64,000 nucleotides of DNA from Candidatus Magasanikiibacteriota bacterium. GTDB lineage: Bacteria; Patescibacteriota; Patescibacteriia; Magasanikbacterales; UBA922. The stretch is taken from the NCBI GenBank assembly GCA_042218065.1, contig JBDGRL010000002.1, forward strand, positions 15,539 through 79,538, read 5' to 3'. Each line of letters starts with the position of its first letter. Within the stretch, counting starts at the first letter, position 1. The notes beneath the pieces were generated by a model. That model made no database searches. It saw only the letters and a list, made by a program, of their open reading frames with translations, and had not been told where the DNA came from. A program made the position numbers and the translations under genes. Below are positions 1-64,000 of this stretch, in pieces.

Positions 1-354
1 ATTTTATTAATATTCTTCTTATTGTCTGGACCAGAAGTGCAAAAACATTTTTTCATCTCTTTTGATTTATTTTTTAACCATTCACTATATTCCTTTCTTT
101 TATTCTTAGAAGCATACATTTTACAATCCACCAAAGAAAAATCAATTACAAATCTTTTTTGAGCATACTTTCTCATATTCTTCTTGCCTTGAGTGCAATT
201 TCTTACTTTTTTAGTGCTGCGTATAGTTGAGTTTTTTTCAGGAATTTTACAGTAGCAAAAACCGGCTGAATAAGTTATATCAGGTAAAAATAAAAAATAA
301 AATAATGAAAATATAAGTATAGTTTTTGAAAACCTATTGGACATTACATACTGC

Positions 355-876
355 TTAAAAAGCCTGCATAACAAAACTAACCAGTGCATAGCTGGCAAAT
401 ATTGCTACCAAGCCTAAGGAAGACCACAGGATTGTTTTTAATCCTTGTAGATATCTGTCGGATTGACCTTCTGAAGTCATGATAAGCAATCCTCCATAGA
501 TGAACATTACTAGACCAACTGTGCCTACTACCTGTAGGAGTATTTTTATTACTCTTCCTACTGCTTGACTTGCTGCTTGTGTGCTGGTTGTTTTTGTTTC
601 TTGGAATTTATTTAAATTCTCTAATCTGTTCTCCACTCCTTTTGTAATAGGGTTTTTAACTGTTTCTGTATTTTCTTTTGATTTACTCCAACTACAGCTT
701 TGAAAAACAGGGGATTTTTTTTCATTCTCTTTGCATTGTTTTTCGTTCTCAGCAGAAGTTACCAACTCTTTACCATTTTTCTTCTCACACATGCATTTTT
801 CTTGAGCAGAAGCAACACCAGAAAGAAATAAAAAAATAAACAAAAACAATGAAAAAAAAGTAATTTTTTTAAGCAT
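355..876 (-). CDS. Secreted Cys-rich membrane protein with a signal peptide and two C-terminal TM helices (TrbC/VirB2-pilin-like topology)
   Basis: The N-terminus MLKKITFFSLFLFIFLFLSGVASA looks like a Sec signal. A Cys-rich hydrophilic middle is followed by two hydrophobic helices at the C-terminus. The topology is typical of conjugative/T4SS-type pilins; no motif-level identification was made. Confidence 0.35.
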   Translation of the reverse strand: MLKKITFFSLFLFIFLFLSGVASAQEKCMCEKKNGKELVTSAENEKQCKENEKKSPVFQSCSWSKSKENTETVKNPITKGVENRLENLNKFQETKTTSTQAASQAVGRVIKILLQVVGTVGLVMFIYGGLLIMTSEGQSDRYLQGLKTILWSSLGLVAIFASYALVSFVMQAF

Positions 877-886
877 ATGAAATAAC

Positions 887-1744
887 CTAATTAATTAGGC
901 CTTTCTTTTTAGCGAAATGCATCTCCGCTTTCAGCATTGCTTCAGGGTTTCCAGTATCAAAATACTCTCCTTCATATTCATACGCATAAAATGGAGCACC
1001 TTCATTTAACATTCGGTTTGCAGCATCGGAAACCCATATTTCATCATCCTTACCTCTGTCTTGAGTCTCTAAATACTTCCAGATCTCATTCGTGAAGATA
1101 TAGCGCATACCTGCAATTATTATACCATGATCAGAAACATTATCCATATCTGGTTTTTCAACTAACTTATCTACTTTATAAGTTCTGTCTTCATCTGTAG
1201 AACTTACATATACATTACCATATTTAGTCATCTCTTGCTTATCTTCTAATTTCTGCACTCCTATAACACATTCTTGAGTTTCATGATAAGCATTGAGCAT
1301 CTGCTTAACTGGAGGAGTGTCATAATCAATTACGCTATCCCCATCAGAGAAAGCAAACGATTCGTCTCCTACAAACCTTTTTGCTTGTAAAAGAGCATGT
1401 CCGTTACCTAAAGGACGTGATTGTCTGGTGTAATAAAAGTCTACATCTTCACAAACATCAATGACAGATTGTATCCTATCTTTTTTACCTTCTTTTTCAA
1501 GATATTCTTCATAATCATAATCCCTGTCAAAATGATCCTCGACTGCATTCTTGTTTGAACTAGTCACTAATAAAATATCTTCAATTCCACTTTCCGCCAT
1601 CTCCTCTACAATATATTGAAGAACGGGTTTACCCAAGACGGGTAACATTTCTTTTGGCATGGCTTTTGTTGCCGGTAAAAAACGAGTACCAAGACCAGCC
1701 GCAGTAATTACTCCTTTTTTAACTTCTTTTTGGTAAGCAGACAT
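887..1744 (-). CDS. galU: UTP-glucose-1-phosphate uridylyltransferase
   Basis: The N-terminal motif KGVITAAGLGTRFLPATKAMPKEMLPVLGKP matches the GalU nucleotidyltransferase signature. Confidence 0.85.
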   Translation of the reverse strand: MSAYQKEVKKGVITAAGLGTRFLPATKAMPKEMLPVLGKPVLQYIVEEMAESGIEDILLVTSSNKNAVEDHFDRDYDYEEYLEKEGKKDRIQSVIDVCEDVDFYYTRQSRPLGNGHALLQAKRFVGDESFAFSDGDSVIDYDTPPVKQMLNAYHETQECVIGVQKLEDKQEMTKYGNVYVSSTDEDRTYKVDKLVEKPDMDNVSDHGIIIAGMRYIFTNEIWKYLETQDRGKDDEIWVSDAANRMLNEGAPFYAYEYEGEYFDTGNPEAMLKAEMHFAKKKGLIN

Positions 1745-1844
1745 GATTTATTGTGTTATTAAAATTTTAATTTATATGTTTTTATTAGCTTCAATGTTAT
1801 TGAAGGATACCATTTTAAAGAATAGTTTCAACTTTTATTAAAAA

Positions 1845-1870
1845 TACCCGCCTCTCGGCGGGTATTTTAT
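1845..1870 (-). terminator. Rho-independent terminator downstream of the rpsF-ssb-rpsR operon
   Basis: The hairpin ACCCGCC-TCTC-GGCGGGT lies immediately 3' of the rpsR stop. On the minus strand it is followed by a T-rich run. Confidence 0.5.
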
Positions 1871-1888
1871 AACTCAATTATTATGTAC

Positions 1889-2113
1889 TTATTGTCTAGT
1901 ATCGTAGGGAAGCAAGCCAGCTTGTCTAGCCTTTTTTATAGCAGTCGAAATATCTCTTTGATGCTTAGCACAAATACCAGTACGCTCTCTTGGTCTTATC
2001 TTTAGGTTTGTAGTCAGAAATCTTTTTAATAAATCTACATCACGATAATTAATCTCAAGCTGGTTTGCATCAAAGAAGCATTCATTTTTATCTAACTCTT
2101 CAAGTGTTTTCAT
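1889..2113 (-). CDS. rpsR: 30S ribosomal protein S18
   Basis: RPRERTGICAKHQRDISTAIKKARQAGLLPY matches the S18 signature. It sits in the operon with rpsF and ssb. Confidence 0.9.
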   Translation of the reverse strand: MKTLEELDKNECFFDANQLEINYRDVDLLKRFLTTNLKIRPRERTGICAKHQRDISTAIKKARQAGLLPYDTRQ

Positions 2114-2144
2114 ATTCTCTAAATTATCTTAATTAATTTTAAAA

Positions 2145-2624
2145 TTAAAATGGAATATCTTCTACTTCAATTTCTTCTTCATCTTGTTCTCCAGGTCCGC
2201 CACCTGACTGATTTTGTGGTTGTTGCGGCTGACCTCCGCTTTGTTGTTGGGACTGTTGAGGGGGTGGTGGCTGCCCTTGACCTTGAGACTGACCCTGCTC
2301 TCCTCCAAGCATAATTAAATTGTTTACCACTATCTCTGTTCTATATCTCTTTACTCCGTCATCGCCCGTCCAGTCTCGTGTCTGTAATCTGCCTTCACAA
2401 TAAACTCTCCTACCTTTTGAAAGATATTGTCCAGCTATTTCTGCTAATTTACCCCAAATTACACAATTGTGAAACTCAGTCCTTTCTTGTTGTTCTCCAT
2501 TATCATCGGTCCAAACTCGGTTTGTAGCTACAGTCATGTTAGCTACACTTCTGCCTGAAGGCGTGCTTCTAAGTTCTGGATCCTGCGTCAATCTACCTAA
2601 AATTGTAGCCCTATTCAGGTCCAT
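2145..2624 (-). CDS. ssb: Single-stranded DNA-binding protein
   Basis: An OB-fold region precedes a Gln/Gly/Pro-rich linker and the acidic C-terminal tail EEEIEVEDIPF (the SSB DIPF tip). It lies between rpsF and rpsR. Confidence 0.9.
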   Translation of the reverse strand: MDLNRATILGRLTQDPELRSTPSGRSVANMTVATNRVWTDDNGEQQERTEFHNCVIWGKLAEIAGQYLSKGRRVYCEGRLQTRDWTGDDGVKRYRTEIVVNNLIMLGGEQGQSQGQGQPPPPQQSQQQSGGQPQQPQNQSGGGPGEQDEEEIEVEDIPF

Positions 2625-2665
2625 AAAATAAAATTAATGTGAATTATGTGTTTATTATAACACAA

Positions 2666-3247
2666 TTACACATCTGATAAATCTTCGTCATCATCTAAAA
2701 TATCATCCAACTTATCGTCTATTTCTTCTATTGAAACATCTTCATCTTCTTCGGTTTCTGTTCGTTTGTCAACGTCTTCATCCTCCTCAGTAGCTTCATC
2801 TTCTTCGGCTTCCTCTTTTTGACTAGAATCTGTTTTAGTTTCATCGACGTCCTCTTGTTTTTTTTCAAAATATTCTTCTTTTTCATCAATCCACTCGAGT
2901 ATCTCATCTCTGTTTTTAATGGATTTTATCTCATTAATTTCTCTTCTTTTTTCTTTTTGTTCAGGATCAACCTGTTCAATCATGGCTCTTAGTAGACTTG
3001 ATATTTTGTTCAACTCCTCTTGAAGCTGGTCGTTATTAGATGGTTCTAAATTATAGTTAAATAAGAAATAATAACCATACTTAATGCCGTCCATTTGGTA
3101 TGACATCTTTGTTTTACCCAAATCTCTAACATCTAAATTTTCAGCACCTAAATCTTTTAATATGTCTTTTACTTTTTCTAGTTCCGGCTCCAATTCGGTC
3201 TCTGTCAAAGTTCCGGGCAAAACAGTTAATAGTTCATATTGTTTCAT
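2666..3247 (-). CDS. rpsF: 30S ribosomal protein S6 with a long acidic C-terminal extension
   Basis: The S6-like N-terminus MKQYELLTVLPG...DLGKTKMSYQM is followed by about 90 aa of an extremely Asp/Glu-rich tail. It is first in the rpsF-ssb-rpsR operon. Confidence 0.8.
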   Translation of the reverse strand: MKQYELLTVLPGTLTETELEPELEKVKDILKDLGAENLDVRDLGKTKMSYQMDGIKYGYYFLFNYNLEPSNNDQLQEELNKISSLLRAMIEQVDPEQKEKRREINEIKSIKNRDEILEWIDEKEEYFEKKQEDVDETKTDSSQKEEAEEDEATEEDEDVDKRTETEEDEDVSIEEIDDKLDDILDDDEDLSDV

Positions 3248-3315
3248 AAATCTTTAATTTAGTTATACAAGTGGAAGTAATATAGGAAATTTTTTTATTT
3301 TTGTCAACAACTTTA

Positions 3316-4002
3316 TTAAGCACCAAAGTTTCTTTCTCTAGTGTTAAAGAACTCAATAGCTTCATCCAGGTCTTTTTGGTCAAAAGCGGGCCAAAGAGTA
3401 TCAGTAAAAAAGTACTCAGCATAAGCAGCTTGCCAAATTAGGAAATTAGAGATTCTTTTCCTAGCACCAGTTCTTATCAACAAATCAACAGGAGGCATAT
3501 CACCTGTATCAAGAAAATCACCAAAGGTTCCCTCATCTAAGTCTTCAGGCTTTACGTCAGACTCCATAACCCTCCTTGCAGCCCTGGTAATCTCATCTCT
3601 ACCTCCATAATTTATAGCTAAAGTTAAAGTTAAGCTTTCATTCTCTTTGGTTTCTTCTTCTACTTTTTGTATTGTCTCTCTGGTATCTTCTGGTATTTTG
3701 CTTAAATCTCCAATCGTGTTTAATTTTACGTCATTTTCTAACAACTCATCCAGGTGATTAATCAATCTTTCAAATAAAGAAAAGAGGTGGTTCAACTCTC
3801 TCTCACTTCTTTCTTTTAAATTTTCAGTAGATAAAGCAAAGACCGTCAAATAAGGTATATCCTCTTCTAAAACAAGCTCACCTACATCTTTTAAGTTTTT
3901 ACCTCCTTCAGTATGTCCTTTTAATTTAGGTAACCCTTTACTTTTCGCCCATCTCCTGTTTCCATCCATGATTATTGCTAAATGTTTTAATTGATTGCTC
4001 AT
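3316..4002 (-). CDS. uppS: Undecaprenyl-diphosphate synthase
   Basis: HLAIIMDGNRRWAK is the classic cis-prenyltransferase motif, and the C-terminus carries RTGARKRISNFLIWQAAY. Confidence 0.9.
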   Translation of the reverse strand: MSNQLKHLAIIMDGNRRWAKSKGLPKLKGHTEGGKNLKDVGELVLEEDIPYLTVFALSTENLKERSERELNHLFSLFERLINHLDELLENDVKLNTIGDLSKIPEDTRETIQKVEEETKENESLTLTLAINYGGRDEITRAARRVMESDVKPEDLDEGTFGDFLDTGDMPPVDLLIRTGARKRISNFLIWQAAYAEYFFTDTLWPAFDQKDLDEAIEFFNTRERNFGA

Positions 4003-4102
4003 ATTTTTTTATTTGATCTTTACACAAAGATAAGGATAGTGAAAAAGATTGAAAAAAGCAAGTTTTTGTGCTACAATTGTGTTTGTAAAATACAAGATAC
4101 AA

Positions 4103-4186
4103 GCCGCGGTGGTGGAATTTGGTAGACACGGGGGATTTAAGATCCTCTGGGCTTTGCCTGTGCGGGTTCGAATCCCGCCCGCGGCA
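4103..4186 (+). tRNA. tRNA-Leu (anticodon TAA)
   Basis: Acceptor stem GCCGCGG/CCGCGGC with discriminator A. The anticodon loop is TT-TAA-GA, there is a long variable arm (type II), and the T-arm is GCGGGTTCGAATCCCGC. Confidence 0.8.
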
Positions 4187-4191
4187 CAAGT

Positions 4192-4264
4192 TGTGGATAA
4201 TTCTGTGTGTAACCTCCTTCTAATGTGGATAAATAAGGGTGATTTCCACAATTTCTGTGTATAA
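4192..4264. promoter_or_regulatory. Trio of DnaA-box 9-mers immediately 3' of tRNA-Leu
   Basis: Perfect TGTGGATAA at 4192-4200 and 4224-4232, plus TGTGTATAA at 4256-4264. Confidence 0.4.
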
Positions 4265-4363
4265 CTTGCCCTTAGAAGGCTGGTCATTATCAACAATCTC
4301 TAGATTGTAAAAATGATAAAAGTTTTATATAATTAACCTACTTAATAAATAATTCAAAAAAAT

Positions 4364-4609
4364 ATGGGAGAAATAAGTAAAGAAGAGCTTGAAAAAGAAA
4401 AGAAGCTAATATTAAAAAAATTAATCGATCACGCTGAATACAGTCCAAAACTGGAAGAAAAAATTAAAGCTAAATTTGAAGACTTAGGTGATGATGTAGA
4501 CGATAGTGTTCATGAGGTAGAACAGATGGAAGTGGAAACTACTGTGGTTTCTTTGCTTTTCGATAGACTTGAAGATATAAACAAAAAACTAGAACAAAAA
4601 GAAAAATAA
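4364..4609 (+). CDS. Hypothetical small acidic coiled-coil protein
   Basis: Complete ORF with a Lys/Glu-rich sequence; no recognisable motif. Confidence 0.35.
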   Translation: MGEISKEELEKEKKLILKKLIDHAEYSPKLEEKIKAKFEDLGDDVDDSVHEVEQMEVETTVVSLLFDRLEDINKKLEQKEK

Positions 4610-4619
4610 TTATAATAAA

Positions 4620-5075
4620 TTGCTCCAAGGAGATACACTCAAAAAAACCCGCCCAAGTTACTATCTTCTTGTTGGCGGTGTTTTTTTAATTATTGATCAA
4701 TTTTTAAAATTCTTAGCAAGAACTCATACAAATTATAGTTACTATCTCTATAAGCCATGGGTCGGCTGGGAGTATTTTGAAAACACAGGTATAGCATTTG
4801 GTTTAAATATACCGACCTGGTTTTTAATTATCATAACTCCAATTATACTTGTTTTATTTGTACATTTATTTTTAGAAAAGTCCTTCCTTGCAAAAACAGG
4901 TATCTTGAGTTTACTTTTACCGGGTGCCATTTCAAATTTTATAGATAGAATTTTATTTGGAGTTACGATAGATTATCTGAGATTTTTTACAACTCTATTT
5001 AACATAGCTGATGTCTTAATAATATCCGGAATTTTAATCTTAATATTTCATTACCTTAACAAAGAAGAAGGGTAA
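4620..5075 (+). CDS. lspA: Lipoprotein signal peptidase (signal peptidase II)
   Basis: Four TM segments carry the conserved motifs NTGIAFG, GAISNFIDR and FNIADV. Confidence 0.8.
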   Translation: MLQGDTLKKTRPSYYLLVGGVFLIIDQFLKFLARTHTNYSYYLYKPWVGWEYFENTGIAFGLNIPTWFLIIITPIILVLFVHLFLEKSFLAKTGILSLLLPGAISNFIDRILFGVTIDYLRFFTTLFNIADVLIISGILILIFHYLNKEEG

Positions 5076-5096
5076 ATTTTATATAAATTAAATCCA

Positions 5097-6614
5097 ATGT
5101 TTTCTAATCTAAAATCAGCCACAGTTATAGGTTTAGAATGTCGTTCGGTTTCTATAGAAGTGGATATCTCAGGTAGCTGGCCCGCTTTTCAGATAATAGG
5201 ACTACCAAATACCGCAGTTCAAGAAGCAAAAGAAAGAATACGGGTAGCCTGGAGAAACAGCGGCTACTCTTTCCCTAATAACAAAAGAATTATAATCAAT
5301 TTAGCTCCTGCAGATGTACGAAAACAAGGAACAGCCTTTGATTTACCTATGGCGTTAGGTTTATTTTTAGCAGAAAAACAAATAGATATAGATCTCTCAA
5401 ACTGTTTATTTACCGGAGAACTAGCTTTAAATGGACAAGTTAGACATACGAAAGGAGTGCTTCCTTTAGCAATTTTTGCTAAAGAACAAGGTATAGAAAA
5501 TCTTTTCGTCCCACAAGCAAATGCAGAAGAGGCAGCGGTTATCGAAGATATAAATGTCTTTCCTGTAGAAAATCTAAAACAAATATTAGATCATATAACC
5601 AAAAAAGAGAAGATTGAATCTGTAAACAGAAAAAACAAAGAAAATTTATTAGAATACAACGACCATCAGATTGATATATCAGAAATAAAAGGTCAAAGTT
5701 TCGCCAAAAGAGCACTAGAGATATCAGCGAGCGGATCTCACAATGTTTTATTAGAGGGTCCGCCGGGCGCAGGAAAAACCATGCTTGCAAAATCTTTTCC
5801 TTCTATTTTACCAAAGCTAACTGTAAGTGAGGCTATAGATGTAACAAAAGTCTACTCAGTAGCAGAAGAGCTTCCAGAGGATAAACCTATGATTACCAAA
5901 AGACAGTTTCGGGCACCTCATCACTCAGCCAGCTCTTCTTCTTTGGTGGGGGGAGGAAGGTACCCTTCACCTGGAGAAATATCTCTAGCTCATCGTGGTG
6001 TATTATTTTTAGATGAATTCCCAGAATTTCCACGAGATGCAATCGAAAACCTTAGACAACCTCTAGAAGAAGGTCAAGTCACCATTTCTAGATCTGAGGG
6101 CAGACACACCTTCCCTGCTGATTTTATGCTTATTGCAAGCCAAAACCCTTGTCCTTGTGGGTTTGCAACAGATGAAGAAAAGTCATGCAACTGCACACCC
6201 GGTCAAATAAAAAGATATAACAAAAAAATTAGCGGACCAATAAAAGACAGAATCGATTTATATGTGGAAGTATCCAGAGTAAAATATGAAAAATTAAGCA
6301 AGGACACGAAAAAAGAAAAATCAAAAGAAGTCAAAAAAAGAGTAGAACAAGCAAGAGAAAGACAGCAAGAAAGATTTGAAGATGAGAATTACAATACAAA
6401 TAATGAAATGAGTAACGAAGATACAAATAAATACTGTCAAGTAAACCAAGAATCAGAACAACTTTTAAAACAAGCAGTAAATAAAATGAATCTAACTGCA
6501 AGAGGGTATCAGCGGGTCTTAAAAGTAGCTAGAACCATAGCAGACCTGGAACAATCGGAGGATATAGAAACTTCTCATGTAGCAGAGGCACTTCAATACA
6601 GAGATGATAAATAA
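5097..6614 (+). CDS. comM: YifB/ComM family Mg-chelatase-like AAA+ ATPase
   Basis: An N-terminal Lon-protease-like domain, a Walker A (LLEGPPGAGKTMLAK), a ChlI-type AAA+ core and a C-terminal domain. The size (505 aa) is typical. Confidence 0.85.
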   Translation: MFSNLKSATVIGLECRSVSIEVDISGSWPAFQIIGLPNTAVQEAKERIRVAWRNSGYSFPNNKRIIINLAPADVRKQGTAFDLPMALGLFLAEKQIDIDLSNCLFTGELALNGQVRHTKGVLPLAIFAKEQGIENLFVPQANAEEAAVIEDINVFPVENLKQILDHITKKEKIESVNRKNKENLLEYNDHQIDISEIKGQSFAKRALEISASGSHNVLLEGPPGAGKTMLAKSFPSILPKLTVSEAIDVTKVYSVAEELPEDKPMITKRQFRAPHHSASSSSLVGGGRYPSPGEISLAHRGVLFLDEFPEFPRDAIENLRQPLEEGQVTISRSEGRHTFPADFMLIASQNPCPCGFATDEEKSCNCTPGQIKRYNKKISGPIKDRIDLYVEVSRVKYEKLSKDTKKEKSKEVKKRVEQARERQQERFEDENYNTNNEMSNEDTNKYCQVNQESEQLLKQAVNKMNLTARGYQRVLKVARTIADLEQSEDIETSHVAEALQYRDDK

Positions 6615-6627
6615 AACTAGTATACAA

Positions 6628-8016
6628 TTAACGGATATATTTCAGAGGGTTTTTTCTTCGACCTCTTATCCTCACCTCAAAGTGTATATGAGGCCCGGTT
6701 GAACGCCCCGTAGACCCCATTGCAGCTACAGTATCACCTTGAGTTACCCTCTCACCCCTACTCACGTATAAACGGTAAGCATGAGCATATAAAGTCCTAA
6801 CTCCACCTCCATGATCTATCACCACATAACAACCATATCCACCATTCCAACCACAACTAGATCTCACCACTCTACCTGATTTAGATGCCAATAGGTCTGT
6901 TCCTCTTGGTCCTGCTATATCTAAACCAGTATGACGCCACCCAAAATATTGAGTTATATTATGCACGGTAGTCGGCCAGATATAACCTGAACCAGCAGGA
7001 GTATTAACAGAGCGGCTTGGAGAAGTAGCTTGTTGAACCGGGTTTTCCTCTGCTTCTGTTGTTTGCACTTCACTAGTTTCATCTTGAGTTTCGGTTCTAG
7101 TTTTTTCTCCATCAGGTACTATAAGCTTTTGTCCGACATTTATAGTTTGATTTTCCAGTTCATTATACTTCATTATCTTATCTACCTGAGCATCATACTT
7201 ATTAGCTATACCTTGTAAAGTATCCCCTGGACTAACTGTGTGTAAAACCCCGGAAACCGGTAAAATTTTCAGTGTATCCCCCGGCCTGATATATGAATTA
7301 TAACTAAGATCATTCGCCCAAAGAATGGTTCTGACACTTATACCATATCTATCGGCTATGCCACCCACTACATCGCCAGGTTTAACTGTATACTCAATTA
7401 TATCTTTCCTGTCGCTTTTCACTGAAGATGTAGCTATAGTCCTATAATTTCTATCAATAGAAGTGCCTGGTGGAATATTTGGTTTCATGATTGCAGTTCC
7501 ACCTATGTTGAACTTATTTAATTCTCTTTGATTTATACTTATCGAAGCAGAACTTAATTTCTTGGCTGCCACTACGCCTTGTCTCCATTTTGGGGTAATT
7601 TGAGTAACAGGGTTTGACCGCATCTTAATCTCTTCAATTTCAAAATTCTGATCACCGGGCCCAACTATAGAATAAAGTATAGTTTCTCTACCAGCTATAG
7701 AAGCAATATCCTTGTTGTATAACTTGCTGTGAGGAATGCTTACGACTACTGCTGCAATTAAAAAAATAACCTGCAAGGTGGATCTCTTCCCTAAAAAGCC
7801 GACAAAACCTTTATCTGTAGCAAACTTAAACTTTTCCGACCACTTTCCTAACCTTAATTTCCACTTGTAAAACCTAAAACCTAGCTTTTTCCTAATTATA
7901 TCAGACAAATACTCTATCAGGTTCCAAACCAATCCCAGCAACCAAAACAAAGCTTTTTTTACTAGCTTTAGTACTCTATATAGTAATAAAATTGTCTTGT
8001 AAAAATATATCTTCAT
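6628..8016 (-). CDS. LysM-domain M23 family metallopeptidase
   Basis: An N-terminal TM is followed by two LysM-like repeats (VKPGDVVGGIADRYGISV and VSPGDTLQGIANKYDAQV). The C-terminal M23 domain carries HTGLDIAG...VIDHGGGVRTLYAH...GSTGRSTGPHIHFEV. Confidence 0.85.
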   Translation of the reverse strand: MKIYFYKTILLLYRVLKLVKKALFWLLGLVWNLIEYLSDIIRKKLGFRFYKWKLRLGKWSEKFKFATDKGFVGFLGKRSTLQVIFLIAAVVVSIPHSKLYNKDIASIAGRETILYSIVGPGDQNFEIEEIKMRSNPVTQITPKWRQGVVAAKKLSSASISINQRELNKFNIGGTAIMKPNIPPGTSIDRNYRTIATSSVKSDRKDIIEYTVKPGDVVGGIADRYGISVRTILWANDLSYNSYIRPGDTLKILPVSGVLHTVSPGDTLQGIANKYDAQVDKIMKYNELENQTINVGQKLIVPDGEKTRTETQDETSEVQTTEAEENPVQQATSPSRSVNTPAGSGYIWPTTVHNITQYFGWRHTGLDIAGPRGTDLLASKSGRVVRSSCGWNGGYGCYVVIDHGGGVRTLYAHAYRLYVSRGERVTQGDTVAAMGSTGRSTGPHIHFEVRIRGRRKNPLKYIR

Positions 8017-8122
8017 TGTACCTGATTGGCTACATCTTCAGTATTATCAATAAATTTTGTGGTTTTGTCAATAATTATCACTTCAGACTGTTGAAATACT
8101 ATTCTAGCACGGATTCGAACAC

Positions 8123-8168
8123 CTTCCGAGCCTCGCTGATCAGACAAGATGAGGCTTCGGCCCGGAAG
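8123..8168. other. GC-rich nested hairpin in the divergent intergenic region between M23 and tig
   Basis: CTTCCGAGCC ... GGCCCGGAAG forms a 10-bp stem (one mismatch) enclosing GCCTC...GAGGC. GC-rich against an AT-rich background. Confidence 0.3.
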
Positions 8169-8379
8169 ATATTCTGCACCCTTTGAAAATGTAAGTTTTT
8201 TAATGTTCTTAACACTTAGATCGCTGAAAATTTTTAAAAACCAAATTCGTATCATTTTATTTCTAAAATTCACTGGTCACAAACAACCTGTCTTTGTTTT
8301 TTTCACTAAAAAGTTTTTGACAAAAACACTTCCTCTTGTTATAATTCCCCTCAGACTTATCTAAATTAACCAAAATCAA

Positions 8380-9684
8380 ATGGATTATAAAATCAATGAA
8401 CTTGATGGTTCAGAAGTTGAAATAGAGATTACCGTAGAACCGGAAGAATATAAAGAAGATATGAAAAAAGCAGCTGAACGAATCTCAAAAGAAGTCGATA
8501 TTGACGGTTTCAGACAAGGAAACGCTCCATATAGGGTAATCAAGAATGAAGTTGGGGAAATGAAAATAATGCAGGAGGCAATTCAAACTATAGCACAAAG
8601 AACCTATGTAAAAGCACTTAAGAAAGAGGATATTGAAAGTATAGGATCTCCAGAAGTAGATATTAAAAAAATGGCACCAGGTGATTCAGTCGAATTCACT
8701 GCCACAGTAGGAGTAATGCCGGAAGTTGACTTAGCAGACCCTAGTGAGTTGGAGGTAGAAAAAGAAGTAAAAGAAGTGAAAGAAGAGGATGTGCAAGATT
8801 CTATAGACAGCTTAAGAAAAATGCATGCAGATGAAGAAATTAAAGAAGGACCGGCTGAAGGTGATGATAAACTAGTGTTAGACATGAACATGTCTGTAGA
8901 TGGTGTACCAGTTGAAGGAGGTCAGGCTAAAGATTATCAAGTTTACTTAGATGAAGACGAACAACACATACCTGGTTTTAATGAAAAAGTGGAAGGTATG
9001 GAAGCAGGAGAAGAGAAAGAATTCACCTTAGACTTCCCAGAAAACCATTATCAACAAAATTTAGCTGGTAAAACTGTGGATTTCGATGTAACTGTAAATG
9101 AGGTATACAGTCAAGAACTACCTGAATTAGATGATGATTTTGCAAAAAAAATGGGACAAGAAGATGTAGAGGGTATCAAAAACTTAATCAAAGAAAATCT
9201 TAAACAAGAAGCTAAGAAGAAGGAAAACCAGCAATTTGAAATAAAACTCTTAAACAAAATGGTAGAAGAATCAGAGTTTGAAGAAATACCCGAAGTACTT
9301 GTAGATGCTGAAAGACAGAAGATGTACGAGGAGTTGAAAAATGATTTAGATAAAAATGGAGTAACAATTGAACAATATCTAGAAGATATCAAAAAAACAG
9401 AAGAAGAACTTCTAGAAGGGTTTACAGAACAAGCTACAAAAAGAGCAAAAACAGCTTTAATCTCAAGAAAATTAGCAGAAAAAAATGAAGATCTACAACC
9501 GAAAGAAGAAGAGATAGAGCAAGAAATAGAACGAATAAGACAAGCAAATCAAGGTAACGAAGAAATGGAAGAAAGACTACAAAACCAAGAAGTAAAAAAC
9601 ACTATAGCAACCACCGTCCAAAACAGAAAAGTTGTAGAATGGTTAAAAGATCAAGTTGAGGTAAAAGAAAAGAAAGAAGAATAA
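8380..9684 (+). CDS. tig: Trigger factor
   Basis: The N-terminal ribosome-binding motif GFRQGNAPYRVIKNEVG (the GFRxGxxP signature), a size of 434 aa and a central PPIase-like region. Confidence 0.9.
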   Translation: MDYKINELDGSEVEIEITVEPEEYKEDMKKAAERISKEVDIDGFRQGNAPYRVIKNEVGEMKIMQEAIQTIAQRTYVKALKKEDIESIGSPEVDIKKMAPGDSVEFTATVGVMPEVDLADPSELEVEKEVKEVKEEDVQDSIDSLRKMHADEEIKEGPAEGDDKLVLDMNMSVDGVPVEGGQAKDYQVYLDEDEQHIPGFNEKVEGMEAGEEKEFTLDFPENHYQQNLAGKTVDFDVTVNEVYSQELPELDDDFAKKMGQEDVEGIKNLIKENLKQEAKKKENQQFEIKLLNKMVEESEFEEIPEVLVDAERQKMYEELKNDLDKNGVTIEQYLEDIKKTEEELLEGFTEQATKRAKTALISRKLAEKNEDLQPKEEEIEQEIERIRQANQGNEEMEERLQNQEVKNTIATTVQNRKVVEWLKDQVEVKEKKEE

Positions 9685-9710
9685 ATAAAATTTTTTAAAA
9701 ATAACAAAAA

Positions 9711-9740
9711 AACACCCTTTTTTACAGGGTGTTTTTTTAT
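9711..9740. terminator. Bidirectional rho-independent terminator
   Basis: AACACCCT-TTTTTTAC-AGGGTGTT followed by TTTTTTAT, lying between the convergent tig (+) and DUF167 (-) genes. Confidence 0.6.
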
Positions 9741-9779
9741 TTAAATACTAAATTCTTTAAAGATTATTTCAATATTAAA

Positions 9780-10031
9780 TTATGTTTTAATAAGTACTGT
9801 TTTTCTTCTACTCGTTTTACCTCTTTTTATTTTAATACCTGAAGTATCAACACCGAACTTCTCTGCCAATATTTTTAATAACTGTTCATTGGCTTTACCG
9901 TCTTTAGGTTGAGCGGTTAAATTCACTTTTAAAGTGCCATCAGCCATATTATTGACGGCTACCTGAGAAGAATTAGGGTTTACTTTTACTTTAAGTTTTT
10001 TCATTTTAGAAACTGCATAACTATTAATCAA
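9780..10031 (-). CDS. DUF167/YggU family protein
   Basis: An 83-aa protein with KVKVNPNSSQ...DGTLKVNLTAQPKDGKANEQLLKILA, typical of UPF0235/YggU. Confidence 0.65.
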   Translation of the reverse strand: MINSYAVSKMKKLKVKVNPNSSQVAVNNMADGTLKVNLTAQPKDGKANEQLLKILAEKFGVDTSGIKIKRGKTSRRKTVLIKT

Positions 10032-10033
10032 AT

Positions 10034-10303
10034 CTACGGTTTATCTACACCACCATCATTCCAGGGATTACACCGCAATACTCTCCAAAAACACTTTAAA
10101 CTACCTTTTATAACCCCCTTCTTTTTAATACTTTGTTTGCAATACTCACTACATGTCGGATGAAATTTACAATACCCACAAGGATAAAACTTGCTAGACC
10201 AAAAGCTATGATCCGGAGAGAAAAACTTCTGATAAAGATTTAAAATTAACAAAATTATTTTTTTTCCTATTCTAGATAAAAAATTTACAATTCTTATTAA
10301 CAC
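10034..10303 (-). CDS. yidD: Membrane protein insertion efficiency factor YidD
   Basis: LYQKFFSP...PCGYCKFHPTCSEY...LRCNPWNDGGVDKP matches the YidD pattern. It is adjacent to rnpA. Confidence 0.8.
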   Translation of the reverse strand: MLIRIVNFLSRIGKKIILLILNLYQKFFSPDHSFWSSKFYPCGYCKFHPTCSEYCKQSIKKKGVIKGSLKCFWRVLRCNPWNDGGVDKP

Positions 10304-10305
10304 AA

Positions 10306-10680
10306 TTATTCAATTATCCCCACTTTTGTTAACAAATTTCTTATATCATCTTTAATATCTTCAAATCCATAATCTAGTATAGTCTCTTTTGCTAAAATAG
10401 CGGCTAAATAACCTTTATTTTTATTGTACTGATTCAATAATTCCTTTGTAGCTTCCCTAATTTGCCTTTTCTTTTTGTTTCTAACCGTAGCTTTATTTGA
10501 AATATTACTACTTACTATAAAACCTATCTTTAAATCATTTTCATTGAATCTACCAGAGTATTTATCTATATCTATTTTCCAGTATTTTAAATCAACAATA
10601 TCCCCACCTTCAAAATCACCTTCAGAGAACAAAATTTCAAAATTTCGTTCTTTTTTTAACCTAAATTCAGAAGGAATCAC
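10306..10680 (-). CDS. rnpA: Ribonuclease P protein component
   Basis: A small basic protein with LKKERNFEILF...KATVRNKKKRQIREA, typical of RnpA, placed between dnaN and yidD. Confidence 0.7.
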   Translation of the reverse strand: MIPSEFRLKKERNFEILFSEGDFEGGDIVDLKYWKIDIDKYSGRFNENDLKIGFIVSSNISNKATVRNKKKRQIREATKELLNQYNKNKGYLAAILAKETILDYGFEDIKDDIRNLLTKVGIIE

Positions 10681-10685
10681 AAAAT

Positions 10686-11807
10686 TTACTCACGTATAGG
10701 CATAACGATATACTTGTAATCACTCTTACCTTCCTCTTTAAAAAGACATGGTGATTCAGAGCTGTTCATCTTAAATTCTACTTCTTCGCTCATATTCTGT
10801 AACCCATCCAAGACGTATCTATGATTTAATAAGATAGAATTATCTTCGCCCGTTATATCAGCTTCTACTTGGTCTTCGTGCTCTCCTTTTTGAGTACTAT
10901 CAGAAGATATCTCTATGTTATTATCACTAGAATTCAAAATAAACTCAACTGAGTTTACTCCAGCTGTAGTAAAAAGACTAGCGGCTCTAATCTTCTGAAT
11001 CATTACATCCACCGGAAAGGAAGCTTCACTAGAAAATGAGTCAGGTATAATTTCTGCATAATCTGGATAATCTCCTTCAACTAACCTGCTAGATAATTCA
11101 AAGTCACCATACCGCATAATCATCTGATTTTCATTAAAAGAAATCCTCACTTGAGACTCGTCAGTTAGACTTTGAGCATTTGATATCAGTCTAGCCATCT
11201 CACTAACAGTAGAACCTGGAACTATACACTCAAGCTCATCTTCCCCTTGTGCTACAGACATTTTCTTTTCTGCTAAACGATAAGAATCAGTAGCTGCAAG
11301 AACTAACCCATCATGACGGTCACCAAAAAAACCAAAAAACACACCGGAAAGTTCTGGTCTAATCTCATTTTGAGCTACAGCTATTTCTGTATTTTTTAAA
11401 GATTGACGAAAAGGTTCTGCTAATAAAGAATAAGTAAACTTTTCTTCTACCTCAGGGATTACAGGATACTCTTCAGGATCTTCACCTTTAATTTTAGTAC
11501 TAGAAGTACCACAAGTTACTGATAATTCATTACCTTCTAATTCTATTTCAACTTTCTCATCATTTAAAAGATGAATATAATCCTTCAACGTACTTGCAGG
11601 AACAGTAAACTCACCTTGTTCTTCTACTTTTGCTCTAAAGGTAGATTTTACTGTTAACTCCAAATTTGTTGCTGTCAGTTCAACTTTACTTTCTCCAACC
11701 TCGATCAATATGTTTTTTAATATTGGTAAGTTAGGATTCTTATCAACCACACCACTCACTTGATCCAATGAGTTAGCTAAATTTTCTCTGGTACATGTGA
11801 GCTTCAT
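10686..11807 (-). CDS. dnaN: DNA polymerase III beta sliding clamp
   Basis: 373 aa with the three-domain clamp architecture, N-terminus MKLTCTRENLANSL...PILKNILIEV, immediately downstream of dnaA. Confidence 0.9.
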   Translation of the reverse strand: MKLTCTRENLANSLDQVSGVVDKNPNLPILKNILIEVGESKVELTATNLELTVKSTFRAKVEEQGEFTVPASTLKDYIHLLNDEKVEIELEGNELSVTCGTSSTKIKGEDPEEYPVIPEVEEKFTYSLLAEPFRQSLKNTEIAVAQNEIRPELSGVFFGFFGDRHDGLVLAATDSYRLAEKKMSVAQGEDELECIVPGSTVSEMARLISNAQSLTDESQVRISFNENQMIMRYGDFELSSRLVEGDYPDYAEIIPDSFSSEASFPVDVMIQKIRAASLFTTAGVNSVEFILNSSDNNIEISSDSTQKGEHEDQVEADITGEDNSILLNHRYVLDGLQNMSEEVEFKMNSSESPCLFKEEGKSDYKYIVMPIRE

Positions 11808-12076
11808 GTGTTTATTTAATTAATATTTATAACTGATTATTTTTTAAAATTTTATGTATATTATTAGTGTTGTGAATTGTGGGGATAACTTTTATTTTGC
11901 TTTAATCTTAGTCATACTTCTGGATTTATACCACTTAACAATAGATCTAACAACAAGTTAATAATGTGTGTACGAGATCGAACCTTATTTTGTCAGCTGT
12001 GGATTGCTGTTTATGGGATGTTAATGGAAAGTACAGTTTTATTCAAGCTATTCACAGCTTATCCACTTGTGGATTT
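11808..12076. promoter_or_regulatory. oriC-associated region (dnaA-dnaN intergenic) with DnaA boxes and an AT-rich unwinding stretch
   Basis: DnaA-box-like 9-mers: TGTGGGGATAA (11877), TGTGGATTG (11998), TTATCCAC (12059) and TGTGGATTT (12068). A highly AT-rich stretch lies at 11808-11870. Confidence 0.55.
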
Positions 12077-13468
12077 AATATTACTATACAGTCTTTGTTT
12101 GACTAAATCTATATCTTCTTTCAAATCTAAATCTTCTTCTATCTTTTTTTCTATTTTTTCATAGCCGTGAATAGCAGTAGTATGATCCCTACCACCAAGT
12201 TCGTTTCCAATCTCTGGGTAAGACATATCCAGCTCTTCTCTTAGTAAAAACATTGCTATTTGTCTAGGTAAAGAGTATTTCTTTTTTCTGCTTTTACCTA
12301 GTATTTCTTCTAATTCTATATCAAAAAAATCAGCAACTGTATTTAATACTTCTCTGGATGTAAGTGTTTTCTTTTGGTTCTGAGATTTGAAGCTATCTAG
12401 TACAGATTTTATCGAGTCTTCTGTAGGTTTGAAGTTCTTTAATTGATGGTATGCAATAATTTTATTTAAAGCACCTTCAAGTTCTCTGATGTTACTTTGC
12501 ACTAAAGTTGCTATCAATTCAAGTAACTCTCTATTAATTTCAAAATCCTTTTGTTGGCATTTTTTATCAAGTATAGCAACTCTTGTTTCTAAATCTGGTG
12601 AATCTACATCAGCTATCATACCCCATTCAAATCTACTTTGAAGCCTATCCTCTAAGGCTGGGATAGCTTTTGGAGGTCGGTCTGAGGATATAACTATTTG
12701 TTTATCATTTTGATACAGTGAGTTGAATGTGTGGAAAAACTCTTCTTGTGTCTGTTCTTTTCCACTTATAAATTGGATATCATCTATAAGCAGTAGGTTT
12801 ACATCTCTATATCGATCTTTAAACTCATCAGCCACGCCATCCTTAACTGATCCAACATATTCACTAGTAAATTTCTCTGCACTTACGTATAGGATTTCTT
12901 TTTGTTTATTTTTCTTTATTATCTCATTAGCGATTGCTTGTAGTAGATGTGTTTTTCCTAAACCTACATCACCGTAAATAAATAATGGGTTATATGCTTG
13001 TCCTGGTTCTTCTGCTACTGCTTTAGCGGCTGCGTGTGCTAGTTCATTACCTTTACCAACTACAAAAGTTTCAAAGTTATATTTATGACTGATACCATAT
13101 TCTTCCGCAACATCTTTAACTTCTTTTTCTTCTTTCTGTTTATATTGAGGGTTTTCAGGTGTTGACACTTCTTTTGTTTCTTTTGGTTGGCATTTCATAT
13201 CTTGTATCTTGTTTTTCTTTTCTATTTCATACTCAACTTTTTTCACTTTGATACCACTTTTTTCTTCAAGTAAATTCTTTATCTCATTATGGTATTTCTT
13301 TTCAAGCCAGCTTTTTATAAAACTGTTTGGCACGCAAATACAAACTTTACCCTCATCTTCGTCTACTTCACCGATTCCAGTATTTTGGAACCAAGTAGAA
13401 AAACTAGCTTTAGAAACTTTAAGTTCAAATTCAGCTAAAACAGATTGCCAAACCTCTGTTTTTTCCAT
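12059..13468 (-). CDS. dnaA: Chromosomal replication initiator protein DnaA
   Basis: Walker A GDVGLGKTHLLQAIANE, the AAA+ core, and the C-terminal helix-turn-helix DNA-binding domain (LPRQIAMFLLREELDMSYPEIGNELGGRDHTTAIHGYEKIE). Confidence 0.95.
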   Translation of the reverse strand: MEKTEVWQSVLAEFELKVSKASFSTWFQNTGIGEVDEDEGKVCICVPNSFIKSWLEKKYHNEIKNLLEEKSGIKVKKVEYEIEKKNKIQDMKCQPKETKEVSTPENPQYKQKEEKEVKDVAEEYGISHKYNFETFVVGKGNELAHAAAKAVAEEPGQAYNPLFIYGDVGLGKTHLLQAIANEIIKKNKQKEILYVSAEKFTSEYVGSVKDGVADEFKDRYRDVNLLLIDDIQFISGKEQTQEEFFHTFNSLYQNDKQIVISSDRPPKAIPALEDRLQSRFEWGMIADVDSPDLETRVAILDKKCQQKDFEINRELLELIATLVQSNIRELEGALNKIIAYHQLKNFKPTEDSIKSVLDSFKSQNQKKTLTSREVLNTVADFFDIELEEILGKSRKKKYSLPRQIAMFLLREELDMSYPEIGNELGGRDHTTAIHGYEKIEKKIEEDLDLKEDIDLVKQRLYSNIKSTSG

Positions 13469-13681
13469 GTTTGATGTGGATAAATTAATTCTAGGTATAT
13501 TTTAGCAAAAAAATGACGAAGGTAAAGTTTTGTCAAACTATAAGTTATGGATAAACCTGTGGAAAACTTGTGGAGGTTGTGGATATCTCCTTCTAAACCT
13601 ATGTTGAAAACTTGATTTTATTGGTTAATTAATTGTGAATAATTAGTTTTTAAGATTATTTTAGATTACTGTTTTGAAAGA
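13469..13681. promoter_or_regulatory. DnaA-box cluster upstream of dnaA (oriC/dnaA promoter region)
   Basis: Perfect TGTGGATAA at 13475-13483, then TATGGATAA (13545), TGTGGAAAA (13558), TGTGGAGGT (13569) and TGTGGATAT (13578). That is five boxes within about 110 bp. Confidence 0.65.
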
Positions 13682-16675
13682 TTATTTAACTTTCATTTTC
13701 ATACTTCCACCTATATACTCATTGTTATTGGATCTTATTTTTGCTTTTATAGTCCACTGTCCTTTATTTTCTTCTGGATAATTATTCCATATGACTTTGT
13801 TTCTTTCTTTTTTGAATCTTGTTTTGTCTTTAATTTTCTCTAGAGTTATAGATTTGTCATTTTTTGTGGCTTGTATAGTTATAGAGTCTATTTCTTTTTC
13901 TTTGTAAGTTCTGAAAAATATAGATAATGGATAGTCTCGTTTAGTTATAGTTTTATTAAACCTTATGAAAGATACAGAGGACTTAACTTTACCTGCTTTT
14001 AAGATAAAGTTAATCTTTTTGATTTTCCTGTTTCCAATATCATCTTGAGCAATAATTGTTAATGTATGCTTGCCATCTTCTAAGGTTTTAGCTTTGTAAT
14101 TTAAATTGAAGGGGTGTTTGTCTTCTACACCGACATACCTTCCATCAATTCTGTATATTACTTTATCAACTCCTCTTGGAGCTGAGAATCTAATATCAGT
14201 ATTAATTTCTCTGGTCGTAATTGTTGAGCTTGGTTTTGGGTAGACGACATTAACAGTAGGAGCTAGCTCAGGTGAATATCCTTTATCTTTTTTGGTTGGA
14301 GGTTTTTTAAAGGTTAGATTCCAGTCAGGTTTTTTCTTTTTCATTCTTTTTTTCCAGTCTTTGATTGCTTTTTCCCATATTTCGTACTGTGGGTCTTTAC
14401 TTGGATTTTCTGGTCTTGGTCCTCTGGGATTATCTTTATCTACGTAGTGGAGTATTGAGTGTGGTGGTACAAAGGTTTTTGTTTCTATAAGATGATCTGG
14501 AGTTGAGCTGGTGGCAATCAGGCCTGTTTCTTCATTTATTTTCATTTTAATTTTACCTTTTTCTCCTTTTAGTATTGGTTTATCTACGTCTAAGTTAGGG
14601 GGATCAGGGAATTTTTTTATTGGCTTGTCTTCAAGAGCTTTTTTCATAAACTCATTCCAGATCGGTCCTGCTACTTTTGAGCCGCCAAAACCTCTTTTCA
14701 TAGGTGAGTTATCTGTATTTCCGGCCCAAACACCTGCAACTAAGTTCGGTGTATATCCCATTGTCCAAGAGTCTACATAATCGTTTGTAGTACCTGTTTT
14801 TGCAGCTACTGGCCTTTCTTCTAGTTGAAGCACACTATCAGTACCAAATGCGAATGCTCTTGCTTCGTTGTCACTTAGTACGTCAGTTATTAATTTGGTG
14901 TACTTTGCATCTATGATTCTTTCCCCTTCTTTTTTCTTTTGTTCATAAAGTATTTCTCCATTTGGCCCCTCTACTTTTAGTATACTTGTAGGCTCCCTTT
15001 GTATGCCTCCATTGGCTAAAGTTGCATAAGCATTTGCGTGTTCAAGAGGTATTACTCCTCCCCCTCCTAATACGAGCGATAGTCCCAGGTTTCTTTTTGA
15101 TAAAGTGGTATATCCTAAATCTTTCGAAAACTCTAATGCTTTATCAGTACCGGTAAGATAAAGTGTTTTTACCGCAGGGATATTTATAGACCCTTGTAGA
15201 GCTTTTCGCATTGTAACTGGCCCTCTTTCTTTAAGGTCATAGTTTTTTGGTATATATTCTTTTGATTCCGGAACTGCAAAATCGGTTTTTACGTCATAAA
15301 GTATAGTGGAAGGAGTATAACCCTTTTGAAATGCAGCTGTATATACTATCGGTTTGAAGGATGAGCCGGGCTGTCTTTTAGCTTCAGTTATAATATTAAA
15401 TTTACCGTCAATTTTTTCATTATAAAAATTTTTTGATCCAATCATAGATAAGATCTGGCTTGATTTTGGGTCCATAGCGACAAGTCCTGTATTATCTGCT
15501 TCTGCTTTATTTAATACCTTGCTTCCGGTAGAGCTTACTACTTTCTTTGCTTTTTTTTGCATATCCCAGTCTAAAGAGGTGATCACTTTCAAACCACCGG
15601 TGTCTACTTTTCTTTCTCCAAATTTATCTATCAATTTCTCTCTTACATGGAGTACGAAGTGTGGAGCTTTTATATTTTGAAAATCTCTAGATAAGGATAG
15701 AGGTTTCTTTTGTGTATTCTCCATTTTTTCTTTTGAGATATAACCTTCTTTATACATTCTATAAAGTACAAAGTTCCTTCTTTGCTTAAGTTCTTTTGGG
15801 TTGGCAAGAAATGAGCTCGGAGCCTTTGGTAAACCGGCCAATATGGCAGATTCATTTAAATTTAAATCTGAAACCTCTTTGTTAAAATAATCTTCAGCTG
15901 CAGATGCTACCCCGTAGTTTGTAGAGCCATATGGTATTTCATTGAAGTACATTTTGAGTATTTGTTTCTTGGAATATTGTTGCTCCAGCTTTAGTGATAA
16001 TATCATCTCTTTAATTTTTCTAATGTAGCTTCTTTCTCTTGTTAAAACAGCATTTTTTACTAATTGTTGAGTCAGTGTAGATGTGCCCTGTATTCGTTCG
16101 TTATAAACTATGGCGTTGAAGACAGCTCTAGCAATGCTCAAAGGTCTAACGCCGTAATGTTCATAAAACCTATCATCCTCCGTTGCTATAACCCCTTGTT
16201 TTAGGTGTTTAGGAACTTTATTCAATTCAACTAGAGTTCTATTTTTATTGGCAAAAATTTCGTAAAGCAGGTGTTCTCCACTCCTGTCATAGATTTTGGT
16301 GGTTTGTGCTATATCTCTTTGTATTAGTTGATCCGGGCTGGGAAGGTTTTTACTAGCCCAAGCTGTAATTATTGTTATAGAAAGAAAACCAAACACAAAT
16401 ATAGTCAAAGCACCCCAACCTATAATCTTCTTAAATTTTGAACTTTTTATGAAATTTATCTTAAAAATGAAGGAGAAGATATAAAAAATACCACTGAATA
16501 CAGCTTTAATAATGCTCCAAAGAAATTTAAAAATCCAAGCACCAATTTTATAAGATACTGTAAAAACTTTTCCTAAAACACTTGTATTTTTCTTCTTTTT
16601 GGTGTATTTCTTCTTGGTTTTTTTATTTTCTTTTTTATTGTCAAAGCCGTAGGATCTTCGGTCTTTTTTACTCAT
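13682..16675 (-). CDS. mrcA: Class A penicillin-binding protein 1A (glycosyltransferase plus transpeptidase) with a Lys-rich N-terminal tail and a long C-terminal extension
   Basis: GT51 motifs (EDDRFYEHYGV, RxxTLTQQ), transpeptidase SSFKP (SxxK) and KTGTTND (KTG). About 40 aa of N-terminal Lys-rich sequence precede the TM, and about 250 aa of extra beta-rich C-terminal sequence follow. Confidence 0.9.
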   Translation of the reverse strand: MSKKDRRSYGFDNKKENKKTKKKYTKKKKNTSVLGKVFTVSYKIGAWIFKFLWSIIKAVFSGIFYIFSFIFKINFIKSSKFKKIIGWGALTIFVFGFLSITIITAWASKNLPSPDQLIQRDIAQTTKIYDRSGEHLLYEIFANKNRTLVELNKVPKHLKQGVIATEDDRFYEHYGVRPLSIARAVFNAIVYNERIQGTSTLTQQLVKNAVLTRERSYIRKIKEMILSLKLEQQYSKKQILKMYFNEIPYGSTNYGVASAAEDYFNKEVSDLNLNESAILAGLPKAPSSFLANPKELKQRRNFVLYRMYKEGYISKEKMENTQKKPLSLSRDFQNIKAPHFVLHVREKLIDKFGERKVDTGGLKVITSLDWDMQKKAKKVVSSTGSKVLNKAEADNTGLVAMDPKSSQILSMIGSKNFYNEKIDGKFNIITEAKRQPGSSFKPIVYTAAFQKGYTPSTILYDVKTDFAVPESKEYIPKNYDLKERGPVTMRKALQGSINIPAVKTLYLTGTDKALEFSKDLGYTTLSKRNLGLSLVLGGGGVIPLEHANAYATLANGGIQREPTSILKVEGPNGEILYEQKKKEGERIIDAKYTKLITDVLSDNEARAFAFGTDSVLQLEERPVAAKTGTTNDYVDSWTMGYTPNLVAGVWAGNTDNSPMKRGFGGSKVAGPIWNEFMKKALEDKPIKKFPDPPNLDVDKPILKGEKGKIKMKINEETGLIATSSTPDHLIETKTFVPPHSILHYVDKDNPRGPRPENPSKDPQYEIWEKAIKDWKKRMKKKKPDWNLTFKKPPTKKDKGYSPELAPTVNVVYPKPSSTITTREINTDIRFSAPRGVDKVIYRIDGRYVGVEDKHPFNLNYKAKTLEDGKHTLTIIAQDDIGNRKIKKINFILKAGKVKSSVSFIRFNKTITKRDYPLSIFFRTYKEKEIDSITIQATKNDKSITLEKIKDKTRFKKERNKVIWNNYPEENKGQWTIKAKIRSNNNEYIGGSMKMKVK

Positions 16676-16709
16676 GTTTTCTATTTAATACATATAAATA
16701 CTAACAGGG

Positions 16710-16738
16710 TTGACAAAAATTTTCTAGTATGCTATACT
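16710..16738 (+). promoter_or_regulatory. Consensus sigma70-type promoter
   Basis: TTGACA (16710-16715), a 17-nt spacer, then TATACT (16733-16738), about 50 nt upstream of the 3D-domain gene. Confidence 0.5.
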
Positions 16739-16785
16739 CTTGCGTTGTTCTAGTTGAGCAACAAATTTAGTACTTAACTTATTTT

Positions 16786-17307
16786 ATGAATATACTGGAT
16801 CAAATCAAGTTAGAAGATAATTTAATAAGACTTTTTAGTCTTTCAGTTATAGCAATTTTTGTCCTAACTGCAGCAAAACCAGCAACAATTACCACAAAAG
16901 CTAAAAATAAAACACCAAAAAAGAACGAAATACATAATTTTAATGGAAATAATCTACCTAAATCTAAACAAAAAGATCCTATAAGGTCTTATTGGGTTGT
17001 AGCCACTGCTTATTCGTCTGAGGTAGGACAAACTGATGATTCACCATGTATACCATCTAAGGCTGATTTTAACCTCTGTGAGCATTACAAAAAGCACAAA
17101 ATAGAGGATACGATAGCTGCCAACTTTCTACCTTTGGGAGCTAAAGTAAAATTCCCCGAGCTTTACGGTGATAAAGTATTTACTGTAAGAGATCGTATGA
17201 ATGAAAGATATAACGGAACTGCTCGTATTGATTTTTGGAAATCTCACACCTCTGAAGCCGAAAACTTCGGTGTCAAAAGTGTAAAAATGGAGATTATAAA
17301 ATACTAA
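16786..17307 (+). CDS. 3D-domain (MltA/YuiC-like) cell-wall-associated protein
   Basis: An N-terminal TM, then VATAYSSEVGQTDDSPC...AANFLPLGAKVKFPELYGDKVFTVRDRM...RIDFW, which matches the 3D-domain pattern. Confidence 0.6.
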   Translation: MNILDQIKLEDNLIRLFSLSVIAIFVLTAAKPATITTKAKNKTPKKNEIHNFNGNNLPKSKQKDPIRSYWVVATAYSSEVGQTDDSPCIPSKADFNLCEHYKKHKIEDTIAANFLPLGAKVKFPELYGDKVFTVRDRMNERYNGTARIDFWKSHTSEAENFGVKSVKMEIIKY

Positions 17308-17349
17308 GATTGCAACAAGCAGGTAAAAATGATAAAATTTACCTGCTAT

Positions 17350-17420
17350 GGCACGGTAGCCAAGTGGTAAGGCAGGGGACTGCAAATCCCCGATCCCGGG
17401 TTCGATTCCCGGTCGTGCCT
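17350..17420 (+). tRNA. tRNA-Cys (anticodon GCA)
   Basis: Acceptor GGCACGG/TCGTGCC, anticodon stem-loop GGGGA-CTGCAAA-TCCCC, T-arm CCCGGGTTCGATTCCCGG; length 71 nt. Confidence 0.85.
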
Positions 17421-17421
17421 C

Positions 17422-17973
17422 AAGATTAAACCGCTTTCTGAAGACCTGGATTTTACCGGACTTACTTCTAGTTCTAATGTAGAATCACTTTTTCTTACAA
17501 CTGTAGATAGGCTAAAGCAAAGGGGTATTACTGCTGAACTAGCAGAATCAAAACACACTTCCGGTGGTTTTTTAGGAGTCTTGTCGGTGAGTCTGTATGA
17601 GCTAAATATAGAGATAAAAGTAGAGGTCTCGCTGCGAGAAAAGAGTGCTAAAAGTGAGATTATAACTATCGCGAATGATTTCATTCCCAGCTATACAATT
17701 ACAGCACTAGCTCAAGAAAAAATTGTAGAAGAAAAGCTGCAGGCTGTGTTTAAAAGAACTAAACCCAGAGATTGGTACGATCTTTATTTTTTACTTCGCT
17801 CTCGGCTGGTTCCTGTAGAACAAAGAGATGTTTTAAAAGATGCCCTAGTAAAACTTAATCAAACAGATATTTCCTTTAGAAAATTGAAATTATTATTACC
17901 TCAAGACCATCATCAGATTTTACAGGATTTTGAGAAAAATTTGTCTCGTGAATTGAAAAGATTTGCAGACTGA
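17422..17973 (+). pseudogene. N-terminally truncated AbiEii/DUF1814-type nucleotidyltransferase toxin gene; the reading frame runs open from the tRNA-Cys 3' end
   Basis: Only the C-terminal part is present (KPRDWYDLYFLLRSRL, the AbiEii C-terminal motif). The frame is open from 17422 directly abutting the tRNA, with no ATG or RBS. The nucleotidyltransferase N-domain is absent. Confidence 0.5.
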
Positions 17974-18169
17974 CATTCTGCTTTGGGTCAAGTTGGCACA
18001 TCCGCTCTGATTTTTCAAACCCCGATCTCTTAATGAATATATTTTTACTACGTATTTAGAGAAGCCTGACTTGGACTCTTTTGAGAAGATAATAGAAAAA
18101 AGCAGAAAGATTGTAGCAAAAAAGATATAGAGAAAGAGGATGTTAAGGAGATTATAAAAGAAGTTAGAG

Positions 18170-18274
18170 ATGAAAATAATTCTTGATACAAATGTAGTTG
18201 TTTCCGGTATATTTTGGTCCAGTCCTCCATTTGAAATGCTTCAAGTTGGAAGAGAAATAGATTTCAGGTTATAA
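18170..18274 (+). pseudogene. Fragment of a PIN-domain toxin gene (first 34 codons only) overlapped by the tail of a decayed upstream antitoxin-like frame
   Basis: MKIILDTNVVVSGIFWSSPPFEMLQVGREIDFRL then stop. A typical PIN N-terminus (DTNVVVS) is truncated after about 34 aa. The upstream frame ...KEDVKEIIKEVRDENNS ends in an ATGA overlap with the toxin start. Confidence 0.5.
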
Positions 18275-18300
18275 TTACAAAAGAAGTTTATAATGAATGC

Positions 18301-18328
18301 TTGACATTTTTTTGATTTATTGTATAAT
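18301..18328 (+). promoter_or_regulatory. Consensus sigma70-type promoter for the DUF4143 ATPase gene
   Basis: TTGACA (18301-18306), a 16-nt spacer, then TATAAT (18323-18328). Confidence 0.5.
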
Positions 18329-18376
18329 TAAGTTGGTTATTTATGGAGTAAGATTATTAATTAGCCTGGTTATTTT

Positions 18377-19645
18377 ATGAATAGTGTTCAATTTATTAAA
18401 AGGGATCTACTTGAAGAACTGAAAGACCACTTATCTGAAAAAGAAATGTCTCTGATAGTCGGCCCCAGACAAGCAGGTAAGACTACCATAATGAGGAAAG
18501 TGCAGTCCCACCTGGAGAAAAACGGACAAAACACTCTGTTTTATGATTTGGATAAGCAGCCAGAGCTGTTTGAAACACAAGAAGAGTTTTTACAGAATCT
18601 CAAACTTGATGCGAACAAACAGAGAACATTCGTATTTTTAGATGAAATTCAACGCAAAAAAAACGCCGGTTTGTTTTTAAAAGGTATATATGACCGTGAT
18701 TTAGACTATAAGTTTATAGTTTCCGGCTCCGGCAGCTTGGAGCTTAAATCCGATGTGCATGAATCCATGGCGGGAAGAAAATTGGTGTTTGAATTGAGTA
18801 CAATATCCTTTCCGGAGTTTGTGAATTTTAAGACTGATTATCAATATGAAAGTCAGCTAGATCAATTTTTTCGCCTCAGAAAGGAAAAAGCTAGACTATT
18901 TTTGAAAGAGTATCTTAATTTTGGCGGTTATCCCCGTGTTGTTCAGAAACAAACAAGAGAACAAAAAAGAAGAATGATTGGTGAAATAGTGGATAGTTAT
19001 TTAAGAAAAGATATAACTGATTTGCTTGGTGTCAGAAAGACCGATAAATTCTCTAAACTGATAAAAATAGTTAGTGACCAAGTAGGTCAACCAATGAATT
19101 ACTCTAAATTAGCCCGTGATCTGCAAATAGACCAAAAAACGATTAAAAATTATATTTATTATGCTGAGGAGACTTTTGTAGTGGATAGAGTAAGACCTTT
19201 TTTTAGAAATAGAAAAAAAGAATTAACTAAAGCACCTGTTCCTTATTTTTTTGATATAGGTTTTAGAAATTATGAGCTAGGACAGTTTGGCAATTTAAGA
19301 ACAAGCAGCGAGTTTGGTATAGCTTTTGAAAACTTGGTGTACAATCAGCTTAAATCTAAGACCAGATTTTCTGCTTATGAAGTAAAATATTGGAGGACCA
19401 AGAACCAAACTGAGGTAGATTTTATTGTGACTTCAAGTCAAAGAAGAGCAGTTCCGATTGAGGTGAAATATAAAAACTTGAAAGAAACCAAAATACCCCG
19501 TTCTTTCAGGAGTTTTCTAAAAAAATATGAACCTGAAAAAGCTTATATCGTCAATCTAAGTCTTAATGAAACCAAGGAAATTGAGGATGTTGAAGTTGAG
19601 TTTATTTCTATCTTTAATTTTTTAGGCAAGTTGATAGTTAGCTAG
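18377..19645 (+). CDS. AAA+ ATPase with a C-terminal DUF4143 domain
   Basis: Walker A GPRQAGKTTIM, Walker B FVFLDEIQ, and a 422-aa two-domain architecture typical of the AAA_14/DUF4143 family. Confidence 0.75.
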   Translation: MNSVQFIKRDLLEELKDHLSEKEMSLIVGPRQAGKTTIMRKVQSHLEKNGQNTLFYDLDKQPELFETQEEFLQNLKLDANKQRTFVFLDEIQRKKNAGLFLKGIYDRDLDYKFIVSGSGSLELKSDVHESMAGRKLVFELSTISFPEFVNFKTDYQYESQLDQFFRLRKEKARLFLKEYLNFGGYPRVVQKQTREQKRRMIGEIVDSYLRKDITDLLGVRKTDKFSKLIKIVSDQVGQPMNYSKLARDLQIDQKTIKNYIYYAEETFVVDRVRPFFRNRKKELTKAPVPYFFDIGFRNYELGQFGNLRTSSEFGIAFENLVYNQLKSKTRFSAYEVKYWRTKNQTEVDFIVTSSQRRAVPIEVKYKNLKETKIPRSFRSFLKKYEPEKAYIVNLSLNETKEIEDVEVEFISIFNFLGKLIVS

Positions 19646-19696
19646 AAGAGGGTGTTTAATACTTAGTACAGTTTTGAGAGCATGCTTTAACTTATC

Positions 19697-19770
19697 CGCG
19701 GCAGTCAAGTGATAAAGCAGGGGGCTCCAAATTTTCGATTAATGTCGGTCGTACCTAAAGATTAAATCGC
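19697..19770 (+). repeat. Degenerate direct repeat of tRNA-Cys (D-loop to 3' end plus about 15 nt of 3' flank); putative distal att site of a decayed island
   Basis: GCAGTCAAGTGATAAAGCAGGGGGCTCCAAATTTTCGATTAATGTCGGTCGTACCTAAAGATTAAATCGC aligns at about 75% with the tRNA-Cys 17358-17434 region, including the flank AAGATTAAA(C/T)CGC. Confidence 0.6.
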
Positions 19771-19810
19771 ACAGAAAACTATGCGGTTTTTGTAGTAAAT
19801 TAAATATAGA

Positions 19811-20221
19811 TTAATTTTCTTTTTGTTCTGCTAATTCTCTAATAAGTTCAGCTTGCTCTTCGCTAAGAAGGTCTTCACTAGCAGTGCCTACTCCACCTGA
19901 CCCTTCCTTATCAAGTCCAAAAGCTTGATTTACTTTATCACCTCTTACAACTATGCTTATATGCTCTTCTCCATTTGTTAATTCTTCTGTTCTAATATCG
20001 AAATTATGGTCTCCAGCATCTGATACTTCTATTCCTTCTCTGTCTGAAACGTCACTACTTTCAAAAATAGCCTCAGCAATACCAGCTTCTTTTATTTTTT
20101 GGTCAATCTCTGGGGCAGACGACTCACCTTCTTGTCCAGATTCTTTATTACACTTTGGACAAGTTTTCCCTTTAGGGGTGCCGTGACTACATGTGGGAGT
20201 GTACCCTTCACCTATAGCCAT
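19811..20221 (-). CDS. Hypothetical acidic protein with an N-terminal Cys/His cluster (zinc-ribbon-like)
   Basis: N-terminus TPTCSHGTPKGKTCPKCN; the rest is acidic and low-complexity. Confidence 0.35.
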   Translation of the reverse strand: MAIGEGYTPTCSHGTPKGKTCPKCNKESGQEGESSAPEIDQKIKEAGIAEAIFESSDVSDREGIEVSDAGDHNFDIRTEELTNGEEHISIVVRGDKVNQAFGLDKEGSGGVGTASEDLLSEEQAELIRELAEQKEN

Positions 20222-20372
20222 AAAATTTTATTAAGAATAAACAACAACTTAATTATATATATATCGATAACTGGTCAAATTAGCTTAGTTGCAAAAAAGC
20301 AAGTTTTAAATTAAAAAGTTTATTCAAAATCCGATTAATGCTATAATCCAACTAAATTTAAAATTGTTATAA

Positions 20373-23069
20373 ATGGACAAAAAAAACTACAAAAACAGAC
20401 TCGTACTCATAGACGGCCATGCCATAGTCCACCGTGCCTATTATGCTCTGCCTCCTATGACTACCAAAGACGGCACTATGGTCAACGCGGTCTATGGTTT
20501 TACCACTATGCTGCTTAAAGTTCTGGAAGATTTGGAGCCGACACACATGGCGCTGGGAGTGGATGTAAAAGGAAAAACTTTTCGTGATGAGATGTATGAA
20601 CAGTATAAGGAACATAGAGAGGAAAAAGACCAGGAGCTGTACGATCAGATACCTATGACTCACAAGATTGCTGAAGCTTTTGATATCCCGGTATATAAAA
20701 AGCAAGGTTTTGAGGCTGATGATATTTTGGGAACTGTAGCCAAACACATCGATGAGCTGGACGGAGAAGATACGGAGGTGATAATAGTTACAGGTGATAA
20801 AGATATGCTACAGTTAGTTGATGAGCGCACCCGTATTGCTTTGATAAAAAAAGGCATAACTAACTTAAAAGTATATGATAGAGATGAGGTAGTTGCGGAA
20901 TATGGGTTTGCTCCTGAAAAGATGATTGATTATAAGGCTCTGAAAGGCGATTCATCAGACAACATACCCGGCATCAGCGGTATCGGAGATAAGCGAGCCA
21001 AGGATTTGATCGATACTATTGGAGGAGTAGATGAGGTGTTGGATCAGATTGATAAGCAAGATAGTAAGCTTTATAAGGAGTTTACTGAAAATATAATCTC
21101 TAAGATAAAAGACGGAACAGAAGATGCACAGATAAGCAAAAAGTTAGCCACAATACGCACTGACGTAGAAGAAACTAATTTTGACTTAGATAAGTGTAAG
21201 CTGGATGAGTTTGACCAACAAAAGATCAGAGATACATTTAAAAAGTTTGAGTTCTTTTCTCTACTAAAGCGTATTCCCGGCGCTGAAAACTTTGATACAT
21301 CCAAAAAGAAGGATGATTTTCTGAAAAACTTGAAAGATATTACAAGAATTACTACTTCAAGTGATTTAAAGCAATTGAAAAAAAAGATAGATAAAAACGG
21401 AAGTTTTGCTTGTAAAGAAGTGTTAAACTCGGAGTCAGTTATAAACTCCAGGGTTGAAGGTTTTGTATGTTTAGTAGATAATCAGCCCTTTTATATAGAT
21501 ATTAATGAGATAAACAGTAAAGAAAAGGTTTTGGATTTATTTGGCAAGGATATAGAGGTAGTAGGACACGATTTGAAGAGATTAGCCAAAACTGTACTAG
21601 ACCAAGGCAAGCCCTTTAGTTCAAAGCTGTTTGATATCAAGGTCGCATCTTATTTGATAAACTCCTCAGCCGACAGCCACAGCTTGGAGGAGATTATCCT
21701 CCGAGAGCTGGAGATAGAAGCTGAAGAGGAAGACAACCAGGATACTCTATTCGGAGAAGACCCGAAGCTGATAGCAGAGAACCTATACTTTTCTCTTAAA
21801 ATAAAAGAAGAATTCAGCGAAAAGCTGGATGAGGTGGATACTGAAAATTTATTCGAGGAGGTGGAGATGAAGTTGATACCTATCTTAGCGAAGATGGAAC
21901 TAAACGGAATTGCTATAGACCGAGACAAGTTTGACGATCTGTCCCAGCAAGTAAAAGAAAAAATAAAACAACTCGAAGAAAAGATTCATGAGCATGCGGG
22001 AGAAAAATTCAATGTAAACTCTACCAAGCAGTTGCGTGAGGTTTTATATGACAAACTTGAGCTTCCGACTGAAAATATAAAAGAAGGCAAGACAGGCTAT
22101 TCCACGGCAGCAAGTGAGCTGGAGAAACTTCGGGGAGAGCATCCGATTGTTGAGCTGATAGAAGAACATCGTGAGCTAGAGAAACTTCGCAATACATATA
22201 TAGATGTACTTCCTACATTAGTAAATGAGAAGACAGGTCGGATTCATACCAGCTTTAACCAAACCGTCACCGCCACCGGCAGACTTTCCAGCTCGGATCC
22301 GAATCTGCAAAATATACCGATACGCTCCGATTTGGGCAAAGAAATACGAAAGGCTTTTGTAGCAGAGAAAGGAGGCAAGCTTTTAGCTGCAGATTATTCT
22401 CAGATTGAGCTGAGGATAGTGGCACATCTGTCGGGAGATGAGAAGTTGATAGATATTTTCTCTAAGAATCAGGATGTACATACCGCTACAGCCGCTGAGA
22501 TTCATGAAGTTGAGCCCGACGAAGTTACGGCTGATATGCGCTCAAAGGCTAAAGAGGTTAATTATGGAGTATTATACGGCATGGGGCCACACGGTATGGC
22601 ACAACGGACGGATATAGACCGAGCGGAAGCCAAAAAGTTTATAGAGCGCTACTTTGAGAAGTTCAGCGGCGTGGAGAGATTTGTAGATAAATCTATCGAA
22701 TATGCTAAGGAGAAGGGTTATGCTGAGACCATGTTTGGACGTAGACGTTATCTACCAGAGCTTGAGTCTGATAACTACCACCTTAGACGTTCAGGCGAGA
22801 GGATGGCGATAAATATGCCGGTGCAGGGCACTCAAGCCGACCTAATCAAGATGGCGATGATTGAGATTGATCAACATATTGAGGATAAATTTAAAGGTGA
22901 TCTTAAAATGTTGCTTCAGGTACACGATGAGCTTGTTTTTGAAATAAATAAAGACGAGATAGACTTGGCCAAAAACATGATAGTAGAACAGATGGAAGAT
23001 ATAATTGATCTGGTTGTTCCGGTGGAGGTTGATGTGGCTGTAGGTGATAGGTGGGGTGAGTTGAAGTAA
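20373..23069 (+). CDS. polA: DNA polymerase I
   Basis: An N-terminal 5'-3' exonuclease domain (LVLIDGHAIVHRAYYALPP), then polymerase motif A DYSQIELR and motif B RSKAKEVNYGVLYG, then motif C VHDELVFE. Length 898 aa. Confidence 0.95.
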   Translation: MDKKNYKNRLVLIDGHAIVHRAYYALPPMTTKDGTMVNAVYGFTTMLLKVLEDLEPTHMALGVDVKGKTFRDEMYEQYKEHREEKDQELYDQIPMTHKIAEAFDIPVYKKQGFEADDILGTVAKHIDELDGEDTEVIIVTGDKDMLQLVDERTRIALIKKGITNLKVYDRDEVVAEYGFAPEKMIDYKALKGDSSDNIPGISGIGDKRAKDLIDTIGGVDEVLDQIDKQDSKLYKEFTENIISKIKDGTEDAQISKKLATIRTDVEETNFDLDKCKLDEFDQQKIRDTFKKFEFFSLLKRIPGAENFDTSKKKDDFLKNLKDITRITTSSDLKQLKKKIDKNGSFACKEVLNSESVINSRVEGFVCLVDNQPFYIDINEINSKEKVLDLFGKDIEVVGHDLKRLAKTVLDQGKPFSSKLFDIKVASYLINSSADSHSLEEIILRELEIEAEEEDNQDTLFGEDPKLIAENLYFSLKIKEEFSEKLDEVDTENLFEEVEMKLIPILAKMELNGIAIDRDKFDDLSQQVKEKIKQLEEKIHEHAGEKFNVNSTKQLREVLYDKLELPTENIKEGKTGYSTAASELEKLRGEHPIVELIEEHRELEKLRNTYIDVLPTLVNEKTGRIHTSFNQTVTATGRLSSSDPNLQNIPIRSDLGKEIRKAFVAEKGGKLLAADYSQIELRIVAHLSGDEKLIDIFSKNQDVHTATAAEIHEVEPDEVTADMRSKAKEVNYGVLYGMGPHGMAQRTDIDRAEAKKFIERYFEKFSGVERFVDKSIEYAKEKGYAETMFGRRRYLPELESDNYHLRRSGERMAINMPVQGTQADLIKMAMIEIDQHIEDKFKGDLKMLLQVHDELVFEINKDEIDLAKNMIVEQMEDIIDLVVPVEVDVAVGDRWGELK

Positions 23070-23112
23070 AATTAGCAACGCTGCTGTAAATAAATAGGAA
23101 ACACCAAAACAA

Positions 23113-23135
23113 AAACCGCCCTCTCGGGCGGTTTT
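23113..23135. terminator. Rho-independent terminator between the convergent polA and doxX genes
   Basis: AACCGCCC-TCTC-GGGCGGTT followed by TTT. Confidence 0.6.
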
Positions 23136-23158
23136 CAGGCTTCGTATTTAGAAAGATT

Positions 23159-23587
23159 TTATTCTTCTTTCATTTTGCAAATTCCACACCAGCTAAAACA
23201 TTCTTTTTTAATTAGCTGCCAGCTTCCTCCACCTAGTGCAGCTAGAGCTATATTAGCTCCTAGCAGTGCAATATCTAGACGTGCCGCTTTAAAACCGGAC
23301 TTTGCCTTCACTGTCAGGATAGCTACTAGCATAATTATAGCTAGTAGTTTTGCAAAGCATCTTAGGTAAACACCTAGAATTAAGGCAATACCACCCAAAA
23401 ACTCTACAATAGCTACTAGGTAAGCCCAGAAAGTTGGTCCGGGTAGGCCGATGCTGCCCATCATACCTACGATAGGGTCGATACCTGTTAATTTAGCCCA
23501 TCCTGTGGCTATAAAAATAGCACCTACTGCAAGCCGCAGCGCCAAAAAGCCTATATTTCTCAGCTTTTCTTCTTTGATTTTACCCAT
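23159..23587 (-). CDS. DoxX family membrane protein
   Basis: A four-TM protein with the DoxX-type N-terminus (LALRLAVGAIFIATGWAKL). Confidence 0.75.
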   Translation of the reverse strand: MGKIKEEKLRNIGFLALRLAVGAIFIATGWAKLTGIDPIVGMMGSIGLPGPTFWAYLVAIVEFLGGIALILGVYLRCFAKLLAIIMLVAILTVKAKSGFKAARLDIALLGANIALAALGGGSWQLIKKECFSWCGICKMKEE

Positions 23588-23630
23588 AAGTATATGGGTT
23601 AAGAATTAACTAGTTTAATTATAGCAAAAT

Positions 23631-24878
23631 TTAATCGTTTTTAAAAACTTTTGGTGAAATATTAGTCAAGTTTCTAAAGCCAAAAGTTCTCAGAGTCCAA
23701 TCTATCACTATTCTTATTTTTCTCACTACTCCCGGCATAAATAGTACATAAGCAGTTCTTCGCAGCCACCAGGCAAGCTTTCCAAACAATTTTAAATCAT
23801 TTAGCCAGGGAAAAACGGCTACTCCGTACCACTCCCCTACCGGCATAAGTCTTCCCTTGGATTTAAATGTAAATTGTTCTATATCGTTGTCTGTAATCTC
23901 GGATGTGATCTGCCTTGCGATGTATTCTCCTTCTTTGTGAGACGCTTCTCCCAGCTGAGGATAAACTTCTTTAGTTTTCGGGTCTTTTATCAGGGCTATA
24001 TCCCCGATCGGATACAGCGACTTGAATTCCAGGTGTTGTAGGTGCTCATTTGTTGGAACCCTGTCTTCTTTTAGGTATTTTTTCGGTAAGTATTTGCTGG
24101 CTTGAGTAGTAAAGCCTGTAGACCAGATAGTAATATCATTCGGCACCTGTTCGTTATTTGATAACTTTACCTGATTGTCGGTTACTTTATTTGCAGAAAC
24201 TTTAGTGTGTATTTCAACCCCTAGATCATTTAACCTTGCTTTAACTTTATTTTGCACTTTTTCACTCATATTACACATAATAGTATCCTGCACTTCAAAT
24301 ATTTGCACCTTCATATTAGTTTCTGGGTACAGTTTTTTGAAGTCATCCTGTTTTAGCTGCGCGATTTCTGCAGCTATCTCCACACCGATATATCCACCTC
24401 CGACAATATTAATATGTAGTTTATCTTGTTGCTGTTCTAGCTTGTTAATGAGTATGCTTTTTAGCTCAAGTGCCTCTTCTAGAGATCTTACATGATGAGT
24501 ATTTTCCTTGGCGCCCTCTACTCCGCAAAAATTAGTAACACTACCTAAAGCCAAAACACAGCGATCATACCTAATAGTACCTATATTTGTCTCTACTTCC
24601 TTTTCTTTAGGGAAGATAGTGCTTACTCTGGCTTGTCTGAACTTATGTCTCGACTTGTAAGTAAGCTCTCTAAGCTGAAGAGTAGCATGGGGCGGGTCAA
24701 CTGCTCCGGTAGCGACCTCATGCAACAATGGAACAAAGGTAAAGTAGTTGTTTTTATCAATCAGAGTTATCTCTTTATTTATGTTTTGCTTTTTAAATTT
24801 CTTCTTGAGACTGCGAAAAGCTTCAAGACCGGCAATACCTCCTCCTAGAATAGCCACGTCTGTTTGAATATCGCTCAT
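23631..24878 (-). CDS. ndh: Type II NADH:quinone oxidoreductase (NDH-2)
   Basis: An N-terminal FAD Rossmann fold VAILGGGIAGLEA, then LIDKNNYFTFVPLLHEVATG, a second NAD-binding GxGxxG (IVGGGYIGVE), and a C-terminal membrane-anchoring region. Confidence 0.85.
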   Translation of the reverse strand: MSDIQTDVAILGGGIAGLEAFRSLKKKFKKQNINKEITLIDKNNYFTFVPLLHEVATGAVDPPHATLQLRELTYKSRHKFRQARVSTIFPKEKEVETNIGTIRYDRCVLALGSVTNFCGVEGAKENTHHVRSLEEALELKSILINKLEQQQDKLHINIVGGGYIGVEIAAEIAQLKQDDFKKLYPETNMKVQIFEVQDTIMCNMSEKVQNKVKARLNDLGVEIHTKVSANKVTDNQVKLSNNEQVPNDITIWSTGFTTQASKYLPKKYLKEDRVPTNEHLQHLEFKSLYPIGDIALIKDPKTKEVYPQLGEASHKEGEYIARQITSEITDNDIEQFTFKSKGRLMPVGEWYGVAVFPWLNDLKLFGKLAWWLRRTAYVLFMPGVVRKIRIVIDWTLRTFGFRNLTNISPKVFKND

Positions 24879-24964
24879 ATTATCAAATGTAAATTAGACT
24901 AGGATAACTATAGCATTTTTAGGGTTTTTTTAAAATGAACGTACACCTATTATTCAGATCTTGT

Positions 24965-25186
24965 TTAGGGCTTCTGTAGTTTGGCAATAAAGGAGGTAAG
25001 CTTTCCGTCTTGTGTTAACTGCAAAGATTTTTCCATATTAAAGTTTTGTTTTATTTTAGGTTTGAATTTCTCTGGCAGTTTTTCTTGAATTTCTGTTTTA
25101 TTTCTTTTGATTTTATTTAATACTTTTTTGTAAGTTTTAGATAAATGTGTGTTTAGATCTTCAAAATTTTCTAATCTGTTTAACAC
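24965..25186 (-). CDS. Hypothetical small basic protein
   Basis: Complete ORF of 73 aa; no motif recognised. Confidence 0.3.
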   Translation of the reverse strand: MLNRLENFEDLNTHLSKTYKKVLNKIKRNKTEIQEKLPEKFKPKIKQNFNMEKSLQLTQDGKLTSFIAKLQKP

Positions 25187-25481
25187 TATCGATGAAGATG
25201 TTGGGTTTTTTAATTAAATTGACGTCATTCTCAGACAGCCATTTGTTTATCTTCCTTTCTATGTCTTCTCAGACGGAAGGGTAGTCCAGACACCCTTTGA
25301 ACATTTTGACTTTCATTTTTTCCTCCTGTTTTACTACACCTTACCACATAACACCCGAACGGTTTAACAGACGGCATTACGTCTGAAATTATGTGGGTTT
25401 GTTAGAGAACGATAATTATTACAAATATTTTTTGTAACAAGTATCGTTTTCTAACTTGAAAATCGGAGTGCGGCGTCAAGT

Positions 25482-25575
25482 GAGTGCAGTACTTGACGCC
25501 GCATGTACTTTGGTCTCTACTTGAAGCACAGCTTCAAGTAGAGACACCGGACTTACGTGTCCAGCGGTTTTTGAG
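25482..25575. other. Tandem perfect GC-rich hairpins immediately 3' of the GC-rich gene (putative terminators or structured element)
   Basis: GCGGCGTCAAGT-gagtgcagt-ACTTGACGCCGC is a 12-bp perfect stem. It is followed by GGTCTCTACTTGAAG-cacag-CTTCAAGTAGAGAC and then CCGGAC-ttacgt-GTCCAG. Confidence 0.5.
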
Positions 25576-25577
25576 AG

Positions 25578-26747
25578 TTAACTCTCTTGTTTTGGCGCGG
25601 ATTCGACAGCATCTTCGGCTCTGTTCTGCCAATCACCGGCATGAACCACGCGCTCAACGGCAAGTTCTTTCGCTTTCGTGGCTGTAAACTCACCATTGGC
25701 GAAGTCACGCGCCAACTCTTCCTTGTCGAACACGAACATGGCGTGTCCGTAGTTCGGAGAGTCGACCACGTAGACAGGTTCGCCGTCTTTTTTGCCGATG
25801 AAGAGCAGACGTTCGCCGAGACTGACCTCGACGTCGTGACATTTATCGAAGATGTCACCGTCGAAACATTCGCCCTTGACCTTCTCGATCCGTTCTTTGT
25901 TTCGATTTCGTTTCCTTTGCTTTTTTACTTGCTCTCGGACAAGTTCGTTGGAGTTGATCTCATCGAGAAACTTGCCCTCAATCGCTTCCAGAAACAGCCC
26001 CCAGTTTTCCTCTTTGATTGGTTGGGCGAAACGGATGTCCTGATGCTTTTTCTGCCACTCGTGTCCATGAGGGCGTTCAGGCGGGATTTCTATCTCACGG
26101 TTCGTCATTTTTGAACCAAACCAACGAAAGGGTTGCTCGAATTTTCTAGCGAGCACATCCCCCTCCGAAAGATTGCGAGCCTGCTCGAAAGTAATGGTTT
26201 CGTCCAGGATCGTAGTGGCACTACAATAAGGCTCCAAAATCTCCGTTCTTAAAAGCAGGTCTCCAATAATCTCTTTATCCAGATCAGCCAACTCCATGAT
26301 TTTATCAAGTCTTCCATATCTATAGAATCCATCTAAGAGGGATGAGCTTTCGTCTTTCTCTTTCCAACTATTTACCGACCCATCCCAGCACATAACAGGT
26401 ACTTTTTTGGATCTAAAAGTAAAATGGCTTCCATCTTCAGTTTGGATGTAAACTACCTCTACTGTCGTAGGAAATGAAATATTAGGGTCTCTAGGCATGA
26501 ATCCCCGTGGATTACACTCATCACTTGGACGATCATAAAACACTGTTCTCGGCTGATCCGAATCGGAAAAGTATACTTGTTTAAGGTATTGCTGCAACTT
26601 TCGATGGGTCTCCTCCTTTACATCTACTTCTGGTACAGGCATCATCGAAGGATCGATCCCCTTTTTTGTAAAAATTTTCTCAGTATAGATTCTTTTTGAT
26701 TTAACTGTAAGAGTTTCCAAAAATCTCTTTTTGTTGTCGTTGCTCAT
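25578..26747 (-). CDS. Hypothetical protein encoded by a compositionally anomalous (GC-rich 3' half) gene
   Basis: 389-aa complete ORF. The 3' two-thirds of the gene (about 25580-26250) is visibly about 50% GC against a local background near 30%. Overlapping ORFs on both strands are typical of high-GC DNA. No family was recognised. Confidence 0.45.
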   Translation of the reverse strand: MSNDNKKRFLETLTVKSKRIYTEKIFTKKGIDPSMMPVPEVDVKEETHRKLQQYLKQVYFSDSDQPRTVFYDRPSDECNPRGFMPRDPNISFPTTVEVVYIQTEDGSHFTFRSKKVPVMCWDGSVNSWKEKDESSSLLDGFYRYGRLDKIMELADLDKEIIGDLLLRTEILEPYCSATTILDETITFEQARNLSEGDVLARKFEQPFRWFGSKMTNREIEIPPERPHGHEWQKKHQDIRFAQPIKEENWGLFLEAIEGKFLDEINSNELVREQVKKQRKRNRNKERIEKVKGECFDGDIFDKCHDVEVSLGERLLFIGKKDGEPVYVVDSPNYGHAMFVFDKEELARDFANGEFTATKAKELAVERVVHAGDWQNRAEDAVESAPKQES

Positions 26748-27019
26748 CTTCCTCTCCTCGTTTGAGAAGAATTCAAAACCGCGGGTTCAGCTGTCTGAAC
26801 CGCTTCCAGAGCGGAATAGCATACTTGAGAAAAGTACACTACTCCGCTCTGGATTTTTAAAGAACAATATCATCAATATTGACATCGATGACATTACATT
26901 TAAACATAATTATTAAAGTTTGTCAAGCCTGTCATTGATTTTTTGATGACAATTTGTAATAATATATTTGACTTAAAGTAGGTGTTGGAAGGCTAATTTA
27001 TCATAATTTAATTGACAAA

Positions 27020-28180
27020 ATGAAAACTTTAAGAAAAAATCTTCAAAAACTCGGCTTTTCAAAAAATAAGATCGACGTTTATCTTGCTTTGTATGAAGAA
27101 GGTGAAGCAAAAGCTAGAAAGATTATTGATAAAACGGATTTACATAGGAATATTGTCTATACTGAGCTAAATGAGTTGATTGATAAAAATTTAGTTGCAA
27201 AAAAGGAGGAAAGCGGAGTTGCGGTGTTCCAGGTGCTTGCCCCACAAAGACTAATGCAAGAGATAAAAAGGAAAGAAGAGATAGCAAAAAACACTATAGA
27301 AGAGTTGCAGACTATCAATGAACCACAAAAACAGGAAATTGTTATACGAGAAGGCAAGGAAGAGCTTCGGGACATTTTGTATGAAATGCATGAAAATAGA
27401 GATGAAAATGAGGAGTGGAAAATATTAGGAGCCTCAGAAAAATGGTTTGAAAAAAATATTTTATCTCAAGATGATTACAATGAGCTGATCAAAAAACAAG
27501 AAAAAAAAGGTTTTAGAAAAAAAATAATTAGTTCCAGTTCAATTAAAGATTTTCCCGAGAGAAGTAATACTGAGTTTAAATTAGTACCCAGCTTAACTAC
27601 TGAAGATAATGAAGTACATGTTTTTGGAGATAAGGTAATTCATACTGTTTTGGTTGAACCTTATACGGTAATTGAGTTTTCAAACAAAAAATTAGTTAAT
27701 TCCTATGATAGTTTCTTCAACAGTCTTTGGAGCCAAGAAGTCATAACTTACAGAGGCTGGGATGAAATTAAAAATATGTATATGGATGTAGTTTTACCTT
27801 CATTGGAGTCAGGGGATGATAGTTATTTGTTCACGACTTACCCCCAACAAGAAAAGGAAGCTGAGATAGGAAGTAGAGTTTGGGATGAGTTTAATGAAAA
27901 ATGGAAAGAAAAAGGTTTAAATAAGAAATTTATCTTTTTTTCAGAAGAAGAGGCAGAAATAACAAAAGAGAGACACCGGGAAACCGGGATAAGAAAAAAA
28001 TGTGAGTATAAAACTCTACCTAAGGAATATTTTTCTGTCTTATCCATAGTAATTTACGGTGATAAATATGTGGCGCTAACTGATCTTTCCGAACCTGTTG
28101 CTACTTTGTATTCGAATGAAAATATAATCGAAAGTTATAAAAGTCATTTTAAGATGTTGTGGAATATTGCAGAAAAGTAA
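27020..28180 (+). CDS. TrmB-family (winged-helix) transcriptional regulator with a large C-terminal domain
   Basis: The N-terminus LQKLGFSKNKIDVYLALYEEGEAKARKIIDKTDLHRNIVYTELNELIDKNLV matches the TrmB N-terminal HTH pattern. Confidence 0.55.
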   Translation: MKTLRKNLQKLGFSKNKIDVYLALYEEGEAKARKIIDKTDLHRNIVYTELNELIDKNLVAKKEESGVAVFQVLAPQRLMQEIKRKEEIAKNTIEELQTINEPQKQEIVIREGKEELRDILYEMHENRDENEEWKILGASEKWFEKNILSQDDYNELIKKQEKKGFRKKIISSSSIKDFPERSNTEFKLVPSLTTEDNEVHVFGDKVIHTVLVEPYTVIEFSNKKLVNSYDSFFNSLWSQEVITYRGWDEIKNMYMDVVLPSLESGDDSYLFTTYPQQEKEAEIGSRVWDEFNEKWKEKGLNKKFIFFSEEEAEITKERHRETGIRKKCEYKTLPKEYFSVLSIVIYGDKYVALTDLSEPVATLYSNENIIESYKSHFKMLWNIAEK

Positions 28181-28223
28181 AATAAGTTTTATCATACATA
28201 AAAATAATACTTCTTTTTACTTT

Positions 28224-29198
28224 ATGGTTTTATTACTTTACGGCGAAGACACCTTTCGCTCTAAGCAAAAATTGAAAAAAATGAAGCAAAAATTTAGCGA
28301 TGAGAGGGATAAAGAAGGTCTAAACTTAGTAAAGCTTGATGCAGAGAACTCTGAGCCAGGAGAGATCGAGGAGCAGATATTCGCATCTCCTTTTCTATCA
28401 GAGAAAAGAATGGTCATAGTTGAGAATTTTATAGAATCAGACCATGATAATCTGAAGGAGAGATTGTTGGAGAAAATAGAATCCAGGAAAATACCCGATT
28501 TCATTAATTTAATTTTTTGGGAGGGGGATATTGATCCAAATAAAGGAATAGCTCAAGATTTATTTGATCGACTGCAACAAGAAAAATACTCACAGGAGTT
28601 TAATAAATTTGAGGGGCAGAAGCTTCGGGCGTGGGTAAGTAATAAGATTGAAGATTTGGGGGGTGATATTAATAGAGGTGCTTTAGATTATATGGTCCGA
28701 CATGTGGGGAATGATATGTGGCAGCTTAATAATATTTGTCATCAGCTGGTTGCCTATACCGACAAAGGCACCATAGAGCGAGAGGATGTAGATGTATTTA
28801 TAAAAGAGGATGTAGATACCGATATATTTAATTTAATTGATTCGATAGTGGAGAAAAAACCGAAAGAAGTGTATAATATGATTCGTGAACAATACAGATC
28901 CGGAAAAGATCCTCACTATATTTTTGCTATGGTTTTACGTCAGTTTAGGATAATGTATAAGATAAATGATGCAATAGAGCGTGGAGAAAACCCAAAAGGT
29001 AAAAAATATGCCAATAAACTGGATCTACACCCTTATGTATTAAAAAAGACCCGGCCTGTAGCCGAGAAATATGAAAAAAATAAAATTGAAGATATTTACG
29101 ATAAGCTGCTAGATATAGACGAAAAAACTAAGACTGGACAGCACGACGAAGGGCTTTTGGTTGATGTTTTTGTTGGTGAGATTTGCAAAAATGCTTAA
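28224..29198 (+). CDS. holA: DNA polymerase III delta subunit
   Basis: The start MVLLLYGEDTF resembles the HolA N-terminus, and the length is right. The ORF track start at 28167 overlaps the upstream gene, so the internal ATG at 28224 is preferred. Confidence 0.6.
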   Translation: MVLLLYGEDTFRSKQKLKKMKQKFSDERDKEGLNLVKLDAENSEPGEIEEQIFASPFLSEKRMVIVENFIESDHDNLKERLLEKIESRKIPDFINLIFWEGDIDPNKGIAQDLFDRLQQEKYSQEFNKFEGQKLRAWVSNKIEDLGGDINRGALDYMVRHVGNDMWQLNNICHQLVAYTDKGTIEREDVDVFIKEDVDTDIFNLIDSIVEKKPKEVYNMIREQYRSGKDPHYIFAMVLRQFRIMYKINDAIERGENPKGKKYANKLDLHPYVLKKTRPVAEKYEKNKIEDIYDKLLDIDEKTKTGQHDEGLLVDVFVGEICKNA

Positions 29199-30337
29199 TC
29201 TATAGAGTTTTCAAGTTCTTCAATAGCCTCATCTCGTCTTTCTATAGCAGCTTCTATTTTTTCCATGACAACAGTATCTAGCCCCATATCTTTTGCTCTT
29301 TTTTGTGCTTGCTCTAATCTGCCACTTTCAATAAGTTTTTTAATAAAATCTGCAACAGATGTTTTTTCAGTGGTAGATTCTTCCTTTGTGAACTCCTCAT
29401 CCTTGCCTCTATAAATAACAGTTTCAAACATATTTTCATTAGAATCATCAACTATATTTATCCTTAACTGATTTTTTCCACTGGATGATCCGGCGCCTTG
29501 TTTTGCAGAGAGTTCAGCCTGGTCAGCTTGGGTTATCATTCTGCTAGCTATTGTTTTGGGTTTCCCAGCCAAGCTTTCTTTTGGTGAAACAATTCTTGAT
29601 CCCATACTTACAGATAAGTTTTTTTGTATTTTCCTTCTATCTTCATCAGAAAGACCAATAGTTTCGTGAATATCAATATCTGTTAGTTTATCAAAAAGTC
29701 TTTTAGGTGCGGACATTGCATTTTTTTTGCTACTAATCTCTCTAAACATTACACTAAACTCGTCACCACCCTCACTAGCTGCCACATCAGATTCTCTAAT
29801 TGTGTCTTCAATAACTCTTGCGATCTTTTTAATTATCTTGTCACCTGCCGGATGGCCAAAATTATCATTAATTTCTTTGAAATCGTCTATATCAATATAA
29901 ACTACATTAAAAAACTTATCTCTTTCTCTGTCTTCCCCTATTTCTTGGGCTAAAACCTCTCTTATGGGTCCCTTTTCCAGGAGACCAGTTAGATCATCCT
30001 CCCTCCCTTCTATTTTAGTTTCAGTGAATCTTATTGCATGATCAGCTATTATCTCTTTTTCTACTTGAGTTATTGTGTAGCCCTCACCTTTATCTTCTCT
30101 ATTTTTTTTAAGCCTGGCCTCAATATCTCTCTTAATAGTATCTTTAAGTATGCCCTTTTTTAGATTTTCCATTGGTTTACTTTCACTTCTAATTTTTTCG
30201 AGATATCCTTGTAAATCTTCTAGGCTTTCATCCTTTAACATATTTTCCAAATGGGATCTTGCGATAGTTTCACTCATATCAAATTCTTGGGTTTCTGGTT
30301 CTTCGCCTCTTCCTCTCTGACCTTCGCTTGTGTCCAT
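29195..30337 (-). CDS. GGDEF-domain protein (putative diguanylate cyclase) with an N-terminal coiled-coil region
   Basis: DIDDFKEINDNFGHPAGDKIIKKIA...RESDVAASEGGDEFSVMF. The GGDEF active-site motif is intact and no TM or EAL domain is present. Confidence 0.75.
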   Translation of the reverse strand: MDTSEGQRGRGEEPETQEFDMSETIARSHLENMLKDESLEDLQGYLEKIRSESKPMENLKKGILKDTIKRDIEARLKKNREDKGEGYTITQVEKEIIADHAIRFTETKIEGREDDLTGLLEKGPIREVLAQEIGEDRERDKFFNVVYIDIDDFKEINDNFGHPAGDKIIKKIARVIEDTIRESDVAASEGGDEFSVMFREISSKKNAMSAPKRLFDKLTDIDIHETIGLSDEDRRKIQKNLSVSMGSRIVSPKESLAGKPKTIASRMITQADQAELSAKQGAGSSSGKNQLRINIVDDSNENMFETVIYRGKDEEFTKEESTTEKTSVADFIKKLIESGRLEQAQKRAKDMGLDTVVMEKIEAAIERRDEAIEELENSID

Positions 30338-30343
30338 ATTGTA

Positions 30344-30610
30344 CTATTGTTGTTTATTAACTTTCTTCTGCATCTGAGACATTATTCTAGAAGCTTTATT
30401 TTCTTTAATAGCACCGACTTTAGCTGCTTTGTCTAGTGCTTTTTGAAGATTTGAAAGTTTTTCATTTAACTCATCTTCATCAGCTCCATTTTTTATAGCT
30501 TTTTCTAGTTCTTTTTTGATTTTTTTATATTCCTCTTTTCTTTTGTTATTTATTTTTGTTCTTTTCTTGGTTTGCTTCAGGTGTTTTTTCGCTGAAGGTC
30601 TGTTTGGCAT
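30344..30610 (-). CDS. rpsT: 30S ribosomal protein S20
   Basis: An 88-aa basic protein with N-terminus MPNRPSAKKHLKQTKKR and C-terminus KVGAIKENKASR. Confidence 0.85.
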   Translation of the reverse strand: MPNRPSAKKHLKQTKKRTKINNKRKEEYKKIKKELEKAIKNGADEDELNEKLSNLQKALDKAAKVGAIKENKASRIMSQMQKKVNKQQ

Positions 30611-30667
30611 ATTAATGTTTTTAATAAATTAATCTAGATTAAACTATAGTAAATTTAGTCTATTTTG

Positions 30668-31780
30668 TCAACTTTCTAACTCCGGGCCTTCTACTTGTTC
30701 AGCTTCTATTTCTTGCTCTACTTCGGTAATTTTAGCTACATCTTTATCTACTTTTCTCAACTCATCATAAGCAGTATTAAAATGATTCACTGTAGTAGAT
30801 AGAGTTTTTCCTAGCTTTTGCATATAAGTATCGTGATTTTGGATGTGGTTTTTTAACTTTTCTACATTTTTTCTTATTTCTTTGGCGCTTTCTTCTATTT
30901 GAAGAGATTTCAAACCTTGCAATACAGTTTGTAGATAAGCTGCGAATGTAGTTGGTGATACGATTATAACATTCTTGTCCTTGTGTGCATACTCGATTAA
31001 ATTTCTTGTAGTCGCTTCAGTAGAACCTACTTTATTGACTAGAAGATCATAATATATTGCTTCAGCCGGGATAAACATGAATGCAAATTCTAGTGTACCT
31101 TGGTTTGGTTTAATGTACTTGGAAGTCTCCTTGATTCTATTTTTTAAGTCTTTTTTAAGTTGTTTTTTTATTTTTTCTTTTTTATCTTTGTCTTCTGTTT
31201 TCATAAGTCTTGAGTAATTGTCCAATGAGAATTTTGCATCAACCGGTATTAGCCCATTTTTAGTTTTCACCACTGCATCTACTTGGTCACCATCTTCGAA
31301 TTTGTATTGCATTTCATATCCCATTGGAGGAAGAATGTTTTCTAGTATTAGTTTAAGTCCTGCTTCCCCCAGTGCTCCTCTTCTTTTTTGGTGGGTTAAA
31401 ACCTGTTTTAGATCTTGAAGCTGTTCTGAATAATCCATTACCTTCTCATTTGTCTTTTCTAAGCTCGTTAGTTTTTTCTGTAATTCTTTCAGTTCTTTTT
31501 TGCTATCTTTGGTTATATCTTTGATTGTTTCTTTGTTCTCTTTGTATTGTTCCTTGATAGATTTGTTTAATTTTTCCTTTGTTTTAGACATTTCTTTGTG
31601 GGTGTTTTGCATTTTTTCGTCTACAGTTTTATTTAGTTGCTGGATTTGTTTCTGTAGCATCATCATAGAATCTTTATTTTCTTCAGTTTGAAGCTGTTTT
31701 AGTTTTTTATACATTATATATATACCCACTAATGCGGCAATCAATAAAATTGTGAGTAAGATTAATAAAAGCTGTTCCAT
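30668..31780 (-). CDS. rmuC: DNA recombination protein RmuC
   Basis: An N-terminal TM and a long coiled coil precede a C-terminal RmuC domain (FAFMFIPAEAIYYDLL...IIVSPTTFAAYLQTV). Confidence 0.8.
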   Translation of the reverse strand: MEQLLLILLTILLIAALVGIYIMYKKLKQLQTEENKDSMMMLQKQIQQLNKTVDEKMQNTHKEMSKTKEKLNKSIKEQYKENKETIKDITKDSKKELKELQKKLTSLEKTNEKVMDYSEQLQDLKQVLTHQKRRGALGEAGLKLILENILPPMGYEMQYKFEDGDQVDAVVKTKNGLIPVDAKFSLDNYSRLMKTEDKDKKEKIKKQLKKDLKNRIKETSKYIKPNQGTLEFAFMFIPAEAIYYDLLVNKVGSTEATTRNLIEYAHKDKNVIIVSPTTFAAYLQTVLQGLKSLQIEESAKEIRKNVEKLKNHIQNHDTYMQKLGKTLSTTVNHFNTAYDELRKVDKDVAKITEVEQEIEAEQVEGPELES

Positions 31781-32084
31781 TTAAATAGTGTTACTTAATG
31801 CCAAGTTATTATAACACTATAGGTAATGGATAGAAAATTTTAGTATATTATATTTTACGACGCAGAATTTATTCTTAATTAAGTGAAATTTAAGTTTGTT
31901 AAAAAGTGATTAAAAATTTAATCAGAATCTGATTTTATTAATTCTCGTTTGTATCTTAATTTATTTTATTTGAAATTGTTTCACGTGAAACAATATAGGC
32001 TTTTTAAACTAATAAGATTAAAATAAATATTTTAGCTTGATAAATTTATTGAAATTTGTTACTGTGAAGTTGTTCTTTCAGGAC

Positions 32085-32365
32085 AACGAGTTTGCTAGTG
32101 GTAATTCCTAGGATTACCTACTGGCATGCCCTAGCCATCTCTGGGAGCAGCTAATAGCTGCCTAAGATTGATGCTCCGTTCGGGCGAGTCCGGATAATCA
32201 ATCTTAGAAAAAGCTGGCAGCCGATGCTGGGGCTTACTTGCCTTCGGCAGGGCAGGACCTCCTCCCCAGTGAATCGGTTTGGGGTTTCACCCACCCCGCC
32301 TCCCGATAGATCTCTATTGCCCTGATCAAGCAATATATCTACCGGGAGGTAAACGGGTTTTTTTA
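32085..32365 (+). ncRNA. GC-rich structured RNA-like element of unassigned identity, between parS sites 1 and 2
   Basis: About 280 nt at over 50% GC inside roughly 25% GC intergenic DNA. Multiple hairpins: GGTAAT-tcctagg-ATTACC, GCAGC-taata-GCTGC, GATTGAT...ATCAATC, CTTGCC-ttc-GGCAGG, and a long CCTCCCG...CGGGAGG stem followed by a T7 run. No clear protein frame. Confidence 0.35.
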
Positions 32366-32800
32366 TTTAAAATTGTTTCACGTGAAACAATTCTGCTCGT
32401 ATTTTACTCTGATATGGGTATTTAGCAGTAATTTTGCAGTTAAAATGTTTCACGTGAAACAATTTTACATCAATATACAGTCTTTTTGCTTATAAAAAAT
32501 GTTTCACGTGAAACAATTTAGTTACTTAAAACGTGTAAATAAGACAAAACACCGAAAAAAAGTGAATAATATTGTTTCACGTGAAACACTTTTTAAACTG
32601 AATAACCAAAATTATCTTTATTTGCATATTTATTACTTTTTTTTAGTATAGCTCCCTTTTTTATCTTAGATTGATAACAGCTCCCAAAAATGCTATAATC
32701 ACCCTGTATTGTTTCACGTGAAACAATTTAAACCAAGAAAATATAGGAAATAGGGTAAATGAGATGAAAAATGGATGAAAATGTTTCACGTGAAACATTT

Positions 32801-32872
32801 GCCCTCGTAGTTTAATGGACAAAACAAAAGCCTCCTAAGCTTTAGATGCACGTTCGATTCGTGCCGAGGGCA
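32801..32872 (+). tRNA. tRNA-Arg (anticodon CCT)
   Basis: Acceptor GCCCTCG/CGAGGGC, anticodon stem-loop AAAGC-CTCCTAA-GCTTT, T-arm GCACGTTCGATTCGTGC; 72 nt. A parS site sits immediately upstream (32780-32799). Confidence 0.85.
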
Positions 32873-33180
32873 CAAGTAAATACTCTTCATTAGAAAGGTG
32901 CTGAGTGTTCTTTTAGTGTATATTTAGACTCAATGTTTCATGTGAAACATTGAAAAGATAAATTAAACTTGTTAAACCCCTATAAAAGCCAAAAAGTTAT
33001 AAAGATATAGAAAAAAGTATATTTATAACTGAAAAGTACATAAAATTGTTTCACGTGAAACAATTTGGTAAAACCTTTAATCAAAAACGGGCTTGTTAAT
33101 TGTTTCACGTGAAACAAAGAGGAGTTAAAAATCTGTTTAGTTGTTTTTTGAAATTTTAGCGTCGTAAAATATTAATATCT

Positions 33181-33265
33181 TGTGGAAAACTTGTTGATAA
33201 GTTAAAAAAATTAGTGGATAAATTGTGTATAAGTTCTTAAAATCTGTTGATAAAGCTGTGGATAA
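33181..33265. promoter_or_regulatory. Dense cluster of six DnaA-box-like 9-mers (second oriC-like or DnaA-titration element)
   Basis: TGTGGAAAA (33181), TGTTGATAA (33192), AGTGGATAA (33213), TGTGTATAA (33224), TGTTGATAA (33246) and a perfect TGTGGATAA (33257-33265), all on the same strand within 85 bp. AT-rich DNA follows. Confidence 0.5.
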
Positions 33266-33361
33266 AAACAATTTAAACTAAATTAAGCTCAAATTATAAT
33301 AAGTTTATATAGATCCGTTTTTATCGACTAAATATTGAAAAATTCATCAATCAAGGCGTAT

Positions 33362-33690
33362 TAGATCATAAAAAAATGTTACTGAAATGACTTACGGTTA
33401 GATCACAAAAAATGTTACTGTGGTGTGTTTAATTTTTTAAATTGAACACACCATGAACAATCAAGCTAAAACATCTTACCAGCGAGTGCAAGAGCACTCG
33501 CAGATAGACCAGAAAGTAAAAAATAAACTTAAAGAAAAATTTAAGCAACTTAACCCCAAACAACTTAAAGAAAACATAGACAAAATGATTAAAAAGATTA
33601 GAAAATCAGCCCAAAATACAAAATAATTTCAGTAACATGCTTTTATGATCTAACCGTGGGGGGTTGAGTAACAATTTTTATGATCTAAAG
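33362..33690. repeat. Four copies of a TAGATCA(Y)AAAAAATGTTACTG motif (two direct, two inverted) bracketing a 57-codon Lys-rich ORF
   Basis: Direct copies at 33362-33388 and 33398-33424; inverted copies at 33618-33648 and 33668-33690. The ORF 33453-33626 (+) encodes MNNQAKTSYQRVQEHSQIDQKVKNKLKEKFKQLNPKQLKENIDKMIKKIRKSAQNTK. A related GTTACTG motif lies at about 32055. Confidence 0.35.
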
Positions 33691-33732
33691 CGCAAGGTAC
33701 ACCCTTTTTAAAGTATGTGTTATAATAACCAC

Positions 33733-34392
33733 ATGAATTTGAAAAGAATAATCACAATATCAATCCTTTCGTTTGTTTTATTTGCCATTCTTCCGAAAAC
33801 TGCTGACACTCAGATGAGTGGAGGGGGTTATAATATTTATACTGACAAGTTTTCTGTGGTTAGTACTAATACTTCTACCGGTGGCGCTTATGAGATTACC
33901 CAAACTGGCGGGCAGTACTTTGCTACTAATACAAAAAAAGGCAGTTTTGAGTTGCGCGGAGGATTTCAAGCACAAGAAAAAGGAATTTTAAAGGTAAATT
34001 TAAGTAAAAATACCCTTGATTTAGGTACTATTTCAAAAAGCAATGTATCAAAAGGTAGTATAAAAGTCACAATAACGACTGATTCAGAAACTGGATATAA
34101 CTTATCTATAAGCGAAAATCATAATTTAAAGTCAAATTCATTAACAATAAATGATGTTTCAGATGGTTCGGTGACTGGTGGCAGTCAAGAGTATGGAATT
34201 ACTACAAAAGGGGCTGATGGTTTGCTAAACCAAGACAAAGGTATTTCTGGCAATTTAAATATAGCGTCACACGATGGACAGGTGTACAAACGAACAGTGG
34301 AGGTTATATTTAAAGCATCTTTGTCCAATACTCCTGCTAATAATGAAGATCTATCACACAAAGTGACATTCAACACAACTGTAAATCCTTAA
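33733..34392 (+). CDS. Secreted beta-rich protein (first gene of the surface module)
   Basis: Signal peptide MNLKRIITISILSFVLFAILPKTADT followed by a Thr/Ser/Gly/Asn-rich sequence. The start at 33733 is preferred over the track start 33715, and a -10 TATAAT lies at about 33718. Confidence 0.5.
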   Translation: MNLKRIITISILSFVLFAILPKTADTQMSGGGYNIYTDKFSVVSTNTSTGGAYEITQTGGQYFATNTKKGSFELRGGFQAQEKGILKVNLSKNTLDLGTISKSNVSKGSIKVTITTDSETGYNLSISENHNLKSNSLTINDVSDGSVTGGSQEYGITTKGADGLLNQDKGISGNLNIASHDGQVYKRTVEVIFKASLSNTPANNEDLSHKVTFNTTVNP

Positions 34393-34393
34393 A

Positions 34394-35257
34394 ATGATTA
34401 GAAAAATAGCAGTTTTCATAATAATACTTGCTCTTTTTTTACCTTTAGAGGCTGAAGCTGTGTCAATTTCTCCTTTGCGCCAGGCAGTTTCTATAGAAAA
34501 AGGTGAAAAGAAACAAGTTCAGGTTAGCGTAAAAAACACATCAGACTCAAGAAAAAAATTTGTACCTGAGGTGAGCGGTTTTGATTTAAATAGTAGGGGG
34601 AGTATAAATTATGAAGCAGAAAGTATAGCTGAAGACTGGTTGCTTTATGACAGAAACCCCTTTGTTTTAGACCCCGGAGAAGAGAAGGAGGTCAGTTTTA
34701 CTATTAATATTCCAAATGAAGCTAAATCAAAGTCTTATTATTTGGTATTATTTATAAAAAGGGCAGGCATTGAGAGAAAGATGGCCGCCAGCCCAAAAGT
34801 AGGGTCTTTGTTATTTGTTCATGTAGCTGGGACTAGAGTAGAGAAAATGAGTATAGATAGTTTTGTGTCTTCTCGAAATTATTATTTTAGTACTCCGGTA
34901 AATATTAATATGAATACGAGAAATCTGGGTTCTATTCATGTTATACCTCAGGGAGCTGTAAGTATATTAGACAATGGAGAAGTGGTGGCAAAGAAAGAAA
35001 TAAATAAATCTAAGCAGATGGTTTTGCCGGATGGTACCTTTTCTAGAGAATTATCTTTTTCTAACTTAAATTGGACAGAAACCGGAAAACTAAAAGCAGT
35101 AGCTTATTTAAAATATGGCAGAACCTCAAAAACTACCTCTGCTTCTACAGAATTTTGGTTCATACCCAAAAAAGTTTTGATTTTTACTGGTGTCTTGATT
35201 ATAGCTCTGCTTTTCTTACTTTTTAGATTGAAGTCAAAAATAAAAAAATATGACTAA
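34394..35257 (+). CDS. Cell-surface protein with signal peptide and C-terminal TM anchor plus basic tail (DUF916/DUF3324-like or pilus-chaperone-like Ig fold)
   Basis: Signal peptide, then AVSISPLRQAVSIEKGEKKQVQVSVKNTSD in a beta-sandwich-like pattern, and a C-terminal TM FTGVLIIALLFLLFRLKSKIKKYD. Confidence 0.45.
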   Translation: MIRKIAVFIIILALFLPLEAEAVSISPLRQAVSIEKGEKKQVQVSVKNTSDSRKKFVPEVSGFDLNSRGSINYEAESIAEDWLLYDRNPFVLDPGEEKEVSFTINIPNEAKSKSYYLVLFIKRAGIERKMAASPKVGSLLFVHVAGTRVEKMSIDSFVSSRNYYFSTPVNINMNTRNLGSIHVIPQGAVSILDNGEVVAKKEINKSKQMVLPDGTFSRELSFSNLNWTETGKLKAVAYLKYGRTSKTTSASTEFWFIPKKVLIFTGVLIIALLFLLFRLKSKIKKYD

Positions 35258-36197
35258 TGAAAAAAAACAGAAAATTTTATTTTTTTCTTTATTTTTTATT
35301 TTTATATTGGCCTCCTTCTTTTTTATAAAAAATTCCTTTGTTTTAGCAGATTCTAAATCAAAATCTGCTACCATAAAAGGGACGACAAAAAGTGGCGGCG
35401 GTGGAGGTGGTGGAGGTGGAGTAAGTAACTCTTCTCCTGATATATCTAATATTTCTACAAGCACCCGGATGAATTCAGCTACAGTTACTTGGAAAGCTAC
35501 TGATGATAATCAGGTAAAAAAATGTGATTTCAAGTACAGTTCTGGTGTAAGTTACAACAAAAGCGTGTCCGTCACAAAAAGTGGTAATACTTATACAGCT
35601 AAACCTTCAGGGTTGAGCCCCACCACTACCTATAACTTTAAGATTATATGTCATGATAATGTTCAAAGCTCTGATGAGAAAGGACAATTTACAACTCTAG
35701 CTAAAGCTATAATAGATCTTAATTTAACTGCGATTCCTGCAAAAAGGGTAAAAAAGAAAGGTGGTAATTTAGCATTAAAGTTCATATTAATCATTGTTGA
35801 TCCACAAACCAATAATGTGATGTTAAAACACAAAGGAACTACTAATTCAAAAGGTACTTACACTGCAAAAAGATTAAAAGCGGGTGCAGGATCAGCCCAT
35901 GCTTATCTGAAGGGGCGCTCTCACTTAGCAAAAAAGATTGTAGGTGTTAATATAAAAGATGGAAAAACAGTGAAATTAGACTTTTCTGCAGGAGGAAAAT
36001 CTAAGTTGATTCCCGGCGATGCGGCTGGCAAGGGTCTAAAAGACAACTTTATAGATATATTAGATTTATCAGTAGTACTAGCTAAAATGAATACTGCCGA
36101 CAAGGACACTGATTTAAATAGGGATGGTATAACTGATATTTTAGATCTTAGTATTTTATTAAATAATTTTAATAAATCTGGAGCAAAACTACCTTAA
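35250..36197 (+). CDS. Secreted protein with poly-Gly linker, fibronectin type III-like domain and C-terminal dockerin-like repeats
   Basis: Signal/TM, G9 linker, an FN3-like region (ATVTWKATDDNQ...TTYNFKI), and two dockerin-type Ca-binding repeats at the C-terminus (DNFIDILDLSVVLAKM and DLNRDGITDILDLSILLNNF). Confidence 0.55.
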   Translation: MTNEKKQKILFFSLFFIFILASFFFIKNSFVLADSKSKSATIKGTTKSGGGGGGGGGVSNSSPDISNISTSTRMNSATVTWKATDDNQVKKCDFKYSSGVSYNKSVSVTKSGNTYTAKPSGLSPTTTYNFKIICHDNVQSSDEKGQFTTLAKAIIDLNLTAIPAKRVKKKGGNLALKFILIIVDPQTNNVMLKHKGTTNSKGTYTAKRLKAGAGSAHAYLKGRSHLAKKIVGVNIKDGKTVKLDFSAGGKSKLIPGDAAGKGLKDNFIDILDLSVVLAKMNTADKDTDLNRDGITDILDLSILLNNFNKSGAKLP

Positions 36198-36198
36198 T

Positions 36199-39100
36199 AT
36201 GGTTTTTAAGAGTGTAGATAAAATTGTATATTCTTTAGTCTTGGCTTTATTTGTCTTGGTGTCATTAGGATATTTTTCAGTAGCGCAAGCAAAAGGTGTG
36301 TTATCTATTAACCCCAGTTCAGGTCAAGCAAAGACCAACTGCCCTTTTAATGGGGATATAAGGCTAGACACAAAAGGAAACAAAGCTGATGCCACACAGG
36401 TTTATATTGATCATGATTTTACAGGAGGACAAGAGACATTCTCTTTATCCGGTTCTCGCTTATTCAATTCTTACTCTAATATTAAAAATAAGAATTTGCC
36501 TTCGGGGGTTGAGGACGGGTTAATAGGGTATGGTGGTAAAGTCAGTGGTTCAAACTTAAAGTTTGCCAGCTTCAAATTAAAAAGCCCAAATAAAGGCAAA
36601 ACTGGACAGGTAAAAATTTACTTTAAACCAAAGAAGAATAAGACAAGTAAGGTAGCTAAGAATGGAACTAATATATTATCCAAAGTAAATAACGGAACTA
36701 TTAATGTAGTACAAGGATATTGTGAGAACAAAAAGCCAAATGTAGTAAATCTAGACCCAAAACATAGAGAACCAAACCACCCTGTGGATAAACCGATAAA
36801 ATTTGACTTAACGGATAATAGTTCTGGGGTTGATATCTCGACCCTCCAAGTGATAATTAAACACAATAATAAAACTAACAAATATAGTAATCAAGATTCG
36901 GAGGTTACAACTAACAAGATAAATAATACAGATTATTCTGTAGAAGTTGACCCTCAAAAAGACTTTACTCCTCAAGTTCGTGTGGATGTAGAGGTGCAAG
37001 TGAAAGATAAAGCAGGAAATCAAGGTAAAAGAAAGTACTATTTTAATGATTTAACTTGTAAGCAGTTGGGATGTGTGGGGGTGCAAGTGAAAACTCAGTG
37101 TAATGATGGTAAAGACAATGACGGTGACGGTAAGATAGACTTAAATGATCCGGGTTGTAGTAGTAAGTCAGATAATAATGAATATCAGGTCGGTCTTACA
37201 AAATGTAATGATGGCCGTGATAATGATGGAGATGGTTTAGTAGATTTCGCTGATCCTGGCTGTCAAAGTGAGAAAGCTCAAGTGCAACAACAAATTAAGA
37301 CGCAGACTGTAACTAACACAGTAATAAAAACAAAAACTACTACGGTACCGACAAAAGTTCCAGATAAAACTAAAACAGTAACTAAGACTGTACAAAAGGT
37401 CATAACTTCCACAGTAAGAGAGGTTGAAACAGTAACCACAACTGAAGTAGCAACAGTCACCAAAAAAATAGAAAAACCTGACTGTAATGATGGAATTGAC
37501 AATGACGGAGATAAGTTGACTGACTTTCCTGAAGACCCTGGGTGCGACAGCAAACAAGATGATAGTGAGTTCGACAAAGCTACGCAAAAAGTACTGCAGT
37601 TATCTGATGTTTCTTTTCAGATAGGAGGACTGAGTGTGGAGCCTTCAGAAGGTAGAGTGGTGGATGTACTTAGAGGGTCTAAATTAAATGTCAGTCTAAA
37701 TATCTCTAAAGTAGAAAAGACTATTGAATCGGTGGAGCTACAATTTCAGGACCAAAAGAAAGAGATGTTCTATAATAATGAAACTGGTAATTATTCAGGC
37801 GAGATTACAATAGACGAGAAAAGAGGAGTTTATAGTGGCTTTGTTAGAGCTAATTATTCAGATGGCGACTTTGATTCTGTTCCGTTTAGTGTTTTGGTGC
37901 AGCCAAGTGGAAAGATAGTAGGCAGAAATAAAGAGGGTGAGATATCTGGACTAAAAGGGGCAAATATAAAAATTCAAAAATTAGAAGACGGAGAATATAC
38001 TGAGTTTAAGCAAACAAAAACAAATAAAAATGGAATATATAGTGTCTTTGTACCGAATGGTGTTTACCGGTTGTCGATATCAAAAAAAGGTTATGAAAGT
38101 GATGTTACGGCTGGGTTCGAAGTAGAGAACAACATTATAAATAAGAAAATACAGCTGCTTGAAGATATACAACTTCTAGATCCGAATGTTTCTACCGGCA
38201 AGAAGATACAGTACATACAAGATTTATCTGTAAAGAAGACTAAAGAAGCAGGGGAGCTAGCGGACGATCCTACGGTAGAGAAGCAAACTCAGTCTTCTAT
38301 TGCCCCTGCTGCGGCAGCGGCTACAGGAGCAGCTGTAGCTCCTGCTTTAGGTCTGGTGAATCTCTTGAATTACTTGAGGTTCTTGTTCTTCCAGCCATTG
38401 CTTTTGCTGGGAAGAAGAAAGAGAGAAGATTGGGGTGTAGTGTATAATTCACTTACTCGATCAACCATTGATCTAGCTGTCGTAAGGTTGGTTGATTTTG
38501 AATCAGACGAGGTGGTGCAGTCGAGAGTGACTGATGCTGAAGGCAGATACATCTTCTTTGCAAAACCGGGCAAATATAGGATAAAAGTAGAAAAAGAACA
38601 GTTTGATTTTCCAACTGAAAATCTGTCTGATGTAGATGAAGATGGTCCATATACAGATATATACCACGGAGAACCTATAAGAGTTGAAGAAGAGGATACA
38701 GCAGTTGCTCCAAATATCCCGCTTGATCCGGTAGAAGCCGAAGAAAAAACACCTTCAAGAATTAAATGGGACAAGATTAAAAAGACTGCACAGAAATATT
38801 TGGCTAGACTTGGTATCATTGCAGGTGTAATTTCTATGATTATTAATCCAACTTGGTTAATAGGTATCCTTCTGGCTGCTCAGATTGGTATTTATTACCT
38901 ATTTAGACGACTTGGAACCACACCTGAACCTGAGAATTGGGGAATTATAAAAGAAGAAGATACCGAATCTCCTGTTGGAGAGGCTACTGTTCGACTGTTT
39001 ACTAAAGATAGGAACAAACTTGTGTCCACTCAGCAAACAGATGAAAATGGTCGCTATGCTTTCCTTGCTGGTCCAAAGGACTATTATGTGCGTGTTGATA

Positions 39101-39243
39101 AAGAGGGTTACTCACCGGAAAGTAAAGAAGTTTCTGTAGAGGAAGGAGAAGAATTTATTCAAGAGGATGTAGATCTAAAAAAGACTAAACAAGGACCAAA
39201 AACAGAAGATGATGGAGAGGATGACTTGTCATTTGCAGAGTAA
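36199..39243 (+). CDS. Giant (1014 aa) surface protein with three Cys-bounded DxDxDG calcium-binding repeats, three carboxypeptidase-regulatory-like (prealbumin-fold) domains and internal TM segments
   Basis: Signal/TM at the N-terminus. Three repeats: CNDGKDNDGDGKIDLNDPGC, CNDGRDNDGDGLVDFADPGC and CNDGIDNDGDKLTDFPEDPGC. Three CarbopepD_reg-like modules (NGIYSVFVPNGVYRLSISKKGY, GRYIFFAKPGKYRIKVEKEQF, GRYAFLAGPKDYYVRVDKEGY). Hydrophobic segments at about aa 690-730 and 860-900. Confidence 0.55.
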   Translation: MVFKSVDKIVYSLVLALFVLVSLGYFSVAQAKGVLSINPSSGQAKTNCPFNGDIRLDTKGNKADATQVYIDHDFTGGQETFSLSGSRLFNSYSNIKNKNLPSGVEDGLIGYGGKVSGSNLKFASFKLKSPNKGKTGQVKIYFKPKKNKTSKVAKNGTNILSKVNNGTINVVQGYCENKKPNVVNLDPKHREPNHPVDKPIKFDLTDNSSGVDISTLQVIIKHNNKTNKYSNQDSEVTTNKINNTDYSVEVDPQKDFTPQVRVDVEVQVKDKAGNQGKRKYYFNDLTCKQLGCVGVQVKTQCNDGKDNDGDGKIDLNDPGCSSKSDNNEYQVGLTKCNDGRDNDGDGLVDFADPGCQSEKAQVQQQIKTQTVTNTVIKTKTTTVPTKVPDKTKTVTKTVQKVITSTVREVETVTTTEVATVTKKIEKPDCNDGIDNDGDKLTDFPEDPGCDSKQDDSEFDKATQKVLQLSDVSFQIGGLSVEPSEGRVVDVLRGSKLNVSLNISKVEKTIESVELQFQDQKKEMFYNNETGNYSGEITIDEKRGVYSGFVRANYSDGDFDSVPFSVLVQPSGKIVGRNKEGEISGLKGANIKIQKLEDGEYTEFKQTKTNKNGIYSVFVPNGVYRLSISKKGYESDVTAGFEVENNIINKKIQLLEDIQLLDPNVSTGKKIQYIQDLSVKKTKEAGELADDPTVEKQTQSSIAPAAAAATGAAVAPALGLVNLLNYLRFLFFQPLLLLGRRKREDWGVVYNSLTRSTIDLAVVRLVDFESDEVVQSRVTDAEGRYIFFAKPGKYRIKVEKEQFDFPTENLSDVDEDGPYTDIYHGEPIRVEEEDTAVAPNIPLDPVEAEEKTPSRIKWDKIKKTAQKYLARLGIIAGVISMIINPTWLIGILLAAQIGIYYLFRRLGTTPEPENWGIIKEEDTESPVGEATVRLFTKDRNKLVSTQQTDENGRYAFLAGPKDYYVRVDKEGYSPESKEVSVEEGEEFIQEDVDLKKTKQGPKTEDDGEDDLSFAE

Positions 39244-39310
39244 GATGTTTAAATTAGTTCTTGTGATTACTGTTGATCTTTTCATCAAATCCCAGCGTGA
39301 TTTAATGAGG

Positions 39311-39369
39311 TAACTCCTTTACGACTATCCGACAGATTGGCGGGATAGACCATGCTCGTAGAGGAGTTA
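39311..39369 (+). other. Nested stem-loop element in the dcd 5' region / 3' of the giant surface gene
   Basis: TAACTCCT ... AGGAGTTA is an 8-bp outer stem enclosing the TACGA/TCGTA and CTATCC/GGATAG stems. It is GC-richer than its surroundings and no T-run follows. Confidence 0.3.
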
Positions 39370-39423
39370 AGCCCGATCAACAGAATCACAAGTAAAAAAA
39401 TATGAATAAAATAAATAATCTCA

Positions 39424-40005
39424 ATGATTTTATCTGATCGCGATATAAAAGAAGAAATGGATGAAGGTAATATTGTTATTGATCCTTTCAATGAAGAAAA
39501 TCTGCAGCCGGCATCTTATGATCTGCATTTGGACAAGCATTTTCTAGTTTTTGATGAGATTCAACATCATGTTATCGATCCTAAGCAGAATCTAGATGAT
39601 AAAATGAAAGAAGTAGAGATCGACGAAGATGATGCTTTTATCATTCATCCGAATGAGTTTGCACTGGGCATGGTCAAGGAGGTGACTGGTGTTTCTGATA
39701 AAATTGCAGGGAGGCTGGAAGGTAAAAGTTCTGTAGGCCGGCTTGGGTTGTTAATTCATGTGACGGCTGGTTTTTTAGATCCTGGAAATGAGCTGAAGTT
39801 GACTCTAGAGCTTCACAACACAGCTCCGATGCCAATTAAATTGTATTATAATATGCCGATAGCACAGATTGCCTTCGAAAAGCTTAGTGATTCTTGTTCT
39901 GACCCTTACTCAGAAGGAAGAGAGGAAGATAAATATTACGGCGATATGAAGCCCAAAGCTTCACAGATGTTTAAAAACTTTGATGAAGATCAGGGATGGG
40001 TATAA
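39424..40005 (+). CDS. dcd: dCTP deaminase
   Basis: The N-terminus MILSDRDIKEEMDEGNIVIDPF is the classic Dcd start, and the C-terminal beta-barrel (dUTPase-like) fold pattern is present. Confidence 0.85.
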   Translation: MILSDRDIKEEMDEGNIVIDPFNEENLQPASYDLHLDKHFLVFDEIQHHVIDPKQNLDDKMKEVEIDEDDAFIIHPNEFALGMVKEVTGVSDKIAGRLEGKSSVGRLGLLIHVTAGFLDPGNELKLTLELHNTAPMPIKLYYNMPIAQIAFEKLSDSCSDPYSEGREEDKYYGDMKPKASQMFKNFDEDQGWV

Positions 40006-40541
40006 AACTAGGTATTGTAGGAAAAATAGGCAGTGGAAAAACTACTGCAGCTAAGTATCTACAACAGGCACATAATTTTAAAACTATTAAGTTTTCTGGA
40101 TTTGTTCGAGATATTTTAGACAGGATGCATTTACAGCAGAATCGGGATAATATGTCCAAATTATCAACTTCTCTTAGAGAAAGTTTTGGTAAGGACATAT
40201 TTAGTCGTGTGCTCATAAAAGAATCAAAAAACAAGGATAGAGTGATATTAGAAGGCGCCAGAAAACAAGAGGATTTATCCAATTTTAAAGACAGAGAAGA
40301 TTTTTATTTACTTGCCATAAGTGCCGACCAGGAAATTAGATATAATAGAGTTTCATCTCGTAATGAGAATGAAGATGATAAAGGTAAAACTTTTGAAGAA
40401 TTTAAACAAGACGAGAAAAAAGCTACTGAAACTGAAATTGCTTCTTTAATGAAACTAGCAGATTATACAATAAGCAATAATGGAACATTGGCAGAATTTC
40501 AAGAAAAATTAGATAAATTAATAGCTAAATTAAATGAATGA
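39996..40541 (+). CDS. P-loop nucleotide kinase (CoaE/dNMP-kinase-like) embedded in the pyrimidine cluster
   Basis: Walker A MGIKLGIVGKIGSGKTTAAKYL, a 181-aa size, and a lid-like region. Its position between dcd and dut suggests a (d)NMP kinase role. Confidence 0.55.
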   Translation: MGIKLGIVGKIGSGKTTAAKYLQQAHNFKTIKFSGFVRDILDRMHLQQNRDNMSKLSTSLRESFGKDIFSRVLIKESKNKDRVILEGARKQEDLSNFKDREDFYLLAISADQEIRYNRVSSRNENEDDKGKTFEEFKQDEKKATETEIASLMKLADYTISNNGTLAEFQEKLDKLIAKLNE

Positions 40542-41433
40542 GAAATTTAGAGAAAATAGGTATGTAGCAAGTTCGGAATCTGAATATACTGAATTAACAA
40601 GAGAAAATAGAGAAGAGCTAAAAGAAGAATTAAAAGAATCTTTGCCTGAATTAAAGAAACTTTTCTTGGAGGAACTTGAATCTTGTCCTTTTATAAGTGA
40701 TAATTTGATTGATAATATTAAAGATAGGGTTGACGAAGTAAATTTTAATCTAATTAATGAAATTCAAAAAGAACATACAGGATTGTTTAGGGGTATTTAT
40801 GATTTTATAACTGATGAAATTAAACTGAAAGAAAAGGCTAACAAAGGTACTATTATTCATGAATTACTGCACGCTGTAAGTAGTAGATTAATGAACAAAA
40901 AATCCCTAGAAGAAGGAGAGTTTAAAGTATTAGTCGGGGGTCTTAGTCCTGGAATAAAGTTAGATTTAGAAAAAGTAGATTTTGATTCAGAAGATGAAAT
41001 TAAAAATTTTTTTGAACATCCCGAATATGTAAGATGGCTAGAAGAAGGGGTTACTGATAAGTTTACCAGAGATATTTTTGGAGAAGAGGGGAGTAAAAAT
41101 TATGACCCTTATGTTTATTTACTAGAAGCTATACAAGAAGAGGCTGGAATTTCAGACGAGGAACTGGCAGAGGCATACTTTAAACCTTTTAAAAAATCTG
41201 AACAAAGTGAATATAATACAGAGGCAATTAGTAATTTCTTCAGTGCTATAAATGAGCGTTATACTTCTGGAATTATTTTTTATATACATGTAGTTTTAGG
41301 ATATGAATATACTCCTAAAGAAAGAGAAGAAATTGATAGTATTGATAAAGCGAAAGAATTTATTGAAGAAGTAGAAAAGGAATATAGTGATCGAAGTTTA
41401 ACTGATTTGGTAGAAGATTTGAAGCAACAGTGA
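40534..41433 (+). CDS. Hypothetical acidic protein with an HExxH motif
   Basis: A 299-aa Glu-rich protein; TIIHELLHAVSS contains HExxH; otherwise unrecognised. Confidence 0.35.
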   Translation: MNEKFRENRYVASSESEYTELTRENREELKEELKESLPELKKLFLEELESCPFISDNLIDNIKDRVDEVNFNLINEIQKEHTGLFRGIYDFITDEIKLKEKANKGTIIHELLHAVSSRLMNKKSLEEGEFKVLVGGLSPGIKLDLEKVDFDSEDEIKNFFEHPEYVRWLEEGVTDKFTRDIFGEEGSKNYDPYVYLLEAIQEEAGISDEELAEAYFKPFKKSEQSEYNTEAISNFFSAINERYTSGIIFYIHVVLGYEYTPKEREEIDSIDKAKEFIEEVEKEYSDRSLTDLVEDLKQQ

Positions 41434-41456
41434 AGCTAATTTAATAAAAGGTCTAT

Positions 41457-41882
41457 ATGAAAGTTAAAGTAAAAAAACTAAAAGGAGAAGCAAAAATTCC
41501 CAGCTTTGCGCATGAAGGTGATGCAGGAATGGATATTTATTCGACAGAGGATAAAGTAATCACCCCAAAAAACAGGGAGACGATTGAGTTGGGTTTCGCA
41601 ATGCAGTTTCCGTCAGATTACATGGTTATTTTTAAAGATAGAAGCAGTTTGGCTTCGGAGTATGGGGTTCATACTTTAGCGGGAGTTATAGACTCGGGGT
41701 ATAGAGGTGAGTATAAAGCAGTATTGGTTAATTTGGGGGATGAAAGTTTTGAGGTTGAAACAGGACAGAAAGTAGGGCAGATGTTATTTTTACCAAGACC
41801 TGAAATAGAGGTAGAACAAGTAGAAGAATTATCAGATTCTATTCGAGGAGAAGGAGGGTTTGGAAGCACAGGTAAGTTTTAA
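41457..41882 (+). CDS. dut: dUTP diphosphatase (trimeric dUTPase)
   Basis: Motifs AGMDIYS, GVIDSGYRGE and the C-terminal RGEGGFGSTG (motif V). Confidence 0.9.
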   Translation: MKVKVKKLKGEAKIPSFAHEGDAGMDIYSTEDKVITPKNRETIELGFAMQFPSDYMVIFKDRSSLASEYGVHTLAGVIDSGYRGEYKAVLVNLGDESFEVETGQKVGQMLFLPRPEIEVEQVEELSDSIRGEGGFGSTGKF

Positions 41883-41891
41883 TTAAATAAT

Positions 41892-43673
41892 ATGCAAGAA
41901 TACTCAGACAAAGAGCATAAAGCTTTACTTAATTTTGTAACAAGCACGGATTCAAATATTTACGCAGTAAAGAATTTACGTCCAGAAGTTTTTGGTGCTT
42001 TTGGTTCCTTCTTTTCGCGCAGCCCGAAAGATGTACGTGATCATATATTGGATGCAGTTAAAGGTGAAATTCGAGGTTACGAGATGGAGGGTGGAGAAGA
42101 AAGATTGAATAAATTAGCTACAAGCTATGAATTTCTACAAAAAAGATCAAAACTAGACTCTGGTGAAGACAGTGGAGGTATTAAGCAAGAGTTGAAAGAT
42201 ATTTTGAATAAAAAACGAGGGGTTAGAGCTGAGCTTGAAGCTTCTATTTTTGAACCACCAATGAAGGCTTTAGAGTCTGGTTTAGAGAAATCTCAGTCTT
42301 TTTTTGAAAAGTATTATGGAACTTATGGTCACAAATCTATTGCAAATACTGTTTGGATTTCATTTGTGGCAAATGATGTCAGTCAACTTTTTGCCCGAAA
42401 ACTGGCTGATGACCAACTTGCATTTTTTATTGAACAATCCACACGTTTTGTCGAATTTGAAGATAATTATTACAAGGATCCTAGAATTATGGAAAGTGAA
42501 TATAGCGATCTCTATAATGATACCTTAGAAACTATGATTGAATACTATAACAAATTTTATGAGCTAGCTAATAATTTCTACCAAGAAAAAATACCATTTA
42601 ACGACTGGCTAGACCAACAATCAGATAGGGTTAAAGAAAAGTCTGATAGCTATCAGGAAAGAAAATATGAAAGAGAACTAAATGGAAAAGCTTTGGATAT
42701 CGCAAGATTTTTGTTGCCTCAAGCTATAAAAACTAATTTAGCGTGGATCCTAGACGCTAGAAGTACGGAGTTTGATATAGCAAGCTGGAAGGGGCACCCA
42801 TTGTCCGAGATACAAGAATCAGCTGAAAAAATAGAACAAGCTGGCGGAGAAATTGCACCTTCTTTGCTTAAATACACAGAAAAAAATGATTTTTATGAAG
42901 AAAAGTTGCATGAATATGGTGGTGATTTAGAATTAGACTTGGAAGATAAAGAGATTGAAAAAGGGGTAGAAATTGTATCTACTCCCGAAGACTGCTTTGA
43001 GAAAGTGGTAGCACACATCTTAAAGCAAAATAATATAGGTAAATTTAGTCAGTTTTTCCAAAAAGCGAAAAATATGACTTATGATGAAAAGCTAGATATT
43101 TTAGAGCGTACAGTAAAAAATAGAGGTGAATACGATGAGTGGGTGGGAGCAAATGAGGAGATAGATTTAGAAAAAATCGTGGTAGAGATTAAAACTGATG
43201 TGGGAGCACTGAGGGATATTAGAAGACATCAAAAAAATGATAGAGGAGAGCATAGATATTCGCTAGATATGGGGTATTATCGTCCTGATGTAGTTGATAA
43301 AATGAACAAAGAAGCCCAAAATTTATTCGATAAAACTATGGATATTGCACATGAAGCTGAGAAAGAAATTAGAAAAGACTTCCCTTTTGCGGTTCAGTAC
43401 TTGATTCCTATGGCATCCATGACAACTATTACTATGAGTATGGGGTTCGATCAGTTGCAATACTTTATCTACACTAGGTCAACTCCAGAAGGTAATTTTT
43501 CTTATCGAGAAGATACATTTAATTTAACAGAAGCATTAGTAAAGAAATTTCCTTGGTTGTTGGGAATGAAAGAATACCCTGAAGATAAGGACATCAAAGA
43601 AGTTTATGATAATTGTAGTTGGCAAGATTTGTTTATCTCTTTAAGTACTGACGAGACTGGTTTACATACTTAA
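41892..43673 (+). CDS. Tandem-duplicated ThyX-like (flavin-dependent thymidylate synthase fold) protein with non-canonical catalytic motifs
   Basis: The first-half segment GHKSIANTVWISFVANDVSQLFARKLADDQLAFFIEQSTRF aligns with the ThyX core [41 protein letters not shown], but ADD replaces RHR. The second half has VEIVSTPED...IVVEIKTDVGALRDIRRHQKNDRGEHRYS, with RHQ in place of RHR and the Ser position not conserved. Length is 593 aa against about 220-250 for canonical ThyX. Confidence 0.5.
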   Translation: MQEYSDKEHKALLNFVTSTDSNIYAVKNLRPEVFGAFGSFFSRSPKDVRDHILDAVKGEIRGYEMEGGEERLNKLATSYEFLQKRSKLDSGEDSGGIKQELKDILNKKRGVRAELEASIFEPPMKALESGLEKSQSFFEKYYGTYGHKSIANTVWISFVANDVSQLFARKLADDQLAFFIEQSTRFVEFEDNYYKDPRIMESEYSDLYNDTLETMIEYYNKFYELANNFYQEKIPFNDWLDQQSDRVKEKSDSYQERKYERELNGKALDIARFLLPQAIKTNLAWILDARSTEFDIASWKGHPLSEIQESAEKIEQAGGEIAPSLLKYTEKNDFYEEKLHEYGGDLELDLEDKEIEKGVEIVSTPEDCFEKVVAHILKQNNIGKFSQFFQKAKNMTYDEKLDILERTVKNRGEYDEWVGANEEIDLEKIVVEIKTDVGALRDIRRHQKNDRGEHRYSLDMGYYRPDVVDKMNKEAQNLFDKTMDIAHEAEKEIRKDFPFAVQYLIPMASMTTITMSMGFDQLQYFIYTRSTPEGNFSYREDTFNLTEALVKKFPWLLGMKEYPEDKDIKEVYDNCSWQDLFISLSTDETGLHT

Positions 43674-43683
43674 AAATAATTTA

Positions 43684-44157
43684 ATGATAGCCCACATAGC
43701 AGCAATCTCAAAAAACAATTGTATCGGCAAAGATGGTGATTTACCTTGGTATATACCAGAAGATATGAAGCATTTTAAGCGCTTAACTCAAGGTAAAACA
43801 GTTTTGATGGGCAGAAAAACTTGGGAGTCAGTTCCAGAGGAATATAGACCTTTGCCTAACAGAAAAAATTTAGTTCTTACCAATCAAGGTGATTATAAAG
43901 TACCCGATGAAGTAAAGGTTTATGATAATATCCCCCAAGCATTAAAAGATCATAAAGAAGATGAAGTTATGGTAATAGGAGGTGAATCTGTATATAAAGC
44001 CACTATGGATAAAGCAGAGAGGTTATATATAACACATGTAGAACAAGAAGTTGATGACTGTGATGCATACTATCCTAAAATTAGAGGAGATGAGTGGCAA
44101 GAGATTAAAAGACAAGAGCATGATGGTTTTTCTTTTGTCACTTATAGGAGGCTATGA
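43684..44157 (+). CDS. folA: Dihydrofolate reductase
   Basis: MIAHIAAISKNNCIGKDGDLPWYIPEDMKHFKRLTQGKTVLMGRKTWESVP...RPLPNRKNLVLT matches the DHFR signature. Confidence 0.85.
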   Translation: MIAHIAAISKNNCIGKDGDLPWYIPEDMKHFKRLTQGKTVLMGRKTWESVPEEYRPLPNRKNLVLTNQGDYKVPDEVKVYDNIPQALKDHKEDEVMVIGGESVYKATMDKAERLYITHVEQEVDDCDAYYPKIRGDEWQEIKRQEHDGFSFVTYRRL

Positions 44158-44873
44158 AAAAAGGTGAGTTTATAATGGTTGATGGAGTTGATGGTGCAGG
44201 CAAGACTACAATAATAAATACTTGGAAAAAATTTTTGAGACAGAATAATCGGAAAATATTTGGTATAAGGGAATATTGGCAACAAAACCAGAATCATCCG
44301 GAGTTTGAACAGCTTAAAGATTATGATTTCATCTTTTCAGCTGAGCCAACTTCTGTTTGGACAGGAGCGGCACTGCGCAAAGAAATGATTAAACAAGATT
44401 CAGATTATTCAGGTAAGGCAATAGCCGAAGCTTTTAGTTTAGACCGGCTTGTACTATATAAGCGCTTACTTTTAAAGTTATTAAATGAAGATGTGAGTAT
44501 AATTCAAGATCGAGGGATCAGCACTTCTTTATGTTATCAGCCGCTACAATCTACTGAGTTGACGAGAGAAAAAGTAGCTAATCTGGAAGGAAATGCGTTT
44601 GCTTTGAAGAATAACCCAGAATATTTAATTTTGGCGGATCTACCGATTGAAGATGCGCTAGAACGTCTAGATTTACGTCAGCAACAAGATGATTCTGTGT
44701 TTGAGAAAAGGAAATTTTTAAACAGGGCTCGAGAAACTTTTTTATCGAAAGAATATCAAGATTATTTTATAAAGCAAGGTACGGAGATAAAAAAATTGGA
44801 CACCTCTGTAAACATTGATATAATGAAAGAGAAATCTGTCAGTTTACTGCAAAATATATTAAATATTAACTAA
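44154..44873 (+). CDS. tmk: Thymidylate kinase
   Basis: P-loop FIMVDGVDGAGKTT and the DRGISTSLCYQ motif (DRY/S-loop-like). Its start overlaps the folA stop. Confidence 0.75.
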   Translation: MKKGEFIMVDGVDGAGKTTIINTWKKFLRQNNRKIFGIREYWQQNQNHPEFEQLKDYDFIFSAEPTSVWTGAALRKEMIKQDSDYSGKAIAEAFSLDRLVLYKRLLLKLLNEDVSIIQDRGISTSLCYQPLQSTELTREKVANLEGNAFALKNNPEYLILADLPIEDALERLDLRQQQDDSVFEKRKFLNRARETFLSKEYQDYFIKQGTEIKKLDTSVNIDIMKEKSVSLLQNILNIN

Positions 44874-44878
44874 TTTTC

Positions 44879-45835
44879 ATGATTAGTTCATCTAATATAA
44901 TATCCAGAAGCATTTCTGTATATAAGAATAATTTTCTGGATTATGTAAAATATATCGTACTAGGTTTACTTCCCGGTGCAATAATGGGTGGTCTATTCTT
45001 AGTTTTTGGTTCTGCTGCTGCGATAGGGATTGTAGGATCGGGTATGAGTAGTACGGCTTCTTTAGTTTTTGGGGTTATTCTTTTTGCCATTATAGTTTTA
45101 TTTGCCATAGGTTTGTCCTTATGGGTTAATTTTGCGTTTATTAGAATGATCGGCTTAAAAGCAAGAGGAGAAGATACTGAAGGGGTTTTAGATAATTTTA
45201 TTGCCGTACGTTCTAAGTTTTGGCGGGCAATCGGGGCTAGCATTGTCATGAGTATATACGGAGGTTGGCCTCTGATTGTGGTTTCTTTGTTTTATTATTT
45301 GTATAGCTTAACAGGAGCAGAAGTAAGTGGTTCTGTATTAGTAGTATTTGCACTACTTGGATTGGCTGCGTTATTTTTGGGTATCTACTTTTTTGTAAGA
45401 GTGTTTTTCTCTGTTTTTCATGTCATTTTAGGTGATGCTGATATTTTTGAAGCTATAGATTACAGCCAAGATCAAGTAATAGGAAGCTGGTTTGGTGTGT
45501 TTTGGAGGCTTATTGCTCCTGCAATTGTATTTTTCATCATCAGTATTCTAGCACAAATTCTGCTTGGAGGTCTCTCAGCAGTTATAGATGCTACTGCAGT
45601 TTCTTTGCTTCTTTCCTTGCTTTTGTTTGCAATTCAAGTTCTAGTTCCACCACTATTTCCAACTGCACAGGTAGTTTTATACAATGATTTAGCTAACTCA
45701 AACCCTTCTTTGGGTGAGGATGAAGACAGCTCGGTGGATAGTTCTAAAGAAAAAGAAGATAAATCAAATACGAAAGAAGGGCAATCTGAAGAGAACCAAG
45801 CCGATGTCGATCTCAACGAATCCTTGGATAGCTAA
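44879..45835 (+). CDS. Polytopic membrane protein with acidic C-terminal tail
   Basis: Glycine-zipper-rich TM helices; C-terminal EDEDSSVDSSKEKEDK...DVDLNESLDS; paralogous to the next gene. Confidence 0.4.
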   Translation: MISSSNIISRSISVYKNNFLDYVKYIVLGLLPGAIMGGLFLVFGSAAAIGIVGSGMSSTASLVFGVILFAIIVLFAIGLSLWVNFAFIRMIGLKARGEDTEGVLDNFIAVRSKFWRAIGASIVMSIYGGWPLIVVSLFYYLYSLTGAEVSGSVLVVFALLGLAALFLGIYFFVRVFFSVFHVILGDADIFEAIDYSQDQVIGSWFGVFWRLIAPAIVFFIISILAQILLGGLSAVIDATAVSLLLSLLLFAIQVLVPPLFPTAQVVLYNDLANSNPSLGEDEDSSVDSSKEKEDKSNTKEGQSEENQADVDLNESLDS

Positions 45836-45893
45836 TTAAGAAGCTGAATTACCTGGAAATCAAAATTAAATTAAACAAAGCAAAGCAGACAAA

Positions 45894-46679
45894 ATGCTTA
45901 TTAGTGCAAGTAAAATAATTACAAAAAGTGTAGAACTATACCGGGAACATTGGAGAAAGATTCTAGAATATGTAGGAGTATTTTTTGTATCAATTTTGCT
46001 ATTAATTGTATTACAGCAATTAATTTTTCCTCCCAAAACAATAGTTATAACCAGCATCTCTGATATTAATGCAACCTATATTGCTTATCTCATATACAAG
46101 GCTGTTTTCATAATAGTTTTACTTTGGCTTACAGTAGGTCTTATTAAGGCAATGGCTCGTTGCTATAAAGGAAAGAAACCTCAAGGCATGAAAAATGAGT
46201 TAGAGTATAGTGCTAAGCATATCCTTTCTATAATAGGTGTTTCTATAGCAGTAAGCTTGACTGTTTCTGTGGGGTTTTTGTTGCTAATTATACCCGGAAT
46301 TATATTTTCAGTTTGGTTTAACTTTGCCTTGTATAGAGTAGCGCTGGAAGATGAAACTCCGATAACTGCAATGAAAGAAAGTAAAGAGCTGGTAGAAGGT
46401 AGGTGGTGGTCTGTTTTGTGGAGACTATTCTTGCCAGCTTTTGTTTTAAATTTAGGAATATTTTTGATTCAAGGGATTTTGATATTTGTTATTCGTATGA
46501 TAACGCCTAATGCTTTGATTATTAATACAGCTTCGGGTATAGCTAGTCTGTTTTTGTTCCCTGTTACACTTTTGGCAGCTATTATTTTATATATAGAGCT
46601 CAAAAAGACACCCGTAGAACAAAACCAACCACACCCAGAACCAAATAGCGATTCAGAGAGTAATGTGATAGAGAGTTAG
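45894..46679 (+). CDS. Polytopic membrane protein (paralog of 44879-45835)
   Basis: N-terminus ITKSVELYREHWRKILEYVGVF compared with ISRSISVYKNNFLDYVKYIVLG in the neighbour; the TM layout is similar. Confidence 0.4.
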   Translation: MLISASKIITKSVELYREHWRKILEYVGVFFVSILLLIVLQQLIFPPKTIVITSISDINATYIAYLIYKAVFIIVLLWLTVGLIKAMARCYKGKKPQGMKNELEYSAKHILSIIGVSIAVSLTVSVGFLLLIIPGIIFSVWFNFALYRVALEDETPITAMKESKELVEGRWWSVLWRLFLPAFVLNLGIFLIQGILIFVIRMITPNALIINTASGIASLFLFPVTLLAAIILYIELKKTPVEQNQPHPEPNSDSESNVIES

Positions 46680-46761
46680 TAAAATGGTTTAGAGATATTC
46701 GCAAGAAATTATACAATTTATTAGAAATTATTGAATATAAGCTAAAATAACAAACACAATT

Positions 46762-48309
46762 ATGCCAGATTATACACCGGTAATAGGAATGGAAGTGCAC
46801 GTACAACTTAAAACAGAAAGTAAGATGTTTTCTTCTGCTAAGAATGAGCTGGATGAAGAAGAGCCAAATGTGAATATAAATGAGATTGATTTAGGTCATC
46901 CCGGGACACTACCTGTTCCCAATAAGAAAGCCATAGAATGGACAGCAAAGATAGGGTCAGCCTTGGGTTGCGATATTGCTGAAGAATCGAAGTTTGATCG
47001 TAAGCATTATTTTTACCCTGATCTTCCTAAAGGATATCAAATCTCACAGTATGATCAGCCAATTGCAAAAGATGGAGAGCTGCAGCTAGAATTTTATTTA
47101 GATGATAATATTCGCGATGAAGCAAAAATAGGGATTAAACGAGCTCACCTGGAAGAAGATACAGGAAAATCAACCCATGACATTCATGGCAATACAATGG
47201 TCGACTTTAACAGAGCAGGCACTCCCTTGGTAGAGATAGTCACAAATCCAGATTTTAGGAACGGCTTGGAGGCAAAAAAGTATTGCCAGGAGCTCCAAAG
47301 AATTTTGAGATATTTGGAGGTAAGTGATGCTGATATGGAGAAGGGGCACATGAGATGCGAGGCTAATATTTCCCTACAAGAAGTCGGTAAATTTGAAAAA
47401 GAAGATGGTGAAATTAAACCTTTGGGTGATTATAATTTAAATAATAAGGTAGAAGTCAAAAATTTGAACTCATTTAAGGTTGTAAAAGAGGCGATAGACT
47501 ATGAGATAGATCGTCAAAAAGCAATGCTGGAAGAAGGTGATTCATGGATACAACAAACTCGTGGCTGGAATGAAAATGAAAAGAAGACAGAACTACAAAG
47601 AAAGAAGGAGACAGCAGCGGACTATAGGTATTTTCCTGAGCCTGATATCCCTCCTTTTAACCCTTTAGAAATTTCAGGTGGTTTATCTATTCCGGAGTTA
47701 CCTATTGAAAAAAGATTGCGTTTTCATAATGAGTATGGTTTTTCTTACTCCGACGCTGAACAATTAACCAGAAGCAAAAAGTGGGCAAGTTTTGCTGAAG
47801 GAGTTATGAGTGATCTTGTTAGTTGGCTTCATGCTTCTGATGATATAGAGAGTGATACTGATGAAATTTTAAAAAACAGGAAGGAAGAGCTGGCACAGCT
47901 TGCCGGAAACTGGATGAATAATGAATTAAAAGGGAAACTCAAAGAAACACAAAAAAATATTGATGATTTATCTTTTGCTCAAGAAAATTTTGCCGAATTA
48001 ATAACTTTAATTTACACCGATCAAGTTAATTCTACTAATGCCAGCAAGATTCTGGAGAAAATGATAGATTCTGATACGGACATTGATCCAAGCCACATTA
48101 TGGAAGAGGAGGGATATGGGCAGATTAGTGATGAAGATAAGATTGAGGAAATTGTTGAAGAGGTAATAGATGACAATCCAGAACAGGTTCAGCAATACAG
48201 GGACGGTAAAGAGGGGGTGCTGGAATACTTAGTAGGAATGGTTATGAGAGCAACTGAAGGTAGTGCCGACCCACAACAAGCTAAAAAAACATTAAAAGAT
48301 AAGCTGTAA
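46762..48309 (+). CDS. gatB: Asp-tRNA(Asn)/Glu-tRNA(Gln) amidotransferase subunit B
   Basis: The N-terminus MPDYTPVIGMEVHVQLKTESKMFSSA is the GatB signature. Length is 515 aa. Confidence 0.9.
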   Translation: MPDYTPVIGMEVHVQLKTESKMFSSAKNELDEEEPNVNINEIDLGHPGTLPVPNKKAIEWTAKIGSALGCDIAEESKFDRKHYFYPDLPKGYQISQYDQPIAKDGELQLEFYLDDNIRDEAKIGIKRAHLEEDTGKSTHDIHGNTMVDFNRAGTPLVEIVTNPDFRNGLEAKKYCQELQRILRYLEVSDADMEKGHMRCEANISLQEVGKFEKEDGEIKPLGDYNLNNKVEVKNLNSFKVVKEAIDYEIDRQKAMLEEGDSWIQQTRGWNENEKKTELQRKKETAADYRYFPEPDIPPFNPLEISGGLSIPELPIEKRLRFHNEYGFSYSDAEQLTRSKKWASFAEGVMSDLVSWLHASDDIESDTDEILKNRKEELAQLAGNWMNNELKGKLKETQKNIDDLSFAQENFAELITLIYTDQVNSTNASKILEKMIDSDTDIDPSHIMEEEGYGQISDEDKIEEIVEEVIDDNPEQVQQYRDGKEGVLEYLVGMVMRATEGSADPQQAKKTLKDKL

Positions 48310-48526
48310 AACACTTAATCCTACTCTTTTTAGCTCTCTTGTTTTATTTTCAGCTAAGAATTAATTTTTAAATTGAGCTCAATATTTTGGAAGAAGAATT
48401 AATTATATTTTTTGAACGGTGACTTAGGTGTGTCAGTTTCGATTGCAGTGACTGATGCAGTAGTAAATATTATTGAGTATTATTTTCATGAGAGAATTTG
48501 GAATGGTATCAAGTGGGCGAAGTAAT

Positions 48527-49072
48527 TTAGTTTATGGTGATGTTTTCCTCTAAGATAGAATATTTTAGTATATAATAAGACAAAAATTCATTTTTTATGT
48601 CGCCTTTTATGGCCATTTCGGCTGCTTTTTCTAGATTAAAAAATTTCACCTCCTCTACCATCTCCCCCTTGTCTTCTTCAATAGAACTTTCCTCTAGATT
48701 TTTAGCGATATAAAAATATACATCCCATACAAAGTAGGAAGAATCTTCATTTTTCTTGTATAGCTCAAGCTGATTCGCTTTATATCCAGCTTCTTCTTGT
48801 AGCTCTTTTTGGGCTGCTTCCTCTGGTGTTTCATCTTGTTCTATTTTTCCTGCCGGCAAAAACCACGTCGGTTCAGAATACCTGAATCTTTCCTCTTTTA
48901 TTAAAAGTAATTGCCCTTCTTCGTTAAAAGCAAATACATTTACACTGGGAGAGCGATAACACAATTCATAAGTAGCAGTTTCACCGTCTTCATATTCTAC
49001 TTTTTGAGTTTGAATGCTGAATATTTTACCTTCGTATTGTGTTTCCGGTTGTTTGATTGGTTTTGGTTGCAT
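48527..49072 (-). CDS. NUDIX hydrolase
   Basis: The Nudix box LPAGKIEQDETPEEAAQKELQEEAGY is present. Confidence 0.8.
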   Translation of the reverse strand: MQPKPIKQPETQYEGKIFSIQTQKVEYEDGETATYELCYRSPSVNVFAFNEEGQLLLIKEERFRYSEPTWFLPAGKIEQDETPEEAAQKELQEEAGYKANQLELYKKNEDSSYFVWDVYFYIAKNLEESSIEEDKGEMVEEVKFFNLEKAAEMAIKGDIKNEFLSYYILKYSILEENITIN

Positions 49073-49492
49073 GAAGTTTTATTTACCTTTGCAGGTAGAT
49101 ATTTACATTTTCTATAAACTTAGTAGTACTAGACTTATAACTGTTCTTTAATATCTATTTTTCAAAACTATTTTTTCAAAAGCTTTTAATTAAAATAATA
49201 TTATTACTAAAAAAATACAAATCACCATTATTGTTTATAGACAAAAATAATACACAACTTTCTGTTTTCAGGCACATTTTGAAATGGCGTTGCGTATATT
49301 TGTTAGTATGCAATACTACACGAAACTGTTTAGCCTCTCTTCACTGCTGTCTTAAGTAGCGTTGACAAGCCCATAGTACGGTGGAATAAATATTTTTTTT
49401 ACACTATACTACACTACATAGTATTTGACGAGCTTCGTAATTAAAAGGCAAAAGGTAGTGGCTATAGTATTATTTATTTTTAAAGAACTTAT

Positions 49493-50242
49493 ATGAGAAA
49501 AATAGTAATTATAACAATCTCATTAACTTTACTGTTTCCTTTTTGGGTAGAAGCCCAGGGGATAAAATACACCGACCAACAAGATCACTACTCTTTTAGT
49601 GTTCCAAAAGGATGGACTGAAATACCGAAGGAGCAAATTGAACAACTAGAACAAAATGTACAAAAACAGTTTGGGGGGAAGGGCCAGGTGATAGATTATA
49701 AAACCGGTTTTCAACCCAAAAGCCATAAAAGGATTAGACCTCCTCATATAATTGTACAAGTACAAAAACACAAATCAATAAATACCCCCTCTTATAGTCA
49801 GATTAAAGAAATATTACAAAATAAAAAACCTATAAGAAAACTTGAAGGTAAAAGTAATTTATCTGAATTATTATCTAATGCTGAAATCAATGAGCCTATT
49901 ATAGATAAAGAAAGAAATATTGTACTTACAAATATGGAGACTAATTTGAAAAATGGTAAAAAATTAAAAATGATGATGGTTATGTTTTTAGGTAAAAAAA
50001 ATATTACACAATTGAATTTTTACTCCTTAAAATCTGAATACTCAAAAAATTTGCCAATCTTCAAAAAAGTTATTGATTCGTTCAAGTATGAGCAGGGATA
50101 CAAATATAATTTAGAACAAGCAAAGAAAAATGACCCCCCAAGCATTTTTGAGGGGATGACAGAAGCAGGAATTAAGGGACTGATAGGAGGGGTGCTTTTA
50201 GCATTAGTTGGTGGTTTAGTTTATAAGTCTAAAAGTAAATAG
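49493..50242 (+). CDS. Hypothetical secreted protein with C-terminal glycine-zipper TM anchor
   Basis: A signal peptide and the C-terminal GIKGLIGGVLLALVGGLVYKSKSK. Confidence 0.4.
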   Translation: MRKIVIITISLTLLFPFWVEAQGIKYTDQQDHYSFSVPKGWTEIPKEQIEQLEQNVQKQFGGKGQVIDYKTGFQPKSHKRIRPPHIIVQVQKHKSINTPSYSQIKEILQNKKPIRKLEGKSNLSELLSNAEINEPIIDKERNIVLTNMETNLKNGKKLKMMMVMFLGKKNITQLNFYSLKSEYSKNLPIFKKVIDSFKYEQGYKYNLEQAKKNDPPSIFEGMTEAGIKGLIGGVLLALVGGLVYKSKSK

Positions 50243-50296
50243 AAATATATTAAGGTTTAAATTTTCAAAGTTTATGAATTATTTTTTTTGCAGTTT

Positions 50297-51706
50297 TTAA
50301 TACCGATAATACTCCGGCTTCATCGGCCCATCTTTATTCACTCCGAGATAATCCGCTTGTTCTTCACTAATTTCGGTGAGATTTACTCCTAGTTTATCTA
50401 AGTGAAGTCGAGCAACCTCCTCATCTAGATGTTTTGGTAGTCGATAAACATTTTTTTCATATTTTTCCTTATTTTCCCACAGCTCCATTTGTGCCATTAC
50501 CTGGTTGGTAAAGGATGCACTCATGACAAAGCTGGGATGGCCGGTAGCACAGCCTAGATTTACCAATCGCCCTTCGGCTAGCAGAAATATACTATTTCCG
50601 TTGTCAAAAGTATAACGATCTACTTGCTCTTTTATGCTATCCTTCTCAGCAGAAGAATTATTTAGAGCTGAAACTTGGATTTCATTATCAAAGTGGCCGA
50701 TATTGCAGACAATTGCTTGGTCTTTCATTTGCTTCATATGCTCAAGCGTAATTACATCTTTGTTTCCGGTAGCAGTTACATAAATGTCAGCTTTTCCTAG
50801 CGTATCCTCGATTGTGGTTACTTCATAGCCTTCCATGACAGCTTGTAGAGCACAGATCGGATCGATCTCAGCTACTATTACACGACAGCCTTGTCCGTCC
50901 AGTGCCTGAACCACACCTTTGCCTACATCGCCATAACCGCAAACTACAGCAGTCTTGCCACCCAGCATTACATCCATCGACCTGTTTAATCCATCAACTA
51001 TTGAGTGACGGCAGCCATATTTATTATCAAATTTTGATTTGGTGACTGAGTCATTTACATTTATTGCTGGAAAAAGTAGCTTATTTTCTTCAGCTAGCTC
51101 ATAAAGTCTGTGTACTCCGGTAGTGGTTTCTTCTGACACTCCCTTGATATTCTCTGCTACTTTATGCCAGCGATTTTCATCTTTTTCATATTCTTTTTTT
51201 AATTTTTTGATCAGCTCTTGTTTACTTTCTGGTTTGTCAGATAAGTCCTGCTCAAGCAGCTCTGGGTTTTCTTCTAGTTCATAGCCTTTGTGTACCATCA
51301 ATGTTGCATCCCCACCATCGTCTACTATCAGATCAGGACCATTTCCGTCGCCAAAGTTCAGTGCTTGTTCTGTACACCACCAATACTCTTCGACAGTTTC
51401 GCCCTCCCAAGCAAAAACCGAGATATCTTGATCAGCTATAGCTGCAGCGGCATGGTCTTGGGTAGAGAAGATATTACAGCTAGCCCAACGGACTTCTGCA
51501 CCTAATGCATCCAGAGTTTCAATCAATACTGCAGTCTGGACAGTCATATGCAACGACCCCATTATTTTTACTCCTTCTAGGGGTTTATCATCGGCATATT
51601 TGTCTTTGACTTGCATTAGACCGGGCATTTCTTGTTTGGCTACTTCTATCTCTTTGTGTCCTTCATCGGCTAGGTTAATATCTGCTATTTTATAGTCATT
51701 GGACAT
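50297..51706 (-). CDS. ahcY: Adenosylhomocysteinase
   Basis: [31 protein letters not shown] and an NAD-binding GYGDVGKG motif; 469 aa. Confidence 0.9.
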
Positions 51707-51718
51707 AACTGGTGTTTA

Positions 51719-52675
51719 TTATGATTTAAAAAGTTTATCGGGTAGTTTTTTGTTATATTCTTGTTTGAATCTTTTCTCAAAACTTTTTTGATCAAATTCA
51801 TATTCTTGAGTTCCATAATTTTCTACTGCATAAACAGCAGAGGTAGATGCTATCTGTCCGCAAGTTTTAAGGTCTAATCCTGAATTATAGCTAGCAATGA
51901 AACCGGCCCTATAAGCGTCCCCTGCACCTGTAGGGTCTAGGTTTTCTCTTGGACTGCAAGCTTCTATGTCTAGTTTTTTTTCTTTAGTTTTAATTATTGA
52001 ACCCTTTGGCCCTTTTGTTTTTATCAAGATTTCGACTTGTTCTTCAAGTTCTTTTTCGCTAATATTTGCTTGGTCAGTAATTAGTTCAATTTCATAATCA
52101 TTACCAATAGCAATATGGGCTCTTTTTAGGGAAGATTTTATTTGTTTTTCACTAAAACTAGTGATTTGTTGTCCAGGATCGAAAGCAAATTTGATATTTT
52201 TTTCCTTGCACTCTTTTCCAAATTTAACAAAAGCCTCGGGTTTAGAAGGTGAATGAATAGCGAAGTCAATATTTTCTTCTACATCTTTTATGCTCATTTC
52301 ATCTGTGTACGTTAAGGCTCCATTATGGAATGCTGTAATCTGATTATCTTTTTTGTCTGTAGTTATATGTGCCGAAGCAGTCATTTCCTTTTCTATTTGT
52401 TTTATATAGGTTGTATCTATTCCTTTTTGTTGTAATTTTTCGATATATTCGTCTCCATCTTTGCCTAAAGGGGCTAATATTATGGGGTGTCGACCAAGAA
52501 AGTTTAAAGTGTGTGCAATATTTCCAGCTGTCCCACCTAGATTTTTTTCTAGTTGATCTATATTAAAGGAAACACTAAGTTCGTGGATTTTGTCTTCGAT
52601 AATGTAGTCTTCAAACTTTCCCGGAAAATCCATAATGTAATCATAGCATAGTGATCCTGTAACTAAGATCGACAT
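51719..52675 (-). CDS. PfkB-family carbohydrate/nucleoside kinase (likely adenosine kinase, given adjacency to ahcY)
   Basis: N-terminal GG motif region and C-terminal DPTGAGDAYRAGFIASY. Confidence 0.75.
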   Translation of the reverse strand: MSILVTGSLCYDYIMDFPGKFEDYIIEDKIHELSVSFNIDQLEKNLGGTAGNIAHTLNFLGRHPIILAPLGKDGDEYIEKLQQKGIDTTYIKQIEKEMTASAHITTDKKDNQITAFHNGALTYTDEMSIKDVEENIDFAIHSPSKPEAFVKFGKECKEKNIKFAFDPGQQITSFSEKQIKSSLKRAHIAIGNDYEIELITDQANISEKELEEQVEILIKTKGPKGSIIKTKEKKLDIEACSPRENLDPTGAGDAYRAGFIASYNSGLDLKTCGQIASTSAVYAVENYGTQEYEFDQKSFEKRFKQEYNKKLPDKLFKS

Positions 52676-53015
52676 AACTGATATGAAATTAATAAATAAA
52701 TTTTGCCACGCCCCCCTTATGCGTGGCTTCTCCTTCGTTTTAGTCTGCTCCTATCTGTTTTTCTATATGTTCAATATCATATTTAGGCCCATCTTCATCT
52801 GACCTACTTTGTGATACTTTTGCCCTGAACCTATGCAAGAAAAGTCTGTTTTCATCTATATCAGACTTATTTGTGTCTTTTTTCTGTTCTGAGCCTTCAC
52901 ACTCTGAGCCTTCACACATTGTATTTCCTCTTGTCTGTAGGAGCTGAACTCTATCAAATTATAACTTTTTTAGAATTTTTTTGCCAGAGAAAGATAATCA
53001 AAATTTAGTTCTATT

Positions 53016-53534
53016 TTATTCCTCTAGGGTAAATCGCAAGGGCTTATCTGCCCATTCTTTAGCATAATCTACACCTATGCGTGGACTAGAGTTTATCTGG
53101 TCTTTTGAAATTTTATTTTTATTATCTTCGATCCATAAACCTGTTTTTTTATTTGCCGGTTTATTATTATAAGACCTATTAATATTTAGTTCTCGAGTTA
53201 ATATACCCGGACCATCGTACTCTCCTGCAGATCTTATAAGCACGGCGCAGGGGGTATTTTTTTCTTCTGTGACTATATTGAGCATATCGTACATGCCATA
53301 GATTAAATATACATACCAGACTCCGGGTGGGCCATACATGACTTTGGTTCTGTCAGTTTTTCCTGAGTGAGCATGGCAAGCTTTGTCTTCTTCCCCTAAA
53401 TATGCCTCAGTTTCCTTTATTTTTAATTTTTTTAAACCTTGTTTTTCTTGTTTGACTATATGTTTCCCTAATAGGTCTTTAACAATTTTAATTGTATCTT
53501 GATTAAAATACTCTTGACCTAAGATTTTATTCAT
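53016..53534 (-). CDS. DNA-3-methyladenine glycosylase (MPG/AAG family)
   Basis: ETEAYLGEEDKACHAHSGKTDRTKVMYGPPGVWYVYLIYGMYDMLNIVT...AVLIRS matches the methylpurine glycosylase fold. Confidence 0.8.
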   Translation of the reverse strand: MNKILGQEYFNQDTIKIVKDLLGKHIVKQEKQGLKKLKIKETEAYLGEEDKACHAHSGKTDRTKVMYGPPGVWYVYLIYGMYDMLNIVTEEKNTPCAVLIRSAGEYDGPGILTRELNINRSYNNKPANKKTGLWIEDNKNKISKDQINSSPRIGVDYAKEWADKPLRFTLEE

Positions 53535-53582
53535 TGTATTTTTTTGAGTATAGTAATTTAAAAGACAACTAATATCAAACCT

Positions 53583-54161
53583 ATGGATATCAACTCAGTT
53601 TTAGATCAATCTCAAAACTTAGAACCTACCTCCGGAGGAGATGATAAGATCGATGATATGTTATTTGATGACGATGATGATAACCCCCAAGAAAGTGAAC
53701 AACAAAAAACAAGGAAAGAGTATTCGCAGGAGGAACTGCAAGAAAAACTTAAAAATTTAAAAGAAAAAATAAAATCTAGAAAATGTGACACTTACCCCGA
53801 AGCCGATGCAGAAGATAGGCTTGAGGAGATAGAAAGACAATCCAGTACAGTAGGTTTAGAGAGCATTTCTGGTACAGTAAATGACCTTAAGCTTGATTTA
53901 GAAAATATTGTCCAAGAAACAGAGCAGGGTTTAGAAAAAGAACCAATACAAAAACTGAAAGAAAATGATATTTCTAAGGCTGAACTTAAAAGAGGCCAAA
54001 AAGAGTTATTAGATCTCAAGGAAGCATATGAAGAACGCATGGAAAGATTGTGGGAGCGGGTAGAGAGATTAGAGACCGAACTAGAAGAAGGTGATTCTGG
54101 CACAGATGACTTTTCTGCTGGCATGGGTGATATTAGTAATGGGGGACTAGGAGCAATTTAA
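53583..54161 (+). CDS. Hypothetical acidic coiled-coil protein
   Basis: Complete ORF; Asp/Glu-rich; no motif. Confidence 0.35.
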   Translation: MDINSVLDQSQNLEPTSGGDDKIDDMLFDDDDDNPQESEQQKTRKEYSQEELQEKLKNLKEKIKSRKCDTYPEADAEDRLEEIERQSSTVGLESISGTVNDLKLDLENIVQETEQGLEKEPIQKLKENDISKAELKRGQKELLDLKEAYEERMERLWERVERLETELEEGDSGTDDFSAGMGDISNGGLGAI

Positions 54162-54219
54162 TTTTTTTTATTTAAAAACAGATGTTATACTAAAGATAGT
54201 TTATTTTTAACAGAGATTT

Positions 54220-54555
54220 ATGGGCAGTCTTTATGCGTTTCTTCCTCTGCTCGTGACCATAATTATATATGCATATTTTGCATATAGTCTTATGGTTATA
54301 GCTCAAAGACTAAACGTAGAGAACGCTTGGCTAGCTTGGATCCCGATAGTTAACCTATATACTCTGGTTATGGCAGCAGGTCGTCCAGCATGGTGGTTCA
54401 TACTAATGCTTATCCCGGTTGTTAATTTGATTGTGATGATAGTAGCTTGGATGGACATTGCTGGCCGCTTAGGTAAACCCAAGTGGGTTGGAATTTTAGT
54501 TATAATTCCAGTAGTTCAGCTGATATTGCCTGGTTATTTGGCTTTTAGTAACTAA
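54220..54555 (+). CDS. Small integral membrane protein (three or four TM helices)
   Basis: 111 aa, highly hydrophobic with Trp-rich loops. Confidence 0.4.
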   Translation: MGSLYAFLPLLVTIIIYAYFAYSLMVIAQRLNVENAWLAWIPIVNLYTLVMAAGRPAWWFILMLIPVVNLIVMIVAWMDIAGRLGKPKWVGILVIIPVVQLILPGYLAFSN

Positions 54556-54580
54556 GAGAAAAAACAACTTGTTTTGATAA

Positions 54581-54606
54581 AGGGGCCGAAAGGCCCCTCT
54601 TTTTAA
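54581..54606 (+). terminator. Rho-independent terminator
   Basis: AGGGGCC-GAAA-GGCCCCT followed by CTTTTTAATT. Confidence 0.65.
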
Positions 54607-54616
54607 TTATCCACAG

Positions 54617-54644
54617 TTGATACCGAAATTTTTATAGGTATACT
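54617..54644 (+). promoter_or_regulatory. Sigma70-type promoter upstream of the mqo-like gene
   Basis: TTGATA (54617-54622), a 16-nt spacer, then TATACT (54639-54644). Confidence 0.4.
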
Positions 54645-54671
54645 AAAAAGTGTCAAAATAAAATAACCTAC

Positions 54672-55985
54672 ATGTCTAAAAAATATGATACTACAATAAT
54701 TGGGGGAGGTATTAGTGGAGCAGCTTTATTGTATGTATTAAGTAAATATTCTGATATAGAAAATATAGCTCTGATTGAAAAAGAGGAGCAAATAGCTATG
54801 GGTGCTTCAAATAAAAATAATAACAGTCAAACTCTTCATTTTGGAGATATAGAAACTAATTACACCTTAGATAAAGCAAAAAAAGTAAAAGAAGCAGCTG
54901 AGATGGTAGTAAACTATATTGAGAATCATAAGCAAGAGAATTTATATTCAAAAACACATAAAATGGTTTTAGCAGTAGGAGAAGAAGAGGTTGAAAGATT
55001 GGAAGATAGGTATGATAAATTTAAAGAACTGTTCCCTAAATTAAAAAAAGCTAGAAGAGAAGAATTAAAAAAGATTGAACCAAATTTAGTAAAACAAAGA
55101 GATGAGGATGTGCCTCTATTAGCTTTAGTTACTTCTGATGGATACATTCTAAATTACGGAAAATTAGCTCGATCATTTGTTCAGCATGCAAAGGAGTCAA
55201 ATAAGGATGTTGATGTTTTTTTAGAAGAGAAAGTAAAAAGTATCGAAAAAAATTCTGACTTCAGGATTAAAACTAAAAAAAGAGAAATTAATACAAAAAC
55301 TATTGCTGTAGCGGCAGGTGGGTATAGTTTGAAGTTTGCTTATCAACTAGGTTATGGAAAAGATCTGATAATTTTACCTGTAGAGGGGAGCTTCTTTTGT
55401 GCTGAGGATAAGGTCAATGGAAAAGTTTATATGATGCAAGACCCTAAGCTGCCTTTTGCTGCAATTCACGCTGATCCAGATGTAGAGGATCCGACTGAAA
55501 CAAGGTTTGGCCCAGTATCAAAAGTTCTTCCAATGCTAGAAAAGAGAAATTGGAGATCTATTATTGATTTTTTTGACTTATTTGAGTTTAGGTGGGATGC
55601 GATTGCTAGTTTATTTAGTATCATTTCTGATCCTGTATATTTGAGATATGTTGTTATGCAGATTATTTATGCGCTGCCGATAATAGGTAAGCTGGCATAC
55701 TTAAAAGAGGCAAGAAAAATAGTGCCGTCTATAAAATACAGTGATTTAAAGTTGGATACCTCAATCGGTGAGATAAGACCCCAGATAGTAAATGTAAAAG
55801 AAAGATCGCTTGATTTGGGTGAGGCTAAAATAATAGGTGATGATATAATATTTAATATTACTCCTTCTCCTGGAGCTTCAGTTTGTTTGCAAAATGCAAA
55901 GAAAGATGCTGAAACCACCTTGGGTTTTTTAAATAAGGACTTTTACAAAGAAAAGTTCGAGCAAAAGTTTGGATCTAGGAAATAG
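54672..55985 (+). CDS. mqo: FAD-dependent malate:quinone oxidoreductase family protein
   Basis: TTIIGGGISGAALLYVL...SNKNNNSQTLHFGDIETNYT parallels the Mqo N-terminus (GGGI...NNAGTGH...ELNYT). Confidence 0.65.
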   Translation: MSKKYDTTIIGGGISGAALLYVLSKYSDIENIALIEKEEQIAMGASNKNNNSQTLHFGDIETNYTLDKAKKVKEAAEMVVNYIENHKQENLYSKTHKMVLAVGEEEVERLEDRYDKFKELFPKLKKARREELKKIEPNLVKQRDEDVPLLALVTSDGYILNYGKLARSFVQHAKESNKDVDVFLEEKVKSIEKNSDFRIKTKKREINTKTIAVAAGGYSLKFAYQLGYGKDLIILPVEGSFFCAEDKVNGKVYMMQDPKLPFAAIHADPDVEDPTETRFGPVSKVLPMLEKRNWRSIIDFFDLFEFRWDAIASLFSIISDPVYLRYVVMQIIYALPIIGKLAYLKEARKIVPSIKYSDLKLDTSIGEIRPQIVNVKERSLDLGEAKIIGDDIIFNITPSPGASVCLQNAKKDAETTLGFLNKDFYKEKFEQKFGSRK

Positions 55986-56616
55986 TTTTAAAATATTGCC
56001 TTACTTCTTGTTCTAAATTAGAGGGATTAGAGATAATTTTATAGGGGCTGCCTTCTTGTAGAGTTGCTCTGTTGTGATAACCCCAAGTAACACCGATAGA
56101 GCTAACATCAGCCTCATTAGCCTCTCGGATGTCTCCGAGTGTATCTGTGATTAGGATAGATTGTTTGGCTTTAACATCAAATGTGTCTAGGGTGTCTTTA
56201 ATTTTCTTGGTCTTGCTGGCAGATACATCGTATCCCAAAGTTTCTATAAAATATTGATCTAGATCTTGTTCGTGAAGTTGTCGGTTTATTACCCTGGAGC
56301 CGGTCGAGGATACAATAATAAGTAAAAAATCGTCAGCTAAATTTTTAATCACCTCAGCCATCTTAGGATTAACCTCTTTGTGTCTTACTTTTTTGTTGAA
56401 TTTCTTAAAAAATTCTTGCTTGAACTTTTCTGCCCCATCTCCTTCTTTCTCTTCTATGGCCTGGTGAGGGTTATTTTTAAACCATTTTCTATACTCTTCT
56501 TTTTTTATAGAGTGATCTAGATCGTGTGCTATAGCAAATGCGTCCTGGAATGTATTTACTATTACACCATCGTAGTCAAAGAAGACGACCTTCTTTTCGA
56601 ATTTATTCGAGCTCAT
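55975..56616 (-). CDS. HAD-superfamily hydrolase
   Basis: Motif I VVFFDYDGVIVNT, plus motif II/III-like segments. Confidence 0.75.
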   Translation of the reverse strand: MSSNKFEKKVVFFDYDGVIVNTFQDAFAIAHDLDHSIKKEEYRKWFKNNPHQAIEEKEGDGAEKFKQEFFKKFNKKVRHKEVNPKMAEVIKNLADDFLLIIVSSTGSRVINRQLHEQDLDQYFIETLGYDVSASKTKKIKDTLDTFDVKAKQSILITDTLGDIREANEADVSSIGVTWGYHNRATLQEGSPYKIISNPSNLEQEVRQYFKTIS

Positions 56617-56842
56617 TTATCTTCTTTTTATGCTTGACAGCCTTAACTGCACCAAAGATAAATAGTATAAAGCCGACAACTATAAAAAACCAAGCAAAAG
56701 CAATCATCCAGAAGCTGACAAAAAACTTTAATATTGCCACTCCTGTCACCCAAAAGGCTAAGGCTGTACGGATATAAGCAAGCGAAGTACGCTCAAAAGC
56801 TAGCTCTGTCCTCTTTTTTCTGGATTTTTGTGCTTGATCCAT
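56603..56842 (-). CDS. DUF202/YidH-family small membrane protein
   Basis: RTELAFERTSLAYIRTALA followed by two TM helices. Confidence 0.6.
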   Translation of the reverse strand: MDQAQKSRKKRTELAFERTSLAYIRTALAFWVTGVAILKFFVSFWMIAFAWFFIVVGFILFIFGAVKAVKHKKKINELE

Positions 56843-56843
56843 G

Positions 56844-57119
56844 TTAATATTTTATTCTAAATTTATCGTAGTCTTTTAGTGTTTCTTTCTCGTTTACTTC
56901 TACTTCATCTACTTTTGCTCTTTTAGGTCCGTCTTTACACCATTCTACCAATTTTTTTAATCTAGACTCCTCGCCTTCTGCTTCTATTTTTACAGTTCCG
57001 TTCGCCATATTTTTAACATAACCTGATAAACCCAAATTTCTTGCTTGTTTTTGGGTGTTCTTACGATAAAATACACCTTGAACCTTGCCTTTTACTGTTA
57101 TATTGTAGTGCTTTTTCAT
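56844..57119 (-). CDS. acyP: Acylphosphatase
   Basis: VKGKVQGVFYRKNTQKQARNLGLSGYVKNMANGTVKIEAEGEE matches the acylphosphatase signatures. Confidence 0.85.
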   Translation of the reverse strand: MKKHYNITVKGKVQGVFYRKNTQKQARNLGLSGYVKNMANGTVKIEAEGEESRLKKLVEWCKDGPKRAKVDEVEVNEKETLKDYDKFRIKY

Positions 57120-58120
57120 GTTAATGTGTGTTTTTGGTCTTCGATAATATCGTTATCTTTGAGTTCTTTAATGGCTCTTTCCATAGTTTTCATCCCTATG
57201 TCCCTGTTGGTTTGAATTACTGAGTTTATCTGATTAATTTCATTGTTGGAGATGAGGTTTGCTACTGCGGAGTTATTGATCAAAATCTCTCTAGCAGCCA
57301 CTCTGCCTCCTTCTTTTCTCGGTAGTAGTCTTTGTGAGACTACCATTTTTAATACCGATGAGAGCTGTACCAGGATTTGTCTCTTCTTTTCTCCGGGAAA
57401 CAGATCAATAATTCTCTCGACAGTATCAGCTGCAGTAGGTGTGTGGAGAGTAGAGAAGACCAGATGACCTGTCTCGGCGGCAGTTAGTGCTGCAGATACA
57501 CTCTCCTTGTCGCGCATCTCACCTAAAAATATAATATCCGGGTCCTGTCTTAAAGCAAATTTAAGGCCGTGATGAAATGATGGTGTGTCTATATTTACAT
57601 TCCTTTGTTCAATTATTGATTCCTTGTCCTCAAATACCATCTCCACCGGATCTTCGATTGTGATAATATGTTTGGATTTTTGTTTGTTTACTTCTTCAAG
57701 CAGAGAAGTGATAGTTGTGGATTTTCCTGATCCAGCGGGACCTGTTACTAACACTAATCCGTGAGGCAAGTTAGTAGTTTGCCTAATTACATTCTCGAGT
57801 TGAATTTCATCGGGTGTCATAATCTCTTCTGGGAATATTCTCAAAGCTGCACCCACACCATCAGTTTGTTGATGAATGTTTACTCTCATGGAAGTTCCGT
57901 CCACCTGGTGGCGAATATCTAAGTCTTTTTCTTGTTTAAATGCTTCTTTTTGGTCTTTGTTTAGTTGTTTCCAAAAATAGTCCTTTATGTCTTCGTGTTT
58001 AAGTTCGTCCTCGTCTATTTTATTAAGCCTACCGTCTACTCTAATAGTAGGAACCGAGCCGGAGGTGAGAAAAATATCACTTGCGACTTTTTGTATTGCT
58101 TGTTTTATGTATTTTTCCAT
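57116..58120 (-). CDS. pilT: Type IV pilus retraction ATPase PilT
   Basis: Walker A GLVLVTGPAGSGKSTT; Asp box and His box (DPDIIFLGEMRD, TGHLVFSTLHT); 334 aa. Confidence 0.9.
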   Translation of the reverse strand: MEKYIKQAIQKVASDIFLTSGSVPTIRVDGRLNKIDEDELKHEDIKDYFWKQLNKDQKEAFKQEKDLDIRHQVDGTSMRVNIHQQTDGVGAALRIFPEEIMTPDEIQLENVIRQTTNLPHGLVLVTGPAGSGKSTTITSLLEEVNKQKSKHIITIEDPVEMVFEDKESIIEQRNVNIDTPSFHHGLKFALRQDPDIIFLGEMRDKESVSAALTAAETGHLVFSTLHTPTAADTVERIIDLFPGEKKRQILVQLSSVLKMVVSQRLLPRKEGGRVAAREILINNSAVANLISNNEINQINSVIQTNRDIGMKTMERAIKELKDNDIIEDQKHTLT

Positions 58121-58171
58121 TTTTATTTTTATCTTGTATTAACTATACAATATTTTGTGTTCTTTCACAAT

Positions 58172-59062
58172 TTAACTATAAAGGTGGATTAAGATTACAC
58201 CTGAAACAGATAGAACCACAGCTATCAATTTTTGTGTTAATATTGCAAAATTATATTCTTCTTTCAATAATTTTGGGGAGAATTTTCCTAACAAGACAGT
58301 AAGCAGAAAAATAATAATAGCCTCAATCTCAGCAACAGCAGCAACTAATGAAACAGGACCTTTATCTAGGGCGTTGATATAAAAATAATATGCTAAACCA
58401 TTTACTATTCCCAAGATTGTGAGGTGCTTGAGTCCTGTTAAATTGGCCTGTTTTATTTTTTGAGATTTTGTAAGCATTATTAATATAGAGAAAATGGCAC
58501 CTGATATACCTATCCAGAAAGTTAAGTTCCAAAAATCGAACAGTGTTGAAGAATATTTAAAGACAAGTTCTCTGGCTGCAAAAAAAGAAGAAGCTATAAT
58601 AGCAAAAATAAATCCGAGTTTAGATTTGAGCTTAGACAGGCTGTGTAGTGGATCTTTTAGAGAAACTAATACTGCTCCGCATATAGTTAAGATAATTCCC
58701 AGATATATGATAGGCTGAAATGACTCCCCTAAAAATAAATAAGCAAATATGACTATAAATATAGTAGTGATTGACAGAGTTGGTCCGAATCTGGATACTT
58801 CTTCACTTTCAAGTCCCGAGTAATAGGAAAGAATAGACCCAAAGTATAAGATGCAAATTATTACACTATACCAGTTGAAAGAATAGATGTTTTCCGATCC
58901 GAAAATTAGTGACAGGAGAACTAATACTATAAAGTGAGAACACAAGGAAAAACTAGTAGTAATAAAAATATCTTTTACTTCTTTATTTACTATTATCTTG
59001 TCAGCTACTTCAATACTTGCCCACAAAATAGTTGCTGCAAATGTATAAAATACCCAGCTCAT
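58172..59062 (-). CDS. EamA/DMT-family transporter
   Basis: Ten TM helices in a two-EamA-repeat architecture; tandem paralog of the upstream gene. Confidence 0.7.
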   Translation of the reverse strand: MSWVFYTFAATILWASIEVADKIIVNKEVKDIFITTSFSLCSHFIVLVLLSLIFGSENIYSFNWYSVIICILYFGSILSYYSGLESEEVSRFGPTLSITTIFIVIFAYLFLGESFQPIIYLGIILTICGAVLVSLKDPLHSLSKLKSKLGFIFAIIASSFFAARELVFKYSSTLFDFWNLTFWIGISGAIFSILIMLTKSQKIKQANLTGLKHLTILGIVNGLAYYFYINALDKGPVSLVAAVAEIEAIIIFLLTVLLGKFSPKLLKEEYNFAILTQKLIAVVLSVSGVILIHLYS

Positions 59063-59955
59063 TAGCTATAGATCTTAATTAATAATACTCCCGCTATAAT
59101 AATAGTTGTTGCAAATACTTTCTGTAGGATTGTTTTTTTGTCTAGTTTTTCGTGGATAATTTCAGGGTGATATTTACTGACAGCAGTTGAACCCAAAAAT
59201 ACCAGCAAGGGTTTGATTTTTATTGCTGTAACTACCAATGACACCGGCCCCAGTGTAATTGCCTTTACATAAATCAGATAAGCTCCGGCTCTGATTAGCC
59301 CGACCAAAGGTAGGTGATCTATATGCTCGTATTTTTTTATCTGTTTAAACTTGGTGATTAGTAAAATAATGATTACAGTAAGACCCCCGATACCAAGCCA
59401 AAACAATATAGTCCAATAATTCATGCTGAAACCAGAAAACTTTATTATCAGGCTTCTAACAGCAATAATTATCGCCGATGCAACTCCGAGCATTACTGCC
59501 AGCCCCGACTTGAACTTGTGCCAGTTTTTCAGTGGATTTTTCAGAGATATTAGAATAGCACCGAAGACCGTGAGGAGTATACCTACATATACTATCCACG
59601 AAAAATTTTCTCCAAGCAGAAAGAATGCAGCAATAGCAGTTATGACCGGTATAATCCCGAACAAGGGGATAAAGCGTGAGACATCTTCTCTTTTTATTCC
59701 CGAATAATAGAAAATTAAACTTATCGGGTACAAGATACCCGCCAACAGTGGTAGCCAGAACTTATTTGATATAAGCGTACTAGCTGTATCAATTTGAAGG
59801 TAGGAGACTATTGTGATCACGATAAATCCCAGAAACCCCGATATTCCAACATCTATTACCGGGTCATTTATCTCATGATCTACTATAAATTTGTCGGCTA
59901 AATTAACTATAGCCCAAAGAAAGGCAGCAATTAAAGCAAGATAAAGCCAGCTCAT
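59062..59955 (-). CDS. EamA/DMT-family transporter (tandem paralog)
   Basis: Ten TM helices; the N-terminus MSWLYLALIAAFLWA compares with MSWVFYTFAATILWA in the neighbour. Confidence 0.7.
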   Translation of the reverse strand: MSWLYLALIAAFLWAIVNLADKFIVDHEINDPVIDVGISGFLGFIVITIVSYLQIDTASTLISNKFWLPLLAGILYPISLIFYYSGIKREDVSRFIPLFGIIPVITAIAAFFLLGENFSWIVYVGILLTVFGAILISLKNPLKNWHKFKSGLAVMLGVASAIIIAVRSLIIKFSGFSMNYWTILFWLGIGGLTVIIILLITKFKQIKKYEHIDHLPLVGLIRAGAYLIYVKAITLGPVSLVVTAIKIKPLLVFLGSTAVSKYHPEIIHEKLDKKTILQKVFATTIIIAGVLLIKIYS

Positions 59956-60071
59956 AAACGGTAATTGTATTAGTTATAGTAATTAACATTATAACAAATA
60001 AACATACGGTTTTTATTTTGTTATAATAAATATCAAGTAAAATAAGTTTAGTATTTATTTAAAAAAATATC

Positions 60072-60707
60072 ATGAAGATTAAAACATTAATTTTAGCGGC
60101 ACTAAGTATAATATTAGTAGGTGCTGGGTGTACGGGATCTGGAGGCTCGGATACCCCAAGTCAGTCCGAAAGCAGCCAAAAAGCTTCCGGCAATATTCAT
60201 GTTTCCGAGACAGCTCTCAAGGGGGATGTATGCAACAAATTGATGCCAAAAGATTTTGCTAGTAAAGTTTTGGGTTTTCCAGCTTCAGCTTTGAAAAAAG
60301 CTAAAAATTACTGTGTCTATACGGGAAAATCGAACGGTACTTATGCCAAAGCTTATTTGAATTATAGAAGATTCGAAGATAAGAAGACTGCTATGAACTG
60401 GTTTGAAAATGAGACTTCCGGTAAAACCAGCGAAGACGTCAATCCCACTCAAAGCTCTGAAGGTGAAAGAGAGGTTTCCGGAGTGGGGGACGCGGCATAC
60501 TTCACCGGTTCGAGCTTGAGAGTAGTTTTGGGTAACGTATTGTTAAAAATTACTGCATTCACCAGACCGACACTCGACCCAACGAATTTTAAAAATATGC
60601 AAAAGTATGCTCAAGCAACTCAAGAAAAGAGAGTGTCAGCAGAAAAACAAATCCAGATGACAAAACAGATAGCGCAAGAAGTAAAGAAAAATTTGTCTGA
60701 GCTTTAA
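60072..60707 (+). CDS. Hypothetical lipoprotein
   Basis: Signal peptide with lipobox LVGAGC (Cys at about residue 20), then a Ser/Thr-rich linker. Confidence 0.5.
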   Translation: MKIKTLILAALSIILVGAGCTGSGGSDTPSQSESSQKASGNIHVSETALKGDVCNKLMPKDFASKVLGFPASALKKAKNYCVYTGKSNGTYAKAYLNYRRFEDKKTAMNWFENETSGKTSEDVNPTQSSEGEREVSGVGDAAYFTGSSLRVVLGNVLLKITAFTRPTLDPTNFKNMQKYAQATQEKRVSAEKQIQMTKQIAQEVKKNLSEL

Positions 60708-60830
60708 AAGTAAAATAGTAGCTGGTTTTTCAACCATCTAGTTTAAGCATTGGTAAAAATTGTTAAGTCCTTACCTTCCTTGTCCTGCAATCTCTAATAA
60801 TTGCTCTTCGGTGTATTAACTCATTTATTG

Positions 60831-60917
60831 CGGAGAGGAGGGGATTTGAACCCCTGAGGCCGTGAGGCCTGCCGGTTTTCGAGACCGGTGCATTAAACCA
60901 GGCTCTGCCACCTCTCC
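60831..60917 (-). tRNA. tRNA-Ser (anticodon CGA)
   Basis: The minus-strand sequence is GGAGAGGTGGCAGAGCCTGGTTTAATGCACCGGTCTCGAAAACCGGCAGGCCTCACGGCCTCAGGGGTTCAAATCCCCTCCTCTCCG. It has a long variable arm (type II), anticodon loop CT-CGA-AA, and discriminator G. Confidence 0.8.
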
Positions 60918-60974
60918 GTGCAGGTAAGTATATACAAGCTTAGTATAAAAATCAAGGTTATCTAACTATTTCAT

Positions 60975-61271
60975 ATGATTAAAAGTTATTTAGATTTTCT
61001 CAAGGAGTACAAAATTGTAGGTCTAGCTTTGGGTGTTATTATGGGTACTGCTAGTACTGCCTTAGTTCAGTCTTTGGTGCAAAACATTATTATGCCTATT
61101 ATCAGTATTGTTATACCTTCCGGAGGCTGGAGAGAAGCTAGCTTCAGTGTAGGTTCTGCTGTAATAAGATGGGGTCCTTTTCTAGCGGAGCTGATTAACT
61201 TTATTATTCTTGCTTTTGTGGTTTTTCTGATTGTAAAGAAAGTTATGCGCTGGGAAAATATACAAAAGTAA
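60975..61271 (+). CDS. mscL: Large-conductance mechanosensitive channel
   Basis: MIKSYLDFLKEYKIVGLALGVIMGTA...IIMPII...GPFLAELINFIILAFVVFLIVKK is the classic MscL N-terminus and TM1/TM2. Confidence 0.85.
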   Translation: MIKSYLDFLKEYKIVGLALGVIMGTASTALVQSLVQNIIMPIISIVIPSGGWREASFSVGSAVIRWGPFLAELINFIILAFVVFLIVKKVMRWENIQK

Positions 61272-62645
61272 TTAACTAATCGAGTTTATTCTTTCGCTTA
61301 ATAGCGCAAGTGCGATCGGAAACCAAAATAATAATGCGAGATCATCTTTTATATAGGGAGAATCCACCAAACCCATAACCAAAAATGTAGTAAAAATGCT
61401 TGTAGCTAGCAGCTTTAGCTCTTGCTGTGTTTTTATTTGCTCGTATTTTTCTTTTGGTCCTACGAAATAATAAAACCAAAATAAAACCCAAACAAATCCA
61501 ATGAGACCTACTATCCCTAAATTGACCCAGATCGTTAGCCATAAATTATGTGGGTGGTGGAACACCTCTACATTCGGGTTGTCCCGGTAGGGGATTATTT
61601 TTTGTTTGTAAGCGCTGATTCCGGCGCCGAAGACGGGCTGGTCTTCGATAAACTCAAAGGTTTGCTGATACATATCGATGCGAAGTTGTCCGGTTCTGTT
61701 TTGTAGAAGAAGTTCTTGTCTTATATTATTTCCCCGAGGCAGTAAAAAGACTCCGATTATTCCCACAACTCCCAAAGTTACCGCCCACCAGCGCCATTTG
61801 CTAAATAGAAGTAAAACACCCAGACCTCCGAGCACCCCCATTAGTGCTCCAGTGGATTTTGCAAAAATAATTCCCAGCAGCCCCGAAGGTACAGCCAATA
61901 GCGATATAGTTAGGATTAGTGTGTTTTTAGTCTCTTTTTTTGTTCGATCAGGCTTATTATTCTTTTTAAAAATATGCGGTAAGCTATAGAGAAAGTGCTT
62001 AATTTTATCCAGCCAACCTATTGGTTTAGTTCTGATTTGATCATAGACCAGATAAGAAGCAATTATTACAGCTGGAGCTAGAAAATGCCCGACCGCATTC
62101 GGAAAGCCGTACCAAGCGGTGACCCTGAAGGCATTGTTATTTTCCCAGAAACTATAAGGCACCAAGAAGCCGGTAAAGTGTTGATAGACAGCCAAGATTG
62201 AGACAGCGAACCCGCTTACAACGATAGCGAATAAAATGTTTTTTAGCTCTTCTTTACTGTCCAAACTCGTAGTTAGAACCGCAGCTAATATTATCGGCTC
62301 GATATAGAACGATTTCCACTCGCCGAGGGCAGAGATCGGGTCTAATCCGTTAAAAATTGATATGGTAGCCCCGAGAACGAACAACGAAACACCGACAACG
62401 AGCCACCGGTGCCGTTTGTATATTTGCTTCACCTCTTTTATTATTTTTTTTCTTTTTTTGACCAGCCAAGCCAACACAACAAGTCCCAGCATTACCTCCA
62501 GCATGTCGGTTGGAATAGGTCCGATACTGAAATCTATGAGGTAGGTTGGTAATAATAAAAATAAGATTGACAGAGCTAGATTGAATCTGGTAAAACTTAG
62601 GAAGGTGAAACAAATAAAGAATGTAATCAGCAATGCGGTTTGCAT
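61272..62645 (-). CDS. O-antigen ligase/polymerase-like polytopic membrane protein (Wzy_C-like)
   Basis: About 12 TM helices with a large periplasmic loop; adjacent to the GT2 and flippase genes. Confidence 0.55.
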   Translation of the reverse strand: MQTALLITFFICFTFLSFTRFNLALSILFLLLPTYLIDFSIGPIPTDMLEVMLGLVVLAWLVKKRKKIIKEVKQIYKRHRWLVVGVSLFVLGATISIFNGLDPISALGEWKSFYIEPIILAAVLTTSLDSKEELKNILFAIVVSGFAVSILAVYQHFTGFLVPYSFWENNNAFRVTAWYGFPNAVGHFLAPAVIIASYLVYDQIRTKPIGWLDKIKHFLYSLPHIFKKNNKPDRTKKETKNTLILTISLLAVPSGLLGIIFAKSTGALMGVLGGLGVLLLFSKWRWWAVTLGVVGIIGVFLLPRGNNIRQELLLQNRTGQLRIDMYQQTFEFIEDQPVFGAGISAYKQKIIPYRDNPNVEVFHHPHNLWLTIWVNLGIVGLIGFVWVLFWFYYFVGPKEKYEQIKTQQELKLLATSIFTTFLVMGLVDSPYIKDDLALLFWFPIALALLSERINSIS

Positions 62646-62652
62646 TTTAGTT

Positions 62653-63333
62653 TTATTCTATTTCTTGTTTAGCAAATTTTATCGTTTGTTTCACATACTC
62701 TGAAACCCCGGCATATGACAAAATACTTTTAATCATAGTACAGTCCTCTTTAACTGCCTGCAGGTAATTTTCTCTCTTTTCTGCTTTTTTAGGTGTCCTT
62801 AACTGGGATTTCATCCATCCGACCTCTTTTTCTCTTTTCCTCATAAATCTATTAATAGCTATCTCAAGCTGAAAATCAACAAAATTCTCAGTTTTCGCTA
62901 TCTCCAAAAAATCTTTCCTATAGAGTAATCTTTGTCCCGCAAGTAGAATATGGCTCCGGGCAATATCTATCGGAGAAATAGCTTTGTCCAGTTTCAATAT
63001 AATCATATCAAAGTTGCCCGTTTTCATATGGAGTACAGCTTGTCTTATATCCTTTTTATTTAAATTTTTAAGATCAGCATCAAGAAAAAATAACACTTCA
63101 CTTCTTGCTTCTCTAGCCCCCGTCTTAATTGCCTCGGATTTTCCTCTGTTTTTATTTAATTTAATTAAATTTACTTTTGGAAACTTATTTTTAACTTCTT
63201 TGTATATATCATCATCACTGCCATCGTCTATACAAATTATTTCATCGAATTCATCAATTTGGTTTATTTTTCTCAAGGTCTTAATGATTCTGTGTCCCTC
63301 GTTGTAGAAAGGAATAATACAAGAAAATGTCAT
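62653..63333 (-). CDS. Family 2 glycosyltransferase
   Basis: FSCIIPFYNEGHRIIKTLRKI...IICIDDGSDD, with the DxD-like and GT-A fold motifs. Confidence 0.8.
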   Translation of the reverse strand: MTFSCIIPFYNEGHRIIKTLRKINQIDEFDEIICIDDGSDDDIYKEVKNKFPKVNLIKLNKNRGKSEAIKTGAREARSEVLFFLDADLKNLNKKDIRQAVLHMKTGNFDMIILKLDKAISPIDIARSHILLAGQRLLYRKDFLEIAKTENFVDFQLEIAINRFMRKREKEVGWMKSQLRTPKKAEKRENYLQAVKEDCTMIKSILSYAGVSEYVKQTIKFAKQEIE

Positions 63334-64000
63334 GAGGTTGATGCTTCAGTTTTTTTAAGTTTGATTATTTCTTTTATTGTTTTAATGGATATACCTCCGA
63401 TAGCAAATAAAGTAGTTGCGTAGATTACACCACCAATAACTACCAGCAGCAGTACATGCCATTGAGGCAGGACCATTATAGCTCCTCCCATAATCGTCGC
63501 CGCAAATATTATTTTACCAAAAGTTTTAAAGCTGAGTTTGAGTTCGGCGAATTTTCTCACAGTGAAGAAAAGGAAAAAACCCGCATAAAGTTCAGCAAAT
63601 ACACTCATCCACGCTGCTCCTATCATACCGTACTTGGGCACAAAGATTAAGTAGCCGATCAGCGTCAGTATTGCATCGGATATATATACCCACAACGTTT
63701 GCTTTTGTTTATTCATTGCAACTGCTGTATGGCTAAAGGTGGCTCCTAAAAATACTCCAAATACAGCTATAGATAAAATTTCCAAAGGTAAAGCAGACTC
63801 AGAGAATTTACCACCGGCCACCATTAGCATTATTGGTTTAGATAATATAATTGCACCTACTACTAGAGGTGTGCCCAGAGCCATCATAATATCAAATGAT
63901 TTTTGTAATCTTTGTTTAAATTCTTTCATTTTGCCCCGAGACCAAGCATGCGTGAGCAAAGGCAATAACAATCCCATCATCATCATTGCTGATTCGGTTA
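63330..64000 (-). CDS. Polysaccharide biosynthesis/export flippase-like membrane protein (Wzx/MATE-like); 5' end lies beyond the window
   Basis: The C-terminal six or so TM helices are present. The frame is open upstream of the listed ATG to the window edge, and the start overlaps the GT2 gene by 4 nt. Confidence 0.5.
   Translation of the reverse strand, partial: TESAMMMMGLLLPLLTHAWSRGKMKEFKQRLQKSFDIMMALGTPLVVGAIILSKPIMLMVAGGKFSESALPLEILSIAVFGVFLGATFSHTAVAMNKQKQTLWVYISDAILTLIGYLIFVPKYGMIGAAWMSVFAELYAGFFLFFTVRKFAELKLSFKTFGKIIFAATIMGGAIMVLPQWHVLLLVVIGGVIYATTLFAIGGISIKTIKEIIKLKKTEASTS

Follow-up and report, generated by a model that had tools for sequence, protein, structure and literature searches.

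In Escherichia coli, datA is an early-replicated locus outside the origin that carries a handful of high-affinity DnaA boxes and is thought to lower the amount of DnaA available to oriC. Its boxes have a specific arrangement, and an IHF site located between them is required for the hydrolysis of DnaA-ATP that depends on datA. The E. coli sites DARS1 and DARS2 are also DnaA-box clusters outside the origin; these affect the nucleotide state of DnaA, and the DARS core consists of three boxes, including an oppositely oriented pair. In Caulobacter crescentus, the parS region, at a distance of a few kb to tens of kb from the origin, contains DnaA boxes. DnaA reportedly binds this centromere and is said to be needed for its segregation.

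Bacillus subtilis has six DnaA-box clusters (DBCs) outside oriC, most of them near the origin and in intergenic or promoter DNA (Okumura et al. 2012, PMC3245932). Deletion of the DBCs leads to early initiation and is strongly synergistic with loss of Spo0J (ParB), single DBCs that are put back give a partial rescue, DnaA acts as a transcription factor at these clusters, and the positions of the DBCs vary among Bacillus species (PMC3245932). The B. subtilis origin flanks dnaA, and unwinding takes place in the dnaA-dnaN spacer. The basal unwinding system (BUS) pairs a strong box with a weaker one; after a short spacer come three or more DnaA-trios (3'-GAT-5' consensus) and AT-rich DNA (PMC8287927).

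Here we describe a locus at 33.2 kb of a 64-kb stretch of DNA from Candidatus Magasanikbacteria (Patescibacteria; hereafter the window). The element is most likely an extra-origin DnaA-box cluster in a lineage of the Candidate Phyla Radiation (CPR), and it is set against a dense parS array. A previous reading of the same DNA, made from its letters without database searches (the sequence-only reading), had proposed that the cluster could be the true oriC, a datA- or DARS-like site, or part of a bipartite origin coupled to the centromere array.

Materials and Methods

A DnaA box was defined as a match to TTATCCACA with at most one mismatch, and dinucleotide-preserving shuffles served as the background. 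The orientation of DnaA-trios was taken from the B. subtilis dnaA-dnaN spacer, in which they read CTA on the box strand. Contigs of relatives were reached through homologues of the first gene downstream of the cluster (33715-34392); loci in other genomes are designated by an L and a number. A contig search with RmuC as query found no relatives, and synteny at rmuC was only of partial help.

In the raw GC-skew profile, gene orientation was the dominant signal and left the result ambiguous; we therefore used the skew at four-fold degenerate sites instead. This skew was calculated as (G+T)-(A+C) at four-fold degenerate third positions, read on the plus strand, using 60-odd ORFs with 6,611 sites. 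The calculation covered the 64-kb window and the short loci of relatives. To compare centromere regions, we used a sample of loci with a pair of perfect parS sites at a spacing of 30-60 bp; the 120 loci listed come from many phyla and constitute a sample, not a census.

Results

The DnaA-box cluster and its surroundings

The scan returned six boxes at 33.2 kb, all on the minus strand (Table 1); one is a perfect match, and the other five deviate at a single position. These are exactly the six 9-mers that the sequence-only reading had reported on one strand within 85 bp. On the plus strand, the cluster reads TGTGGAAAA ct TGTTGATAA gttaaaaaaatt AGTGGATAA at TGTGTATAA gttcttaaaatc TGTTGATAA agc TGTGGATAA, where gttaaaaaaatt and gttcttaaaatc are 12-nt spacers. 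The steps from box start to box start are 11/21/11/21/12 bp. The boxes form three pairs, with 11-12 bp inside a pair and a period of 32 bp from pair to pair; with this period, all the boxes fall on approximately the same face of the helix.

The window as a whole contains 44 boxes, compared to 17.9 +/- 4.2 in the shuffled sequences. The maximum number of boxes per 100 bp is six, as against at most three in 300 shuffles of the window, and at most two when the surrounding 1.9 kb of intergenic DNA were shuffled 2000 times. Because the shuffles never exceed three boxes per 100 bp, we consider the cluster real and non-random. The enrichment over a shuffled background, which the sequence-only reading had set as a check, is clear. 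That reading had also described the density as similar to that of the clusters flanking dnaA; in fact, the 33.2-kb cluster has the greatest box density within the window and is denser than the cluster of five boxes upstream of dnaA.

Table 1. Coordinates of the features discussed in the text (positions within the window).
Feature	Position	Strand	Remarks
Third box cluster, after tRNA-Leu	4192-4295		Boxes at 4192, 4224, and 4256 (32-bp period); box at 4287 on the opposite strand
rnpA	10306-10680	-	
dnaN	10686-11807	-	
Likely oriC unwinding module, dnaA-dnaN spacer	11808-11888	-	Inside the skew support interval; homologues in relatives
dnaA	12059-13468	-	
Box cluster upstream of dnaA	13475-13642	-	Five boxes (up to one mismatch each) and weaker ones; conservation in L136/L137 and L138
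rmuC	30668-31780	-	Left neighbour of the 1.9-kb non-coding region
parS array (ParB-binding centromere sites)	31977-33116		Ten TGTTTCACGTGAAACA sites: nine perfect, one with one mismatch (32934)
GC-rich structured element, ~310 nt	32058-32368	+	Inside the parS array; folding z-score -5.5
tRNA-Arg(CCT)	32801-32873	+	Embedded in the parS array
Left flank, conserved	33157-33180	+	TAGCGTCGTAAAATATTA (18-mer identical in L010-L012), then 6 nt
Six-box DnaA cluster	33181-33265	-	TTATCCACA-like on the minus strand; from box scan, shuffles, and conservation
Box starts in the six-box cluster	33181 TGTGGAAAA; 33192 TGTTGATAA; 33213 AGTGGATAA; 33224 TGTGTATAA; 33245 TGTTGATAA; 33257 TGTGGATAA		
Promoter-like site TTTAAA-17 nt-TATAAT	33272-33300	+	Directly after the last box, toward the downstream operon
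Insert, ~340 bp	33356-33693		Doubled terminal inverted repeats and a 57-aa ORF (33453-33626)
Co-oriented gene run, 14.6 kb	33715-48309	+	Same order in L013 and L014

An AT-rich stretch had been said to follow the boxes. Positions 33266-33355 are indeed 80% AT, as against 70% for intergenic DNA; the stretch is not exceptional, however, as the maximum of the window is located elsewhere. It is on the side opposite to the direction in which a BUS-type oligomer would grow. The left flank of the cluster contains four NAN triplets, AAA TAT TAA TAT (33167-33178), in DnaA-trio orientation and 2 nt from the first box. These triplets are a weak DnaA-trio candidate. At least three NAN triplets within 16 bp of a box are present at the 33.2-kb cluster, but also at 17 of the 44 boxes in the window (39%), so that this permissive published BUS criterion discriminates poorly in DNA as AT-rich as this. 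The left flank is 75-77% AT, and the 40 bp beyond the triplets are 75% AT and include the conserved GC-rich motif GCGTCG.

The cluster is located at the right end of a non-coding region of 1.9 kb, which extends from rmuC to an operon that begins with genes for surface proteins. The placement of the cluster directly beside a parS array was confirmed: the ten-site array ends 64 bp before the first DnaA box, and no parS site was found elsewhere in the window, where 0.04 sites are expected by chance. The GC-rich element inside the array had no Rfam matches at E<=10. We considered whether it corresponds to the elements found at the syntenic positions in L007 and L009 and dropped this idea, as the alignment was unconvincing. 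Promoter-like sites in the region are not more numerous than expected by chance, and the one directly after the last box was not recovered in L011.

The gene run to the right of the cluster encodes four surface-type proteins, dcd, a kinase, dut, thyX (ThyX-domain), folA, tmk, two membrane proteins, and gatB; the genes of nucleotide metabolism are located 6 kb downstream of the boxes. In this genome only, the ~340-bp insert separates the boxes from the operon; the insert is absent in L010-L012 and L014. No genes encoding ParA or ParB were found within the 64-kb window.

Conservation of the cluster in relatives

In L010-L012, in which the flanking protein is 71% identical, six boxes are present with identical orientation and the same 11/21/11/21/12 spacing. 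The 18-mer TAGCGTCGTAAAATATTA is found at an equal distance before the first box, and it is preceded by a parS array that contains tRNA-Arg. In L014/L015 (protein 54% identical), seven boxes with at most one mismatch occur in both orientations within ~125 bp, and they are placed between the same operon on one side and, on the other, a tRNA-Arg accompanied by degenerate parS sites. The distance from the boxes to the start codon of the operon is ~95-160 bp in the relatives. Nine parS sites were counted at this locus in L011 and four in L001. In the closest relative (L001/L002), the contig ends inside the parS array; the contigs of relatives tend to end there. The tRNA-Arg adjoins the array or the boxes in L011 and L014, and it adjoins parS sites in L009.

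In a three-way alignment, the box columns of L011 and L014 are 94% and 80% identical to the window, respectively. For the spacers inside the cluster the values are 68% (L011) and 45% (L014), and for the flanks 47% and 52%. Because this phylogenetic footprint is clear, we regard the boxes as functional. To judge from the alignment, the box columns are under purifying selection, which is indirect support for the binding of DnaA.

Among more distant Magasanikbacteria, L009 has parS sites and tRNA-Arg without a box cluster, while L007 has kept the GC-rich element and tRNA-Arg without parS sites and without boxes. The module is therefore specific to a sublineage. Neither parS sites nor a box cluster were found beside rmuC in the more distant L003, L005, L007, and L008. 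In L007, which has no box cluster, the sign of the skew flips near rmuC.

DnaA boxes and parS sites in other bacteria

At least four boxes within 700 bp of parS were found in none of the 120 parS-pair loci listed from other bacteria. Centromere regions in general therefore do not show this juxtaposition of boxes and parS sites, as far as the loci listed are concerned. In L092, a locus from an unrelated member of the Parcubacteria, a tandem unit of 218 bp that contains one perfect TTATCCACA and three parS sites is repeated. A phosphoglycerate mutase gene adjoins this array, no dnaA was found on the sequenced side, and the contig ends at the array.

Location of the replication origin

The cumulative four-fold skew forms a sharp V with its minimum at 13.3-14.0 kb, and the G-C and T-A components each show this independently. 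The regional four-fold skew is -0.136 for 1-13.5 kb, +0.064 for 13.6-31.8 kb, and +0.094 for 33.7-64 kb. Within each region, the sign of the skew is the same for genes of either strand; because both gene strands share the sign, the signal is considered replication-associated and not transcription-associated. The sequence-only reading had suggested using the skew to decide between 12-13.7 kb and 33.2 kb, and at the four-fold sites of the 64-kb window the minimum is at dnaA.

We calculated the likelihood of change points in the skew. A single change point was found at 12,584, and its 2-lnL support interval (11,508-14,141) covers dnaA. Forcing the change point to 33.2 kb lowered the likelihood by 15.65 lnL units, and allowing a second one there resulted in a gain of only 2dLL = 1.07. 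In a gene-level bootstrap, the skew of the 13.6-31.8 kb region ranged from 0.010 to 0.115 and never took the negative values that an origin at 33.2 kb would predict. The slope of the skew is shallower between 16 and 33 kb than further right; this could reflect noise, recent insertions, or a partial contribution of a second start site.

The skew in relatives was compared to that of the window. In L001 (RmuC 75% identical), the stretch from rmuC to polA has a skew of -0.136 (z = -4) on the rmuC coding strand, which indicates that replication runs from the dnaA side toward the parS array. In L136/L137 (DnaA 90% identical), the sign changes at dnaA (-0.04 versus +0.08 to +0.09), and in L138 (DnaA 72% identical) the skew is -0.148 to the left and +0.393 to the right of dnaA. 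The gene order PBP-dnaA-dnaN-rnpA of the window, in which a class A PBP gene sits upstream of dnaA, is the same in L136/L137 and L138. At such divergence the synonymous sites of these relatives are effectively independent, and the direction of their skew agrees with that of the window.

On the minus strand, the module in the dnaA-dnaN spacer is composed of TTATCCCCA (11880-11888), CAATTCACA (11871-11879), ACA, and the trios CTA ATA ATA (11859-11867). The trios are followed by ~50 bp that are 90% AT and extend to the start codon of dnaN; the 50-bp stretch with the highest AT content in the window (94%) is found in this spacer. The corresponding module is TTGTCCCCA CTATTCACA CCCC CTA CTA TTA ... 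in L009 and TTATCCGCA GAATTAACA ACA CTA ATA ATA ATA ... in L136/L137, and L138 also has a homologous unwinding module between dnaA and dnaN. The boxes upstream of dnaA are assigned to the dnaA promoter and its autoregulation, and they probably also form the upstream half of the origin. The motif CTCCTTCTA after the box at 13578 (and at 4214) was considered as a set of DnaA-trios and rejected, as it is on the wrong side for the B. subtilis-type orientation of the box.

In combination, the skew and this architecture place the origin at dnaA, with boxes upstream of the gene and unwinding in the dnaA-dnaN spacer, as in Bacillus. The elements flanking dnaA match a Bacillus-type bipartite oriC with a BUS (Richardson 2016; Pelliciari 2021, PMC8287927). 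The 33.2-kb cluster is no part of it and resembles it only in the permissive trio comparison. The perfect pair of boxes that had been noted after tRNA-Leu was recovered at 4192 and 4224; at the equivalent place, L136 contains a perfect pair of boxes 32 bp apart (18767, 18799).

Discussion

We favor, with modest confidence, the interpretation of the 33.2-kb element as a DnaA-box cluster that is near oriC but not part of it, analogous to datA and the DBCs. The cluster is on the right replichore; the dnaA start is 19.7 kb away, and the unwinding module in the dnaA-dnaN spacer 21.3 kb. Like the DBCs of B. subtilis, it is a cluster of near-consensus boxes in intergenic or promoter DNA, outside yet near an origin that flanks dnaA, and, as in B. 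subtilis, there are several clusters per genome: the clusters at 33.2 kb and after tRNA-Leu (4.2 kb) suggest that the lineage has at least two outside the origin. The DBCs are, in addition, genetically linked to the ParB/ParA system. Unlike the DBCs, the 33.2-kb cluster abuts a ten-site parS array, and its position is conserved among relatives.

With datA, the cluster shares a handful of boxes and an early-replicated position outside the origin. The likeness lies in the boxes and the position, whereas the boxes at 33.2 kb are all co-oriented and form three phased pairs. The proposal of a DARS-like reactivation site did not hold, as its form does not fit: the six boxes in the window are all co-oriented, and the pair that defines DARS is absent; the version of the cluster in L014 has mixed orientations. 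The centromere of Caulobacter crescentus is similar in that its DnaA boxes are located in the parS region at a comparable distance from the origin; however, the boxes there are isolated, in contrast to a dense array of six boxes beside ten parS sites, and the host of the latter is a Patescibacterium.

If the element titrates DnaA, the protein would bind the six co-oriented boxes cooperatively and oligomerize head to tail on the three phased pairs. The locus would thereby sequester DnaA away from oriC. At 20 kb from oriC, the cluster would be copied right after initiation, so that the capacity for DnaA would double early. This early doubling would provide negative feedback against re-initiation, as has been proposed for the DBCs of B. 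subtilis and for datA of E. coli. Bound DnaA would probably also modulate the adjacent operon, which includes genes for dTTP synthesis, as it does at several of the B. subtilis DBCs.

Titration alone does not explain the strict adjacency to parS. DnaA beside the array might act on the partition complex instead of on initiation, an interpretation that we consider unlikely. DnaA could license or orient the segregation of ParB/parS, in a manner similar to Caulobacter, or it could be a fixed obstacle on the operon side that limits the sliding of ParB or the loading of SMC. The gap between parS and boxes is just 64 bp; L010-L012 share the adjacency, and L014/L015 do so in a looser form; boxes within or adjoining the parS region, as would characterize a DnaA-bound centromere, are thus present at all of these loci, and in L092 the two kinds of sites are interleaved in a repeated unit. 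The adjacency is also unusual (none among the 120 parS-pair loci listed). The synergy of DBC and spo0J deletions in B. subtilis (PMC3245932) points in the same direction, as does the reported precedent of DnaA at the Caulobacter centromere (Mera et al. 2014, cited in PMC6667618). However, the window offers no ParA or ParB gene for examination, L009 has parS sites and tRNA-Arg without the box cluster, and L007 has neither parS sites nor boxes. The two elements may simply be close because each is an intergenic feature near the origin. An action on the partition complex is compatible with titration and does not exclude it.

A purely transcriptional role, in which DnaA represses or activates the downstream operon (surface proteins, dcd, dut, thyX, folA, tmk), appears improbable. 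It would couple the supply of dTTP or the growth of the envelope to the replication cycle. In the relatives the cluster is ~95-160 bp upstream of the first gene of the conserved operon, the TTTAAA-17-TATAAT site comes after the last box, and DnaA is known as a transcription factor at the B. subtilis box clusters (PMC3245932); but six phased boxes far exceed what an operator needs, and the boxes in this genome are intact despite the 340-bp insert before the operon. Furthermore, the promoter-like site is at chance level and not conserved, and the genes of nucleotide metabolism are 6 kb away. We give even less credence, and in fact very little, to initiation at the 33.2-kb cluster, be it as the true origin, as an additional one, or as the distal half of a bipartite one, in which case the adjoining AT-rich DNA would unwind. 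The cluster has the top box density in the window, its boxes are phased and co-oriented, and four NAN triplets and AT-rich DNA are on the correct side. In addition, parS arrays are usually near origins, the 14.6-kb run of co-oriented genes begins here, and the slope of the skew beyond 33 kb exceeds that of the 16-33 kb stretch. Against these observations, the four-fold skew does not change sign at 33.2 kb, and a change point there is 15.65 lnL units worse than one at dnaA; in L001 replication heads toward parS, and L136/L137 and L138 change sign at dnaA. It is the dnaA-dnaN spacer that contains both the conserved BUS-type module and the peak of AT content; the left flank of the cluster contains the conserved GCGTCG and is only 75% AT beyond the triplets.

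The suggestion that 33.2 kb is the true oriC, with the boxes at dnaA merely autoregulatory, is not supported, given the skew switch at dnaA and the unwinding module in the dnaA-dnaN spacer. A bipartite origin coupled to the centromere array is unlikely at this distance, as 20 kb far exceeds the known spacing of bipartite origins. The sequence-only reading had named two joint findings that would speak against its proposals, a skew or marker-frequency signal clearly at dnaA and boxes that are not enriched near 33 kb. The skew minimum is at dnaA, yet the boxes at 33 kb are clearly enriched.

Returning to the cluster as an extra-origin DnaA-box cluster, the parS array beside it allows for a more speculative extension. 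It is conceivable, though rather unlikely in our view, that initiator and centromere are physically coupled in some Patescibacteria, through a phased DnaA oligomer that is located at the edge of the parS array, as in the window, or interleaved with it, as in L092. In such a model, DnaA occupancy would gate or bound ParB loading, sliding, or SMC recruitment, and the ParB complex would set the amount of DnaA kept at the array. One compact cis-module would tie initiation to segregation, instead of proteins of the Soj or MipZ type.

We know of no experimental work on the control of replication in the CPR. The locus offers a concrete and testable picture for one CPR lineage, consisting of a Bacillus-like origin that flanks dnaA and conserved clusters of boxes outside the origin, one of them set beside an unusually dense centromere array. 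Origin predictors that rank by DnaA-box density would misplace oriC in this genome. If the 33.2-kb cluster titrates DnaA, then the principle of the DBCs and datA would extend to ultra-small episymbiotic bacteria. Should the cluster act on the ParB complex, it would be a new and very compact link between initiation and segregation.

Elements in and around the parS array

The array beside the six-box DnaA cluster holds 10 parS sites, nine of them perfect, within 1.1 kb (window 31977-33116), and is a chromosomal centromere array of unusual density. The assemblies of relatives (L001, L010-L015) tend to break at the parS array. Both a tRNA gene and a structured, GC-rich element are embedded among the sites in the window; coordinates of the features are collected in the table.

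Features in the window and in a Parcubacteria contig
Feature	Location	Content or context
Third DnaA-box cluster	window 4192-4295	after tRNA-Leu
Block	window 17350-20221	tRNA-Cys, AbiEii toxin fragment, DUF4143 ATPase and small ORF, between a 173-aa gene and polA
GC-rich element, ~310 nt	window 32058-32368	inside parS array
Insert, ~340 bp	window 33356-33693	57-aa ORF at 33453-33626
Tandem unit, 218 bp	L092 (Parcubacteria JAAZHW010000091.1) 4440-4920	

The folding of the GC-rich element is much stronger than that of shuffled sequences, with z-scores of -5.5 on the plus strand and -5.3 on the minus strand, and a T-run closes the element on the plus strand. An Rfam search with this element returned nothing at a cut-off as loose as E<=10. 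In two more distant Magasanikbacteria, L007 (9430-9680) and L009 (4100-4340), tRNA-Arg(CCT) likewise has a GC-rich element beside it; the three elements could not be aligned convincingly. The element may be an undescribed CPR RNA.

At each end of the insert beside the DnaA-box cluster, a repeat of 22-33 nt is present in two tandem copies, with the two ends inverted (TTAGATCAYAAAAAAATGTTACTG). The corresponding site in L010-L012 and L014 lacks the insert, and the window contains no further copy. It resembles a small mobile element or an operator-flanked cassette.

DnaA boxes and skew at other loci

In the cluster following tRNA-Leu, boxes at 4192, 4224 and 4256 are spaced with a period of 32 bp, and a box at 4287 is on the opposite strand. 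The equivalent place in L136 contains a perfect pair of boxes, also 32 bp apart (18767 and 18799). The Parcubacteria tandem unit is composed, in order, of a split palindrome TGTTTCACAAAnTTTGTGAAACA, a perfect DnaA box TTATCCACA, and three parS sites 52 bp apart; at least two copies extend up to the contig end, and the adjoining gene encodes phosphoglycerate mutase, not DnaA.

In L007, the four-fold skew changes sign near the region upstream of rmuC (9172-10001; -0.166 to the left, +0.088 to the right). parS is absent from this region, and its only DnaA boxes are two isolated ones. The sign change may represent a rearrangement breakpoint.

Apparent gene replacement, probable insertion, and inversion

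In the window, a 593-aa ThyX-domain protein (41892-43673) takes the thymidylate synthase position in the conserved dcd-dut-thy-folA-tmk cluster; in relatives, that position is occupied by a 290-aa ThyA (L013 7131-8003 and L014 7949-8821). The difference suggests non-orthologous replacement in situ; the pairing of the ThyX-domain protein with a retained folA is odd. The block between the 173-aa gene and polA is missing from L136 and L137, which are otherwise collinear with the window, and is probably a small inserted island.

Comparison of window 10306-13681 with L009 17187-21017 revealed a gene order at dnaA unlike that of other Magasanikbacteria. In the window and in L136-L138, a gap of only 5 bp separates dnaN from the co-oriented rnpA that comes after it, whereas dnaA and rnpA are divergent in L009 and the P0023 contig. 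This difference indicates that the window's sublineage has undergone an inversion, either of dnaA-dnaN or of the rnpA block.

What the first reader, a model, noticed from the sequence alone, without database searches (positions are those of the whole stretch)
33733..39243. Four-gene secreted/surface module with FN3, dockerin-like, Cys-bounded DxDxDG Ca-binding repeats and a 1014-aa multi-domain protein
Four consecutive, tightly spaced genes all carry signal peptides. The first is a small secreted beta-rich protein. The second is a protein with an Ig/beta-sandwich-like ectodomain and C-terminal TM anchor (DUF916/CscA-like or pilus-chaperone-like). The third has a G9 linker, an FN3 domain and two dockerin-type Ca-binding repeats. 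The fourth, giant protein has three repeats of CNDGxDNDGDGxxDxxDPGC (thrombospondin-type-3/Excalibur-like Ca sites), three carboxypeptidase-regulatory-like domains and internal TM segments. A dockerin implies a cohesin-like partner, possibly one of the neighbours. In a reduced-genome organism this looks like a dedicated cell-surface adhesion complex, perhaps for attaching to a host or partner cell, and its architecture is not a described system.
Basis: partly seen in the sequence, partly recalled or inferred. Interest (0 to 1): 0.65.

Follow-up and report, generated by a model that had tools for sequence, protein, structure and literature searches.

The report
Pam-like fibre locus with cohesin–dockerin joint
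These four genes of an ultra-small (CPR) bacterium most likely build a cell-surface fibre of the recently described Pam/WxL chaperone-and-pilin kind, and in this lineage the fibre's membrane anchor has been split into two proteins that carry a matching dockerin and cohesin-like module at the break.

Summary
Four tightly packed + strand genes (33733-39243) all start with signal-peptide-like segments, and the G9 linker, FN3, dockerin, three Cys-bounded acidic repeats, three CarboxypepD_reg domains and two internal hydrophobic stretches are all present.

The window comes from a Candidatus Magasanikbacteria MAG. The conserved core is three genes, found in more than 15 CPR loci:
- g1 is a small pilin-like protein. 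It is a distant Pam-pilin relative with a chaperone-usher-pilin-like fold and a conserved N-terminal extension that does not fold in the monomer model.
- g2 has two Ig-like domains and a C-terminal membrane helix. Its best structural match is WxLIP, followed by PapD-type chaperones.
- The third is one large anchor protein.

In six loci, including this one, the anchor is split. g3 keeps the conserved N-terminal strand and ends in an X-dockerin. g4 begins with a cohesin-like domain. The two modules occur only together and only in split loci.

My best reading is a chaperone-assisted, donor-strand surface fibre or cap, tethered to the membrane through a dockerin–cohesin joint. I rate it a new variant of a known kind. 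All evidence is computational.

The parts
33733..34392 (+). g1: pilin-like subunit (219 aa), a distant relative of Pam pilins (PamT type)
33814..33990 (+). g1 conserved N-terminal extension (residues 28-86, M-S-G-G-x-Y-x-I-Y-x-D ... LRGGFQAQEKGIL): candidate donor-strand region
   Evidence: The segment contains invariant and near-invariant residues (M28, G30, G31, Y36, D38, G77, F78, Q79, E82). Yet pLDDT is below 50 for residues 24-79 in the monomer model, while residues 80-219 score above 90. That it acts as a donor strand is an inference.
33991..34389 (+). g1 Ig-like beta-sandwich domain ending in the invariant C-terminus T-V-N-P
   Evidence: AF2 places confident strands at residues 86-217. 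T216, N218 and P219 are invariant.
34394..35257 (+). g2: membrane-anchored protein with two Ig-like domains, WxLIP/PapD-chaperone-like (287 aa)
34733..34831 (+). g2 conserved long beta-hairpin (residues 114-146) with a flexible tip: candidate strand donated to g1
   Evidence: Strands 114-123 and 136-145 flank a loop with pLDDT below 50 (residues 127-133). They carry 9 of the 34 invariant positions (Y116, L117, F120, G137, L139, L140, F141, G146, and E150 just after). The analogy to the PapD G1 strand and the WxLIP hairpin (PMC10599100) is an inference.
35168..35254 (+). g2 C-terminal transmembrane anchor followed by a basic tail
35250..36197 (+). g3: adaptor protein (315 aa): signal peptide, conserved N-terminal strand, G9 linker, FN3, X module, dockerin
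35349..35393 (+). g3 mature N-terminal motif (DSKSKSATIKGTTKS): candidate donor strand, PamR-like
   Evidence: The same motif, A-D-x-x-S-x-(A/V)-T-(I/V)-N-A-T-V-P, follows the signal peptide of the third-gene product in both split and unsplit loci. It is always followed by a Gly-, Pro- or Cys-rich linker. It is absent from all 26 cohesin-first g4-type proteins.
35394..35420 (+). g3 Gly9 linker
   Evidence: Read directly from the sequence.
35433..35705 (+). g3 FN3 domain
   Evidence: Pfam Pur_ac_phosph_N scores 2.2e-5 and fn3 0.0076. Homologous FN3 domains score above threshold in the unsplit relatives. The domain is dispensable, since L027 lacks it.
35706..36182 (+). g3 X module plus dockerin (type-II XDoc-like)
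   Evidence: A profile search against the PDB matches 4u3s_B at 8.7e-7, 4wi0_B at 2.3e-6 and 5k39_B at 3.2e-6, aligned over profile positions 188-307. NCBIfam dockerin_GC scores 1.3e-4. An XDoc HMM hits gene 3 of all six split loci and nothing in the other fetched loci.
36199..39243 (+). g4: 1014-aa membrane-embedded base protein
36292..36729 (+). g4 N-terminal cohesin-like domain (residues 32-177)
   Evidence: phmmer against 1.84 billion representatives gave 20 hits. In 5 of them the aligned segment passes Pfam Cohesin, at 29.6-38.4 bits against a gathering score of 24.1. hhalign between the two groups gives probability 99.3%, E 4e-20. The best PDB profile hit is a cohesin, but only at E 0.11. 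g4 itself gives no direct Pfam Cohesin hit.
36730..37059 (+). g4 second Ig-like domain (Big_5-like in relatives)
   Evidence: Pfam Big_5 is found in 5 of the 20 N1 homologues. The domain is conserved in L001, L003, L022 and L023.
37099..37545 (+). Three acidic Cys-bounded repeats (37099-37158, 37204-37263, 37483-37545) separated by a Thr/Val/Lys-rich spacer (37264-37482)
   Evidence: NCBIfam acid_disulf_rpt scores 1.6e-20, above its cut-off, in 3 stretches. Positions come from a regular-expression search. Ca binding is inferred from the DxDxDG pattern. The repeats are absent from L023 gene 4.
37594..39243 (+). g4_C: conserved base module. It comprises a beta domain, CarboxypepD_reg 1 (37906-38163), hydrophobic stretch 1 (38293-38412), CarboxypepD_reg 2 (38431-38730), hydrophobic stretch 2 (38797-38904) and CarboxypepD_reg 3 (38938-39183)
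   Evidence: Pfam finds CarboxypepD_reg three times. The module is 33-45% identical in the third or fourth gene of every sufficiently long related locus. The family has more than 100 clusters, all named ones from CPR. Membrane topology is unresolved.

Best explanation
The module is a compact relative of the Pam pilus system of CPR bacteria. Equivalently, it is a CPR counterpart of the Firmicute WxL/WxLIP surface clusters. I read it as a chaperone-assisted, strand-complementation surface fibre.

Proposed mechanism (steps marked shown or inferred):
1. All four proteins are exported by Sec. Shown: N-terminal signal-like segments.
2. g2 stays in the membrane through its C-terminal helix. Shown: the helix and the two Ig-like domains.
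3. Like PapD, PamC/D and WxLIP, g2 holds newly exported g1 by inserting its conserved long hairpin into g1's Ig-like domain. Inferred.
4. g1 is then released onto a donor strand. This is either the conserved N-terminal extension of another g1, giving a homopolymeric fibre, or the conserved N-terminal strand of the anchor protein, which would cap or terminate and tether, as proposed for PamR. Inferred.
5. In most relatives the anchor is one protein of about 1,100 aa. Its order is N-terminal strand, Cys-rich or Gly linker, FN3 domains, acidic repeats, then a membrane-embedded C-terminal module with three transthyretin-like domains. Shown.
6. In this lineage the anchor is split. Shown. g3 keeps the strand and FN3 and ends in an X-dockerin. 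g4 starts with a new signal peptide and a cohesin-like domain, followed by the rest of the anchor.
7. The X-dockerin of g3 docks, with Ca2+, onto the cohesin-like domain of g4 and so restores the link non-covalently. Inferred from strict co-occurrence at the break point.
8. The likely role is contact with or adhesion to a partner cell. Inferred from CPR biology and from Pam pili.

Given that the general model is right, I put about 0.45 on g1 polymerising. I put about 0.4 on g1 being a single PamT-like cap on the g3/g4 stalk.
For: Conserved core.
- The order g1-like, g2-like, large protein carrying g4_C holds in every sufficiently long related locus (L001-L004, L007, L009, L012-L024, L026, L027).
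- Each locus has exactly one g1 and one g2 homologue, and the 64-kb window has no paralogues.

g1.
- Family-wide significant matches to NCBIfam PamT (26/27, best 2.5e-16) and Pam_pilin_C (25/27, best 7.8e-10).
- The L024 orthologue passes the Pam_pilin_C cut-off over the full domain and aligns end to end with PamT.
- The AF2 model has a confident Ig-like domain and a conserved but unfolded N-terminal 55 residues.

g2.
- Two Ig-like domains plus a C-terminal TM helix.
- Pfam WxLIP_PGBD matches 7 of 10 members.
- The most conserved motifs sit on the long hairpin whose tip is flexible.
- This is the architecture described for PamC/PamD and for WxLIP, where AF2 predicted hairpin insertion into the WxL partner.

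Anchor.
- A conserved alternating motif sits at the mature N-terminus of the third-gene product, followed by a flexible linker.
- This parallels PamR, which has an N-terminal strand, FN3 domains and a membrane helix.

Split and joint.
- The X-dockerin matches solved XDoc structures at E 8.7e-7.
- g4 N1 is homologous to Pfam-positive cohesins.
- Its closest relatives outside the family carry SLH domains, like anchoring scaffoldins.
- XDoc and cohesin-like N1 co-occur in 6 of 6 split loci, down to 30% g1 identity. They occur in none of the unsplit loci.
- 26 of 103 g4_C-family clusters start with the cohesin-like domain, and none of those 26 has the N-terminal strand motif.
Against: - No complex was modelled or measured, so strand insertion, polymerisation and dockerin-cohesin binding are all inferences.
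- g1 and g2 fall below the curated cut-offs of every family model. Their profiles find nothing in PDB sequences.
- The AF2 alignments were shallow (10 and 27 sequences).
- g1 resembles PamT, which the Pam authors regard as a tip subunit without a donor strand. There is no PamA/B/E-type two-domain pilin here, so a true filament may not form.
- g4 N1 has no direct Pfam Cohesin hit, and its best PDB cohesin match has E 0.11.
- The first dockerin loop lacks the canonical Ca ligands.
- The six split loci may descend from a single fission event, so their co-occurrence counts as one observation in evolutionary terms.
- The topology and role of the three CarboxypepD_reg domains are unexplained.
Confidence: 0.55

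Rival explanations
1. WxL-type static surface complex. g2 is a WxLIP-like protein that permanently holds and presents g1 at the cell surface by hairpin insertion. Nothing is handed over and nothing polymerises. g3/g4 is a separate co-expressed adhesin.
For: g2's best structural match is WxLIP, and its only sequence-family signal is WxLIP_PGBD. WxL clusters pair one WxLIP with small secreted beta proteins, and the predicted interaction is hairpin insertion. There is only one g1-type gene per locus.
Against: g1 contains no tryptophan, so it has no W-x-L motif (sequence). It matches Pam pilin models instead. No WxLIP_HBD/DUF3324 hit was found. This reading does not explain the conserved N-terminal strand of the third-gene product or the conserved unfolded N-terminal extension of g1. 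CPR cell walls and the peptidoglycan binding proposed for WxL proteins were not examined.
Confidence: 0.2
2. One reading: essentially a cohesin-dockerin adhesion scaffold. g1 and g2 would be unrelated accessory beta-sandwich surface proteins, and the whole would be a system of a new kind.
For: The X-dockerin and the cohesin-like domain are real and adjacent. The FN3, Ig and Ca-repeat modules are typical of adhesins.
Against: The dockerin and cohesin-like modules are absent from most related loci, which keep g1, g2 and g4_C. g1 and g2 are the most conserved partners and have Pam and WxLIP affinities. There are no carbohydrate-active enzymes and no other dockerin proteins in the window: the XDoc HMM hits only g3.
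Confidence: 0.1
3. Phage-derived tail-fibre or receptor-binding module, or an S-layer component, rather than a cellular fibre.
For: There are weak Pfam phage_tail_N hits in g4 and its relatives. The Pam paper calls a conserved neighbour 'tail fibre-like'. The relatives of N1 with SLH domains are S-layer-associated.
Against: The phage_tail_N hits overlap the generic CarboxypepD_reg fold. The flanks are housekeeping genes (RmuC, S20, dCTP deaminase, dUTPase, thymidylate genes) with conserved synteny. There are no phage structural genes. Composition is uniform across the region. g4 has no SLH domain.
Confidence: 0.03

Closest known systems
Pam pilus system of CPR bacteria (Candidatus Mycosynbacter amalyticus; Troman et al., bioRxiv 10.64898/2026.03.03.709456; NCBIfam NF058579 PamT, NF058581 Pam_pilin_C)
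   Same: Both are restricted to CPR. Both use Sec-exported subunits with an Ig-like pilin domain homologous to g1. Both have a PapD-like chaperone with two Ig-like domains held in the membrane by a C-terminal helix, as g2 is. Both have a tether with an N-terminal strand, FN3 and a membrane anchor (compare g3+g4). Neither has an usher or an ATPase in the locus.
   Different: This module has only one pilin gene, of the PamT (tip) type, and no two-domain PamA/B/E pilins. It has one chaperone rather than two. The anchor is a giant protein with acidic Cys-bounded repeats and three CarboxypepD_reg domains interleaved with hydrophobic stretches, whereas PamR is a 33-kDa protein. In this lineage the anchor is split and carries an X-dockerin/cohesin-like pair. 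g1 scores far below the curated cut-offs. The lineage (Magasanikbacteria, Paceibacteria, Buchananbacteria) lies outside the classes where the preprint found Pam pilins mainly (Saccharimonadia, Microgenomatia). There are no neighbouring ATP synthase genes.
WxL / Csc cell-surface clusters of Firmicutes with WxLIP (DUF916-DUF3324-TM) (PMC10599100; PMC1534035)
   Different: There is no WxL domain: g1 has no Trp. There is no LPXTG protein and no DUF3324 sequence match. The partner protein is Pam-pilin-like. The phylum is different.
Chaperone-usher pili of Gram-negative bacteria (Pap, Fim, Csu, CFA/I)
   Same: g1 has a fold-level resemblance to the pilin domain, and g2 to the two-domain chaperone. 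g1 has a conserved N-terminal extension with alternating hydrophobic residues and an invariant C-terminus.
   Different: There is no usher and no outer membrane. There are no PapD_N/PapD_C or fimbrial Pfam hits. The chaperone is membrane-anchored. The similarity is structural only.
Type-II cohesin / X-dockerin anchoring pairs of cellulosomes (e.g. Acetivibrio cellulolyticus ScaA XDoc with ScaB cohesin, PDB 4u3s/4wi0)
   Same: The C-terminal 120 residues of g3 align with the X module plus dockerin of these structures (E about 1e-6). That alignment includes the atypical first loop. The g4 N1 domain is cohesin-like, and its nearest outside relatives combine it with SLH anchors. In both cases the pair would attach an extracellular assembly to the cell.
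   Different: There are no enzymes or scaffoldins and only a single dockerin and a single cohesin. The cohesin-bearing protein is anchored by transmembrane stretches. The pair sits at the break point of a split gene in a pilus-like locus. Binding is untested.

Membership tests
Pam pilus system (CPR) | [quoted passage not shown] | tested here: inconclusive
   g1 itself scores 18.3 and 43.9 bits, both below cut-off. However, 25-26 of 27 family members give significant hits. The L024 orthologue in the same gene triad scores 93.6 bits on Pam_pilin_C, above the cut-off and over the full domain. This supports homology at superfamily level, not equivalog status.
Pam pilus system (CPR) | Major pilins with two domains (nine-strand N-terminal sandwich, linker donor strand, C-terminal domain: PamA/PamB/PamE) | tested here: not met
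   There is only one g1-type gene per locus and none elsewhere in the 64-kb window. g1 is 219 aa with a 55-residue N-terminal extension, which is too short for the N-terminal domain.
Pam pilus system (CPR) | PapD/FimC-like chaperone with a C-terminal transmembrane helix (PamC/PamD) | tested here: met
Pam pilus system (CPR) | Membrane tether with an N-terminal strand and FN3 domains (PamR) | tested here: inconclusive
   g3 has a conserved N-terminal strand-like motif and an FN3 domain. The membrane segments are on g4. The unsplit relatives combine all of these in one protein. No PamR sequence or model was available for comparison.
Pam pilus system (CPR) | An extracellular filament assembled by donor-strand exchange | not testable with these tools
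   This needs multimer modelling or microscopy.
WxL / WxLIP cluster (Firmicutes) | WxLIP protein: DUF916 (PF06030), DUF3324 and a C-terminal TM helix | tested here: inconclusive
WxL / WxLIP cluster (Firmicutes) | At least two WxL-domain proteins with the dual Trp-x-Leu motif in the cluster | tested here: not met
   g1 has no tryptophan (sequence). No WxL Pfam or NCBIfam hit was found in any of the four proteins.
Chaperone-usher pilus | Outer-membrane usher and periplasmic PapD-family chaperone (PF00345/PF02753) | tested here: not met
   None of the four proteins hits an usher or PapD family in Pfam or NCBIfam. One g2 relative gives a 0.049 hit to a fimbrial chaperone model. Only fold-level similarity exists.
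Cohesin-dockerin pair | Dockerin: duplicated Ca-binding loop-helix segment | tested here: met
   A profile of g3 orthologues matches solved X-dockerins at E 8.7e-7 to 3.2e-6. The second loop, D-L-N-R-D-G-I-T-D-I-L-D, is canonical. The first is atypical, as in the matched structure. Single-sequence Pfam (0.29) and NCBIfam (1.3e-4) hits fall below their cut-offs.
Cohesin-dockerin pair | Cohesin domain (PF00963) on a partner protein | tested here: inconclusive
   g4 residues 32-177 give no direct Pfam hit. Homology is transitive. phmmer hits at E 2e-5 to 9.5e-4 in a library of 1.84 billion proteins pass Pfam Cohesin in the aligned segment. hhalign gives 99.3%. The best PDB profile hit is a cohesin at E 0.11. 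No structure model was made.
Cohesin-dockerin pair | Ca-dependent physical binding of the two modules | not testable with these tools
   Binding is supported only by strict co-occurrence at the split point in 6 of 6 split loci and 0 unsplit loci.

The most novel reading that the evidence does not exclude
The three-gene set is one PamT-like subunit, one WxLIP-like membrane chaperone and one giant anchor with an N-terminal donor strand. It would be a minimal, widespread form of a single ancient strand-complementation surface-fibre machinery of monoderm envelopes. That machinery would unite the Pam pili of CPR bacteria with the WxL clusters of Firmicutes. In one sub-lineage, evolution would have cut the anchor and replaced the peptide bond with a type-II-like X-dockerin/cohesin joint. 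That would be the first cohesin-dockerin pair serving as the tether of a pilus-like fibre, and a natural example of a split gene repaired by a docking pair.
Probability: 0.35. Interest if true: 0.75.

Novelty: new variant of a known kind. Interest (0 to 1): 0.6.

Why it matters
How CPR/Patescibacteria hold on to partner cells is largely unknown. Pam pili were recognised only in 2026, by cryo-EM of one cultured species. This locus suggests four things.
- A much simpler version, with one pilin-like gene, exists in uncultured Magasanikbacteria, Paceibacteria and Buchananbacteria. Sequence searches and curated models miss these.
- The CPR chaperone is of the same kind as the WxLIP proteins of Firmicute WxL clusters. 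That would link two surface systems that have so far been described separately.
- The conserved N-terminal strand on the anchor gives a concrete, testable tethering mechanism.
- A cohesin-dockerin pair has been recruited outside any cellulosome to rejoin a split anchor. That offers a natural, paired and probably specific docking module from a minimal organism.

Each point can be tested with a few multimer predictions and pull-downs.

Tried and rejected
- Sequence searches of g1 and g2, alone and as family profiles, against all PDB chains found nothing meaningful. The similarity to chaperone-usher proteins is therefore at fold level only.
- A 3-sequence profile of the g4 N-terminus against the PDB found nothing. 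The cohesin link came only through the exhaustive phmmer search plus Pfam scoring of the hits.
- NCBIfam has no model that matches g2 or its relatives. A direct PamC/PamD comparison was therefore impossible. I could not obtain the M. amalyticus Pam sequences, and no Pam structure appeared among the g1 model's PDB fold-search hits.
- The promoter scan was uninformative (23 sites against 21 expected), and no terminators were found in the module.
- A strict regular expression for the N-terminal strand motif undercounted it: 24 of 47, against about 35 by eye.
- A phage or tail-fibre origin was rejected because of housekeeping synteny and the generic nature of the phage_tail_N hits.
- A WxL protein identity for g1 was rejected because it has no Trp.
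- A literature search for cohesin/dockerin in CPR gave nothing relevant.
- I could not test complexes, because both structure-prediction jobs went to the g1 and g2 monomers.
- I could not resolve the membrane topology of g4_C. Positive-inside reasoning favours the order outside, TM, cytoplasmic second CarboxypepD_reg, TM, outside. However, the hydrophobic stretches are 36-40 residues long and could be hairpins.

Full report
**1. What is in the sequence**

They are g1 33733-34392 (219 aa), g2 34394-35257 (287 aa), g3 35250-36197 (315 aa) and g4 36199-39243 (1014 aa). All lie on the + strand and are separated by +1, -8 and +1 nt. No terminator-like site lies inside the module. Each product begins with a basic-then-hydrophobic segment.

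The window belongs to a Candidatus Magasanikbacteria MAG. The public proteins ABEJ24_00330 and ABEJ24_00335 sit on a 115,952-bp contig. This is a CPR/Patescibacteria genome with about 35% GC and no compositional break at the module.

The listed features are all real.
- G9 lies at g3 residues 49-57.
- g3 has sub-threshold FN3 hits.
- g3 has a dockerin-like C-terminus.
- Three CNDGxDNDGDxxxDxxxDPGC repeats lie at g4 residues 301-320, 336-355 and 429-449. They match NCBIfam acid_disulf_rpt at 1.6e-20, above its cut-off.
- g4 has three CarboxypepD_reg domains (6e-27).
- g4 has two long hydrophobic stretches, at about residues 699-738 and 867-902.

**2. The conserved unit is three genes, not four**

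I fetched the genomic context of g2, g1, g4_N1 and g4_C homologues. I then compared these loci with tblastn and local HMMs.

Every locus that is long enough shows the same order. A g1-like gene (208-236 aa) is followed by a g2-like gene (276-315 aa). Next comes a large protein whose C-terminal half is 33-45% identical to g4 residues 466-1014.

The loci come from MAGs labelled Magasanikbacteria, Paceibacteria, Nomurabacteria, Buchananbacteria and 'Patescibacteria group'. Several MAGs carry an evidently wrong 'Gammaproteobacteria' label. Each locus has exactly one g1 and one g2 homologue, and the window holds no paralogue.

In most loci the third gene is a single protein of 1,061-1,229 aa (L012, L013, L015, L017, L019, L021; in L024 and L026 it is 926-948 aa). 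Its order is as follows.
- signal peptide
- a short conserved N-terminal motif
- DUF4215 Cys-rich or Gly/Pro-rich linker
- one or two FN3 domains
- acidic repeats
- the g4_C module

In six loci this protein is replaced by two genes. These loci are the window, L001, L003, L022, L023 and L027, spanning g1 identities from 79% down to 30%.
- The first gene keeps the signal peptide, the N-terminal motif and usually the FN3. It ends in an X-dockerin.
- The second gene starts with a new signal peptide and the N1 and N2 domains, then continues with the repeats and g4_C.

**3. g1 is a pilin-like subunit related to Pam pilins**

NCBIfam gives g1 a sub-threshold but significant hit to PamT (1.8e-11) and to the Pam pilin C-terminal domain. 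Of 27 family members, 26 hit PamT and 25 hit Pam_pilin_C (best 2.5e-16 and 7.8e-10).

The g1 orthologue of the Buchananbacteria triad (L024) passes the curated Pam_pilin_C cut-off. It scores 93.6 bits against a cut-off of 55, over the whole domain. It also aligns end to end with PamT. That bridges the g1 family to the Pam family.

Pam pili were described in 2026 from cryo-EM of Candidatus Mycosynbacter amalyticus filaments (bioRxiv 10.64898/2026.03.03.709456). Their features are as follows.
- The pilins carry a truncated Ig-like C-terminal domain and are joined by donor-strand exchange.
- The PapD-like chaperones, PamC and PamD, have a C-terminal membrane helix.
- There is a tip subunit, PamT.
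- There is a tether, PamR, with an N-terminal strand, two FN3 domains and a membrane helix.

The AF2 model of g1 (27-sequence alignment, mean pLDDT 77) has a confident beta-sandwich at residues 80-219 (pLDDT above 90). Residues 24-79 are unstructured (pLDDT below 50). Yet that segment contains invariant and near-invariant residues: M28, G30, G31, Y36, D38 and G77-F78-Q79. A conserved segment that does not fold in the monomer is what one expects of a strand that pairs with another subunit.

**4. g2 is a membrane-anchored WxLIP/PapD-like protein**

At sequence level, 7 of 10 family members hit Pfam WxLIP_PGBD (DUF916), best 2.8e-8.

The most conserved motifs of the family lie on a long hairpin (strands 114-123 and 136-145) whose tip is flexible. 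They are HYL-x-LF and G-S-L-L-F-x-H-V.

In WxL clusters, WxLIP is a protein with two Ig-like domains and a C-terminal helix. Its DUF916 hairpin is predicted to insert into the small WxL partner (PMC10599100). In Pam, PamC/D strands are predicted to complete the pilin fold. g2 fits both descriptions.

No NCBIfam model matched g2. No PDB sequence matched either profile.

**5. The third component and its N-terminal strand**

Across split and unsplit loci, the mature N-terminus of the third-gene product carries a conserved motif of about 12 residues with alternating small or hydrophobic side chains. Examples:
- ADSKSKSATIKGTT in the window
- ADTESDNVTINATVPA
- AEDLNVNATVPA
- AETTNSDINVQLTVP

It is always followed by a flexible Gly-, Pro- or Cys-rich linker. 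In the window that linker is the G9 run.

A strict pattern finds the motif in 24 of 47 signal-bearing unsplit family members. By eye the count is about 35. It is in none of the 26 cohesin-first proteins.

A short peptide conserved on the far side of a flexible linker must bind something. The mature N-terminus of g1 (M-S-G-G-x-Y-x-I-Y-A-D) has the same h-x-I-x-A rhythm.

By analogy with PamR, I infer that this strand inserts into the g1 Ig-like domain. PamR's N-terminal strand was predicted to insert into the last pilin. The anchor would then be the tether.

**6. Dockerin and cohesin**

A profile of the three closest g3 sequences matches solved X-module-plus-dockerin structures. These are the type-II XDoc of Acetivibrio cellulolyticus ScaA (4u3s_B at 8.7e-7, 4wi0_B at 2.3e-6) and a Ruminococcus flavefaciens dockerin (5k39_B at 3.2e-6). 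The match covers 120 residues, including the atypical first loop.

For g4 residues 30-180, an exhaustive phmmer search of 1.84 billion representatives gave 20 hits. In five of them the aligned segment passes Pfam Cohesin. These are P0050, P0051, P0052, P0054 and P0057, at 29.6-38.4 bits against a gathering score of 24.1.

hhalign between the N1-like group and the Pfam-positive group gives 99.3% probability, E 4e-20. This is partly circular, because the groups came from the same search. The best PDB hit of the joint profile is a cohesin, at only E 0.11.

The closest N1 relatives outside the family (P0039, P0042) carry SLH domains, the architecture of anchoring scaffoldins.

The XDoc HMM hits gene 3 in all six split loci and nothing in the other fetched loci. 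The cohesin HMM hits gene 4 in the same six and nothing else.

In L027 the adaptor has lost its FN3 but keeps the N-terminal strand, the Cys-rich linker and the XDoc. That points to those elements as the essential ones.

Among 103 g4_C-family clusters, 26 start with the cohesin-like domain. The two modules therefore sit exactly at the two sides of the break in a split protein. The simplest reading is that they rejoin the halves. The six loci may descend from one fission event, so this is strong circumstantial evidence but not statistically independent.

**7. Mechanism, rivals and limits**

My best explanation, at confidence 0.55, runs as follows.
- g1 to g4 are exported by Sec.
- Membrane-bound g2 chaperones g1 by strand complementation.
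- g1 is passed either to the N-terminal extension of another g1 (fibre) or to the N-terminal strand of g3 (cap or termination).
- g3 docks through its X-dockerin onto the cohesin-like head of g4.
- The conserved C-terminal module of g4 sits in the membrane.

Whether g1 polymerises is open. The case for a single cap is that g1 is PamT-like and is the only pilin gene. The case for a polymer is its conserved, unfolded N-terminal extension.

The rivals, with confidences:
- a static WxL-type complex (0.2)
- a phage or S-layer origin (0.03)

Several things are not shown.
- any protein-protein contact
- Ca binding by the acidic repeats
- the topology of g4_C
- the function of the CarboxypepD_reg domains
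- any role in host attachment

**8. Novelty**

The building blocks are known: the Pam pilin domain, WxLIP/PapD-like chaperones, FN3, X-dockerin, cohesin and CarboxypepD_reg. A related CPR system is now described, so this is not categorically new.

Four things are new.
- the minimal organisation of one pilin, one chaperone and a giant anchor
- its distribution in Magasanikbacteria and allied lineages, where curated models do not reach
- the sequence and structure link between the CPR chaperone and Firmicute WxLIP
- the use of a cohesin-dockerin pair as the joint of a split anchor

A literature search found nothing on cohesin-dockerin pairs in CPR pilus-like loci. I rate it a new variant of a known kind, with interest 0.6.

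Noticed in passing
window 31977-33116: There are ten copies of the 16-nt palindrome TGTTTCACGTGAAACA (nine exact, one with a single mismatch). All lie in the 1.9-kb non-coding stretch upstream of the module, around tRNA-Arg(CCT) at 32801-32873, and none lies elsewhere in the 64 kb (0 expected by chance). The same 16-mer also lies upstream of the module in L001 and L003 and occurs in L017, L019 and L023. It may be an operator for a dimeric regulator, or a genome-wide repeat of these CPR lineages.
   Followed up: partly
window 32058-32366 (+): A GC-rich segment of about 310 nt ends in a T-run. It folds much better than shuffled controls (MFE -129.9 kcal/mol, z = -5.8, 0 of 100 shuffles as good). 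It matches no Rfam family even at E <= 1. It is a candidate unannotated structured RNA.
   Followed up: partly
window 33181-33265 (also 4192-4295 and 13475-13642): Six DnaA-box-like 9-mers (TTATCCACA with at most 1 mismatch), all on the - strand, lie within 85 bp about 470 bp upstream of g1. Two further clusters occur elsewhere in the window. The motif is enriched overall (44 found against 18 expected). Whether any cluster is a replication origin or a regulatory site was not examined.
   Followed up: partly
window 33361-33653: A small Lys-rich ORF (33453-33626, 57 aa) is bracketed by 33-nt inverted repeats (33361-33393 and 33621-33653, 88% complementary) and by duplicated 13-14-nt direct repeats. 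It looks like a tiny cassette flanked by inverted repeats, immediately upstream of g1.
   Followed up: no
L014 842-3118; L021 7586-9886; L023 976-3258; L026 1220-3508; L027 1340-3661: A TPR-containing protein of about 760-773 aa (31-60% identical among the four loci compared) is encoded directly upstream of the g1-like gene in five related loci. It is absent from the window by tblastn. It may be a further, optional component, for example a modifying or assembly factor.
   Followed up: partly
P0140, P0147 (L025 5001-6719): Two members of the g4_C family carry a prepilin-type N-terminal methylation motif (PF07963) instead of a signal peptide. L025 is stand-alone, with no g1- or g2-like neighbours. 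The g4_C module is therefore also used outside the three-gene set.
   Followed up: no
window 29195-30337 (-): The 380-aa ORF 3.4 kb upstream contains a GGDEF-type motif (…GHPAGDK…SEGGDEFSV…). That suggests a diguanylate-cyclase-like signalling protein in this reduced genome. The family was not checked.
   Followed up: no
L013, L014, L016, L018, L020 record titles: Several public MAGs that carry this CPR-type locus are labelled 'uncultured Gammaproteobacteria bacterium'. Their gene content and their similarity to Magasanikbacteria loci suggest the labels are wrong.
   Followed up: no
window 39424-46679 and L001 5955-11577: Downstream of the module, a run of nucleotide-metabolism genes is syntenic between the window and L001. 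In L001 it comprises dCTP deaminase, an AAA kinase-like gene, dUTPase, thymidylate synthase, DHFR and thymidylate kinase. These are ordinary housekeeping genes, which argues against a mobile origin for the module.
   Followed up: partly

Follow-up and report, generated by a model that had tools for sequence, protein, structure and literature searches.

A predicted tandem ThyX thymidylate synthase in a dTTP-type gene block of a Candidatus Magasanikiibacteriota bacterium

A block of seven genes in a 64-kb window (the whole stretch of DNA analysed, 64,000 nucleotides) of a Candidatus Magasanikiibacteriota genome encodes a 593-aa ThyX-like protein directly upstream of a dihydrofolate reductase (DHFR), and neither half of that protein carries the full RHRx7S motif. 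This raises the question of whether such a protein makes dTMP. All seven ORFs are closely packed on the + strand in the order dcd, UPF0200-type kinase, HExxH ORF, dut, thyX, folA and tmk (Table 1). The spacings are −10 nt (dcd/kinase), −8 (kinase/HExxH), +23 (HExxH/dut), +9 (dut/thyX), +10 (thyX/folA) and −4 (folA/tmk), in line with the collinear and partly overlapping arrangement described in the first-pass annotation. The tmk score is above the TIGR00041 cut-off of 83.25 bits. Dcd is 48 % identical to the Dcd that adjoins a homologous kinase in a DPANN locus (L041).

Table 1. Genes of the block and residue blocks of the tandem ThyX, with positions in the window (residue equivalents in T. maritima ThyX numbering)
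Feature	Position	Strand	Evidence or remark
dcd, dCTP deaminase (193 aa)	39424..40005	+	TIGR02274 187.5 bits; PF22769 156 bits
UPF0200/SSO1041-type P-loop kinase (181 aa), probable (d)NMP kinase	39996..40541	+	10-nt overlap with dcd
Acidic orphan ORF, 299 aa, HELLH and WLEEG	40534..41433	+	8-nt overlap with kinase gene
dut, dUTP diphosphatase (141 aa)	41457..41882	+	TIGR00576 140.5 bits; PF00692 87.7 bits
Tandem (two-domain) ThyX, 593 aa	41892..43673	+	PF02511 96.3 bits, two stretches
N-half motif segment R169-KLA-D173 D174 Q175-LAFFI-E181-Q-S183-T-R185-F186	42396..42452	+	alignments
N-half second block: R272=Arg147, D288/R290=Asn163/Arg165, H302=His178; Arg174 position = Ser298	42693..42800	+	alignments
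C-half motif segment R441-D-I-R444-R445-H446-Q447-K-N-D-R451-G-E453	43197..43262	+	alignments
C-half second block: Q502 at Arg147 position, R529=Arg174 equivalent, S537-Y538-R539	43386..43514	+	alignments
folA, dihydrofolate reductase (157 aa)	43684..44157	+	PF00186 179 bits
tmk, dTMP kinase (239 aa)	44154..44873	+	TIGR00041 93.7 bits; 4-nt overlap with folA

The 593-aa ThyX-like protein is a true tandem duplication. Profiles of its N-half (residues ~1-345) and C-half (~346-593) match each other (hhalign probability 96.6 %, E 4.9e-10), and each half matches T. maritima ThyX (hhalign ~97 %, E ~1e-10), whose reference sequence and numbering we confirmed to be identical to PDB 1O26. The fold of this canonical enzyme (TM0449, PF02511) is common to both halves, so the chain differs from canonical ThyX in holding two folds. 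An AF2 model has a pLDDT of 86.2 and retrieves only single-domain ThyX chains in Foldseek (TM-score on target 0.65-0.71). The first-pass annotation had proposed a duplication of the ThyX fold and called for a structure prediction; the half-versus-half alignment, the model and the Foldseek matches all bear the duplication out. The protein is 100 % identical to a database entry (P0001) that NCBI names 'FAD-dependent thymidylate synthase', and it scores 43.9 bits against the ThyX equivalog model TIGR02170, below the cut-off of 87.9.

In the N-half the RHR is lost and DDQ (D173-D174-Q175) stands instead, while Glu86, Ser88 and Arg90 are kept (E181, S183 and R185); the position of Tyr91 is taken by Phe (F186) and H147 is the equivalent of His53. 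S183 lies exactly seven residues past DDQ, followed by R185. The C-half keeps Arg74, Arg78, His79 and Glu86, has Gln in place of Arg80 and lacks the Ser88/Arg90 loop. Equivalents of Arg78, His79, Glu86, Ser88, Arg90, Arg147 and Arg174 of canonical ThyX are therefore all found in the one chain. These alignments revise the first reading of the motif in part: RHQ in the C-half stands (R445-H446-Q447), ADD in the N-half was a one-residue register slip, and the serine described as not conserved is indeed absent from the C-half but intact in the N-half, where S183, invariant in the family, had been overlooked.

E181, S183, R185 and the C-half motif residues are invariant in 28 family members. We also looked at 136 tandem ThyX representatives of the wider clade, which come from DPANN archaea, CPR bacteria, Myxococcota, jumbo phages and a glaucophyte. 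Ser88, Arg90 and Arg147 (R272) of the N-half are present in 136/136, as are Arg78 and Arg174 (R529) of the C-half, with C-half His79 in 129/136 and Arg80 in 134/136. Judged from these alignments, the catalytic motif is divided between the ThyX halves, not lost, and it is because of this partition that no full RHRx7S occurs in either half. Each universally conserved catalytic residue is retained by one half and one only, without variation throughout a very large clade, and such a pattern is the mark of selection for catalysis and not of decay.

The Arg80 position, which contacts dUMP in characterised ThyX (PMC3498832), is a difference from the canonical enzyme: it is Gln in both halves throughout the DPANN/halophile subfamily that includes the 593-aa protein. 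The C-half of this subfamily reads R-R-H-Q as opposed to Q-R-H-R and has also lost the Asn163/Arg165 equivalents. R444 is an extra invariant Arg in the C-half, and it is possible to conjecture that it compensates for the Arg80 to Gln change.

Canonical ThyX is a homotetramer with four active sites, each built from several subunits. In PBCV-1 ThyX the uracil pocket is formed by Gln75 and the Arg174 equivalent of monomer A together with Ser88/Gln89 of monomer B (PMC3498832); Arg174 activates dUMP, with Ser88, Arg90 and Tyr91 helping in the transfer of the methylene group (PMC8316439). In the fused chain the C-half would contribute the flavin/nucleotide-binding Arg-His (R445, H446) and the dUMP-activating R529, and the N-half would contribute the S183/R185/F186 loop, R272, the Arg165 and His178 equivalents and H147. 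With the catalytic residues divided in this way, a dimer of the fused chain, that is a pseudo-heterotetramer, would mimic the tetramer with two complete and two dead sites, and two sites per particle would be expected instead of the canonical four.

We consider it probable that the block is an ordinary dTTP operon whose 593-aa product, as predicted from its sequence, is a tandem ThyX thymidylate synthase dependent on flavin and methylenetetrahydrofolate. A single operon would take deoxycytidine nucleotides to dTDP, with Dcd converting dCTP to dUTP, Dut dUTP to dUMP, ThyX dUMP to dTMP and Tmk dTMP to dTDP; thyX is flanked by dut and tmk, at the same pathway position as canonical ThyX. Residue partition, conservation and gene neighbourhoods favour what the first-pass annotation had listed as its first reading, a pseudo-heterodimeric ThyX that makes dTMP. 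The TIGR02170 score, the Gln at Arg80 in both halves and the Phe at Tyr91 count against it.

Tandem ThyX genes in 40 related loci are flanked by tmk (25/40), SHMT (8), kinase (5), dcd (3) and folA (2), and in some relatives the same chain also carries a dUTPase, Tmk or NUDIX domain. Clade members align across ~480-550 of 555 family-profile positions, the 593-aa protein falling within the longer halophile/DPANN subfamily (~555-595 aa). The thyX gene seems to have passed from a nanohaloarchaeon into a CPR bacterium. The ~500-600-aa 'FAD-dependent thymidylate synthase' proteins of DPANN and CPR genomes share its architecture and complementary residue pattern (136/136 representatives), as do the domain-duplicated ThyX proteins of Chloroflexi (PMC3224940), and the DPANN/CPR loci have the same neighbours as our block (tmk, dcd, SHMT and the kinase). 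One relative (P0016) corresponds by coordinate match to Nanohalovita BNXNv_0141, which adjoins glyA (BNXNv_0142) and is the thymidylate synthase reported for that organism, whose genome is said to lack FolA (PMC10266531). The tandem type appears to be the sole thymidylate synthase reported for Nanohalovita.

In one alternative the 593-aa protein would be a paralog without catalytic activity or with a regulatory role. Thymidylate would then come from a ThyA gene at another locus, which would account for folA beside thyX as well, or from thymidine salvage. The incomplete motif in both halves and the low TIGR02170 score are what such a paralog might show, and the 'atypical' ThyX of Corynebacterium glutamicum is dispensable for thymidylate synthesis (titles of PDB 3FNN and 3GE9). 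We nevertheless find this unlikely given the clade-wide retention of each universal residue in one half, the tight operon between dut and tmk, the dUTPase and Tmk fusions, and Nanohalovita, which has the tandem type without FolA. In addition, the domain-duplicated form is the only ThyX of Chloroflexi outside Dehalococcoides (Valas & Bourne 2009, PMC3224940), and neither ThyA nor a second ThyX was found among the scanned ORFs of the window.

The DHFR had seemed paradoxical beside a ThyX in the first-pass annotation. At the locus of the closest ThyX homolog (L038), a DHFR 42 % identical to the folA product lies in a folate-synthesis cluster beside MptE-like, FolP and FolC genes, and together with the Nanohalovita type that does without FolA this removes the paradox. 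The folA product probably supplies tetrahydrofolate by reducing dihydrofolate or folate that is either freshly made or salvaged, and would not recycle a ThyX product.

It is conceivable that the block arrived recently from a phage or an archaeon, or is a mobile cassette from such a source, and that it has an auxiliary role in nucleotide metabolism or defence in place of a housekeeping one. The nearest relatives of thyX are nanohaloarchaeal (61-70 % identity) and the gene, although it resides in a CPR bacterium, is nested among them in an NJ tree. Jumbo phages also have tandem ThyX beside dCMP deaminase and dUTPase, and the kinase is similar to a domain of kinase type found in dCTP deaminases that act against phages (PADLOC dCTPase kinase-like domain, E 7e-17). 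Against this, the G+C of the block (0.32-0.35) is inside the range of the window, integrase, transposase and phage structural genes are absent in and beside the block, the flanks are housekeeping (gatB downstream, a surface protein upstream), and Dcd belongs to the housekeeping type with a dUTPase fold (TIGR02274), whereas the defence system uses a zinc deaminase. Because tmk has no meaningful similarity to nanohaloarchaeal tmk and the identity of folA is no higher than 42 %, a transfer would have involved thyX alone at most, and we regard the cassette as about as unlikely as a dead paralog.

The kinase matches AAA_17/AAA_18 and, weakly, CoaE, dNK and DNMK profiles; it also matches PDB 3lw7/3h0k (E 2e-13) and phrog_139 dNMP kinase (E 9e-18), and reaches 82 bits against NF006226, under its cut-off. 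Homologs adjoin tandem ThyX or dcd in five loci (L012, L015, L020, L032 and L041), and ordinary DPANN dTTP gene clusters repeatedly pair the kinase with dcd/ThyX. It would most likely be a (d)NMP kinase paired with Dcd, for example phosphorylating dCMP to dCDP and so feeding in salvaged dC nucleotides. The 299-aa HExxH protein (HELLH at residues 109-113, WLEEG at 168-172) has no Pfam, NCBIfam, PHROG or PADLOC match, found only itself in a search of 5.8 billion proteins, is absent from all 40 related loci (0/40) and gives a single-sequence AF2 model with a pLDDT of 39.8. It is a lineage-specific insertion without demonstrable link to nucleotide chemistry.

These two genes had led the first-pass annotation to emphasise another reading, in which the ThyX-fold enzyme would produce some other pyrimidine nucleotide modified at C5, as happens in phage hypermodification. 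Such a product could be hydroxymethyl-dUMP or a modified dCMP, with the kinase phosphorylating the modified dNMP and the HExxH protein acting in the same pathway. The phosphate/nucleotide pocket is remodelled relative to canonical ThyX because of the Gln in both halves and the extra R444, a dNMP-kinase-like gene is present, and ThyX homologs of altered specificity are known, among them PolB (PDB 4P5B), a fold match (Foldseek TM on target 0.59-0.63) that exemplifies a ThyX fold accepting other nucleotides. This is the least probable of the explanations, very improbable in our judgement, and is unsupported given the invariant Arg174 equivalent and Ser88/Arg90 loop, the family's links or fusions with Tmk, dUTPase, NUDIX, SHMT and Dcd, its apparent role as sole reported thymidylate synthase in Nanohalovita (PMC10266531), the orphan status of the HExxH protein, the recurrence of the kinase in cellular genomes of DPANN archaea as an ordinary dTTP partner beside dcd and ThyX, the chromosomal contig (which also carries dnaA and dnaN) and the absence from the block, in family profile searches, of the glycosyl-, amino- and other transferases typical of hypermodification.

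PolB is a single-domain UMP/dUMP C5-methylase of a polyoxin-biosynthesis gene cluster, in contrast to a block of dut, tmk, dcd and folA without biosynthetic-cluster genes. The likeness to phage hypermodification, a thymidylate-synthase-like enzyme beside a dNMP-kinase-like gene, is superficial. T4 gp42 dCMP hydroxymethylase and SPO1 dUMP hydroxymethylase are phage-encoded, of ThyA and not ThyX fold and accompanied by further modification genes, and T4 gp1 is the dNMP kinase of such a pathway; ThyA fold, phage encoding and further modification genes are all absent from our block. Jumbo phages do encode two-domain ThyX proteins (Tunturiibacter phage Tunturi_5 gp50, 518 aa; Vibrio phages BONAISHI and vB_VmeM-Yong) that span residues 132-556 of the 593-aa query at 20-24 % identity, the Tunturi_5 gene adjoining dCMP deaminase near dUTPase in a viral setting, whereas ours is chromosomal.

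A further candidate for this architecture is the Chlamydia trachomatis ThyX (CT632), presumably of ~529 aa and so roughly double length, in a genus that has ThyX together with DHFR. A biochemical characterisation was reportedly given by Griffin et al. in 2005. The C. trachomatis enzyme has been expressed and assayed (PMC3498832), and chlamydial ThyX sequences have been described as too divergent for ThyX phylogenies (PMC6171736). Tandem ThyX is a widespread, little-studied enzyme form, and if the C. trachomatis enzyme belongs to the tandem clade, dTMP synthesis by the tandem architecture would already have been demonstrated.

The seven genes described in the first-pass annotation are all present as described, and all lie on the + strand in a tightly packed operon. 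The kinase gene overlaps dcd by 10 nt and the HExxH ORF by 8 nt, the latter overlap suggesting co-transcription of the ORF. Gaps of 23 nt (HExxH ORF to dut), 9 nt (dut to thyX) and 10 nt (thyX to folA) follow, and folA overlaps tmk by 4 nt. Five of the genes were identified unambiguously by profile searches: dcd (TIGR02274, 187.5 bits), dut (TIGR00576, 140.5 bits), the DHFR gene folA (PF00186, 179 bits), tmk (TIGR00041, 93.7 bits against a cut-off of 83.25) and the ThyX-family gene. A standard dCTP-to-dTDP operon is a suitable annotation for the block.

Coordinates of the operon, its surroundings in the window and two loci with related tandem ThyX
Feature	Sequence	Positions	Strand
dnaN and dnaA, adjoining	window	10686-13468	-
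1014-aa secreted or surface protein	window	36199-39243	
Operon, dcd to tmk	window	39424-44873	+
HExxH ORF	window	40534-41433	+
thyX, 593 aa	window	41892-43673	+
NUDIX hydrolase, stand-alone	window	48527-49072	-
Methylpurine-DNA glycosylase	window	53016-53534	-
Locus L001 with tandem ThyX P0016 (BNXNv_0141), Nanohalovita	CP107255.1	120510-123568	
Tandem ThyX, jumbo phage Tunturi_5 (L006)	PP885688.1	4857-6413	

The window is bacterial, with genes for DnaA, DnaN, trigger factor, a class A PBP, PolA, SSB and ribosomal protein S6, and a ThyX protein identical to that of the window is assigned by NCBI to a Candidatus Magasanikbacteria (CPR) MAG. With dnaN and dnaA side by side and the cumulative GC skew minimum at about 12-18 kb, the window probably holds the replication origin region of the chromosome. 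Directly upstream of the operon, the 1014-aa protein carries repeated CNDGxDNDGDGxxDxxDPGC modules, Thr/Val-rich linkers, CarboxypepD_reg domains and C-terminal membrane segments. The NUDIX hydrolase and glycosylase genes are both less than 10 kb downstream of the operon, and NUDIX genes also adjoin tandem ThyX in two nanohaloarchaeal loci (L003 and L040). A hypersaline origin is suggested by the pI of 4.5-4.9 found for four of the seven operon proteins and by the halophile relatives.

The 593-aa protein is a true tandem ThyX. It scores 96.3 bits against PF02511 (cut-off 24.8) in two stretches, and 43.9 bits against the TIGR02170 equivalog, under the cut-off of 87.9. We built profiles of the two halves from the 28-member family plus 136 wider relatives and compared them using hhalign: the N-half matches the C-half with 96.6 % probability (E 4.9e-10), and T. 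maritima ThyX matches each half with about 97 % probability (E ~1e-10). The internal duplication is significant only after the 136 representatives are added, the 28-member alignment alone giving a probability of 1.8 %. Direct PDB searches returned only marginal ThyX matches (E 0.88 for the protein and 0.03 for the 28-member profile). An AF2 model from 28 homologs reached a pLDDT of 86.2 and a pTM of 0.83, and all of its significant PDB matches by Foldseek are single-domain ThyX or PolB chains, each spanning one half (TM on target of 0.65-0.71). Solved structures include no tandem ThyX. Confidence in the model is low at residues 144-151 and 185-187, which correspond to the His53 loop and the Ser88/Arg90 loop (T. 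maritima numbering); flexibility of the substrate loop is a known property of ThyX (PMC3498832). The unusual length of the protein is explained by a charge-rich insertion of about 35 residues in the N-half (residues ~90-125), common among the 28 aligned relatives to only one other protein (P0009).

The catalytic residues are numbered after T. maritima ThyX, in a sequence checked to be identical to PDB 1O26, so that the residue numbering is sound.

Equivalents of T. maritima ThyX residues in the two halves of the 593-aa protein
T. maritima	N-half	C-half
His53	H147	unconserved
Arg74	R169	R441
Phe77	–	R444
Arg78	D173	R445
His79	D174	H446
Arg80	Q175	Q447
Glu86	E181	E453
Ser88	S183	deleted or unconserved
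Arg90	R185	unconserved
Tyr91	F186	Y456
Arg147	R272	Q502
Asn163	D288	G518
Arg165	R290	D520
Arg174	S298	R529
His178	H302	E533

Neither half has a complete RHRx7S motif, the N-half reading D173-D174-Q175-x7-S183 and the C-half R445-H446-Q447 without the Ser; it is complete only when both halves are combined. The first-pass annotation had read the N-half as ADD and missed its Ser. In our alignment the RHR corresponds to DDQ, placing ADD one residue out of register, and the Ser is intact seven residues later; the RHQ without Ser proposed for the C-half agrees with the alignment. The dUMP-activating Arg174 equivalent is contributed by the C-half, and S183, R185, F186 and R272 by the N-half. Across the 28 family members R529, S183, R185 and R272 are invariant and position 186 is Tyr or Phe, the window protein having Phe in place of Tyr91. 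The same division is found in the wider clade, where Ser88, Arg90 and Arg147 of the N-half are present in all 136 representatives, as are Arg78 and Arg174 of the C-half (136/136 each), with C-half His79 in 129 and Arg80 in 134. In this clade Asp predominates at the N-half Arg78 position and Gln at the C-half Arg147 position.

How such a chain could assemble is suggested by single-domain enzymes. The uracil pocket of PBCV-1 ThyX is formed by Gln75 and the Arg174 equivalent of monomer A and by Ser88/Gln89 of monomer B (PMC3498832). Arg174 activates dUMP, and Ser88, Arg90 and Tyr91 help methylene transfer from the flavin carbinolamine (PMC8316439). With subunits assigned on the basis of published work (PMC3498832, PMC5954106, PMC8316439), the C-half would take the monomer A role and the N-halves would give Arg147 and the Ser loop. 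Two fused chains, paired as a dimer, would mimic the tetramer, with two complete sites and all of the lost residues gathered in two dead sites. From the residue partition we infer such a pseudo-tetrameric dimer with two live sites, which predicts a natural obligate pseudo-heterotetramer having half the usual number of sites. The tandem ThyX would offer an existing means to test the model of a ThyX active site built from three subunits, with relevance for the design of ThyX inhibitors.

To estimate which genes accompany this enzyme, we searched the flanks of 40 loci with ThyX relatives using iterated HMM searches, which replaced a plain tblastn scan that missed divergent tmk genes. We found tmk, often directly downstream, in 25 of the 40 loci and SHMT in 8. 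A UPF0200-type kinase is found in five loci, dcd in three, folA and NUDIX in two each and dut in one, while the HExxH ORF is found in none. The Pfam-annotated loci agree with these counts. The tandem ThyX is also fused at its N-terminus to NUDIX (P0025, P0071), Tmk (P0129) or dUTPase (P0151) domains. Other members of 640-700 aa (P0168, P0174, P0175, P0184 and P0205) have N-terminal extensions without a Pfam match.

Nanohalovita haloferacivicina provides a further case. BNXNv_0141 is reported as its thymidylate synthase, and the complete genome is said to be without FolA (PMC10266531). By its coordinates this 'ThyA', located beside glyA (BNXNv_0142), corresponds to the tandem ThyX P0016, and it therefore appears to be a tandem ThyX and not ThyA. 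A ThyX in a genome without FolA fits a flavin-dependent enzyme that releases tetrahydrofolate. Among the readings offered by the first-pass annotation, that of a pseudo-heterodimeric ThyX that would make dTMP is well supported by the residue partition, the neighbouring genes and the fusions.

The co-occurrence of ThyX and DHFR had been taken as a paradox. It is no contradiction: DHFR reduces dihydrofolate supplied by FolC, or salvaged folate, and would do so in the Magasanikiibacteriota organism. Beside the closest homolog of the window ThyX (P0002, 70 % identity), the DHFR gene is clustered with MptE-like, FolP and FolC genes, and the window FolA is 42 % identical to that DHFR. In Nanohalococcus, folA adjoins its thymidylate synthase and glyA (PMC10266531).

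The kinase of the operon belongs to the UPF0200/SSO1041 'AdkA-like' family, matching the structures 3lw7 and 3h0k (E ~2e-13 over residues 7-175), and scores 82 bits against NF006226, under the cut-off of 189. It also resembles phage dNMP kinases (phrog_139, 9e-18) and the kinase-like domain of anti-phage dCTP deaminases. Homologs with 26-27 % identity (E ~1e-19 to 5e-21) adjoin tandem ThyX in Woesearchaeota loci, and a further DPANN genome has a homolog overlapping a dcd gene (48 % identical to the window dcd) located 2.3 kb from a ThyX-tmk pair. This proximity to ThyX and dcd in DPANN genomes indicates that the kinase is a recurrent part of the thymidylate pathway, and its most likely activity is that of a (d)NMP kinase with dC nucleotides as substrates.

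The HExxH ORF encodes an acidic protein of 299 aa with HELLH at residues 109-113 and WLEEG at 168-172, which we take to recall the gluzincin HExxH...WLxEG pattern. It has no family match in four libraries and, among 5.8 billion proteins, no homolog but itself; its single-sequence AF2 model is unusable (pLDDT 39.8). Nothing links this ORF to nucleotide chemistry.

In the halophile/DPANN long subfamily to which the window protein belongs, Arg80 is replaced by Gln in both halves and position 77 is an invariant Arg, resulting in R-R-H-Q compared to Q-R-H-R in the wider clade. Arg80 contacts dUMP (PMC3498832), and we read the change, from the alignment, as a putative local rewiring of the phosphate pocket. 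Alternatively, the long-subfamily enzyme may have come to accept another nucleotide or to make another product, such as a C5-modified pyrimidine distinct from thymine, with the UPF0200 kinase as the matching dNMP kinase. The substitutions at positions 77 and 80 are the single feature that keeps this explanation in consideration, and we regard it as very improbable. A phage-type hypermodification is opposed by the ThyX fold of the protein and the absence of a ThyA-fold hydroxymethylase (no PF00303-type protein among the window ORFs scanned), and by the location of the block on a bacterial chromosomal contig with dnaA, dnaN and polA. It is also opposed by the content of the block, namely dcd, dut, folA, tmk, the kinase, the orphan ORF and ThyX, with no accessory transferases. 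The modified-nucleotide pathway stressed in the first-pass annotation is unsupported, its kinase being recurrent in DPANN and its HExxH protein an orphan absent from all 40 loci, and for annotation the modified-base alarm can be dropped. If true, it would mean a non-canonical DNA base in episymbiotic CPR bacteria and in nanohaloarchaea of brines. A defence system was rejected: only the kinase matches a PADLOC model, in the kinase-like domain only, and Dcd is of the dUTPase-fold housekeeping type.

The tandem ThyX clade is very large. At E<=0.001 the exhaustive profile search gave 2,882 cluster representatives; tightening the threshold to E<=1e-30 left 400, of which many span 470-600 aa and align to about 480-550 of the 555 positions in the profile. 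Searching with a Myxococcota member returned 6,335 proteins, mainly of ~500 aa from Aenigmarchaeota, Diapherotrites and Woesearchaeota. Further members come from CPR bacteria (Woykebacteria, 'Patescibacteria group bacterium'), a glaucophyte transcriptome and jumbo phages. Named members of the longer subfamily that contains the window protein are all DPANN. The Chlamydia ThyX of about 529 aa may be of the tandem type; the cluster names include no Chlamydia entry. In the jumbo phages (Tunturiibacter phage Tunturi_5 and Vibrio phages BONAISHI and vB_VmeM-Yong) the tandem ThyX shows 20-24 % identity; that of Tunturi_5 adjoins a dCMP deaminase and is near a dUTPase, and in the Yong phages it is annotated as a hypothetical protein only. 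The open literature searched mentions tandem ThyX once only, where Chloroflexi except Dehalococcoides are described as having only a domain-duplicated ThyX that is 'not characterized' (Valas & Bourne 2009, PMC3224940). The 593-aa protein is of a scarcely studied but database-annotated kind. A large share of DPANN archaea appear to rely on tandem ThyX as their thymidylate synthase, and the protein is also found in CPR bacteria and Chloroflexi.

The window ThyX shares 61-70 % identity with nanohaloarchaeal proteins and only 45-52 % with the other DPANN members. In a NJ tree 48 of 50 bootstrap replicates place it within the nanohaloarchaeal group (loci L001, L003, L007, L008, L030, L038 and L040), and tmk and folA beside it show no comparable closeness to nanohaloarchaeal genes. 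On a contig labelled as a MAG of the gammaproteobacterium Colwellia polaris (L009, JBLGBK010000002.1) we observed an SHMT-tandem ThyX pair, with the SHMT 87 % identical to that of Nanohalovita and the ThyX 62 % identical to the window protein; this contig is probably mis-binned nanohaloarchaeal DNA. The simplest reading of the sequence comparisons is that thyX was acquired by a halophilic CPR bacterium from a nanohaloarchaeon in a hypersaline community. The gene would then be a record of exchange between two lineages of ultra-small symbionts, nanohaloarchaea and CPR bacteria, which have hypersaline habitats in common.
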